DNA of 32,000 nucleotides from Dickeya dadantii NCPPB 898 (lineage in GTDB: Bacteria; Pseudomonadota; Gammaproteobacteria; Enterobacterales; Enterobacteriaceae): positions 4,579,545-4,611,544 of the forward strand of contig NZ_CM001976.1 in NCBI RefSeq assembly GCF_000406145.1, in the 5' to 3' direction. Position numbers and translations under genes: made by a program. Numbering within the stretch: position 1 is the first letter of the stretch; each line of letters starts with the position of its first letter. Below are positions 1 to 32,000 of the stretch, one piece after another. The notes under the pieces are model-generated. The model did no database searches. It was given only the letters and a program-made list of their open reading frames with translations, and was not told where the DNA came from.

Positions 1-347
1 AGCACATCAACCTGTTGCTCTCGGGCCTGCGCCAGCCAGACTGACAGCAGATCGTCAGGGATCCAGTCATCCGCATCCACAAATCCGATCCACTCGCCAC
101 GGGCGCGATCCATACCGGTATTGCGCGCAGCAGAGGATCCCTGATTAGGTTGTTCGAGCAGAATCACCCTCGGATCGGCGCTGGCGATCGTCTGCAATAA
201 CGCCAGGCTGTTGTCCGTCGAGCCGTCATTCACCACAATCACTTCTATCGCCAGCGTATTCTGACTCAACAGCGATGCAAACAGCCCCGGAATATAGTCT
301 TCACAGTTATAAACAGGAATAATGATACTCAGGTCCACCTGACCCAT
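1..347 (-). CDS. Family-2 (GT-A fold) glycosyltransferase, first 115 codons; the rest lies beyond the window start
   Basis: Absent from the ORF track because it runs off the edge. The reverse complement from the ATG at 347 reads MGQVDLSIIIPVYNCEDYIPGLFASLLSQNTLAIEVIVVNDGSTDNSLALLQTIASADPRVILLEQPNQGSSAARNTGMDRARGEWIGFVDADDWI... IIIPVYN, NDGSTD and DADD are GT2 hallmarks. AAGGAA lies 6 nt upstream of the ATG. Confidence 0.8.
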   Translation of the reverse strand, partial: MGQVDLSIIIPVYNCEDYIPGLFASLLSQNTLAIEVIVVNDGSTDNSLALLQTIASADPRVILLEQPNQGSSAARNTGMDRARGEWIGFVDADDWIPDDLLSVWLAQAREQQVDV

Positions 348-398
348 GGGATGTTCCTTGATAATGGTTGGAGAAGCGATTGGCTGTGGCATACAGAT

Positions 399-1208
399 TT
401 AACGCTGACAACATTTACAGAAAAAAGTACTGCGCTGACCCTGTTTGATACTCTCAATCGGCGTGCCGCAATGGTGACAGGGCTCGCCGCTGCGGCCATA
501 GACCTGTAACTCCTGCGCGAAATAACCCGGTTTGCCATCGGACTGCAGGAAATCCCGCAGCGTGGTGCCGCCTTGCTCAATCGAGCGTTGCAATACCTGT
601 TTGATGGAACGTACCAGTTGGTCCGCTTCAACCTCAGACAACGAACCCGCCGGTCGGTTCGGCAGAACACCGGCATTAAACAGCGATTCGCTGGCGTAAA
701 TGTTGCCCACGCCCACCACCAGTTTGTTGTCCATAATCCACAGCTTGATCGGCGTTTTGCGGCCGCGGGATTGGGCAAACAGGTAGCGACCGGAAAAATC
801 GTCGCTCAGCGGTTCCGGCCCCAGATGTGCCAGCACCGAACTGGTCGCCGGATCGTCGCACCACAGCCAGGCGCCGAAACGACGCGGGTCGGTATAACGC
901 AGCACCTTACCGCTGTCCATCACCAGATCGACGTGGTCATGCTTATCCGGCTCGCTGTATTCCGGCAGCACCCGCAAACTGCCCGACATACCCAGATGTA
1001 CGATTATCCAGCCGGTCGGCAGTTCAATCAGCAGATATTTGGCCCGCCGCTGCACACTCAGCACCGGCGTATCGCTCAGCGATAGAATTTCAGGAGAGAC
1101 AGGCCAGCGCAGGCGCGCGTTACGCACCTCGGCATACAGAATGGTATGGCCGACCAGCCAGGGTGAAATGCCCCGGCGACTGGTTTCCACTTCGGGTAAT
1201 TCTGGCAT
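399..1208 (-). CDS. mutM: Formamidopyrimidine-DNA glycosylase (Fpg/MutM)
   Basis: 269 aa. N-terminal MPELPEVE (catalytic Pro2). C-terminal zinc finger CHHC...CKCC. Sits downstream of rpmBG as in E. coli. Confidence 0.97.
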
Positions 1209-1241
1209 GCGTCCTCCGGTGAAATGTCCTGCTGAAGCGAT

Positions 1242-1269
1242 AAAAAAACCCGGCCGAAGCCGGGTTTTT
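1242..1269 (-). terminator. Rho-independent terminator after rpmG
   Basis: The plus strand reads aaaaaaacccggc-cgaa-gccgggttttt. On the minus strand this is a GC stem followed by a T-run, 15 nt after the rpmG stop. Confidence 0.7.
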
Positions 1270-1283
1270 CAGATCCACTAAAA

Positions 1284-1454
<171 letters not shown>

Positions 1455-1462
1455 TCAGTTCC

Positions 1463-1860
<398 letters not shown>

Positions 1861-1865
1861 GGCGT

Positions 1866-1894
1866 AGTATACGCTTTGAAGCGTATGCGCTCAA
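1866..1894 (-). promoter_or_regulatory. Candidate sigma70 promoter of rpmBG
   Basis: The minus strand reads TTGAGC (1894-1889), a 17-nt spacer, then TATACT (1871-1866). Confidence 0.5.
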
Positions 1895-1937
1895 GTCCCG
1901 AACAGCTAAAGATCCCCCAGGATCGCGGAAATATCTT

Positions 1938-2603
1938 TCAAATCCACCCTCGCTCGGCAAAAGAAACGTACTCGCCGCGCCCGATCACCAGATGGTCGAG
2001 CACCCGAATATCCAGCAATTGGCAGGCTTGAGCAATTTTTCCGGTGATGGAGCGGTCGGCCTGACTGGGCTCCGCCCGGCCGGACGGATGGTTATGCGCC
2101 AGGATCAGCGCGGCGGCGTTGGCTTTGAGCGCCTCGCGCACAATCTCACGCGGATGCACCTCCACGCTACTGATCGTGCCGGCGAACATTTCCTGATGAC
2201 GAATCACCCGATGCTGGTTATCCAGAAACATCACCAGAAAGACCTCCCGTTCATGATGCGCCAGCAGCAATTGCAAGTACTGCTGCGTCACTTCCGGGTT
2301 GAGCATCGCATCCTCCCGCGCCAGGTGGGAAGAAAACAGCCGCCGGGCCAGTTCCGCCACCGCCTGCAACTGCGTGTATTTGGACACCCCCACGCCCCGT
2401 GCGTTACAAAAGGTGTCCTTGTCCGCCATCATGAGCTGATACAACGACCCAAATTGCATCAGCAGGCTTTCCGCCAGTTGCATCACATGCGTACCTGCGA
2501 TGCCGGTACGCAGGAAAATCGCCAGCAGCTCCGTATCGCTCAACGCCCCGGCGCCCAGCGCCATCAATTTTTCACGCGGCGCACATCCGTCATTCCATGC
2601 CAT
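1938..2603 (-). CDS. yicR: RadC-like JAB-domain protein YicR
   Basis: JAMM motif [18 protein letters not shown] placed the start at the internal ATG at 2603 ([14 protein letters not shown]...). It aligns with the E. coli YicR N-terminus and has GGAGGAGAG just upstream. The track ORF starts 33 nt earlier. Confidence 0.9.
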
Positions 2604-2749
2604 TGCCACTCTCCTCCCCGAACGGTGGCTTATCATCTCATGCGTCTGTCGGAGGGACGACGGGCCGGTTCTCGGGCTGCGAGGCGTTCCGCAATTTTTC
2701 CTGTATCAGGAAATGCGATACCTAAGATTCCTCGACCTGTGGCAGCTTA

Positions 2750-2758
2750 TGATAAAAT
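2750..2758 (+). promoter_or_regulatory. Candidate extended -10 promoter of coaBC
   Basis: TGaTAAAAT at 2750-2758, 35 nt upstream of the coaBC ATG. No good -35. A 7-3-7 palindrome TTTCCTG-tat-CAGGAAA at 2697-2713 sits just upstream. Confidence 0.35.
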
Positions 2759-2792
2759 GCAGCCTCTTTTCGGCTGACAAACGGATATAACG

Positions 2793-4079
2793 ATGACAGA
2801 TTCTTCCAGTCTGCGCGGGCTTTCCGACACATCGCCTGCGGGAAAACATCTCGCGGGGAAACGTATCGCAGGGAAACATATTGTTCTGGGCATTAGCGGC
2901 GGCATCGCCGCCTACAAATGCCCGGAACTGGTTCGACGCCTGCGCGACAGGGGCGCCGAGGTTCGCGTGGTGATGACGCCCGCCGCCAGCGCATTTATCA
3001 CGCCGTTGACGCTGCAGGCGGTGTCCGGTTATCCGGTTTCGACCGATCTGCTGGATCCCGCCGCCGAGGCCGCCATGGGCCATATTGAGCTGGGGAAATG
3101 GGCGGACCTGGTGATTCTGGCCCCCGCTTCGGCAGACCTGATAGCCCGGCTGGCGGCCGGCATGGCCAACGATCTGCTGACTACCGTCTGTCTGGCGACG
3201 GCGGCGCCTGTCGCCATCGCGCCGGCCATGAACCAGCAGATGTACCGCGCCGCCGCCACACAGCACAATCTGGGCGTACTGGCCGCCCGCGGTGCGTTGA
3301 TCTGGGGCCCGGACAGCGGCAGTCAGGCCTGCGGCGATGTCGGCCCCGGCCGAATGATTGATCCGCTGGAGATTGTGGCGAACGCTGACGCGCACTTCTC
3401 CCGTGTCAACGATCTGCAACACCTCAGTGTTATGGTCACGGCAGGGCCGACACGTGAAGCGCTGGACCCGGTACGTTTCATCAGTAACCACAGTTCCGGG
3501 AAAATGGGATTTGCCATCGCCGCCGCCGCCGCCGCACGCGGAGCTCGCGTGACGCTGGTGACCGGCCCGGTTAATTTGCCGACGCCGGATAATGTCACCC
3601 GCATTGATGTCATTAGCGCGCAGGAAATGCACCAGGCGGTGATGCGTGAAGCGCCGCAACAGCATATCGTGGTGGGCTGCGCCGCCGTGGCGGACTACCG
3701 GGCGCAGGTGATCGCCGACGAAAAGATCAAAAAGCAGGGCGATGAAATCAGTGTCACTCTGGTCAAGAATCCGGATATCATCGCCGATGTGGCCGCCATG
3801 AGCGAAAACCGGCCTTATGTTGTCGGGTTTGCCGCCGAAACCAGTAATGTGGAAGAATACGCGCGCCAGAAACTGGCCCGCAAACAGCTGGACCTGATTT
3901 GCGCGAATGATGTATCCCTTTCCGATCAAGGGTTTGATTCGGAAAACAATGCATTGCATCTTTTCTGGCCGGGCGGGGATAAGCGCCTGCCGCACGGCAG
4001 CAAGCACCTGCTGGGTCAACAGTTAATCGACGAGATTGTCAGCCGTTATGATGAAAAAAATCGACGTAAAAATTCTTGA
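2793..4079 (+). CDS. coaBC: Bifunctional phosphopantothenoylcysteine decarboxylase / phosphopantothenate-cysteine ligase
   Basis: 428 aa, collinear with my recollection of E. coli Dfp ([48 protein letters not shown]). The N-terminus is about 20 aa longer and contains a triplicated AGK(H/R)(L/I) repeat. Confidence 0.95.
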
Positions 4080-4506
4080 TGCGCGTATCGGGCAACAGTT
4101 CCCGTTGCCGACCTATGCAACGCCGGGTTCCGCCGGGCTGGACCTGCGCGCCTGTCTGGACACCGCGGTGGAACTGGCGGCTGGCGCAACCACGCTGGTG
4201 CCGACCGGTCTGGCTATCCACATCGCCGACCCGTCGCTGGCTGCGGTGATCCTGCCGCGCTCGGGTCTTGGTCACAAACATGGTGTGGTGCTGGGCAATC
4301 TGGTGGGTTTGATCGATTCCGACTACCAGGGTCAGCTGATGGTGTCGGTCTGGAACCGCGGCAGCCAGTCTTTTATCATCGAACCCGGTGAACGCATTGC
4401 CCAGATGGTATTCGTGCCGGTGGTGCAGGCCGAATTCAATCTGGTTAACGATTTCGTCGGCAGCGAACGGGGAGAAGGTGGTTTCGGCCATTCCGGCCGT
4501 CACTGA
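4048..4506 (+). CDS. dut: dUTP diphosphatase
   Basis: [11 protein letters not shown]..., [28 protein letters not shown]. The start is set at ATG 4048; the track start at 4036 is a TTG. It overlaps the coaBC 3' end as in E. coli. Confidence 0.96.
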
Positions 4507-4614
4507 TACGCCACATCCCTGCCTCCCAGGAAAACTATAAAGCCACAGCGTTAATGCGACTGTGGCGCTATCTGGTGTTTGTCCGTCACATTTTTATCAA
4601 GGGTCTTTTCTGAC

Positions 4615-5211
4615 ATGGCAGAGAAAGAAAATACGAAAAGGAACCGTCGCGAAGAAATTCTGCAGGCGCTGGCGCAAATGCTGGAATCCAGCGACGGTAG
4701 TCAACGCATTACCACCGCCAAGCTGGCCGCCACCGTCGGCGTTTCGGAAGCCGCGCTTTACCGGCACTTTCCCAGCAAAACGCGGATGTTTGACAGCCTG
4801 ATCGAATTTATTGAAGACAGCCTGACCACCCGCATCAACCTGATTCTGCAGGATGAAAAAGACACCTTTAACCGGCTACGGCTGATTTTGTTGCTGATTC
4901 TCGGCTTTGCGGAGAAAAACCCCGGCCTGACGCGCATTCTCACCGGCCACGCGCTGATGTTCGAGCAGGACCGCTTGCAGGGCCGCATCAACCAGCTGTT
5001 TGACCGCATTGAATCTCAGCTACGTCAGGTGCTGCGCGAACATAAGTTGCGTAGCGGCGAAGCGTTTCGTCATGATGAAACATTGCTGGCAAGCCAGTTG
5101 CTGGCGTTCTGCGAAGGCATGCTGTCCCGCTTTACCCGCTCCGAGTTTCGCACTCTGCCCACGCAGGATTTCGATACCCGCTGGCCGCTGCTGGCCGCCC
5201 AGCTTCAGTAA
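4615..5211 (+). CDS. slmA: Nucleoid occlusion factor SlmA (TetR family)
   Basis: 198 aa from ATG 4615: [55 protein letters not shown], near-identical to E. coli SlmA as I recall it. Confidence 0.95.
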
Positions 5212-5218
5212 ACGCACC

Positions 5219-5237
5219 GCGTGGCACATCGCCACGC
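5219..5237. terminator. Hairpin between convergent slmA and pyrE
   Basis: GCGTGGC-acatc-GCCACGC, a 7-bp perfect stem. No clear T-run on either side. Confidence 0.35.
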
Positions 5238-5276
5238 CGCTTACTTCACGCCCGCTATTTTACACACCGAACTGTT

Positions 5277-5918
5277 TTACACGCCGAACTGTGCGCGATA
5301 GGCTTTCACCGCCTCCAGGTGCGCAGCCATCTCCGGTTTTTCCGCCAGATAGGTAATCAGCTCCTGCAGGGTGATAATTGAGGTGACCTTGCACTGGAAA
5401 TCGCGTTCTACTTCCTGAATGGCAGACAGCTCGCCACGGCCACGCTCCTGCCTGTCCAGCGCGATCAGCACGCCCGCCAGCGAGGCGCCCTGTGCGGCGA
5501 TGATCTCCATCGACTCGCGAATGGCGGTGCCGGCGGTAATCACATCGTCCACCAGCATGATACGCCCCTTGAGCGGACTGCCGACCAGATTGCCGCCCTC
5601 GCCGTGATCCTTGGCTTCCTTACGATTGAAGCAGTACGGCACGTCGCGGTCGTGGTGCTCCGCCAGCGCCACCGCGGTGGTGGTGGCGATCGGAATGCCC
5701 TTGTAGGCCGGCCCGAACAATACGTCGAATTCAACGCCGGCATCCACCAGCGCTTCAGCATAAAAGCGCCCCAGCAACGCTAGATCGCGCCCGGTGTTGA
5801 ACAGCCCGGCATTGAAGAAATAGGGGCTAATGCGCCCGGATTTCAGGGTAAATTCGCCGAACTTCAGTACCTGCTTGCTGAGTGCGAATTCGATAAACTG
5901 GCGCTGATAGGCTTTCAT
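5277..5918 (-). CDS. pyrE: Orotate phosphoribosyltransferase
   Basis: 213 aa from ATG 5918 ([29 protein letters not shown]...). PRPP loop [13 protein letters not shown]. Strong GGAGAGGGAG Shine-Dalgarno. The track ORF starts 57 nt too early. Confidence 0.97.
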
Positions 5919-5994
5919 GACTCCCTCTCCTGTAACGATGGCGGATGGCGGGACGTCCCGCCGTTCTGACGACATAGCATAAAAAACGATGGCA

Positions 5995-6021
5995 TAAAAA
6001 AGCGACCACTGGGGTCGCTTT
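5995..6021 (-). terminator. rph-pyrE intercistronic attenuator hairpin
   Basis: The minus strand reads AGCGACC-ccagt-GGTCGCT followed by TTTTTTAT. It begins about 10 nt after the rph stop codon and lies 83 nt before the pyrE ATG. A second hairpin GGCGGGAC/GTCCCGCC is at 5948-5962. Confidence 0.65.
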
Positions 6022-6028
6022 AAAAAAT

Positions 6029-6745
6029 TTAATCGGCCAGTGCGGCCTTCTGCGCTCGGACAATGTCTTCGATGCCCTGGCGCGCCAGCGCCAGCAACGA
6101 CAGCAACTCGTCATGACTGAACGGTTCGCCCTCTGCGGTGCCCTGCACCTCGATCATCCGACCGTCTTCGGTCATCACCACGTTCATGTCGGTTTCCGCC
6201 GCGGAGTCTTCCACGTATTCCAGGTCGCACACCGCTTCGCCGTTGACAATCCCGACTGATACTGCCGCCACCATGCCTTTCAGCGGGCTGGTTTTCAGCT
6301 TGCCGCTGGCAACCATGCCGTTGAGCGCGTCGGCCAACGCCACACAGGCGCCGGTGATGGACGCGGTACGGGTGCCGCCGTCGGCCTGCAACACATCGCA
6401 ATCCAACGTAATAGTGTATTCACCCAGTTTGTTCAGATCGACCGCGGCGCGCAGCGAACGAGCGATCAGACGCTGAATTTCCAGCGTACGGCCGCCCTGC
6501 TTGCCTTTCGCCGCTTCGCGGGCGTTACGGCTGTGGGTAGAGCGCGGCAACATACCGTATTCGGCGGTAATCCAGCCTTGTCCCTGACCTTTCAGGAAAC
6601 GCGGCACCCCGTCTTCTACCGTGGCGTTGCACAACACTTTGGTATCGCCGAACTCCACCAGCACCGATCCTTCGGCATGTTTGGTGTAGTGACGGGTTAA
6701 TGTGAGAGGGCGAATTTGCTGGGCACTTCGGCCTGTTGGGCGCAT
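6029..6745 (-). CDS. rph: Ribonuclease PH (full length)
   Basis: 238 aa, [39 protein letters not shown]..., with [12 protein letters not shown]. Confidence 0.97.
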
Positions 6746-6781
6746 GGCTCATCTCCGGGCAGGTTCATTAAACTGGCGCGC

Positions 6782-6810
6782 ATTATACGGTCTTCCCCCT
6801 GCCCTGCCTA
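6782..6810 (-). promoter_or_regulatory. Candidate rph promoter
   Basis: The minus strand reads TAGGCA (6810-6805), a 17-nt spacer, then a perfect TATAAT (6787-6782), 37 nt upstream of the rph ATG. Confidence 0.45.
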
Positions 6811-6925
6811 CCGCCAGTCGGGATTAAAATTTCATCAATTTTTTTCCGTTGCCGCCCGATTCACTGGCTGGAGAGCCGCCGCCCGGCCATGTAGAATGCG
6901 GGTATTGTCTACCCGCAGGCCTTTG

Positions 6926-7327
6926 ATGCTCATGAGTGACCCAGCCTCTTCACCGACGCCACCGACGTCACCCGACAAGAAAACCCCGTGGCAGCAGCAG
7001 GGTTCGACGCCGGATTACCGCTTTTCGCTGGCCAACGAGCGCACGTTTCTGGCCTGGATCCGCACTGCGCTGGCGTTTCTGGCGGGCGCCGTCGCCATTG
7101 ACCAGTTTGCGCCCACGCTGGCGCCGCCCGCCGTTCGGGGCGGCATTGCGGTGTTTCTGTCGCTGGCGGCGGCGCTGCTGGCATGGATGGCTTACCGACG
7201 CTGGGCCGATAACGAGCGGGCGATGCGCACCGGGCAAGCGCTGCCTTATACCCGCCTGCTGATTATCATCGCCAGTTGCGTGAGCGCCATTTCCGTTGCG
7301 CTGGCGTTGGTTATCCTGTTGTTGTAG
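6926..7327 (+). CDS. yidH: DUF202 inner-membrane protein, YidH-like
   Basis: PDYRFSLANERTFLAWIRTALAFLAGAVAIDQF matches the E. coli YidH core as I recall it. There are 3 predicted TM segments. Start at ATG 6926 (or 6932). The track ORF start at 6716 overlaps rph and is rejected. A possible TGGAGA-17-TAGAAT promoter lies at 6869-6897. Confidence 0.8.
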   Translation: MLMSDPASSPTPPTSPDKKTPWQQQGSTPDYRFSLANERTFLAWIRTALAFLAGAVAIDQFAPTLAPPAVRGGIAVFLSLAAALLAWMAYRRWADNERAMRTGQALPYTRLLIIIASCVSAISVALALVILLL

Positions 7328-7333
7328 GCCGCT

Positions 7334-7666
7334 ATGATACCCCCTGACGATACCCCGCCGCGCGATCCGGGCCTACAGCCGGAACGCACTCGGCTTGCCT
7401 GGTCGCGGACCGCATTTGTGCTGCTGGTCAACAGCGTACTGCTGTTGAAAGCCGGCTCGATGAAAAGCCAGCCACTGATGCTGGTCATCGGGCTGTTTCT
7501 GCTGCTGATGACGCTAGTCACCTATATCTGGTCGCGCCTGCGGTTGCGCGCCCTGCTGCGCAGCGGCTATCCCTGTACCCGGCAATCGATGTGGATGATG
7601 CGGCTGCTGATGCTGACGGTCATGGTGACCGCATTAAGCTTGCTGGTGGGTTTCATCAACGGTTAA
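7334..7666 (+). CDS. yidG: DUF202 inner-membrane protein, YidG-like
   Basis: 110 aa. DPGLQPERTRLAWSRTAF motif followed by hydrophobic segments. Starts 6 nt after the yidH-like stop. Confidence 0.75.
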   Translation: MIPPDDTPPRDPGLQPERTRLAWSRTAFVLLVNSVLLLKAGSMKSQPLMLVIGLFLLLMTLVTYIWSRLRLRALLRSGYPCTRQSMWMMRLLMLTVMVTALSLLVGFING

Positions 7667-7801
7667 ACACGATCGCCGCGCGTATTTTTCGTCAATACAG
7701 AAGATTTTGATCTGCCTGCCCCGACATAACCCGCCGCTATACCCTGCGGGCATTTGGAAACAGTAATTCTTAAATAACAATAAATTAAACCAACCTCACC
7801 C

Positions 7802-7831
7802 TATAACATCAGGTTATACCCTACCTATAAA
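7802..7831 (+). promoter_or_regulatory. Candidate promoter with an operator-like palindrome upstream of the dgcN-like operon
   Basis: Perfect 6-5-6 inverted repeat TATAAC-atcag-GTTATA (7802-7818). It overlaps ATAACA (7803-7808), a 17-nt spacer and TATAAA (7826-7831), inside a 250-bp AT-rich intergenic region. Confidence 0.3.
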
Positions 7832-7917
7832 CAAGCATTCGTCAGAAAAAAAGCATCGTGGAATAGTCTTAAACATCTTCTTTTATGTCATCACTACGCA
7901 ACTACGGATAAGACATC

Positions 7918-8925
7918 ATGCTGATCCCACAACCTTACCTGCTTTTTCTTGGCGACGTGACCGACCCGCTGGCGGTAAAAACGGCGCGCGGCATTCACAC
8001 CTGGCGCCCCGAACAGTGCGTAGGACAGCTGCGCCTGCCGGGCAGCACGGTGTCGCTGGGGCTCGATGATCTGGATATTCCGTCCGCCGTGGCGCGCGGC
8101 GCCAAAACGCTGGTGCTGGGCACCGCCAACGCCGGCGGTTTACTGCCGCCGCACTGGCTGGATACCGTGCGTGCCGCCATCGAAGCCGGTATGAACGTCG
8201 CCAACGGCCTGCATCAGCGCCTGATCGACGTCCCCGGCTTACAGGCACTGGCGGAGCAACATCAGGTACAGTTGTTCGATATTCGTCATATGCGCCCGGA
8301 GCTGACCGTCGGCAGCGGTAAGAAACGCAGCGGCAAACGCGTGCTGACCGTCGGCACCGACTGCTCGGTCGGCAAAATGTACACCTCGCTGGCGCTGGAA
8401 TCCGCCATGCGCGCACAGGGTCTGAAAGCCGATTTCCGCGCCACCGGACAGACCGGGGTGCTGGTCGCCGGCGATGGCATCGCCATTGACGCGGTGATCG
8501 CCGACTTCATCGCCGGCGCGGCGGAAGCGCTGTCACCCGCCAACGACGATGACCATTGGGATATCGTCGAAGGTCAGGGTTCGCTGTTTCATCCGTCCTA
8601 CGCCGGGGTGACCACCGGTCTTATCCACGGCGCACAGCCGCACTGGCTGGTGATGTGCCACGAAATGGGTCGTCCGCACATGCGTCACCTGCCCCATCAG
8701 CCGATGGTGGAACTGGGCGACTGCGTGGACGCCAACCTGCGCGCCGCCCGCGTCACCAACCCGGATGTACAGTTGGCCGGTTTCGCCATCAATACCTCCA
8801 ACTATGGTGAACAGGCAGCGCGCGATTACTGCCGCGAACTGAGCGAACGTTTTGGCGTGCCCGCCACCGACCCGATCCGCTTCGGTATCGATGACATTGC
8901 AACGCTGCTGAAAACCCGGGGGTAA
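7918..8925 (+). CDS. dgcN: DUF1611-family protein (D-glutamate N-acetyltransferase DgcN-like)
   Basis: 335 aa. The GTDCSVGKMYTSL P-loop-like motif and overall layout are as I recall for PF07755. It is paired with an enolase-superfamily epimerase 4 nt downstream, the DgcN/DgcA arrangement. Confidence 0.7.
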   Translation: MLIPQPYLLFLGDVTDPLAVKTARGIHTWRPEQCVGQLRLPGSTVSLGLDDLDIPSAVARGAKTLVLGTANAGGLLPPHWLDTVRAAIEAGMNVANGLHQRLIDVPGLQALAEQHQVQLFDIRHMRPELTVGSGKKRSGKRVLTVGTDCSVGKMYTSLALESAMRAQGLKADFRATGQTGVLVAGDGIAIDAVIADFIAGAAEALSPANDDDHWDIVEGQGSLFHPSYAGVTTGLIHGAQPHWLVMCHEMGRPHMRHLPHQPMVELGDCVDANLRAARVTNPDVQLAGFAINTSNYGEQAARDYCRELSERFGVPATDPIRFGIDDIATLLKTRG

Positions 8926-8929
8926 ACCC

Positions 8930-9895
8930 ATGCGACAAATGCAAATCGAAACCGTGGAACTGCCGCTGGCCCGTCCTTTCGCCATTTCCCGCGGTACCCG
9001 TACCGCCGTCACCGTGGTACGGGTGACGCTGGAAGAGCGCGGCTTTATCGGCCGGGGAGAATGCACCCCCACCGCCCACTATCAGGAAACCGCCGACAGC
9101 GTGACCCGCCAGTTGGAAACCGTGCGTCGGGTGGTAGAGAACGGCGTCGGTCTGGATGCGTTGCAGCAGCTGTTGCCGCCGGGATCGGCCCGCAACGCGC
9201 TGGACTGCGCCCTGTGGCGGCTGAACGCCGCGCTTGCCAGACAGACGCTGTGGCAGCACCTCGCCATCGCGCCGCCGCAGTCGATCATCACCGCCGAAAC
9301 CCTGAGTCTCGACAGCGTGGAAAACATGGCCAATGCCGCCAAAGACGCGGTTTCCCGCGGCGCACTGCTGCTGAAAATCAAGCTCGACCGGGAACAGATT
9401 CTGGAAAAGGTAGCGGCGATTCGCCAGTCCGCGCCCAACGTGACGCTGATTGTCGACGCCAACGAAGCCTGGAGCGGGCTGGAACTGGAGCCGCTGCTGC
9501 GCCAGTTGGCCGCGCATCGCATCGCGATGGTGGAACAACCGTTGCCCGCCGGGCAGGACAGCGCGCTGGCGACGTTTGAACACGCCATTCCGGTGTGCGC
9601 CGACGAAAGCTGTCATTACCGTGGCGACATTGCCGCCCTGCGCGACCGTTACGAGATGATCAATATCAAACTGGACAAGTGCGGCGGGCTGACCGAAGCG
9701 CTGGCGATGGTGGCCGAAGCGCGCCAGTACGACATGCGCATCATGGTGGGCTGCATGCTCGGCTCCTCGCTGGCGATGGAGGCCGCCATGCCGGCGGCGC
9801 TGGCCGCCGAACACGTGGATCTGGACGGCCCGATCTGGCTGGCGGCGGACAGCTCGCCGTACCTGACCTATAACCTCGGCCGCATCTGGCTGTGA
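8930..9895 (+). CDS. dgcA: Enolase-superfamily (MR/MLE) dipeptide epimerase / N-acetyl-D-Glu racemase DgcA-like
   Basis: 321 aa with the KxK (LLKIKLD), DANEAW, MVEQP, CADES and NIKLDKCGG catalytic and metal-ligand motifs of L-Ala-D/L-Glu epimerase-type enzymes. Confidence 0.75.
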   Translation: MRQMQIETVELPLARPFAISRGTRTAVTVVRVTLEERGFIGRGECTPTAHYQETADSVTRQLETVRRVVENGVGLDALQQLLPPGSARNALDCALWRLNAALARQTLWQHLAIAPPQSIITAETLSLDSVENMANAAKDAVSRGALLLKIKLDREQILEKVAAIRQSAPNVTLIVDANEAWSGLELEPLLRQLAAHRIAMVEQPLPAGQDSALATFEHAIPVCADESCHYRGDIAALRDRYEMINIKLDKCGGLTEALAMVAEARQYDMRIMVGCMLGSSLAMEAAMPAALAAEHVDLDGPIWLAADSSPYLTYNLGRIWL

Positions 9896-9915
9896 CAGAA
9901 CCTACCGGAGTGACG

Positions 9916-11814
9916 ATGACGGATACCACCTCAACCGCAATCCCTGCTGCGATCGCGTCCGACCCGGCGCCGCAACCGGTGCTGGAGATCGATGACCTGA
10001 GCGTTAGCTTCAGCGGCCGCTCCGGCACCCATCTGGCGCTCAAGGGCGTCTCTTTCAGCCTCAACAAAGGGGAAGTGGTAGCCGTGGTCGGCGAGAGCGG
10101 TTCCGGCAAGTCGGTCACCTCCCTGACGGTGATGGGGCTGCTGGCCGCGTCCGCCCGCATTGAACGCGGCGGCATCCGCTTTACCGATAACGCCGGCCGC
10201 CGCCACGACTTGCTGACCATGAAGGACGACGCCCGCCGTCGGCTGCGCGGCCGCGATATGGCGATGATCTTTCAGGAGCCGATGACCTCGCTCAACCCGG
10301 TGCTGAAAGTAGGCGACCAGCTCACCGAAGCGTTGCTGGACCACCAGATGTGCGACGCCGCCAGCGCCGACCGCAAGGCGCGCGAGCTGCTGCGTAAGGT
10401 GCGCATCGCCGACATCGACCGGGTGATGAACAGCTACCCGCACTCGCTGTCCGGCGGCATGCGCCAGCGGGTGATGATCGCTCAGGCGCTGGCGTGCGAC
10501 CCACAGTTGCTGATCGCCGACGAACCCACCACCGCGCTGGATGTGACGGTACAGGCGCGCATCCTGCAAATCCTGCGCGACCTGCAGCGCCAGAGCAACA
10601 TGTCGGTGCTGTTCATCACCCACGACATGGGCGTGGTGGCGGAAATCGCCGACCGCGTGGTGGTGATGTACCGTGGCGAGGTGGTGGAACACGGGACGGT
10701 GGACGCCATTTTCAACCGCCCGCAGCACGACTATACCAAAGCGCTGCTGGCGGCGGTGCCGCGATTGGGCGATATGCGCGACAGCGCCTGGCCTAAGCGC
10801 TTCCCGCTGCTGGGGCAGCAAAACGCCGCGCCCGAACAGGACCATACCACCGCGCGCTATGACGCGCCGCCGCTGCTCGACATCCGCGGCCTGAAAGTCT
10901 ATTACCCGATTCGCAGCGGCATTCTCTCCTCCGTCACCCACCGGGTCCATGCGGTGGAGCAGATCGATTTCGCCGTGTGGCCGGGCGAAACGCTGGCGAT
11001 TGTCGGCGAATCCGGCTGCGGCAAATCCACCACCGGGCGGGCTCTGCTGCGGCTGGTGGAAAGCCAGACCGACAGCCTGCTGTTCGACGGGCAGGAAATC
11101 GCCGGTCTGCGCGACCGCGACTTCCAGCCGCTGCGCCGCAAAATGCAGATGGTGTTTCAGGACCCGTACGCCTCGCTCAACCCGCGCCTGACCGTCGGTT
11201 TCACCATCGCCGAGCCACTGCTGCTGCACGGGTTGGTGAAATCGCTGGAAGACGCCACGCCGCAGGTGCAGGCGCTGCTGAAAAGCGTCGGCCTGCAACC
11301 GGAGCACGCTCAACGCTATCCGCACGAATTTTCCGGCGGCCAGCGCCAGCGTATCGCCATCGCCCGCGCCATGGCGCTGCAACCGCAGGTGATCATCGCC
11401 GACGAAGCGGTGTCGGCGCTGGACGTGTCGATTCAGGCGCAGGTGGTCAACCTGATGATGGATTTACAGCAGAAAACCGGCGTGTCGTGGATTTTCATCT
11501 CCCACGACATGGCGGTGGTGGAACGCATCGCCAACCGCGTGGCGGTGATGTACCTCGGTCAGATCGTGGAAATCGGCCCGCGTCAGTCGGTGTTCAACAA
11601 TCCGCAGCATCCGTATACCCAACGCCTGCTGGCCTCGGTGCCGATTGCCGACCCCAGCCGCCGCTATGCGCGCGAGCTGGACGACAGCGAAATCCCCTCG
11701 CCGCTGCGCAAGGCGAACGAGGTGGTGGAAAAAGCCCGTTACCGCGAAGTCGCCCCGCACCACTGGGTGAGCGAAGCCGGACTTGAGCCGTCTGCCAGTA
11801 GCAGTAAACCGTAG
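9916..11814 (+). CDS. gsiA: Fused double ATPase of a peptide/glutathione ABC importer (GsiA-like)
   Basis: Two Walker A sites ([16 protein letters not shown]) and two signatures (LSGGMRQR, FSGGQRQR), collinear with E. coli GsiA as I recall it. I prefer ATG 9916, which has GGAG 5 nt upstream. The track start at 9892 is a GTG overlapping the dgcA-like stop (GTGA). Confidence 0.88.
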   Translation: MTDTTSTAIPAAIASDPAPQPVLEIDDLSVSFSGRSGTHLALKGVSFSLNKGEVVAVVGESGSGKSVTSLTVMGLLAASARIERGGIRFTDNAGRRHDLLTMKDDARRRLRGRDMAMIFQEPMTSLNPVLKVGDQLTEALLDHQMCDAASADRKARELLRKVRIADIDRVMNSYPHSLSGGMRQRVMIAQALACDPQLLIADEPTTALDVTVQARILQILRDLQRQSNMSVLFITHDMGVVAEIADRVVVMYRGEVVEHGTVDAIFNRPQHDYTKALLAAVPRLGDMRDSAWPKRFPLLGQQNAAPEQDHTTARYDAPPLLDIRGLKVYYPIRSGILSSVTHRVHAVEQIDFAVWPGETLAIVGESGCGKSTTGRALLRLVESQTDSLLFDGQEIAGLRDRDFQPLRRKMQMVFQDPYASLNPRLTVGFTIAEPLLLHGLVKSLEDATPQVQALLKSVGLQPEHAQRYPHEFSGGQRQRIAIARAMALQPQVIIADEAVSALDVSIQAQVVNLMMDLQQKTGVSWIFISHDMAVVERIANRVAVMYLGQIVEIGPRQSVFNNPQHPYTQRLLASVPIADPSRRYARELDDSEIPSPLRKANEVVEKARYREVAPHHWVSEAGLEPSASSSKP

Positions 11815-11861
11815 TCAGTAGTGAACAGTAGTCAGTAGTGAACAGCAGTCAGTAGTGAACA
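11811..11861. repeat. 3 x 17-bp tandem repeat (gtagtcagtagtgaaca)
   Basis: Copies at 11811-11827, 11828-11844 (identical) and 11845-11861 (1 mismatch). The first copy contains the gsiA-like TAG stop codon. Confidence 0.95.
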
Positions 11862-12015
11862 ATAGTATCGTCCAACACCAGGGACACCCCACTGTCTGTG
11901 GGTTATCACCGCATCAGCAATGTACTGATAGCTGGAAAATTAAACAGTAATAAAAACAAACAATAATCGAAAGCAGCAACACAACCAGCAACACATACCA
12001 TTTACAGGAGACACC

Positions 12016-13572
12016 ATGAAATCGTTACTATCCACAGTAACTTCACGTCGTTCCGCCGTCGCTCTTGGGCTGTCATTGTGTCTGGCCGCTGCGGCTCAGG
12101 CGCAGGATCTGCGTATTTCCATGTATGCCGATATCACCGGGCTGGACCCGCACGACACCTCGGACACCCTGAGCTACTCCATCCAGAGCGGGATCTTCGA
12201 GCGCCTGTTCCAGTTCGACAACCAGATGAAACTGGTGCCGCGGCTGGCTACCGGCTACACCGGTAACGCCGACGCCACCGAATTCACCATCACCCTGCGC
12301 GAAGGCGTCACCTTCCAGGACGGCACGCCGTTCAACGCCGATGCGGTGAAAGCCAACCTTGACCGTCTGGCCGACCAGACCAAAGGGCTTAAACGCAACA
12401 GCCTGTTCAACATGATCAAAAGCGTGACGGTACTGTCGCCGACGCAGGTGAAGATCGAACTGAACAAATCCTTCGGCGCCTTCATCAACACGCTGGCGCA
12501 CCCGTCGGCGGTGATGCACAGCCCGGCGGCGCTGAAACAGTACCCGGACGAAACCCAGCTGCGCGTGCACCCGGTCGGCACCGGCCCGTTCAAGTTTTCC
12601 GAATGGCAGCAGGGTAAAGACGTCAAGCTGGTGAAATACGACAACTACTGGCAGAAAGGCTGGCCGAAAGTCGACAGCGTGACCTTCTACCCGTCGCCGG
12701 AAGACGCCACCCGCGTCGCGGCGCTGAAATCCGGCCAGTCCGACGCTATCTACCCGCTGCCGTCCGATCTGGTAAAAACCATTGAAGAAGACGCCAAGCT
12801 GGCGATCCAGCGCGACCCCAGCATCTATCTGTACTACATGGCGATCAACACCCAGCACGCGCCGCTGAACGACGTGCGTGTGCGCCAGGCGCTGAACTAC
12901 GCCATCAACCGCACCATCTGGCTGAAAGTCGGTTTTGCCGGCATGGGCCTGCCTGCCGCGTCCGCTATGGCGCCGCGCGTGCAGTTCTTCGCCAGCCAGA
13001 GCGAACCGAACTACACCTACAGCCCGGCCAAGGCCAAAGAACTGTTGAAAGAAGCCGGTTATGAGAACGGGCTGGAGCTGAAACTGTGGACCACCAACAC
13101 CACCGCCGCGGTGCGCAGTGCGCAGTTCTTCAAACAGCAACTGGAGCAGGTCGGCATCAAGGCGACCGTAACCCCGATGGATTCCGGCGCGCGCAACGAA
13201 AAACTGTGGGGCGTGAAAGACCCGAAACAGGCCGAGTTTGACCTGTACTACGGCGGCTGGTCGCCGTCCACCGGCGACGCCGACTGGGCGCTGCGTCCGC
13301 TGTTCGCCACCGAGTCCTGGGTGCCGAAAGCCTACAACGTCTCTTACTACAGCAACCCGGATGTGGACAAAGCCATCATGGCCGGTCTGGCGACCCCGGA
13401 TAACGACAAACGCGCCGCCGCTTACGCCGATGCCCAGAAGCTGATCTGGAAAGACGCGCCGGTGGTATTCCTGGGCGTACCGGACAACCTGGTGGGCAAA
13501 GTGAAAAATCTGTCCGGCGTTTACATGCTGGCTGACGGTTCGCTGATCTTCGATCAGGCTGAGTTCAAGTAA
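12016..13572 (+). CDS. gsiB: Periplasmic peptide/glutathione-binding protein (GsiB-like, family 5 SBP)
   Basis: 518 aa. Sec signal MKSLL...CLAAAAQAQ. FQDGTPFNADAVKANLDR, HPVGTGPFKF, RQALNYAINR and GWSPSTGDADWALRPLF parallel E. coli GsiB. AGGAG Shine-Dalgarno. Confidence 0.88.
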   Translation: MKSLLSTVTSRRSAVALGLSLCLAAAAQAQDLRISMYADITGLDPHDTSDTLSYSIQSGIFERLFQFDNQMKLVPRLATGYTGNADATEFTITLREGVTFQDGTPFNADAVKANLDRLADQTKGLKRNSLFNMIKSVTVLSPTQVKIELNKSFGAFINTLAHPSAVMHSPAALKQYPDETQLRVHPVGTGPFKFSEWQQGKDVKLVKYDNYWQKGWPKVDSVTFYPSPEDATRVAALKSGQSDAIYPLPSDLVKTIEEDAKLAIQRDPSIYLYYMAINTQHAPLNDVRVRQALNYAINRTIWLKVGFAGMGLPAASAMAPRVQFFASQSEPNYTYSPAKAKELLKEAGYENGLELKLWTTNTTAAVRSAQFFKQQLEQVGIKATVTPMDSGARNEKLWGVKDPKQAEFDLYYGGWSPSTGDADWALRPLFATESWVPKAYNVSYYSNPDVDKAIMAGLATPDNDKRAAAYADAQKLIWKDAPVVFLGVPDNLVGKVKNLSGVYMLADGSLIFDQAEFK

Positions 13573-13589
13573 TCACACAGGGGATCGCC

Positions 13590-14510
13590 ATGTTTGCTTA
13601 TATCGTCCGACGTTTGCTGGAAATGATCCCGGTTTTGCTGGTGATCTCCCTGTTGGTGTTCGGTTTTATCAAGCTGTTACCGGGTGACCCGGCGCGGATC
13701 TACGCCGGCCCCGACGCCCCCATCGAGGCGGTGGAAGCCGCCCGTGAGCGTCTGGGGTTGAACGATCCGCTGCCGCAGCAATACCTCAACTGGCTGGACG
13801 GGTTGGTGCACGGTGATCTCGGCATCACCTACCGCACCCAGCAGCCGGTGCTGACCGTCATCCAGAAAAGTTTTATGCCGACGTTGTGGCTGGCGCTGGC
13901 CGGCTTCGCCTGGTCGGTGCTGCTCGGCCTGCTGATCGGCGTGTTTGCCGCGCTCAAACGCGGTAAATGGCAGGACTGGTCGCTGATGAGTCTGGCGGTT
14001 GGCGGCATCTCGATGCCGCCGTTCTGGCTCGGCCTGCTGCTGATCCAGTTCGTCGCCATGCCGTTCGGCATTTTTTCGGTCAGCGGTTACAACAAACCGG
14101 CCGACATTATTCTGCCCGCGCTGACGCTGGGCGCCTCGGTGGCCGCCGTGATGGCGCGCTTTACCCGCTCCGCCTTTCTGGAAGTGATGCAGGAAGATTA
14201 TGTGCGCACCGCCCGCGCCAAAGGGCTGCGCCAGCGGCTAATCGTCTGGAAACACGTGATGCGCAACGCGCTGATTCCGGTGATCACCATGCTCGGGTTG
14301 CAGTTCGGTTTTCTGCTGGGCGGCTCGATTGTGGTGGAAAGCGTGTTCAACTGGCCGGGGCTTGGCTGGTTGTTGATCGAATCCATTAAAACGCAGGATC
14401 AACCGGTGATTCAGGCGCTGGTGATGCTGTTCGTGTTTGAATTTATCCTGATTAACCTGCTGGTCGACCTGCTGTACGCGGTGGTGAACCCGGCCATTCG
14501 TCTGCGTTAG
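13590..14510 (+). CDS. gsiC: ABC importer permease (GsiC-like)
   Basis: 306 aa. LPGDPAR, MARFTRSAFLEVMQEDYVRTARAKGL, VFNWPGLG. Confidence 0.88.
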   Translation: MFAYIVRRLLEMIPVLLVISLLVFGFIKLLPGDPARIYAGPDAPIEAVEAARERLGLNDPLPQQYLNWLDGLVHGDLGITYRTQQPVLTVIQKSFMPTLWLALAGFAWSVLLGLLIGVFAALKRGKWQDWSLMSLAVGGISMPPFWLGLLLIQFVAMPFGIFSVSGYNKPADIILPALTLGASVAAVMARFTRSAFLEVMQEDYVRTARAKGLRQRLIVWKHVMRNALIPVITMLGLQFGFLLGGSIVVESVFNWPGLGWLLIESIKTQDQPVIQALVMLFVFEFILINLLVDLLYAVVNPAIRLR

Positions 14511-14518
14511 GAGCTGCG

Positions 14519-15421
14519 ATGAACACTTCTCAAGAGCCGACCGCGGCGACCCCATCCGCCCTGAACGACAGCGCAATTCGTTCACCGTGGCGCGATTTTC
14601 TGCATGCGTTCATCCGCAACCCGATGGCGCTGGCCTCCGGCGGTTTCGTGCTGCTGCTGGTGCTGATAGCAGTGTTCGCTCCCTGGCTGGCCCCCTGGAG
14701 CCCGATGGAGCCTGACTGGATGGCGCTCGGCGCAGCGCCTTCCGCCGACCACTGGATGGGCACCGACGATCTGGGCCGCGACGTGATGAGCCGCATTATT
14801 TACGGCGCACGCATTTCGCTCTACATCGGCATCGTCTCAGTCTCGCTCGGTATGCTGGCGGGCATCGCCCTCGGTTTGCTGGCAGGCTATTATGGCCGCA
14901 GCATCGACATGCTGATCATGCGCGGCTGCGACGTATTGTTCGCGTTTCCCGGCATGCTGCTGGCGATCGCGGTGGTGGCGATCCTCGGCCCCGGCCTCAA
15001 TAACGTGATTATCGCGGTGGCGGTATTCAGCGTGCCGGTGTTCGCCCGCATCGTGCGCGCCTCCACGCTGTCGCTCAAACAGGCCGCCTACGTCGAAGCG
15101 GTGCGCTGCGCCGGCGCGCCGGACCGGGTGATTCTGCTGCGTCATATTCTGCCGGGCACCCTGTCGAACGTGATTGTGTATTTCACCATGCGTATCGGCA
15201 CCAGTATCCTGACCGCCGCCGGCCTGAGTTTCATCGGTCTGGGACCGGAGCCGGACGTGCCGGAATGGGGCAACATTCTGGCGATGAGCCGCAGCATGAT
15301 GATGGCAGGGCAATGGCACGTCAGCGTGTTCCCCGGTCTGGCTATCTTCTGCACCGTGCTGGCGTTCAACCTGCTGGGCGACGCGCTGCGCGACACGCTG
15401 GACCCGAAACTGAAAAGTTAA
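14519..15421 (+). CDS. gsiD: ABC importer permease (GsiD-like)
   Basis: 300 aa. GTDDLGRDVMSRIIYGARISL, CDVLFAFPGMLLAIAVVAILG, LRHILPGT, LGDALRDTLDPKLK. AGGAG Shine-Dalgarno. Confidence 0.88.
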   Translation: MNTSQEPTAATPSALNDSAIRSPWRDFLHAFIRNPMALASGGFVLLLVLIAVFAPWLAPWSPMEPDWMALGAAPSADHWMGTDDLGRDVMSRIIYGARISLYIGIVSVSLGMLAGIALGLLAGYYGRSIDMLIMRGCDVLFAFPGMLLAIAVVAILGPGLNNVIIAVAVFSVPVFARIVRASTLSLKQAAYVEAVRCAGAPDRVILLRHILPGTLSNVIVYFTMRIGTSILTAAGLSFIGLGPEPDVPEWGNILAMSRSMMMAGQWHVSVFPGLAIFCTVLAFNLLGDALRDTLDPKLKS

Positions 15422-15432
15422 GCGAAGACACC

Positions 15433-16491
15433 ATGACTCCTTATCAACAGGCGCGGCTGGCGCCGCTGCTGCAACGCTGGCGCACCGAACGCCTGCTCGG
15501 CATGCCGCGCCTGCCTTGCGGCCCGCACAATCGCCTGAGCGACGTGCCCGGCGTGCGGGTCGGCCACCATACGCTGGCCAACGGCGAGATTCAGACCGGC
15601 GTCACCGCCATCGTGCCGCCCGGCGATAACCTGTTTACACAACCGTTGCCCTGCGGCGCGGCGGTGCTTAACGGCTTCGCCAAACCGGTGGGGCTGGTGC
15701 AAATTGAAGAGCTGGGACGCTTGCAGACGCCTGTCCTGCTCAGTAATACCCTGTCGATCGGCACATTGTTTACCACGCTGGTGCGCGACGCCATTGGCCG
15801 CAACCCGGAACTGGGGCGCAGTTTGCCGACCGTCAACCCGCTGGCGCTGGAGTGCAACGACGGCTGGCTCAACGATATTCAGGCGCTGGCGGTAACCGAT
15901 GCGATGGCGCGCGCGGCGCTGGACAACGCCACGGCGGATTTTGCCCGCGGCAGCGTCGGCGCCGGGCGCGGCATGAGCTGCTTTGCGCTCAAAGGCGGCA
16001 TCGGCACCGCTTCCCGGCTGATTCCGGAACTGAACGCCACCCTCGGCGTACTGGTGCTGGCCAATTTCGGCGCCCTTCCCGCCCTGACGCTGGACGGCGT
16101 GCAGGTCGGCGAGGCGATTGCGCCGCTGCTGCCGGAACTGGCGCCCCAACGTGACGCCGGCTCCATCATCATCATCATGGCCATCGACGCCGCGCTGGAT
16201 GCCCGCCAGCTCACCCGTATCGCTCGCCGCGCCGGCGCTGGGCTTGGGCGGCTCGGCAGCTACTGGGGGCACGGGTCCGGCGATATCGCGGTGGCCTTTT
16301 CCACCCAGCCGACGCCCCAGCCGCCGGAAGACGCACAGCTGGAACCGCTGCTCAACGCGGCGGCCGACGCCACCGAACACGCGGTGCTGGATGCGTTGTT
16401 GCAGGCCGAGGCCGTCACCGGTTTTCGCGGCCACCATCGCCCGGCCCTGACGCAGGTGCTGGACCGTCTGGCACAGGATTTTCCCGCATAA
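15433..16491 (+). CDS. P1 (S58, DmpA/BapA-type) Ntn aminopeptidase family protein
   Basis: 352 aa from ATG 15433. GVRVGHHT, KGGIGTAS, and a probable self-processing Gly|Ser site in DAG|SIIIIMAIDAAL. The track start at 15265 lies inside gsiD and is rejected. Confidence 0.75.
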   Translation: MTPYQQARLAPLLQRWRTERLLGMPRLPCGPHNRLSDVPGVRVGHHTLANGEIQTGVTAIVPPGDNLFTQPLPCGAAVLNGFAKPVGLVQIEELGRLQTPVLLSNTLSIGTLFTTLVRDAIGRNPELGRSLPTVNPLALECNDGWLNDIQALAVTDAMARAALDNATADFARGSVGAGRGMSCFALKGGIGTASRLIPELNATLGVLVLANFGALPALTLDGVQVGEAIAPLLPELAPQRDAGSIIIIMAIDAALDARQLTRIARRAGAGLGRLGSYWGHGSGDIAVAFSTQPTPQPPEDAQLEPLLNAAADATEHAVLDALLQAEAVTGFRGHHRPALTQVLDRLAQDFPA

Positions 16492-16523
16492 CCGCCTGAT
16501 GAACAGGCGATAAGGACGCTGAC

Positions 16524-17345
16524 ATGAAAGTATTTATTTCTGCGGATATCGAAGGCATCGCTGGCGTGATGCGCCCGGAACAGTGCAGCCCCGGCACGCC
16601 GGAATACCAGTTAGCCCGCGGGCTGATGGAGCAGGAAGTGAACGCCGCAATTGAAGGCGCGTTCGCCGGCGGCGCTAGCGAAGTGGTGGTGGCCGACAGC
16701 CACGCCGCCATGACCAACCTGCGCGCTGAAAATATCGACCCGCGCGCCCGGCTGGTACAGGGCAAACCGCGCGGTCTGTCGATGGTGGAAGGCTTGCAAC
16801 AGCAGCAGTTCGATGGCCTGATGTTCATCGGCTACCACAGCGCCGCCGGAGAACACGGCGTGCTGGCGCACACCATCAACGGCCGGGCGTTTTACCGGGT
16901 ACGCATCAACGGCGAAGTGATGGGCGAAAGCGATATCTACGCCGCCGCCGGCGCCGAGCTGAACACCCCGCTATGGCTGGTGAGCGGTGACGACACGCTG
17001 CAAAGCTGGATCAACCGCTACTACCCGGCCGCCCACTACGCCTGCGTGAAACGCGCCATTTCCCAGACCGCGGCGGAATCGCTGAGCCCCGAAGCGGCGC
17101 GCAACGCCATCCGGCTGGCGGCGACTCAGGCGGTGCAACAGGCGCATAAAGAGACGACTACCCGTTTGCAACCACCGTATAAACTGGAGCTGATGGTCGC
17201 CAAACCGGTACTGGCGGACCTGTTCTGCCTGATTCCGGGCGTCGTTCGCCAAGACGCCATCACCGTGGGCTACCAATCCCCGACCATCGCGCCGATCGTC
17301 AGCCTGCTGGGCGCATTTTCCTATCTGGCGACCACGCAGAATTAA
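16524..17345 (+). CDS. M55-family D-aminopeptidase (Bacillus DppA-type)
   Basis: 273 aa. MKVFISADIEGIAGV...EVVVADSHAAMTNL parallels B. subtilis DppA (MKLYMSVDMEGISG...VNDSH) as I recall it. Confidence 0.75.
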   Translation: MKVFISADIEGIAGVMRPEQCSPGTPEYQLARGLMEQEVNAAIEGAFAGGASEVVVADSHAAMTNLRAENIDPRARLVQGKPRGLSMVEGLQQQQFDGLMFIGYHSAAGEHGVLAHTINGRAFYRVRINGEVMGESDIYAAAGAELNTPLWLVSGDDTLQSWINRYYPAAHYACVKRAISQTAAESLSPEAARNAIRLAATQAVQQAHKETTTRLQPPYKLELMVAKPVLADLFCLIPGVVRQDAITVGYQSPTIAPIVSLLGAFSYLATTQN

Positions 17346-17375
17346 GCGCCTCGAACATAAGGAAGCACATCCAAG

Positions 17376-18335
17376 ATGAAACCGGTCATTGTGATTCATG
17401 GCGGCGCGGGCGCGCTCAGTCGCACGGCGATGGACAGCGAGAAAGAACAGCGCTATCGCGCCGCGTTGCAGAGCATCGTCGCCCGCGGGCAGGAAATCCT
17501 GGCCGCCAACGGCAGCGCGCTGGATGCGGTCACCGAGGCGGTGCGCCTGCTGGAAGAGTGCCCGCTGTTCAATGCGGGCAAAGGGGCGGTGTTTACCCAC
17601 CGCGGCACCCACGAACTGGACGCCAGCATCATGGACGGCCGTTCGCTGGAAGCGGGCGCCATCGCCGGTGTTAACCACATCCGCAACCCGATTCTGGCGG
17701 CCCGCGCGGTACTGGAGCGCAGCCCACACGTGATGTTTACGGCGGAAGGCGCTGAAACGTTCGCCCGCGAGCAGGGGCTGGAGATGGTCGAACCGGACTT
17801 TTTCTCCACCGACGAGCGCTACCAGCAGTTGCTGAAAGCGCAGACGGGCGACGGCAAGATCCTGCTGGATCACGATGGCGAACGTCAGGCGCAAGGCGCC
17901 GATCCGCTCGATCCGGATCGCAAGTTCGGTACCGTTGGCGCAGTAGCGCTGGACGCAGCCGGTAATCTGGCGGCGGCGACCTCCACCGGCGGCATGACCA
18001 ACAAACGCGCCGGACGCGTCGGCGACTCGCCGATCATCGGCGCAGGCTGTTACGCCAACAACCGCACCGTCGCCGTCTCCTGCACCGGCACCGGCGAGGT
18101 GTTCATGCGCACCGTCGCGGCGTACGACGTTTCGGCGTTGATGGAATACGGTAACCTGCCGCTGTCGCAAGCCGCCGATAACGTCGTCATGGAAAAAGTG
18201 CTGGCGCTGGGCGGCAGCGGCGGGCTAATCGCCGTTGACCATCAGGGCAATATCGCACTGCCGTTCAACAGCGAAGGCATGTACCGCGGCTATGGTTACG
18301 TCGGCGAAGACGCGGTCGTGGGGATTTATCGGTAA
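17376..18335 (+). CDS. iaaA: Isoaspartyl peptidase / L-asparaginase (Ntn hydrolase)
   Basis: 319 aa. HGGAGA, autoproteolytic Gly|Thr in KFG|TVGAVALD, TSTGGMTNK, GDSPIIGAG; collinear with E. coli IaaA. Confidence 0.9.
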   Translation: MKPVIVIHGGAGALSRTAMDSEKEQRYRAALQSIVARGQEILAANGSALDAVTEAVRLLEECPLFNAGKGAVFTHRGTHELDASIMDGRSLEAGAIAGVNHIRNPILAARAVLERSPHVMFTAEGAETFAREQGLEMVEPDFFSTDERYQQLLKAQTGDGKILLDHDGERQAQGADPLDPDRKFGTVGAVALDAAGNLAAATSTGGMTNKRAGRVGDSPIIGAGCYANNRTVAVSCTGTGEVFMRTVAAYDVSALMEYGNLPLSQAADNVVMEKVLALGGSGGLIAVDHQGNIALPFNSEGMYRGYGYVGEDAVVGIYR

Positions 18336-18411
18336 AATGATCCCCGCTGTACCTGCACGTTAGTCAGGTTATATTCCACACGATTCATCTTTACTGGTGG
18401 ATAGTGGTCAA

Positions 18412-18451
18412 AATGGCGAACCCGGACCTTGCACCGGATTCGCCATTTTTA
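18412..18451 (+). terminator. Rho-independent terminator ending the nine-gene operon
   Basis: AATGGCGAACCCGG-accttgca-CCGGATTCGCCATT (14-bp stem, 1 mismatch) followed by TTTTT. Confidence 0.75.
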
Positions 18452-18657
18452 TCCGTCAGTACCTCAGTTTTACTCCAGGCACCAGCCACTCACGTTTTGT
18501 AATAACGATAACCAACCGGGCAGCAGACGATAGCAGCGATCCAGCTCGCAACAAATGATTAAGTCCACAATATGTAACATGTTGTTACTATGATTAAATG
18601 AATAATTAAAATACAATTCCTTCTAATGTATGTTATTACGGTAAGTAAAGGTCAGAC

Positions 18658-19977
18658 ATGCCTCGTATTGTTTTTCATCATATTAATAAATGTGCAGGCA
18701 CATCGCTGCTCAAGTATCTACAAAACCTTTTTCCGTCCGATGAGTGTATTTACTTAGAAGAACACTACAGTGGGATGAATTCCGGCGATGTTGAATTTGA
18801 TCCGAATCGGCTGGCACGGGCGCGGTTTATTCACGATCCATTCGGCAGTTGGTACTGGCCTGAGAAAGTAGCGAACGTCGCGACCATATGCTTTTTACGA
18901 GACCCGTTAGACAGGGTGGTGTCTAACTGGTGGATGGTGCATCGTTGGACTGACGAGGAAGTTGCCGTTATACCTGATGGCGAGCTTATTCGTGATTTAG
19001 CCCGCAATGATCAGGTAGCATTTTTCAGCCACCCACAATCCCTGTACATTAACTGGAACCAAATTACCTGCCACCTGGCCTGTGCACCCAGAGAATACCG
19101 GGAAGCCCGGCGAACAGACTCCCTCAATAGTAAGGATTTTCGAGCCTTCATCCGAAAACGTGCTGAGGAAACGCTACGTTCACTGTCTTTTATCGGCTTT
19201 CAGGAAGATTTTAAGCGTTCGTTATCCGCGCTGCAATTATGGCTGTCGCTCCCTCCCGACCAGCCGCAGCCGATGAATATCCACGCCAGTAAACAGCAAA
19301 AGCCGAGCTTAAGCGAAGAGGCGATAGCAGCGGCCAATCAGCTGGTTGATCTCGACCAGGAAATCGTTGCGATTGCCCGCGAACTTTACGACGAGCAAAT
19401 GGAGCGCTTCGAGGCGACCTATGGTGTGGATTTTGCGAGCGCGGCTGAAGATAACTACCGCAAGGCTTTGATCCGCCCGGCAGGCTGGACCGTTGTGGAC
19501 ATGTCGCAACCATTGAACGGCACAGGGTGGCATTGCCGTGAGCAGAATGAAGGCAAGTTCAGCCGCTGGATTGGCCCGACGCCGACGGCAACCATCGATA
19601 TTCCATTCACGAAAGACCGGGATATTCTGGTGCGATTTAGGGTCACAAATATCCTGTCTACACGCCAGGTTGATGAGCTCATATTGAAAGTTGATGATTA
19701 CACCGCACCCCTGCATCGGTGGTCAGAAAGCACGTTCGTCGTGGTTTTTGATGCGGTCATACCGCAGCAAGAACTAGACCACACTAATGACATTCTGCGG
19801 TTGACGATCGATTGTGCCGAAACGATTACCATGACCGCCCCAGGCGATGGTCGTCAGCTCGGCCTTGAGATCTGTGAGATTGAAGTCGGCCCATCGGATG
19901 CCTTCATACTCCAGTCACCCGGCACCCCGGCGACCGCGCTGGGCCTGCTGGGAGTTTCATCCAGCAGGAACGATTGA
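18658..19977 (+). CDS. Orphan sulfotransferase-family protein with an uncharacterised C-terminal domain
   Basis: 439 aa. PAPS 5'-phosphosulfate loop HINKCAGTS (aa 8-16) and 3'-phosphate motif FLRDPLDRVVS (aa 79-89). The C-terminal part (about aa 275-420) has a GWHxxE...RW...RQLG pattern with alternating hydrophobic residues that look beta-rich. The gene and its flanks are visibly AT-rich. Confidence 0.6.
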   Translation: MPRIVFHHINKCAGTSLLKYLQNLFPSDECIYLEEHYSGMNSGDVEFDPNRLARARFIHDPFGSWYWPEKVANVATICFLRDPLDRVVSNWWMVHRWTDEEVAVIPDGELIRDLARNDQVAFFSHPQSLYINWNQITCHLACAPREYREARRTDSLNSKDFRAFIRKRAEETLRSLSFIGFQEDFKRSLSALQLWLSLPPDQPQPMNIHASKQQKPSLSEEAIAAANQLVDLDQEIVAIARELYDEQMERFEATYGVDFASAAEDNYRKALIRPAGWTVVDMSQPLNGTGWHCREQNEGKFSRWIGPTPTATIDIPFTKDRDILVRFRVTNILSTRQVDELILKVDDYTAPLHRWSESTFVVVFDAVIPQQELDHTNDILRLTIDCAETITMTAPGDGRQLGLEICEIEVGPSDAFILQSPGTPATALGLLGVSSSRND

Positions 19978-20004
19978 TGTAATAACACTTTCACTCATGA
20001 TCAT

Positions 20005-20033
20005 GGCAGAGGAGAGATAACTTCTCCTCTGCC
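20005..20033. terminator. Hairpin downstream of the sulfotransferase gene
   Basis: GGCAGAGGAGA-gataact-TCTCCTCTGCC, an 11-bp perfect stem 28 nt after the stop codon. No T-run. Confidence 0.4.
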
Positions 20034-20130
20034 GCGTACATAGGTATTAAGTTAGCCATAGCCTTTGCTGATTTAGGGGTGGTCGCAACAGGAAGACCCG
20101 GCGATGGCTAAGTAGCGATAAAAACGCACC

Positions 20131-21642
20131 TCACCCGCGCTGATAGCGCACTACCCGGCTGCGGTTCAGCAGCAGCGTCAGATAGCCGTCTTGCACCCGC
20201 AGCGAGAAGCGTTTCTCCCACGGGCCGTCCTGCACCGTGGCGAGCGCGCGGCCGTTGCCGAGCGATTGCAGAGAGCCGGCGATCGCCGCCGGGCCAAGCC
20301 CCATCACGATACGATCGCCGTCAATCACCAGTTCGCTGCGGGTGTCCGGCCAGTGCCAGCGGCCTTGCAACTGCATCACGCTGTTGTCAGCCTCCACCGG
20401 TAGGAACCGGCATGGCGCGTGACCGATTTCCCCTTCGATCGCCATACCGTTCTGCCTAAGCTTCATCGGCAGATGACTGGATAACGACACCGCCACGCCC
20501 GGCTCATCGCTGCGGTACAGGGTTTCGGTCGCGCCCAGCCAGCAGGCACCCAGACCTTTCACCTCCAGCCAGTGGCCGCCGTGCTCCGCCGCGTACAGCC
20601 CCGGCGTCAGATCATGCCCGCGCGCCGGCAGCGGCTGGTCCAGCAAGGCGGACATCACCCGCAGCGCGCTGTCGTAAGTGGCGACATCTTCCCGGTTGGC
20701 GACCAGCGCCACCCCGACCTGCAATACCGGATCAAGCAGGAAGTAGCTCTTATAACCCGCGTGCGAACCGCCGTGCCCCACCAGCAGCGCGTCGCCGAGG
20801 CGGCTGTGCGCCACGCCCAGCCCGTAACCGGTGACGCGACCGTCGCGCAGGTAACGCGGCTGGGACAGACGCGCCAGCACGCCTTCGCCCGGCCCCTGAT
20901 TGATCAGCAGCGATTGCAGCCAGACCGTCAGATCGCGCACGCTGCCGGTGACGCAGCCGGAGGTGGACAGATGCAGCCCGGCGCAGGACAACTGCCAGCC
21001 CTGCGGCGATGGCCAATAGCCCGGCACCAGTCCGGGCACGATATCAAACCAGGTTTCCGGCGCGCTGAGCGCGATCCCCAGCGGTTGGTTGACGTGCTGG
21101 CGCAGCAGGTCGGCGAAATAGATACCTTTGGCTTTCAGCGCTTCTTCCACCAGCCGGTAACCGGTATTGGTGTAGGAGATCTCGCTGCCCGCCGGGTAGT
21201 TCAGGTCGCCGTTGTCCGCCAGAAACGCCAGCAGGCTGTCGGCCGAGGTGGCGTTGTACACCGACAACCCCAGCAGCGACAGACTTTCGCGCACGTCCGG
21301 CAGGCCGGAAGTCATGTCCAGCGCCTGCCCGACCGTCACCTTGCCGTTTTCACCGGTCAACTGCGGCAGGTGTTGATCGAGACGGTCGGTCAACGCCAGC
21401 GCATGGCTGGCGGCTCCCGTTACCTGTGAAGCGAACAGATGTTTGGTCACCGAGGCGAAACGCACCACGCTCTGGGTGGTGAATGGGGTATTCTGCGCCA
21501 AATCCGCCAGCCCGCCGCAGCAGGCGGCACGGATCTGTTCGCCGTCGAACAATGTAATGGCGCCACCCGGCTCGCCGGGCTGATTCCAGGATTGCGCGAT
21601 CGCGCGCGCCTCATCAATGGCGCGCTGCCAGTGCAATGTCAT
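20131..21642 (-). CDS. S12 serine hydrolase, D-stereospecific aminopeptidase (Ochrobactrum DAP)-like
   Basis: 503 aa. SxxK (SVTKH), YxN (YTNTGY) and GHGG motifs, plus about 170 aa of C-terminal extension as in DAP. No signal peptide. The ATG overlaps the upstream ATPase stop (ATGA). Confidence 0.7.
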   Translation of the reverse strand: MTLHWQRAIDEARAIAQSWNQPGEPGGAITLFDGEQIRAACCGGLADLAQNTPFTTQSVVRFASVTKHLFASQVTGAASHALALTDRLDQHLPQLTGENGKVTVGQALDMTSGLPDVRESLSLLGLSVYNATSADSLLAFLADNGDLNYPAGSEISYTNTGYRLVEEALKAKGIYFADLLRQHVNQPLGIALSAPETWFDIVPGLVPGYWPSPQGWQLSCAGLHLSTSGCVTGSVRDLTVWLQSLLINQGPGEGVLARLSQPRYLRDGRVTGYGLGVAHSRLGDALLVGHGGSHAGYKSYFLLDPVLQVGVALVANREDVATYDSALRVMSALLDQPLPARGHDLTPGLYAAEHGGHWLEVKGLGACWLGATETLYRSDEPGVAVSLSSHLPMKLRQNGMAIEGEIGHAPCRFLPVEADNSVMQLQGRWHWPDTRSELVIDGDRIVMGLGPAAIAGSLQSLGNGRALATVQDGPWEKRFSLRVQDGYLTLLLNRSRVVRYQRG

Positions 21643-22379
21643 GCCGGTTCCTCCAGCGTCATACTTAAATCGTACAGTTCCGCGGTGTGTGGATGATGCA
21701 GATTACGCGCGCGCAAATGCTCCACGCTGAGCTGCTCCACCATTTCGCCATGCTGCATCACGCCGACGCGCTGGCACAGATGGGATACCACCGCCAGATT
21801 GTGGCTGACCATGATATAGGTGAGCCTACGCTCCTGGCGCAGATCTGTCAGCAGGTTGAGGATTTCCGCCTGCACCGACACATCCAGCGCCGAGGTCGGT
21901 TCATCCAGCAGCAGCACTTCCGGCTCGGCGATCAGCGCGCGGGCAATCGCCACCCGCTGGCGCTGGCCGCCGGAGAGCTGATGGGGAAAACGAAAGCGCG
22001 CCGCGGCGGGCAAGCCGACTTCCTCCAGCGCACGGGTAATGCGCTGTTCGGCGCGATCGAAGCGGTGCACCAGCAGCGGTTCATGCAAAATACGATCGAT
22101 GGTCTGGCGCGGATGCAGCGATCCGTACGGGTCCTGAAACACCATCTGCACCTGGCGGAAAAAACTGCGATCCCGCCGCGGCAGCTGTGCCATGCCGCCA
22201 AACTCGATTCGACCCCGCCACTGGGTATTCAACCCGGCCAGCGCGCGCAAAATGGTGGACTTGCCGGAGCCGCTTTCGCCCACCATGCCGAAGCTGTCGC
22301 CGCTCTCCAGCGCGAAGGACACCCCTTTCACCACCTCGACGCCGCCAAAGGCGATGCGCAGGTTTTCAACGTTAATCAT
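21639..22379 (-). CDS. ABC peptide importer ATPase (DdpF/DppF-like)
   Basis: 246 aa. Walker A GESGSGKS, signature LSGGQRQR, Walker [12 protein letters not shown]. Confidence 0.9.
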   Translation of the reverse strand: MINVENLRIAFGGVEVVKGVSFALESGDSFGMVGESGSGKSTILRALAGLNTQWRGRIEFGGMAQLPRRDRSFFRQVQMVFQDPYGSLHPRQTIDRILHEPLLVHRFDRAEQRITRALEEVGLPAAARFRFPHQLSGGQRQRVAIARALIAEPEVLLLDEPTSALDVSVQAEILNLLTDLRQERRLTYIMVSHNLAVVSHLCQRVGVMQHGEMVEQLSVEHLRARNLHHPHTAELYDLSMTLEEPA

Positions 22380-23206
22380 CAGGTTCTCCAGGATGGATCG
22401 CGCTGCAACACCGGCAGCCGATCGCGCGGGTGTCTCAGCGACGGCAGGCAGGCCAGCAGCCCTTGCGTATACGGATGTTGCGCCTGTAGCAGCTCGCTAG
22501 CCTGCAGCATTTCGACGATGCGCCCGGCGTACATCACCGCCACCCGATCGCAGAAATGCGACACCAGCGGCAGATCGTGACTGATCAGGATCAACCCCAT
22601 GCCGCGCTGCGATACCAGATCGTCGATCAGGCACAGGATCTCCGCCTGCACGGTGGCGTCCAGCGCCGAGGTCGGCTCATCGGCAATCAGCAGTTCCGGG
22701 TCGGGCGCCAGCATCATGGCGATCATCACCCGCTGCCCCATGCCGCCCGACACTTCATGCGGATAACATTTCGCCACCCGCTGCGGGTCGCGAATGCGTA
22801 CCTGATTCAGCAGATCGATGGCGGCGTCCATCGCCGCACGGCGGCTGCCGCTTTTGTGCTCGCGCCAGGCTTCCGCCACCTGCTGGCCGATGGTCATCAC
22901 CGGGTTCAGCGAATATTTCGGGTCCTGCAGGATAAAGCCGACCCGCTTGCCGCGAATCTGCCGCAGCGTCTTTTCACTGGCGCCGCGCAGGTCGATGCCG
23001 TCAAAACTCAGTTTGTCGGCCTGAACGCGGGCGCTGCCCGGCAGCAGTTGCATCAGGCTGCGGGCGGTCAGAGACTTGCCGGAGCCGCTTTCGCCGACAA
23101 TGGCAAACTTCTCTTTGCCGACGCTGAAGCTGACGCCGCGCACCGCCTCAAACGTTTCCGTCCGGCTGGCGAACGCGATACGGAGGTTTTCAATTTCCAC
23201 CAACAT
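22379..23206 (-). CDS. ABC peptide importer ATPase (DdpD/DppD-like)
   Basis: 275 aa. [27 protein letters not shown]. Its TGA shares one base with the next ATG (TGATG). Confidence 0.9.
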
Positions 23207-24109
23207 TTAACGCTCCTTCGGGTCCAGCAAATCGCGCAGGCCGTCACCAAGAAAGTTGAAGGCCAGCGAGGTGAGGAAAATGGCGATGCAGGGCACCAGC
23301 GGCACCCACCAGGCGTTGAACAGGAAACGACGCGCGGTGGCGATCATGGTGCCCCATTCCGGCGACGGCGGCTGCGCGCCCATGCCGAGAAAGCCAAGGC
23401 TGGCGGCGGTGATGATGATGGAGCTCATATCCAGCGTCACCCGCACAATCAGGCTCGGCACGCACAGTGGCATGATGTGGCGCAGAATGATGCGCAGCGG
23501 CGCGGCGCCGGTCAGGCGGCAGGCGGCGATGAAATCGGTGTGGCGAAACTGTAACGTCTCCGCCCGCGCCAGCCGCGCATACGGCGGCCAGGCGGTCAGC
23601 GCGATCGCCAAAATGGCGCTTTCCACCCCCGGTTTCAGCGCCGCGACAAACGCCAGCGCCAGCACCAGCCGCGGAAACGCCAGAAAGATATCGGTCAGCC
23701 GCATCAGGACTTTGTCGAGAATGCCGCCGGCGTAACCGGCGATGCAGCCGACCAGCAGGCCGAGCGGCGCGGTCAGCGCCACCACCGCGATAACCATGCC
23801 CAACGTGGTGCGGCCGCCGTACAAAATACGGCTGAACACATCGCGCCCCAGTTCATCCGTGCCTAGCCAGTGCCCGGCGGACGGCGCCGCCAGCCGGTTG
23901 GATAGATTCTGAAAACCGGGGTCGTACGACGTCAGCCAGGGCGCGGCCAGCGATAACAGCAACACGGCCACGATGATAAACAGCCCCAGCATCGCCAGCG
24001 GATTAGTGCGAAACCCCAGCCACAGGCGGTAGCGCTGCCCCCACACCGCTTGACGGCGCGTGGTAGGCGTTTCGTCGAGCAACCAGGCTCGTGAGACATA
24101 AAAACTCAT
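23207..24109 (-). CDS. ABC peptide importer permease (DdpC/DppC-like)
   Basis: 300 aa. GTDELGRDVFSRILYGGR, multiple TM segments, LGDGLRDLLDPK tail. Its stop abuts the next ATG with no gap. Confidence 0.9.
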   Translation of the reverse strand: MSFYVSRAWLLDETPTTRRQAVWGQRYRLWLGFRTNPLAMLGLFIIVAVLLLSLAAPWLTSYDPGFQNLSNRLAAPSAGHWLGTDELGRDVFSRILYGGRTTLGMVIAVVALTAPLGLLVGCIAGYAGGILDKVLMRLTDIFLAFPRLVLALAFVAALKPGVESAILAIALTAWPPYARLARAETLQFRHTDFIAACRLTGAAPLRIILRHIMPLCVPSLIVRVTLDMSSIIITAASLGFLGMGAQPPSPEWGTMIATARRFLFNAWWVPLVPCIAIFLTSLAFNFLGDGLRDLLDPKER

Positions 24110-25116
24110 GTTACGCGGGGATCCAAAAGTCGATAGAAAATATCAGCCAGCAGGTTCAGCAGCACATAGACCGCACCCACCAGCAACGTGGCGCCCACCA
24201 CCGGGTTCATGTCCGCGTTGAGCAGCGCGGTGGTGAGGTACTGACCCAGCCCCGGCCAGGAGAAGACGTTTTCCGTCACCACCGCTCCTTCCAGCAGCCC
24301 GGCGTAGGTCAGCGCCAGCACGGTGACCAGTTGCACCGCCACCGTGGGAAACGCGTGCCGCCAGATCACCCGGCGCGACGATAACCCCTTGGCGCGGGCG
24401 GTGATCACGAACTCGCCGCTGAGTGCGTTGAGCATGAAGGTGCGGGTCATACGGGTGATGTAGGCCATGCTGAAATACGCCAGAATCAGCACCGGCTGCA
24501 CCATGTGCGCCAGCGCGTCGCGCAGGGCGTCATAGTCGCCGGCCAGCAGCGAGTCCACCGTCAACAACCCGGTGACGTGCGGCACCATGTCCTGAAAGAT
24601 GATGTCCTGTCGCCCCGGCCCCGGCGCGATGCCCAGCACCGCGTAAAAAATCAGCAGGCTGAGCAGCGCCAGCACAAACACCGGCAGCGAATGACCCGCC
24701 AGACAGATGACGCGAATCACCTGATCCACCCAGCGCCCTTGCCGCACCGCCGCCCATACCCCGAGCGGAATGCCGACCAGCGCCGCGACGACGATCGCGG
24801 CGGTCGCCAGTTCCAGCGTGGCGGGGAAGTAGCGGGCGATGTCGGTGGTCACCGGATTGGAGGTCAACACCGAGCGCCCCAAATCGCCGTGCAGCAGTTG
24901 ATTCAGGTAGTGGCCGTACTGCATCCACAGGGGCTGATCCAGCCCCATTTCCTGACGTACCCGCTCCACCACCGCCTGGGGCGCGTTGTCCCCGACGGCG
25001 GCGAGTACCGGGTCGGTCGGCATAATACGGCCGATGAAGAAAGTCAGTACCGATAACCCCAACAGGGTCAACAACAGGCTGCCGAGCGTACTGCAAAAAC
25101 GGATCAGTATCTGCAT
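24106..25116 (-). CDS. ABC peptide importer permease (DdpB/DppB-like)
   Basis: 336 aa. EFVITARAKGLS, VFSWPGLG. ATGA overlap with the next gene. Confidence 0.9.
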   Translation of the reverse strand: MQILIRFCSTLGSLLLTLLGLSVLTFFIGRIMPTDPVLAAVGDNAPQAVVERVRQEMGLDQPLWMQYGHYLNQLLHGDLGRSVLTSNPVTTDIARYFPATLELATAAIVVAALVGIPLGVWAAVRQGRWVDQVIRVICLAGHSLPVFVLALLSLLIFYAVLGIAPGPGRQDIIFQDMVPHVTGLLTVDSLLAGDYDALRDALAHMVQPVLILAYFSMAYITRMTRTFMLNALSGEFVITARAKGLSSRRVIWRHAFPTVAVQLVTVLALTYAGLLEGAVVTENVFSWPGLGQYLTTALLNADMNPVVGATLLVGAVYVLLNLLADIFYRLLDPRVT

Positions 25117-26711
25117 CAGGCTTTCTTCACCTGCTGATAAGGCACTTTGCTCAATACCGTCATGGTGACGCCGCTGAGGTTCTTACGACAGGCCAGCGTT
25201 TTCTCGTCCTGCATCATCAGCGTGAACGGGCTTTGCTCGCGGTGGTTGCGTTGCAGGGTTTCGTACAGCGCGATGCGTTTAGCTGAGTCCTGCTCGTGCA
25301 GCGCCTGTTCGGTCAACTGATTGAACTTTTCATCCGACCAGTTGCAACGCCAGGCCAGCGTGCGGTTGCGGGCGCCGTCGCTGTTGTCGGTGTTGATGCA
25401 GAAGGCTTCGGCGTTGGAGTTCGGGTCGAAGTAGTCCGCGCCCCACGCCGTCAGCGCCAGTTGCTGCTGGCGGGCGCGCATTTTGGTCAGCACCTGACGG
25501 TTTTCCGCCGCGATCAGCTTCACTCTGATGCCGATGGCGCCGAGCTGGGTCTGGACTGCCTGCGCGATATCCGGGTACGGCTGGGCGGAGTAGTGATCCA
25601 GCGTAATGTCGAAGCCGTCCGGATAACCGGCGTCTTTCAACAATGCTTTGGCTTTGGCGACATCCAGATGGAACGGGGTGTCGTCCAGCGCCGCCGGGAA
25701 GCCGCCCGGCAGGAAACTCTGATGCACCTTGTGCGTCAGCGGCAGAATGTTTTTCTGGATGCTGTCGTAGTCCAGCGCCCACTTGATAGCCTGCCACACC
25801 TGCGGTTTTTTCAGGAATTCGTTGGCGGTATTGCAGGACAGCAGCATCACGCTGGCGATGCTCTGGCGCACCAGATGGTAGTTGCTGTCGTTCACCAGCG
25901 GGCGGATCTGCTCGGTGGTCAGGTTGCGGGCGATATCCACGTCCCCTTTTTGCAGCATCAGCAACTGGGCCGACGGGTCGACAATGTGCTTGATCAACAC
26001 GCGCTTAAAGGCGTTATCCGCCGGGAAGTGATCGTTTTTCTGCAGGATGATGCTTTCGCTGGCTTTCCAGCTCACCAGCGAGAACGGGCCGGAACCGGCG
26101 CTGTTCTGCTTCAGCCACTGGTTACCCAGATCGTTGTTTTGCTGATTAGCCAGCGCCGCCTTTTTCTGCACGATGCTACCCACCGGCGCCGACAGGCAAT
26201 ACAGCAGGAAGGTTTCCGCCGCCGGTTTGTCGAGACTGATCACCAGCGTTTTTTCATCCGGCGCGGTGATGTGCTGCTCCACGTTGTCTTTGGTAAAACC
26301 GAACTGGTTGATAATGAACGCCGGGCTTTTATCCAGCTTGACCGCGCGTTGTAACGAGAAGGCGGCGTCGTCGGCGGTCACCGGCGAACCATCGGAGAAT
26401 TTGGCTTTCGGATTGAGGTGGAAGGTGAAGGTTTTGCTGTCGTTGCCCACTTCCCAACTGGCGGCCAGATCGCCGATCACCTCTTGCGGGTTGGCCGGGT
26501 TCGGCATCACCAGGCGCTGGTACAGGTTACCGATGATTTCGGTGCCCACCGCCTCGAACCCTTCCTGCGGGTCGAGACTGGTCATGTTATCAAGCTGCAT
26601 CGCCATCACCAGCATGGACGGCGGCGTATCGGCGAACGCGGTGTTCAGGTTAAGCCAGGACAGTAAAGGCACGGTAGCGCAACCGGCAAGAAAACGTCTT
26701 CTGGTGACCAT
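25116..26711 (-). CDS. Family-5 periplasmic peptide-binding protein (DdpA-like) with a twin-arginine signal
   Basis: 531 aa. N-terminus MVTRRRFLAGCATVPLLSWLNLNTAFA|D fits the Tat consensus (S/T)RRxFL. QNSAGSGPFSLVSWK parallels DdpA QNTAGSGPFMLKSWQ. GGGGGA Shine-Dalgarno. Confidence 0.85.
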   Translation of the reverse strand: MVTRRRFLAGCATVPLLSWLNLNTAFADTPPSMLVMAMQLDNMTSLDPQEGFEAVGTEIIGNLYQRLVMPNPANPQEVIGDLAASWEVGNDSKTFTFHLNPKAKFSDGSPVTADDAAFSLQRAVKLDKSPAFIINQFGFTKDNVEQHITAPDEKTLVISLDKPAAETFLLYCLSAPVGSIVQKKAALANQQNNDLGNQWLKQNSAGSGPFSLVSWKASESIILQKNDHFPADNAFKRVLIKHIVDPSAQLLMLQKGDVDIARNLTTEQIRPLVNDSNYHLVRQSIASVMLLSCNTANEFLKKPQVWQAIKWALDYDSIQKNILPLTHKVHQSFLPGGFPAALDDTPFHLDVAKAKALLKDAGYPDGFDITLDHYSAQPYPDIAQAVQTQLGAIGIRVKLIAAENRQVLTKMRARQQQLALTAWGADYFDPNSNAEAFCINTDNSDGARNRTLAWRCNWSDEKFNQLTEQALHEQDSAKRIALYETLQRNHREQSPFTLMMQDEKTLACRKNLSGVTMTVLSKVPYQQVKKA

Positions 26712-26759
26712 TAATCCCCCAAGTGTCTGATTTTAAAATAAAATAGAATATATTTTTTC

Positions 26760-26799
26760 TGTCTGCGGCTTGACAGACATCACAGGCACTGGCTTAAAT
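26760..26799 (+). promoter_or_regulatory. Dyad plus candidate promoter for the M19 dipeptidase gene
   Basis: Perfect inverted repeat TGTCTG-N8-CAGACA (26760-26779). It overlaps TTGACA (26770-26775), an 18-nt spacer and TTAAAT (26794-26799). Confidence 0.35.
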
Positions 26800-26870
26800 G
26801 GTGGCGCGGTGAACAAAATTTCTCCGCCTGAATGACCTGCACCAATAAGGTGCAAATCAGTTTCCATTTC

Positions 26871-26885
26871 AGAAAATCATTTTCT
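26871..26885. promoter_or_regulatory. 15-bp perfect palindrome (operator candidate)
   Basis: AGAAAAT-c-ATTTTCT, 26 nt upstream of the dipeptidase ATG. A further TGCACC-aataa-GGTGCA repeat lies at 26838-26854. Confidence 0.3.
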
Positions 26886-26910
26886 TTCAATCCAGATCGG
26901 TACTTCGTCC

Positions 26911-27993
26911 ATGTCAAATTCGCCCGTGTCCGACAAGCCGCTTGCACATCATGTTTCTATCCCTGTCTTTGATGGCCACAACGACGTGCTGTCACGCCTG
27001 TGGCGACTTCATCGCGATAACCCGACCGATGCCTTTCTGAACGGGCCGGCGCAGGGTCACATTGACCTGCCCCGGATTCGGCAGGGCGGATTCGCCGGCG
27101 GCCTGTTCGCCACCTACGTTCCCTCGCCCCGAAGCGATGCAACATCCATACCAGATGGCAACGTTTTATTAACCACCCCGTCAATGGCGCAGGCGCGCGA
27201 CATCAGCTTCTGGATGCTCTCCACCCTGCTGCGCCTTGAAGCGGAGTCCGCCGGGCAATTGCGGGTCTGCCGCAGTGCGGCGGATATCCGTCGCTGCATG
27301 GCGGACGGCGTGGTGGCGGCGGTGATGCACATTGAAGGCGCCGAGATGCTGGATGCCTCCCTGGACTTGCTGGATATTCTCTACGCCGCCGGGTTGCGCA
27401 GCCTGGGGCCGCTGTGGAGCCGGCCGAATATCTTCGGCCACGGGGTGCCGTTTCGCTTCCCGTCCTCGCCTGACACCGGCGATGGCCTGACCGAGGCCGG
27501 GCTGCGGCTGGTGCGCGCCTGCAACGCCAAACGCATTCTGGTGGATCTCTCCCACATGGATGAAAAAGGCTTCTGGCAGACAGCGGAGGTTTCCGACGCG
27601 CCGCTGGTGGCCAGCCACTCCAACGCCCACGCGCTGTGCGCCCAGTCGCGCAACCTCACCGACCGCCAGCTGGCGGCGATCCGCGAGCGCGACGGCTTTG
27701 TCGGCGTCAATTTCGGCACCTCCTTCCTGCGCGCCGACGGCCAGAAAGACCCGTCCGCCACGGTGCAGGAGATCGTGCGCCATGTAGAGTATCTGCTGGA
27801 AAAACTGGGTGAAAACGGCGTCGGCTTCGGTTCCGATCTGGACGGCACCACCATCCCTGGCGACCTGAAAGACGTGGCGGGTTTCCCCATTTTGGTGCAG
27901 GCGCTGGCCGATCGCGGCTACTCTCGCACTCTGTTGGAGAAAATCTGTTACGGCAACTGGCTGCGGGTATTGGAAGCCACCTGGGGCGAATAG
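26911..27993 (+). CDS. M19-family (renal-type) zinc dipeptidase
   Basis: 360 aa. FDGHNDV, HIEGAE, SHSNAHAL, GSDLDG metal-ligand motifs. No signal peptide. Confidence 0.85.
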   Translation: MSNSPVSDKPLAHHVSIPVFDGHNDVLSRLWRLHRDNPTDAFLNGPAQGHIDLPRIRQGGFAGGLFATYVPSPRSDATSIPDGNVLLTTPSMAQARDISFWMLSTLLRLEAESAGQLRVCRSAADIRRCMADGVVAAVMHIEGAEMLDASLDLLDILYAAGLRSLGPLWSRPNIFGHGVPFRFPSSPDTGDGLTEAGLRLVRACNAKRILVDLSHMDEKGFWQTAEVSDAPLVASHSNAHALCAQSRNLTDRQLAAIRERDGFVGVNFGTSFLRADGQKDPSATVQEIVRHVEYLLEKLGENGVGFGSDLDGTTIPGDLKDVAGFPILVQALADRGYSRTLLEKICYGNWLRVLEATWGE

Positions 27994-28007
27994 CCGGCGG
28001 ACGCGGC

Positions 28008-28031
28008 CTGCCGCCATTCGGCAGCGTTTTT
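28008..28031 (+). terminator. Terminator after the dipeptidase gene
   Basis: CTGCCG-ccatt-CGGCAG, then cgTTTTT. Confidence 0.5.
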
Positions 28032-28121
28032 CAATAACATGGCGTGAATCTTGCTTGTTTATATGTTGGATCGTGCTCCGTCGGGCCGGTCGGGCACACA
28101 TCACACAACAGGACTCAGGTT

Positions 28122-29030
28122 ATGCGTTTACGCCACATCGAAGTCTTTCAGGCGATTGTTCAGGCCGGCACCATCAGCGGCGCGGCGCGGTTACTCAACG
28201 TTTCCCAGCCCAACGTCAGCCGGGTGCTGAATCACGCCGAACAGCAACTGGGCTTCGCGCTGTTCGAACGCCGCTCACAAGGGTTGGTGCCAACGGTGGA
28301 AGGGCAGCAACTGATGCCGGAGATTGAACGGCTCTACAGCCAATTGCAGACGATTTCCCGCCTGACCGAACAGATCCGCAAAGGCCAGCGCGAAACGGTG
28401 CGGCTCGGTGCCGCGCACGCGTTTGGTCAGATGATTGTCGCCCCGGCGATGGTGGAGTTTCAGCAACAGGCGCCACTGGTGAACATGGAACTGGTCACCG
28501 AGCACTTCAGCACCCTGTGCCAGAACATTCAACAGCATCAGCTCGACCTGGCGCTGGTGTTCGGCCAGCAGGTGCCGCCGGATTTGCTGGCCGAACCGTT
28601 GTGTCAGTCACGTATGGTGGCGATTCTGCCGAAAGACAGCCCGCAGCGGGGGCCGGTATCGCTGGAATGGCTGTGCCACAACAACCTGCTAATGATGCAG
28701 CAACAGGACCCGCTGGGCCAGGTCGTCCACCGCGCCCTGCGCGACCGTCGCCTCAAACCGGCGGCCTCGCTGTACATCAAGACCTATTCGGTGATCGCCG
28801 ATATGGTGCTGGCAGGCGGCGGCACCGGCATCGTCGACCTGTTTACCGCCCGCCGCTATGCCGATCAGCTCAAAATCGTGCCCATCAGCCAGCCGCTGCC
28901 GTTTGAGGTGATGCTGATCAGCCGACGCGACATCCCGCAATCCCGCGAGATCCTGCAACTCAAACAGGTGCTGAAAAGCAAGTGCCGCGAACTCGCCAGC
29001 CAGTGTCTGCCGTTGCTGGAAGCGGCGTAA
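28122..29030 (+). CDS. LysR-family transcriptional regulator
   Basis: 302 aa from ATG 28122: MRLRHIEVFQAIVQAGTISGAARLLNVSQPNVSRVLNHAEQQLGFALFER (wHTH). The track start at 28044 adds 26 unrelated residues. Confidence 0.9.
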   Translation: MRLRHIEVFQAIVQAGTISGAARLLNVSQPNVSRVLNHAEQQLGFALFERRSQGLVPTVEGQQLMPEIERLYSQLQTISRLTEQIRKGQRETVRLGAAHAFGQMIVAPAMVEFQQQAPLVNMELVTEHFSTLCQNIQQHQLDLALVFGQQVPPDLLAEPLCQSRMVAILPKDSPQRGPVSLEWLCHNNLLMMQQQDPLGQVVHRALRDRRLKPAASLYIKTYSVIADMVLAGGGTGIVDLFTARRYADQLKIVPISQPLPFEVMLISRRDIPQSREILQLKQVLKSKCRELASQCLPLLEAA

Positions 29031-29044
29031 ACGTCGCCACAGTT

Positions 29045-29072
29045 TTCCGGCCGCCGCGCGGTTCGGCCGGAA
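29045..29072 (+). terminator. GC-rich hairpin after the LysR gene
   Basis: TTCCGGCCG with a 10-nt loop and CGGCCGGAA, a 9-bp perfect stem. No T-run. Confidence 0.4.
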
Positions 29073-29122
29073 GCCGTGATTTGTCAGTCCGTTACCGCTG
29101 TCGCTTTTGGCAAACCGCCCGT

Positions 29123-29128
29123 TATAAT
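29123..29128 (+). promoter_or_regulatory. Candidate -10 box of yicC
   Basis: Perfect TATAAT 32 nt upstream of the yicC ATG. No convincing -35. Confidence 0.3.
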
Positions 29129-29159
29129 TACCCCATCACTTCTTAACAGGTATGCACCG

Positions 29160-30023
29160 ATGATTCGTAGCATGACCGCTTACGCCCGGCGAGAAATCAA
29201 GGGTGACTGGGGTAGCGCCGCCTGGGAGCTTCGCTCCGTAAACCAGCGTTATCTGGAAACCTATATCCGTTTACCCGAACAGTTCCGCAGCTTAGAGCCG
29301 GTAATCCGCGAACGCATCCGCAACCGCCTGACCCGCGGCAAAATCGAGTGCGGCCTGCGTTTTGAGCTGGACCCGCGCGCGCAGGGGCAACTCATCCTCA
29401 ACGAGCAACTGGCCAAACAGCTGGTAACCGCGGCGAACTGGGTGAAAATGCAAAGCGACGAAGGCGAGGTCAACCCGCTCGACATCCTGCGCTGGCCGGG
29501 GGTGATGTCGGCGCAGGAGCAGGATCTGGACGCCATCAGCGCCGAACTGATGAAGGCGCTGGAAGCCGCGCTGGACGACTTTATTATCGCCCGCGAAAGC
29601 GAAGGAAACGCGCTCAAGGCGCTGATTGAACAGCGTCTGGTGGGTGTTAGCGCCGAAGTCGCCAAGGTTCGCGCCCACATGCCGAACATTCTGCAATGGC
29701 AGCGTGAAAAACTGCAAAGCAAGCTGGACGAGGCGCAGGTGCAGCTCGACGGCAACCGGCTGGAGCAAGAACTGGTGCTGCTGGCGCAGCGCATCGACGT
29801 AGCAGAAGAGCTTGACCGGCTGGAAGCCCACGTGCGGGAAACCTACAAAATCCTCAACAAGCAGGAAGCCGTCGGCCGCCGTCTGGACTTTATGATGCAG
29901 GAATTCAACCGCGAATCGAACACGCTGGGTTCCAAATCCATCAACGCCGACGTCACCGCCTCCGCCATCGAACTGAAAGTGCTGATTGAGCAGATGCGGG
30001 AACAGATTCAAAACATCGAGTAA
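29160..30023 (+). CDS. yicC: YicC-family stress-induced protein
   Basis: 287 aa from ATG 29160: MIRSMTAYARREIKGDWGSAAWELRSVNQRYLETY...EQMREQIQNIE, nearly collinear with E. coli YicC as I recall it. Confidence 0.95.
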   Translation: MIRSMTAYARREIKGDWGSAAWELRSVNQRYLETYIRLPEQFRSLEPVIRERIRNRLTRGKIECGLRFELDPRAQGQLILNEQLAKQLVTAANWVKMQSDEGEVNPLDILRWPGVMSAQEQDLDAISAELMKALEAALDDFIIARESEGNALKALIEQRLVGVSAEVAKVRAHMPNILQWQREKLQSKLDEAQVQLDGNRLEQELVLLAQRIDVAEELDRLEAHVRETYKILNKQEAVGRRLDFMMQEFNRESNTLGSKSINADVTASAIELKVLIEQMREQIQNIE

Positions 30024-30069
30024 CGATTCACGCGATCTCGCGTTGTCTCACTAAGTCTCGACAGGATAA

Positions 30070-30105
30070 AAGGGCCATTGTAAATCATGGCCTTCTTTGT
30101 TTTAT
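30070..30105 (+). terminator. yicC terminator
   Basis: AAGGGCCAT-tgtaaatc-ATGGCCTT (8 bp including one G-U), then cTTTGTTTTa. The IS begins 7 nt later. Confidence 0.55.
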
Positions 30106-30165
30106 ATAGTCTGACCTGCTCCCCGATGTTAGTAATGTCTTCATAAGCCACATGAGGACATCCCC

Positions 30166-30417
30166 ATGAAGAAGCGTTTTTCCGACGCACAGATCATCAG
30201 TACCCTCCGCGAAGCGGAAGCCGGGGTTTCTGTGAACTCTGCCGTAAGCACGCCATATCCGACGCCACGTTTTACAACTGGCGTAAGAAGTATGGAGGTG
30301 CCCGAGGTTAAGCGCCTGAAGTCGCTTAAGGAAGAGAACGCTCGACTCAAGAAGTTGCTTGCAGAAGCCATGCTGGATAAGGAAGCCCTTCAGGTAGCCT
30401 TTGGTCGAAAGTACTGA
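30166..30417 (+). pseudogene. IS orfA with two compensating frameshifts across the HTH
   Basis: The annotated frame reads ...GVSVNSAVSTPYPTPRFTTGVRSMEVPEVKRLK. The conserved IS3-family motif ELCRKHAISDATFYNWRKKYGG is encoded in another frame at 30234-30299. The flanking N-terminal (MKKRFSDAQIISTLREAEAG) and leucine-zipper parts stay in frame. Confidence 0.7.
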
Positions 30418-30440
30418 CGATAGACCTGAAGCGGGAAGCC

Positions 30441-31277
30441 GTGGTGTTGATGTGTGATGCGACCGGTCTGTCGCAACGTCGTGCATACGGGCTTACAGGT
30501 TTGTACCTGTCGACCTGCCGCTATGAGGCGCAACGCGCGGCCGCTGGTGCGCATTTATCAGGACGTATCACTGAGCTGGCACTGGAGCGCAGGCGTTTTG
30601 GCTACCGCCGGATATGGCAGCGGCTGCGCCGAGAAGGACTTCACGTTAATCACAAGCGCGTGTACCGCCTTTATCATCTCAACGGACTGGGCGTAAAACG
30701 CAGACGACGTCGTAAAGGGCTGGCAACAGAACGTCTGCCGCTGCTCCGCCCGGCGGCCCCCAATCTGACCTGGTCGATGGATTTTGTCATGGACGCATTG
30801 GCCATCGGTCGCAGAATCAAGTGTCTGACCTGCGTGGACGACTTTACGAAAGAGTGTCTGACGGTGATGACCGTTGCCTTTGGGGTTTCCGGCCTTCAGG
30901 TAACGCGTATTCTGGGCAGTATTGCGTTGTTTCGTGGATATCCTGGGACGATAAGAACCGATCAGGTACCTGAATTTACCTGCCGGGCACTGGATCAGTG
31001 GGCCTTTGAACACGGAGTGAAACTGAGGCTAATCCAGCCGGGCAAACCAACACAGAACGGGTTGATAGAGAGCTTTAACGGCCGCTTTCGTGATGAATGT
31101 CTGAATGAGCACTGGTTCAGCGACACCATTCACGCCAGGAAAACCATTAATGACTGGCGGCAAGACTATAACGAGTGCAAGCCCCATTCGGCACTGAATT
31201 ATCAGACGCCATCAGAGTTTGCAGCAAGGTGGCGAAACAGCGAATTTGGAAGTAAACAAACCGACATTACTAACTGA
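30441..31277 (+). CDS. IS3-family transposase orfB (DDE integrase domain)
   Basis: The frame is open from 30381, in -1 relative to orfA. An A_AAG slip site at 30408-30411 would give the fusion ...AFGRK-VLTIDLKREAVVLMCDATGLSQRRA, typical of IS407-group OrfAB. Confidence 0.8.
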   Translation: MVLMCDATGLSQRRAYGLTGLYLSTCRYEAQRAAAGAHLSGRITELALERRRFGYRRIWQRLRREGLHVNHKRVYRLYHLNGLGVKRRRRRKGLATERLPLLRPAAPNLTWSMDFVMDALAIGRRIKCLTCVDDFTKECLTVMTVAFGVSGLQVTRILGSIALFRGYPGTIRTDQVPEFTCRALDQWAFEHGVKLRLIQPGKPTQNGLIESFNGRFRDECLNEHWFSDTIHARKTINDWRQDYNECKPHSALNYQTPSEFAARWRNSEFGSKQTDITN

Positions 31278-31472
31278 CGTTTGTATCTAATCCTGGGAGC
31301 AGGTCAGAATGTGTTTTTGGATGAAAAATCAGCATTATCGTAAAAAAAACGAAAATCAATAGATAAAAACATTTATGCCAACTTTTAGTAGCGTCGAACT
31401 GACTTAACAACCACATATAGTGTTTTTCTTCGATGTATAGGTGGCTATACAAAAAAACCGTGACGGGTCACG

Positions 31473-31500
31473 TTGACATAAAACCCACTTAGTGTAGATT
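31473..31500 (+). promoter_or_regulatory. Candidate promoter of the Abi-like gene
   Basis: TTGACA (31473-31478), a 16-nt spacer, then TAGATT (31495-31500), about 100 nt upstream of the ATG. Confidence 0.3.
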
Positions 31501-31597
31501 TACTATCAACTGAGCCCGGTCCCCTGGCTTGATCCTATCTAGGTAGGTGAGAGTTATGGCCGGGCCTTCTTGTATCAGGAGGTAAGGAAACTTTTGA

Positions 31598-32000
31598 ATG
31601 GCTGATCCGGTGAAAGTTCATAAGGAATATGACGAACTAATCGATTTGCTACTTTCTCGAGGTATGGATATACCTGACCGTTATCATGCAATAAAGAAAA
31701 TCTCACAGGTTGGTTATTACCGGCTCTCTGGTTTTTGGTATCCATGCAGAATCCCTCACATAACTCCTGAAAATATTAGAACCCGGCTTGATCAGGTTCG
31801 TCCTGGGACAAATTTCCGGGCTGTATACGACCTCTATTTGTTCGATAAAAAATTACGTCTTCTAATAATGGATGCTTTGGAGCGGATCGAGGTTTATGTT
31901 CGTTCGGTGATCGCACATGAAATTGGGAAGATATCACCTCTCAGTTACTTGGATGATTCCCTAATCAATCCAAAGCACTTGAGTCCAAGTTCTGATAGGC
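31598..32000 (+). CDS. Abi_2-family (AbiD/AbiF-like abortive-infection) protein, N-terminal 134 codons; continues beyond the window
   Basis: Absent from the ORF track because no stop falls within the window. Hand translation: MADPVKVHKEYDELIDLLLSRGMDIPDRYHAIKKISQVGYYRLSGFWYPCRIP...FRAVYDLYLFDKKLRLLIMDALERIEVYVRSVIAHEIGK... The YYRLSG and LYxFDxxLR...IEvxxR motifs are as I recall for PF07751. AAGGA Shine-Dalgarno 8 nt upstream. AT-rich. Confidence 0.7.
   Translation, partial: MADPVKVHKEYDELIDLLLSRGMDIPDRYHAIKKISQVGYYRLSGFWYPCRIPHITPENIRTRLDQVRPGTNFRAVYDLYLFDKKLRLLIMDALERIEVYVRSVIAHEIGKISPLSYLDDSLINPKHLSPSSDR

Follow-up and report, generated by a model that had tools for sequence, protein, structure and literature searches.

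We identify in Dickeya dadantii NCPPB 898 a block of nine co-oriented genes that we read, with a probability of roughly 0.6, as an inducible operon that serves the use of peptides with D- or iso-linked residues and has D-glutamate as its characteristic end product. The initial annotation of the 32,000-nucleotide window (the whole stretch of DNA that was analysed, to which all positions refer) had already treated the nine genes as one functional unit for D-amino-acid peptides, and this idea gains support from gene order, from mobility, from a single predicted LysR-type promoter and from the exchange of the head genes in other lineages. Its interpretation as a whole is partly supported. The parts of the operon are already known; as first surmised, we found no description of this operon as a unit in the published literature.

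Gene content and boundaries of the operon

The operon lies within an island of ~22 kb, with rph and yicC on either side, and its genes span 7918-18335 (Table 1). Families were called by Pfam and NCBIfam profile searches, with NCBIfam equivalog cutoffs as thresholds, and these searches, together with the open reading frames, bear out the strand and family originally given for all nine genes. The reading frames are those of the table, except that the third and seventh extend further upstream (9892-11814 and 15265-16491), with ATG 9916 for GsiA and ATG 15433 for S58 as the likely true starts. With these starts the intergenic gaps measure, in order, 4, 20, 201, 17, 8, 11, 32 and 30 nt, and the pattern first described, gaps of 4-32 nt with a single 201-nt spacer, holds. 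The leader at 7667-7917, noted earlier as AT-rich, has 40.6% GC against 63.3% in the operon.

Table 1. Features of the operon and its surroundings
Feature	Position	Strand	Basis or remark
Second, degenerate LysR-type box ATAACCCGCCGCTAT	7726..7740	+	One mismatch to ATAAC-N5-GTTAT
LysR-type recognition box, perfect palindrome ATAACATCAGGTTAT	7803..7817	+	Predicted; 115 nt 5' of dgcN ATG
Conserved element AAACAAGCATTCGTCA, putative activation site	7829..7844	+	Overlaps -35-like TCGTCA (7839-7844); unique in window
Extended -10-like TGgAATAGT	7859..7867	+	17 nt 3' of -35-like hexamer
dgcN, D-glutamate N-acetyltransferase homologue (DUF1611)	7918..8925	+	PF07755, PF17396 (Pfam)
dgcA/ycjG-type enolase-superfamily N-acyl-D-Glu racemase or epimerase	8930..9895	+	MR_MLE_N/C (Pfam)
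gsiA-like fused double ABC ATPase	9916..11814	+	Two ABC_tran + oligo_HPY; ORF open from GTG 9892
17-nt tandem repeat, 3.8 copies	11803..11866	+	Tandem repeat score 100; 5' end of spacer 11815-12015
gsiB-like family-5 periplasmic binding protein, signal peptide	12016..13572	+	SBP_bac_5
gsiC-like permease	13590..14510	+	BPD_transp_1
gsiD-like permease	14519..15421	+	OppC_N + BPD_transp_1
S58/P1 (DmpA-type) self-processing aminopeptidase, cytoplasmic	15433..16491	+	PF03576, E 5e-101; no signal peptide
M55 (DppA-type) D-aminopeptidase, cytoplasmic	16524..17345	+	PF04951, E 6.5e-95
iaaA-like isoaspartyl (beta-aspartyl) peptidase, Ntn hydrolase	17376..18335	+	PF01112 Asparaginase_2, E 1e-119
Intrinsic terminator hairpin, then T run	18412..18451	+	Seen in sequence; main stem of 18336-18470 fold
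Convergent operon: Dpp/Ddp-like peptide ABC importer + S12 beta-lactamase-fold peptidase	20131..26711	-	Profile family assignments
M19 dipeptidase	26911..27993	+	PF01244; PDB 3LY0/3FDG close full-length match, E 6e-121
LysR-family regulator	28122..29030 (about)	+	HTH_1 + LysR_substrate; ORF open from GTG 28044

The enzymes retain the residues expected of active members of their families. DgcN scores 525.2 bits against the equivalog NF041892 (cutoff 480) and aligns over its full length with PDB 7XRJ (residues 3-327, E 9e-107), and the dgcA-type product has intact catalytic K-x-K, D/E/D, K and DxD motifs. The serine of the S58 motif GHG|SGD, the nucleophile at the autocleavage site, aligns with DmpA (1B65) and 2DRH. 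The M55 product aligns with B. subtilis DppA (1HI9) and keeps D8, E10, H60, H104 and E133, which we take to be the metal-ligand positions, and the IaaA-like product matches E. coli EcAIII closely over its full length (E 2e-130), its G|T186 nucleophile site aligned with the start of the EcAIII beta-subunit. Among the operon products only the binding protein carries a signal peptide, which argues that the peptidases work after import.

The strong terminator initially proposed downstream of iaaA is borne out by the fold of 18336-18470 (z = -3.99), which none of 200 shuffled sequences equalled; a simple terminator scan did not match this hairpin, presumably on account of its long loop. The LysR and M19 genes fall outside the first-assigned bounds of 7918-18451, a point on which the initial annotation needs correction. 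The M19 dipeptidase probably belongs to the functional set of the operon: its close structural match is presumably Rsp0802, with a reported preference for L-Met-D-Glu, and in Erwinia typographi (L037) an M19-LysR pair follows DgcN-DgcA-S58. The convergent operon possibly shares this functional set. The sole PDB match of its S12 protein is the D-aminopeptidase of O. anthropi (1EI5), and an S12 homologue lies convergent to and directly after M55 in 13 loci; the top model for one permease of this operon (23207-24109) is a D,D-dipeptide permease, at a score below the cutoff (302 against 434).

Predicted promoter and regulator

LysR-activated promoters carry a T-N11-A inverted repeat ~65 nt before the transcription start and a further site overlapping the -35 region. 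The sequence upstream of dgcN matches this layout: a T-N11-A-type box is followed by a conserved element, a -35-like hexamer overlapping it, and then by an extended -10-like region. The ATAAC-N5-GTTAT box is the sole perfect match in the window (chance expectation 0.33), and its relaxed form ATA[AG]C-N5-G[CT]TAT stands at the same, fixed place 5' of dgcN in 60 of the 80 loci, and is found also in Halotalea and on one Klebsiella plasmid. The motif AAACAAG[CT]ATT lies 26 nt 3' of the box in nearly all Enterobacterales loci, and G/ATGAAATAGT, in the extended -10-like region, is kept across genera; this -10-like region may well function as the promoter. Sequence similar to the second, degenerate box is present in both other Dickeya loci. 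A sigma-70 scan returned no promoter in 7000-19000, and hence speaks neither for nor against one inside the 201-nt spacer.

The LysR-family protein encoded downstream is the probable activator of the dgcN promoter and would pair with the perfect palindrome. In many genera its orthologues (56-73% identity) are immediate neighbours of the operon or of a DgcN-DgcA pair that stands on its own, and loci that consist of LysR, DgcN and DgcA only, with the same box, occur in Psychromonas (L066) and Alteromonas (L073, L074).

Conservation, mobility and relation to known systems

A gene-neighbourhood search had been proposed as a check on the unit, and we ran it over 80 species-representative loci. DgcN, DgcA, the four Gsi-like proteins, S58 and M55 are colinear in 59 of them, covering about ten genera, an arrangement beyond chance. 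IaaA stands in ninth place in eight of these 59 and is missing from most Enterobacterales copies, so the core function does not depend on it. The nine-gene unit of the initial annotation is real in Dickeya, but what recurs is eight genes plus LysR, with IaaA in some lineages only. Nor is the arrangement particular to Dickeya: the complete nine-gene order is also found in Halotalea, where all nine genes are accompanied by LysR, and in Agarivorans and Celerinatantimonas. More distant DgcN-DgcA loci have no peptide genes nearby, so the link to peptides is lineage-specific.

Judged by gene order, the DgcN/DgcA head has been swapped in other lineages for a D-amino-acid aminotransferase, next to the same Gsi-S58-M55-IaaA set. 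The order in Azospirillum is RpiR, D-amino-acid aminotransferase, GsiABCD, P1, M55 and isoaspartyl peptidase. In Pelagivirga the gene after GsiABCD-S58-IaaA encodes an aminotransferase of class IV, whose fold is that of D-amino-acid aminotransferases, and LysR-M55 is divergently oriented. In Shinella and Sinorhizobium a D-amino-acid transaminase adjoins P1, with or without M55. On the evidence of genome comparison, the block also moves as one piece. A Klebsiella IncFIB plasmid carries the eight-gene block together with the LysR gene, and the S58 gene is matched by 20 Klebsiella plasmids. Of 5426 complete E. coli genomes, 5 have the block as well and retain their native gsi genes, and an IS-flanked E. 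coli island carries it; with a gsiC-gsiD query, every one of the 5426 gave a match at its native gsi region.

Several known systems share parts of this operon. A DgcN-DgcA pathway of D-glutamate catabolism with the regulator DgcR is reported from Pseudoalteromonas sp. CF6-2, according to papers that cite Yu et al. (ISME J 2023). It has in common with the Dickeya locus the adjacent DUF1611 acetyltransferase and enolase-superfamily racemase, both above their equivalog cutoffs, and a transcription factor gene kept nearby; in Dickeya, however, the pair heads an operon with a peptide importer and three peptidases, and the organisms that carry it are Enterobacterales, plant-associated and clinical, in place of the marine bacteria or haloarchaea of the reported pathway. 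The dppA-dppBCDE-ykfABCD operon of B. subtilis, reportedly proposed to serve the use of cell-wall peptides, likewise joins an M55 D-aminopeptidase, a Dpp-type importer and an enolase-superfamily epimerase. Unlike it, the Dickeya operon adds DgcN, S58, IaaA and a predicted LysR-type control, and profile searches of the island proteins found neither an LD-carboxypeptidase of the YkfA type nor a gamma-D-Glu endopeptidase of the YkfC type. E. coli ddpXABCDF encodes a D-Ala-D-Ala dipeptidase and an importer. It too combines a peptide ABC importer with an enzyme for D-residue peptides, but uses other peptidase families and has no D-Glu conversion step. We verified the native E. coli order iaaA-gsiA-gsiB-gsiC-gsiD, with iaaA first as originally stated. 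Both operons encode proteins of the same five families, the fused double ATPase among them, and in both the importer is linked to iaaA; in Dickeya, iaaA comes last and S58, M55 and DgcN/DgcA are added. Burkholderia arboris has RpiR-IaaA-GsiABCD-S58-M55, beside which the E. coli operon resembles an abridged version of a more extensive set.

Proposed function and competing explanations

We propose that the LysR-type activator would bind the perfect box and switch on a single promoter 5' of dgcN, from which we infer co-transcription of the nine genes, probably with D-glutamate or N-acetyl-D-glutamate as inducer. The Gsi-like ABC importer would then move small peptides from the periplasm to the cytoplasm, where the peptidases would act on bonds that ordinary peptidases cleave only poorly: S58 may remove N-terminal L-, D- or beta-aminoacyl residues, M55 N-terminal D-residues, IaaA would cleave beta-aspartyl bonds, and the nearby M19 enzyme L-Xaa-D-Xaa dipeptides. 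DgcN would acetylate the freed D-glutamate and DgcA racemise N-acetyl-D-glutamate to N-acetyl-L-glutamate, which could enter arginine synthesis or be deacetylated to L-glutamate; the island encodes no N-acetyl-L-glutamate deacetylase. The initial annotation had extended the substrates to gamma-linked peptides, poly-gamma-glutamate fragments and glutathione-like compounds. This part finds no support, because profile searches of the island proteins detected no gamma-D-Glu-cutting enzyme of the MpaA, YkfC or GGT type.

We consider it unlikely that the locus serves murein-peptide salvage in which the dgcA product, in the role proposed for YcjG of E. coli and YkfB of B. subtilis, chiefly turns imported L-Ala-D-Glu into L-Ala-L-Glu, with a secondary or different role for DgcN. 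The enzyme itself would suit this role, as model score, tree and motifs leave DgcA and YcjG unseparated: the Dickeya product exceeds both the DgcA (430.6, cutoff 400) and YcjG (PRK15129; 361, cutoff 343) thresholds and has E. coli YcjG as its closest solved homologue (1JPD), while E. coli YcjG itself exceeds the DgcA cutoff (422.8 against 400), branches between two DgcN-linked clades and is identical to the Dickeya product in all active-site motifs, including DxD. DgcN adjacency, the sole discriminator, argues the other way, since a DgcN gene accompanies the dgcA-type gene in all loci examined save two (L047 and L052), and where the pair is replaced, the D-amino-acid aminotransferase in its place acts on free D-amino acids and not on dipeptides. 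Murein salvage and our main reading would be compatible if the enzyme takes both N-acyl-D-Glu substrates. Equally improbable, in our estimate, is a salvage of aged peptides, in which the main substrates would be isoaspartyl- and D-Asp-peptides from spontaneously damaged proteins, or beta-Asp dipeptides, instead of cell-wall peptides, and DgcN/DgcA would serve D-acidic residues generally. IaaA-type enzymes are promiscuous isoaspartyl dipeptidases according to the literature and IaaA is part of the wider Gsi-S58-M55-IaaA set of alpha-, beta- and gamma-proteobacteria, but its rarity among the Enterobacterales copies and the absence of cyanophycinase count against this explanation.

That gsiABCD and iaaA form an ordinary operon for glutathione import, beside unrelated genes by chance, is very hard to sustain. 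The top-scoring named models are indeed GsiA-D and IaaA, E. coli YliB/GsiB (1UQW) is the nearest binding protein of solved structure, and genomes annotate the binding protein as glutathione-binding. Yet all five proteins stay below their equivalog cutoffs (GsiA-D in order 819/1077, 497/594, 401/463 and 398/484; IaaA 496/567), and gene order, the shared promoter box and co-mobility bind the Gsi genes to dgcNA, S58 and M55. Because the five block-bearing E. coli genomes keep their native iaaA-gsiABCD, the Gsi proteins of the block are paralogues; the importer retains the Gsi-type architecture first assigned to it, and its identification as the glutathione importer is rejected. We give as little credence to several independent transcription units that lie close together but are functionally unconnected, for instance with an internal promoter in the 201-nt spacer. 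The spacer has room for one and its 3' portion is kept among Dickeya species, but it shows no significant fold (z -0.47) and no terminator-like structure, the gene order is kept across genera and the block moves whole. Dickeya alone has a long spacer with repeats, which vary among its species; in other genera the gsiA-gsiB junction is apparently short, as judged from extrapolated gsiB starts.

Beyond the operon for D- or iso-linked-residue peptides proposed here, our comparisons raise a broader and more tentative prospect, to which we give rather less than even odds: a widespread, modular salvage of abnormal peptides, with a Gsi-type importer, S58, M55 and IaaA as its core and with interchangeable D-amino-acid converters, either DgcN/DgcA controlled by LysR or a D-amino-acid aminotransferase controlled by RpiR or LysR. 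If so, iaaA-gsiABCD, the 'glutathione importer' operon of E. coli, would be a reduced relative, and YcjG and DgcA would, as a corollary, represent a single type of enzyme that works on N-acyl-D-Glu. Peptides with D- or iso-residues, derived from cell walls or aged proteins, would then be the natural substrates for the Gsi family as well as for DmpA-type S58 and DppA-type M55 enzymes, which would settle the long-unclear roles of these two peptidase types.

Composition, conservation and mobility of the operon

We find nine forward-strand open reading frames between 7918 and 18335, as the initial annotation had claimed, and Pfam and NCBIfam profile searches of their products matched every family it had named. 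The first product scores 525 bits on the NCBIfam DgcN (DUF1611) model against a cutoff of 480, and the second, an enolase-superfamily racemase, passes the NCBIfam models of both DgcA (430.6, cutoff 400) and YcjG (361, cutoff 343). They are followed by a fused double ABC ATPase, a family-5 binding protein and two permeases, for which GsiA-D are the best NCBIfam models, and by members of Peptidase S58, Peptidase M55 and Asparaginase_2/IaaA (Pfam/NCBIfam). Two frames begin later than their longest extent, with ATG 9916 chosen for GsiA and ATG 15433 for S58; with these starts the gaps of 4, 20, 201, 17, 8, 11, 32 and 30 nt bear out the spacing described earlier. The proposed boundaries also hold: the leader at 7667-7917 is AT-rich (40.6% GC against 63.3% in the operon), and the sequence at 18412-18451 plainly shows a terminator hairpin followed by a T run. 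This hairpin dominates the fold of 18336-18470 (z -3.99) and was missed by a simple terminator scan.

No significant fold was found in the 201-nt gsiA-gsiB spacer (11815-12015), which appears to be a long Dickeya-specific feature. A 17-nt tandem repeat, AGTGAACAGTAGTCAGT, present in 3.8 copies at 11803-11866, starts in the last gsiA codons and extends into the spacer. D. oryzae has a different, CGTTATTGACCGTAAGA-like repeat at the same place; towards its 3' end the spacer is conserved.

Gene order was compared across the best 80 species-representative loci found with DgcN, the closest being those of Dickeya undicola (98%) and D. oryzae (96%), and the M55 protein shares 97% identity with one of D. 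dianthicola. DgcN-DgcA-GsiA-GsiB-GsiC-GsiD-S58-M55 is colinear in 59 of the 80 loci, spanning Dickeya, Lonsdalea, Pantoea, Erwinia, Winslowiella, Tatumella, Rouxiella, Rahnella, Agarivorans and Celerinatantimonas. IaaA takes the ninth place in eight of these 59 (Dickeya, Lonsdalea, Agarivorans, Celerinatantimonas), and likewise in Halotalea alkalilenta, where the order is LysR-DgcN-DgcA-GsiABCD-S58-M55-IaaA. Matches to the S58 protein include 20 Klebsiella and three Enterobacter plasmid records; the one Klebsiella IncFIB plasmid inspected (K. pneumoniae, L081) carries the eight genes without iaaA plus a LysR gene, with IS5 inside gsiC. The block is also present in 5 of 5426 complete E. coli genomes, and the one copy inspected (AH04 chromosome, L095) lies in an IS-flanked island adjoining mrk fimbrial genes. 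The operon is real, conserved, mobile and assembled from known parts. Full-text searching of the literature gave no description of this gene combination, and the two mentions of DUF1611 that it found were incidental table entries.

At both inspected mobile copies (L081 and L095), a tautomerase-family gene precedes the eight-gene block and LysR gene, and IS5, IS1 and Tn3 elements flank them. The plasmid copy is near pco copper-resistance genes.

Genomic setting and candidate regulator

The gene order across the island is coaBC, pyrE, rph, two DUF202 genes, the nine-gene operon, a sulfotransferase-like gene, the convergent second operon, an M19 dipeptidase gene, a LysR gene, yicC and an IS3-type transposase gene. 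Since rph and yicC are adjacent in E. coli, a stretch of about 22 kb looks inserted between them. At 0.63, the GC content of the operon, of the second operon and of the M19 gene exceeds that of the flanks (0.57-0.58). In Lonsdalea the operon lies at the same rph site. The AT-rich gene at 18658-19977, which has no NCBIfam match, looks like a separate insertion.

Features around the operon and in its promoter region (window coordinates)
Feature	Position	Strand	Description
LysR-type box	7803-7817		Perfect palindrome, the sole perfect match in 32 kb
Conserved element	7829-7844		Overlaps -35-like TCGTCA
Putative extended -10	7859-7867		17-nt spacer before it
AT-rich gene (52% GC)	18658-19977		Between operon terminator and convergent operon; weak Sulfotransferase_2 match
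Second operon	20131-26711	-	Peptide ABC importer (binding protein, two permeases, two ATPases) with a 503-aa S12 beta-lactamase-fold peptidase as its last product
M19 dipeptidase	26911-27993		Directly before the LysR gene; close match to PDB 3LY0/3FDG
LysR-family gene	28122-29030		Likely start ATG 28122; ORF open from 28044
Flanks of ~22-kb region	5277-7666 and 29076-31277		Two DUF202 membrane-protein genes before the operon; IS3-family transposase after yicC

Alignment by eye of the regions upstream of dgcN reveals a strong conserved footprint of three elements: ATA[AG]C-N5-G[CT]TAT; 26 nt on, AAACAAG[CT]ATTCG; and then [G/A]TGAAATAGT. The LysR box occurs in 60 of the 80 loci, and also in Halotalea and on the Klebsiella plasmid. 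A sigma-70 scan of 7000-19000, which is uninformative for an activator-dependent promoter, returned no site.

Orthologues of the LysR protein encoded in the window (56-73% identity) lie directly 3' of M55 or IaaA in Pantoea, Tatumella, Rouxiella, Rahnella, Agarivorans, Klebsiella and E. coli, and just upstream of dgcN in Psychromonas, Halotalea and one further compared locus (L047). The same box accompanies LysR at loci holding only DgcN-DgcA, in Psychromonas (L066) and Alteromonas (L073/L074), the Alteromonas LysR match being only 36% identical. From this arrangement we infer that the LysR protein would control the whole operon and respond to D-Glu metabolism, and that its gene in Dickeya was displaced about 10 kb from the operon by inserted genes. 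The box is absent between SBP2 and M19, the promoter region of the second operon, which gives no support for a regulator shared with that operon.

PDB entries 3LY0/3FDG are Rhodobacter sphaeroides Rsp0802, whose best substrate was reportedly found by Cummings and colleagues in 2010 to be L-Met-D-Glu. If this identity and the reported preference hold, the M19 enzyme would free D-Glu from L-Xaa-D-Glu dipeptides. The same M19-LysR pair closes the order DgcN-DgcA-S58-M19-LysR in Erwinia typographi (L037). In the second operon, the binding protein bears a Tat-like RRRFLAG signal, one permease scores best on a D,D-dipeptide (Ddp) model, below its cutoff, and for the S12 protein the O. anthropi D-aminopeptidase is the one relative with a solved structure. 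An S12 homologue is convergent and lies right 3' of M55 in 13 loci.

Three Rahnella loci (L054, L059 and L060) have, upstream of dgcN and co-oriented with it, a Dpp-like transporter homologous to that of the second operon (40-53% identity), with an OmpC/F-type porin gene in between at L054. On a metagenome contig (L093), an M55 gene lies directly 3' of an L,D-transpeptidase gene (YkuD + PG_binding_1), a further hint of a cell-wall connection of the M55 family.

Relation to gsi and the probable link to D-amino acids

The linkage cited initially for E. coli, iaaA-gsiABCD with iaaA first, was confirmed, and a gsiC-gsiD query finds the native gsi region in every one of the 5426 complete E. coli genomes. 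The block is a paralogue of gsi and not its orthologue, because the E. coli genomes that bear it also carry native iaaA-gsiABCD; in agreement, all four Gsi components fall below their NCBIfam equivalog cutoffs. An orthologous glutathione importer was rejected on this coexistence and these scores, and a cyanophycin-scavenging locus because no cyanophycinase is present. The operon shares families with E. coli iaaA-gsiABCD and follows a logic similar to the B. subtilis dpp-ykf operon, but belongs to neither.

At more remote DgcN-DgcA loci (among them Alteromonas, Pelagibius and Kiloniella), a Pfam census covering 128 neighbouring ORFs found no recurrent peptide genes, and DgcN-DgcA is therefore read as a separate two-gene module that was joined to a peptide module. 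The peptide module occurs on its own as RpiR-IaaA-GsiABCD-S58-M55 in Burkholderia arboris, as P1, RpiR, GsiABCD, M55 and IaaA in Paracoccus yeei, and as GsiABCD-M55-IaaA in Rhodovastum. Azospirillum lipoferum has the order RpiR, D-amino-acid aminotransferase, GsiABCD, P1, M55 and isoaspartyl peptidase, the aminotransferase standing where DgcN-DgcA would be. In Pelagivirga a class IV aminotransferase, with the fold of D-amino-acid aminotransferases, ends a GsiABCD-S58-IaaA operon with LysR-M55 divergent. A D-amino-acid transaminase adjoins P1 in both Shinella and Sinorhizobium, the Shinella site also having M55 and an S12 D-aminopeptidase. One importer/peptidase set thus comes with either of two unrelated predicted converters of free D-amino acids. 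This swap of DgcN-DgcA for an aminotransferase supports the D-amino-acid link, and is the strongest evidence available for release of D-amino acids from the imported peptides.

Enzymes, proposed function and significance

The K-x-K, D/E/D, K and DxD motifs are intact in DgcA. S58 retains its autocleavage-site Ser, M55 the positions of the DppA metal ligands, and IaaA, which closely matches E. coli EcAIII, its G|T nucleophile site. A signal peptide is predicted in GsiB and the second binding protein, and in no other product checked. Judged by these features, the operon enzymes look active and cytoplasmic.

DgcA is not separable from YcjG by score, tree or motifs: E. coli YcjG, an L-Ala-D/L-Glu epimerase (PDB 1JPD sequence), scores 422.8 on the NCBIfam DgcA model (cutoff 400), shares 45-51% identity with each of the DgcN-linked enzymes and is placed between their two clades, and every active-site motif is common to both. 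Both N-acetyl-D-Glu and L-Ala-D-Glu may be substrates of the enzyme. Because the equivalog models overlap, automatic names for it are unreliable. In a Klebsiella plasmid record this gene is labelled ycjG and its product DgcA.

The operon most likely imports and degrades peptides that carry D- or iso-linked residues, and converts D-Glu, with a LysR-type activator in charge. The import-and-breakdown route proposed initially is retained, without its gamma-linked substrates, as no gamma-D-Glu-bond enzyme is encoded in the island; an N-acetyl-L-Glu deacetylase is likewise not encoded there.

A D-glutamate pathway of DgcN and DgcA was reportedly described in marine microbes by Yu and colleagues in 2023. 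If our reading is true, this pathway would extend to the plant pathogens Dickeya, Lonsdalea, Pantoea and Erwinia, and to mobile DNA of Klebsiella, Enterobacter and E. coli. The candidate regulator and the defined box provide a regulatory handle, and S58, M55 and M19 peptidases, whose natural substrates are poorly known, gain testable physiological roles. The operon also suggests that importers of the Gsi family are not confined to glutathione.

Follow-up and report, generated by a model that had tools for sequence, protein, structure and literature searches.

A horizontally acquired, single-gene islet lies between two convergent peptide operons in the window examined here, the whole 32,000-nucleotide stretch of the Dickeya dadantii NCPPB 898 genome. 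Its only gene encodes a protein with the fold and both PAPS-binding motifs of a carbohydrate sulfotransferase. The account that we favor, and hold with about even confidence, is that this protein is a cytoplasmic PAPS-dependent carbohydrate sulfotransferase fused to a CBM-type domain, that it is the remnant of a two-gene cassette and that it most likely acts on O-polysaccharide.

The islet and its flanks

BLASTN alignment with the empty site of D. undicola 2B12 (locus L014) brackets one insertion: homology stops at position 18332 and resumes at approximately 20127. The initial annotation had placed a single-gene islet at 18452-20130; the insertion is real, but its limits had to be moved to approximately 18333-20126 (Table 1). 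Empty sites were found at four loci (L014, L017, L018, and L022), where the Asparaginase_2 (iaaA-like) gene directly adjoins the 503-aa gene, and in Symbiopectobacterium and Brenneria the same interval is an empty site of just 60 to 80 bp. Among the orthologues of the right-flank gene, which represent 58 loci, a sulfotransferase neighbor was present in Dickeya alone, and a genome scan anchored on the 503-aa flanking gene added only two further Dickeya species.

The composition of the segment is equally distinctive. The G+C content of the sulfotransferase ORF is 52.0%, compared to 59.7% for the window, and its GC3 value is 0.56, compared to 0.79 to 0.81 for the flanking genes; the RSCU correlation between this gene and its neighbors is 0.62, whereas the neighbors correlate with one another at 0.90 to 0.98. 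A recount reproduced exactly the sharp drop in G+C reported initially, from 42 of 60 bases at 17401-17460 to 22 of 60 at 18661-18720. The empty sites in relatives, the deviant composition, and the deviant codon usage establish that the islet was horizontally acquired, as had been proposed for a foreign segment between two peptide operons. A search of the islet edges for flanking direct repeats or terminal inverted repeats found none, there are no integrase, transposase, phage, or IS genes among the genes in 17376-21642, and in an Rfam search no RNA family, including a tRNA target, mapped to the islet.

Table 1. Features of the islet and its immediate flanks (positions in the window)
Feature	Position	Strand	Remarks
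Asparaginase_2 (iaaA-like) gene	17376..18335	+	Left flank, outside islet; Pfam PF01112; last gene of peptide-uptake/peptidase operon
Inserted islet, ~1.8 kb	18333..20126	.	Replaces ancestral ~80-bp spacer between convergent genes
Strong hairpin, then UUUUUAU	18410..18449	+	Arms 16 nt, 94% complementary; -23.5 kcal/mol, z = -4.0
AT-rich upstream region	18518..18657	+	35% GC; presumed promoter/regulatory region of sulfotransferase gene
Perfect 6-3-6 dyad GTAACAtgtTGTTAC	18574..18588	.	Unique in window; 0 expected in shuffles
Sulfotransferase gene, 439 aa	18658..19977	+	ORF call
N-terminal catalytic domain, residues 1-270	18658..19467	+	Predicted PAPS-dependent carbohydrate sulfotransferase fold
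5'-phosphosulfate-binding (5'-PSB) loop HINKCAGTS, residues 8-16 (K11)	18679..18705	+	Aligns with IQKTGGTT of HS6ST
3'-phosphate-binding (3'-PB) motif RDPLDRVVS, residues 81-89 (P83-x-x-R86-x-x-S89)	18898..18924	+	Aligns with RDPVSRYLS of HS6ST
C-terminal beta-jelly-roll domain (model), residues ~275-415	19480..19902	+	Motifs GWHxxE, SRWxGP, DxRxLGxE
Perfect 11-bp stem hairpin	20005..20033	.	28 nt past stop codon; + strand -24.3 kcal/mol, z = -5.9
Beta-lactamase-fold (D-aminopeptidase-like) gene	20131..21642	-	Right flank, outside islet; Pfam PF00144; last gene of convergent peptide ABC operon

The position of the gene between two peptide ABC/peptidase operons is the one observation that speaks for a RaxST-like role, in which a peptide, a protein tyrosine, or a small molecule tied to these operons would be sulfated. 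We consider such a role very improbable. The two operons are found unaltered at loci of D. undicola, Symbiopectobacterium, and Brenneria that lack the islet; therefore, their linkage to the sulfotransferase gene is an accident of insertion. Further points against it, from the domain composition of the protein and from the surroundings of its homologues, are given below.

Noncoding elements

The hairpin at the left end of the islet probably terminates transcription of the upstream iaaA-like operon; it is kept in D. fangzhongdai and missing in D. zeae. The hairpin beyond the sulfotransferase gene also folds on the minus strand and is not followed by a U-tract, and it is likely to be a transcript end or a barrier between the convergent genes. 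The extreme AT-richness noted initially for the 140 bp upstream of the gene is borne out by the measured value (Table 1). The last ~100 bp of this region is well conserved across D. dadantii, D. zeae, and D. fangzhongdai, and a scan of the region for sigma-70 promoters returned no consensus match.

The dyad GTAACAtgtTGTTAC had been reported at exactly the right position and occurs as a single copy in the window. Its counterparts in the sister species are imperfect (TGTTGC in D. zeae and CATTAC in D. fangzhongdai), it is absent from more distant loci, and it folds no better than shuffled sequence (z = -1.05). It was rejected as a conserved operator, since it is perfect here only, is degenerate in both sister species, and folds like the shuffles. 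Small upstream ORFs (48 aa on the minus strand and 53 aa on the plus strand, with a 50-aa gene called in L011) were likewise rejected as genes; they are probably noncoding, because their protein sequences are not conserved between species.

The catalytic domain

The 439-aa reading frame described initially was confirmed. Its product has neither a predicted transmembrane segment nor a predicted signal peptide and is, on its sequence, a soluble, cytoplasmic protein; the AF2 model of the whole chain has a pLDDT of 84 and a pTM of 0.78. In a Pfam scan, PF03567 (Sulfotransfer_2) scored 28.1 bits, against a gathering cutoff of 22, with an E value of 2.7e-6; the match spans residues 3 to 252 and profile positions 10 to 250 of 252, and most homologues have a precomputed PF03567 match. 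The family profile aligned with the heparan sulfate (HS) 6-O-sulfotransferase 5t03 at an E value of 1.7e-6, with both PAPS motifs aligned, and in this alignment IVFHHINKCAGTS pairs with IVFLHIQKTGGTT of HS6ST across the 5'-PSB loop. Foldseek matched the model to 5t05_B over 309 columns (E value, 9.9e-6; probability, 1.00), with a TMq of 0.37 when normalized to the whole two-domain query. The sulfotransferase identity proposed initially is therefore upheld, since the fold prediction called for at that time gave the HS6ST match and PF03567 lies above its threshold. The fold is confirmed, and the activity of a PAPS-type carbohydrate sulfotransferase is predicted from sequence and model.

Both PAPS-binding motifs that had been recognized by eye are conserved across the family. 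In the 5'-PSB loop, C12 is invariant, and K11, A13, G14, and T15 are each conserved in at least 90% of members; in the 3'-PB motif, P83 and S89 are invariant, and R81 is conserved in at least 90%. The lysine of the PSB loop, whose loss the initial annotation had named as evidence against a sulfotransferase, is retained as K11. The catalytic base in the HS 2-O and 6-O enzymes is a histidine. The candidates for this role here are H8 and H59, each conserved in at least 90% of the family; the HMM alignment with HS6ST omits residues 22 to 69. The P-x-x-R-x-x-S pattern is the PF03567 consensus (PMC11625862).

Several weaker matches were discarded. A single-sequence PDB search returned transcarbamylase and other proteins at E values of ~0.01, which were rejected as chance level; a Pfam match to iHD-CE was below threshold; and Foldseek matches to diphtheria toxin, STAT5, and GH156 were set aside for their low probabilities and low TM-scores. 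NCBIfam gave no match for the sulfotransferase or for the Acyl_transf_3 (AT3) partner discussed below.

HS6ST (5t03/5t05) and the other Sulfotransfer_2 glycosaminoglycan enzymes share with the Dickeya protein a common fold, a 5'-PSB loop of the form h-h-H-I-x-K-x-x-G-T, and a 3'-PB motif of the form RDPxxRxxS; they use PAPS and a polysaccharide acceptor, as predicted for the Dickeya protein. However, identity to HS6ST is only 16 to 17%. HS6ST is a Golgi type II membrane protein, whereas the Dickeya protein is bacterial and predicted to be soluble and cytoplasmic, has an additional C-terminal beta-sandwich with no counterpart in the animal enzymes, and would have an acceptor that is not a glycosaminoglycan.

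RaxST and the TPST family belong to Sulfotransfer_3. The Pfam scan of the Dickeya protein found no match to Sulfotransfer_1 (PF00685) or Sulfotransfer_3 (PF13469) at an E value of ≤1, which argues further against a peptide or tyrosine substrate. Other comparable enzymes are NodH, which acts on Nod factor, Mesorhizobium loti KpsS, which carries out fucosyl sulfation, and mycobacterial Stf0; these use PAPS to modify glycoconjugates that are on the surface of, or secreted by, plant- or host-associated bacteria (PMC11625862). Unlike the Dickeya protein, which matches neither family, NodH belongs to the Sulfotransfer_3 family PF13469 and Stf0 to PF00685, and no fused CBM-like domain is mentioned for NodH, KpsS, or Stf0 in that paper (PMC11625862).

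The C-terminal domain

The C-terminal module had been described as impossible to assign. It is true that no Pfam model covers it; its fold class, however, can be assigned. The domain modeled alone has a pLDDT of 92.4, and its best Foldseek matches are all CBM29, CBM6, CBM35, CBM15, MiXBM, or malectin-like, with TM-scores of 0.43 to 0.63, probabilities of ~1.0, and E values of 1e-3 to 1e-2; no match fell at or below an E value of 1e-3, and the likeness to CBMs is at the level of fold only. From the model, we are confident that the domain is a CBM-type beta-sandwich by fold class. As judged by sequence comparison, it is not a member of the curated CBM families: neither the domain from the window nor 32 diverse homologous domains matched a CBM Pfam family at an E value of ≤1, and its profile found no match among PDB sequences. 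The C-terminal motifs picked out initially correspond to the GWHxxE, SRWxGP, and DxRxLGxE pattern of the domain. CBMs sit in extracellular glycoside hydrolases, whereas this domain is part of a predicted cytoplasmic biosynthetic enzyme.

Homologues of the domain comprise 1,086 cluster representatives at an E value of ≤1e-3. Among 83 proteins scanned, it was fused to a sulfotransferase in 48, and other fusions were to Wzy_C, pyruvyl transferase, GT1/GT4, and PMT_2. A CBM-like domain whose fusion partners are glycan enzymes also speaks against peptide sulfation.

Distribution, partner gene, and selection

The initial annotation had called the gene an orphan, a label that does not hold: it is annotated as "sulfotransferase family 2 protein" in most Dickeya species and has a recurrent AT3 partner elsewhere. 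D. dadantii 3937 (as Dda3937_03245) and D. solani both carry the gene, and it is absent from D. undicola 2B12. In one D. solani record, the protein is called WcbF, a capsule-cluster name.

The initial statement that no partner gene lies next to the sulfotransferase gene is correct for this window but not for the locus. In D. zeae, an AT3 gene adjoins the sulfotransferase gene in the same islet; in D. fangzhongdai, AT3 is cut down to a 46-aa remnant; and in the islet described here, where the gene has been deleted, no AT3 remnant is left. The partner was found beside the sulfotransferase gene at the D. zeae locus and in five other contexts, with orthologous AT3 genes adjacent in L002, L003, L008, L010/L011, L012, and L072. 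In a phage collection, its only annotated relative was an O-acetyltransferase (22% identity) encoded beside a tail-spike gene. We postulate that a Dickeya ancestor acquired, between the two convergent peptide operons, a two-gene glycan-decoration cassette consisting of the sulfotransferase and an Acyl_transf_3 O-acyltransferase and that the acyltransferase was then deleted in the lineage of this strain, in which case the sulfotransferase would be the surviving half.

Oac/OafA-type O-acetyltransferases are often horizontally mobile or phage-borne. Like these Acyl_transf_3 O-antigen decoration modules, the Dickeya islet is optional, laterally acquired, small, and outside the main O-antigen cluster, and its partner gene also belongs to Acyl_transf_3. 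However, Oac/OafA-type proteins are membrane acyltransferases, whereas the gene that survives in D. dadantii encodes a predicted cytoplasmic sulfotransferase that has no flanking phage or IS genes and whose action on O-antigen is inferred.

Partner loss raises the question of whether the gene is a silent or decaying relic, with a foreign AT-rich promoter that may be bound by H-NS, and makes no contribution under normal conditions. The AT3 remnant in D. fangzhongdai and the loss of AT3 here are consistent with such a relic, as are the AT-rich upstream DNA without a sigma-70 consensus and the lack of reported sulfate on the O-polysaccharide (see below). In addition, literature searches turned up nothing on this gene, either under its locus tags or as a Dickeya sulfotransferase, and Tn-seq supplements do not mention it; a mention of NodH (PMC5122149) concerns a different locus and was set aside. 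Nevertheless, a relic is unlikely: the ORF is intact in at least six Dickeya species, all catalytic motifs are conserved, and dN/dS values against orthologues are 0.07 to 0.16 in both domains, including comparisons between lineages that lack AT3. These low values show that the gene is maintained under purifying selection.

Genomic contexts and the proposed acceptor

Two contexts outside Dickeya place homologues in biosynthetic clusters. A 71%-identical metagenomic homologue (L004) lies inside a gmd-wzm-wzt-epimerase-GT-manB-manC-GT4 cluster whose 401-aa GT is 59 to 61% identical to Dickeya proteins, including one from D. dadantii, and a 62%-identical metagenomic homologue (L012), with its AT3 partner, lies between the GTs of a wzm/wzt cluster. 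The gene content of the L004 cluster matches that of the Dickeya OAg-LPS cluster (PMC7877592). A wzm/wzt-cluster location was seen in these two independent contexts only (L004/L005 and L012), not in this window or elsewhere in Dickeya. A distant homologue (22% identity) has an APS kinase gene two genes upstream and a GT4 nearby, and an Asticcacaulis homologue is accompanied by RTX/cadherin adhesins and an ABC2 permease; the context of a more distant homologue (P0021) was set aside as uninformative. In the contexts examined, homologues outside this locus are never beside peptide genes, a further point against a peptide substrate. The context statistics stay small, because a metagenome scan with the family alignment added one further locus only.

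Of the acceptor candidates listed initially, an envelope glycan such as LPS is thus supported by the wzm/wzt contexts, and a peptide is disfavored. The polymers of ABC-transporter-dependent O-antigens are completed in the cytoplasm; therefore, a cytoplasmic enzyme suits such polymers. We infer that the acceptor would be the undecaprenyl-diphosphate-linked O-polysaccharide of the Dickeya wzm/wzt pathway, a 6-deoxy-D-altrose homopolymer. In this model, the polymer would be held by the beta-sandwich at the inner membrane, on its cytoplasmic side, and the catalytic domain would meanwhile move sulfate from PAPS onto the chain before export by the ABC transporter.

The gene lies outside the O-antigen cluster in Dickeya, which counts against an O-antigen acceptor, as do the small number of independent wzm/wzt contexts and the uninformative or differing surroundings of other homologues.

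In D. dadantii 3937 and D. solani, the O-polysaccharide is a homopolymer of unsubstituted 6-deoxy-D-altrose, on which neither sulfate nor acetyl groups have been reported (PMC6336734). Given this published structure, any sulfation would be substoichiometric, terminal, or conditional. One tentative alternative is that a working carbohydrate sulfotransferase acts on some other envelope or secreted glycan, such as enterobacterial common antigen, capsule/EPS, LPS core, or a glycolipid. Consistent with this are the unsulfated published O-polysaccharide, the lack of linkage to any glycan cluster in Dickeya, the capsule-derived name WcbF in D. solani, the three contexts (L002, L003, and L008) that contain the AT3 partner alone and no O-antigen genes, and a second, wzx-type polysaccharide cluster just downstream on the L004 contig. 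On the other side, the only biosynthetic-cluster contexts are wzm/wzt, the Dickeya O-antigen type, and the predicted cytoplasmic location fits ABC-transporter-dependent polymers. For these reasons, the O-polysaccharide remains our preferred acceptor.

Systems that terminate ABC-transporter-dependent O-antigens at the nonreducing end have a Wzt with a cap-reading carbohydrate-binding domain. Wzt in the L004 and L012 clusters lacks such a domain, since it is 242 aa long and has an ABC_tran domain only; the Wzt of D. dadantii NCPPB 898 is encoded outside the window. The kinase-methyltransferase WbdD of E. coli O9a, one such terminator, is cytoplasmic, and like it the Dickeya enzyme would modify a wzm/wzt polymer with a small anionic group. 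The sulfotransferase gene is in a wzm/wzt cluster in L004/L005 and L012 but not in Dickeya. In contrast to WbdD, the sulfotransferase has no coiled-coil ruler, and its gene is dispensable for the locus, being absent from D. undicola 2B12.

Implications

To our knowledge, very few bacterial polysaccharide sulfotransferases have been characterized, and we know of no sulfated O-antigen in the soft-rot Pectobacteriaceae. A more far-reaching proposal, which we regard as doubtful, is that the 6-deoxy-altrose O-polysaccharide carries sulfate at substoichiometric levels or at its nonreducing end, where polymer NMR would have missed it, and that the C-domain defines a large new family of modules that bind polymers in the cytoplasm. 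If so, O-polysaccharide sulfate would alter the length of the chains, their recognition by phage tail spikes, or their perception by plant immunity, and the C-domain family would serve as tethers between lipid-linked glycans and the enzymes, sulfotransferases among them, that decorate these glycans. More than 1,000 protein clusters contain the domain, nearly always as a fusion to a glycan-modifying enzyme, and no curated model describes it; its ligand, once shown, would provide an annotation for a large set of hypothetical sulfotransferases in a single step.

If the O-antigen is sulfated by this enzyme, the surface charge of an economically important plant pathogen would be subject to a modification that is hidden and variable. 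Limestone and PP35-type phages use the Dickeya 6-deoxy-altrose O-antigen as their receptor; therefore, such a change in surface charge could matter for phage therapy, and it could also bear on plant immune recognition.

Catalytic domain

The gene product is a PAPS-type carbohydrate sulfotransferase, and the catalytic assignment is solid. The initial annotation had read both PAPS-binding motifs from the sequence, and this reading was borne out: the Pfam model Sulfotransfer_2 (PF03567) covers residues 3 to 252 with 28.1 bits, against a gathering score of 22; a profile of the 16-member family matched heparan sulfate 6-O-sulfotransferase (HS6ST; 5t03) with an E value of 1.7e-6, pairing IVFHHINKCAGTS with IVFLHIQKTGGTT and FLRDPLDRLVSNW with MLRDPVSRYLSEW; and the top PDB neighbor of the AlphaFold model (pLDDT, 84; pTM, 0.78) was also HS6ST (E value, 1e-5; probability, 1.0). 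The paired stretches are the two features by which such enzymes are defined, a 5'-phosphosulfate-binding (5'-PSB) loop with a lysine and the 3'-phosphate motif P-x-x-R-x-x-S (PMC11625862). Among homologues with as little as 24 to 29% identity, residues K11, A13, G14, T15, and R81 were at least 90% conserved, and C12, P83, and S89 were invariant. The conserved residues H8 and H59 are candidates for the catalytic base. The enzyme is predicted to be cytoplasmic, since neither a hydrophobic segment nor a signal peptide was found in it. PAPS is made in the cytoplasm during enterobacterial sulfate assimilation.

In two GenBank entries, Dda3937_03245 of D. dadantii 3937 and A4U42_09785 of D. solani IPO 2222, the protein is annotated with 400 aa and a start at M40. 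This start drops the conserved 5'-PSB loop (residues 8 to 16) and is therefore almost certainly miscalled.

C-terminal module

The initial annotation could not assign the C-terminal module. At the sequence level this still holds, in that there was no match among PDB chains and no Pfam model, a scan of 33 diverse copies yielding mere traces of DUF7024 and DUF5077; the fold class, however, can be assigned. Residues ~275 to 415 form a beta-sandwich in the AlphaFold model, and a model of the module only, built from a deeper alignment, reached a pLDDT of 92.4 and a pTM of 0.87. In both fold searches its neighbors were beta-jelly-roll carbohydrate-binding modules (CBMs) and lectins (CBM29, MiXBM, CBM6, CBM35, CBM15, malectin-like domains, Nictaba, and a hyaluronan-binding module), with TM-scores of 0.43 to 0.63 and no E value better than 1e-3. 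The models thus place the module in the CBM-type fold class, the fold search identifying no close relative.

The module profile matched 1,086 cluster representatives at an E value of ≤1e-3, 281 of them at ≤1e-10, of 1.84 billion. The module is frequently C-terminal in proteins of 420 to 460 aa and at times present in up to five copies. A Pfam scan of 83 module-bearing proteins found Sulfotransfer_2 in 31, Gal-3-O_sulfotr in 15, and Sulfotransfer_1 in 2; the remaining partners include Wzy_C, polysaccharide pyruvyl transferase, GT1/GT4, PMT_2, and DUF7024. Because it is widespread, has a CBM fold, and nearly always occurs in fusion with glycan-modifying enzymes, the module is most simply interpreted as an acceptor-binding domain. 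Some proteins of 1,100 to 1,450 aa that match the profile (P0020, P0026, and P0039) contain four or five module stretches, so the module is also used in multicopy arrays; P0020 has a weak match to PMT_2, a membrane glycosyltransferase family.

Insertion between two peptide operons

The sulfotransferase gene is real, maintained, and horizontally acquired, as the initial annotation had proposed with regard to its origin. Its GC content is 52%, against 59.7% for the window, and its GC3 is 0.56, against 0.79 to 0.81 in both flanking genes; its codon usage correlates with that of its neighbors at 0.62, whereas the neighbors correlate among themselves at 0.90 to 0.98. A recount of G+C in the two stretches sampled by hand returned exactly 22/60 and 42/60. 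We recovered 58 loci anchored on the 503-aa beta-lactamase-fold gene of the right flank. In D. undicola 2B12, two Symbiopectobacterium genomes, a record labeled Serratia marcescens, and Brenneria, the site is empty, and the 503-aa gene and the Asparaginase_2 (iaaA-like) gene are convergent and 60 to 80 bp apart. When the window is compared with the empty site of D. undicola, nucleotide homology stops at 18332 and restarts at 20127; the intervening islet therefore substitutes for a short spacer (see the table). Flanking direct repeats, terminal inverted repeats, an integrase, and a tRNA were sought at the islet boundaries, and none was found. In D. oryzae ZYY5 (L015, 7510 to 13506), the region 3' of the 503-aa gene lacks both the iaaA-like gene and the islet and carries other ORFs, so that the locus is rearranged there.

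Features of the window
Feature	Position	Strand	Remarks
GC dip	7601-8000		46% GC; ahead of the DUF1611/MR_MLE genes
DUF1611 (P-loop) gene and MR_MLE-family (dipeptide-epimerase-like) gene	7918-9895		lead the upstream peptide ABC operon
Islet	18333-20126		~1.8 kb, in place of short spacer with bidirectional terminator hairpin
Conserved noncoding block	18495-18565		
Dyad GTAACAtgtTGTTAC	18574-18588		degenerate in sister species
Sulfotransferase gene	18658-19977	+	ORF, 439 aa
IS3-family insertion sequence	30384-31277		low GC continues to 32000
IS1222 ribosomal frameshift element	30384-30501		131 bits (Rfam)
rve/HTH_21 transposase ORF	30441-31277		

The flanking operons encode peptide uptake and peptidase functions (SBP_bac_5, ABC ATPases, Peptidase_S58, Peptidase_M55, Asparaginase_2, and a beta-lactamase fold) and are intact whether the islet is present or absent; their nearness is therefore uninformative about sulfotransferase function. 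Since S58, M55, and isoaspartyl-type peptidases close the upstream peptide ABC operon, it appears to be devoted to unusual peptides, perhaps with D-amino acids. The IS3-family insertion sequence accounts for the window's second low-GC stretch.

The 140 bp 5' of the sulfotransferase gene have a GC content of 35%, and the dyad reported there was located exactly where described. A promoter scan of this region found nothing. Silencing of the AT-rich foreign islet by H-NS is plausible. The noncoding block, which lies 5' of the sulfotransferase gene, is conserved above its surroundings in D. dadantii, D. zeae, and D. fangzhongdai; its plus-strand reading, ...TITNRAADDSSDPARNK*, is common to D. dadantii and D. 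zeae but not D. fangzhongdai. The block could be either a regulatory element or the leftover 3' end of a lost gene.

Distribution and lost partner

The initial annotation had described an orphan, a view that the wider family contradicts. At full length, the family is small, with 18 clusters, of 5.8 billion proteins, and includes D. dadantii, D. solani, D. dianthicola, D. fangzhongdai, D. chrysanthemi, and D. zeae; the nearest database protein, named from D. dadantii, is 98% identical, and an identical sequence lies in a D. dadantii cluster; the chromosome of the window is accordingly D. dadantii-like. In D. zeae (L010 and L011) and a Dickeya-type metagenome contig (L072), the same-locus islet has a second gene, encoding a 383-aa Acyl_transf_3 membrane acyltransferase, and orthologues of this gene adjoin the sulfotransferase in four nonsyntenic contexts (L002, L003, L008/L009, and L012). 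The ancestral unit was therefore a two-gene cassette, and the window holds its reduced form, the remnant of a sulfotransferase-acyltransferase glycan decoration cassette. The acyltransferase is reduced to its last 46 codons in D. fangzhongdai, and no remnant was detectable in the window. The sulfotransferase gene itself is not decaying, since dN/dS against orthologues was 0.07 to 0.16 in each domain, including in comparisons among partnerless lineages.

Acceptor

In two independent relatives, the homologue lies within a biosynthetic cluster. In L004/L005, a 71% identical homologue is preceded by gmd, wzm, wzt, an epimerase gene, a 401-aa glycosyltransferase (GT) gene, manB, manC/PMI, and a GT4 gene; proteins that share 59 to 61% identity with the 401-aa GT of L004 occur in D. 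zeae, D. oryzae, D. chrysanthemi, D. dadantii, and D. undicola. In L012, a wzm-wzt-epimerase cluster has a 62% identical homologue and its acyltransferase between its two GTs. Polymers of wzm/wzt pathways are finished on undecaprenyl diphosphate in the cytoplasm and then exported. Because completion there suits a cytoplasmic PAPS-dependent enzyme, O-polysaccharide (O-antigen) is the best-supported hypothesis for the acceptor.

In D. dadantii 3937 and D. solani, the O-polysaccharide has been determined to be a plain ->2)-beta-D-6-deoxy-altrose-(1-> polymer, with sulfate and acetyl groups unreported (PMC6336734). Both species carry the gene, so bulk sulfation of O-polysaccharide under laboratory conditions is unlikely; a substoichiometric, terminal, or condition-dependent modification, or another acceptor, is possible. 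A terminator role like that of WbdD is unsupported by the transporter, since Wzt of the related clusters (L004 and L012) has 242 aa and no carbohydrate-binding domain.

The most distant homologue (22% identity) has an APS kinase gene two genes upstream and a GT4 gene nearby. APS kinase makes PAPS. On this contig (L006, 2319 to 6207), the APS kinase, GT4, and sulfotransferase genes share a strand and fall within 4 kb, interspersed with small ORFs that lack annotation, and could form a self-contained module for PAPS supply and sulfation. In Asticcacaulis endophyticus (L001, 1 to 9600), a 30% identical homologue adjoins an ABC2 membrane permease and two giant RTX/cadherin-repeat proteins (>1,300 and 1,957 aa); unlike the enterobacterial contexts, this one may hint at a glycosylated adhesin or other exported polymer.

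No mention of the gene was found in the literature searched. For Dickeya surface biology and for phage and plant interactions, the gene is of moderate interest, as it also is for the annotation of the large sulfotransferase family that shares its uncurated, CBM-like C-terminal module.
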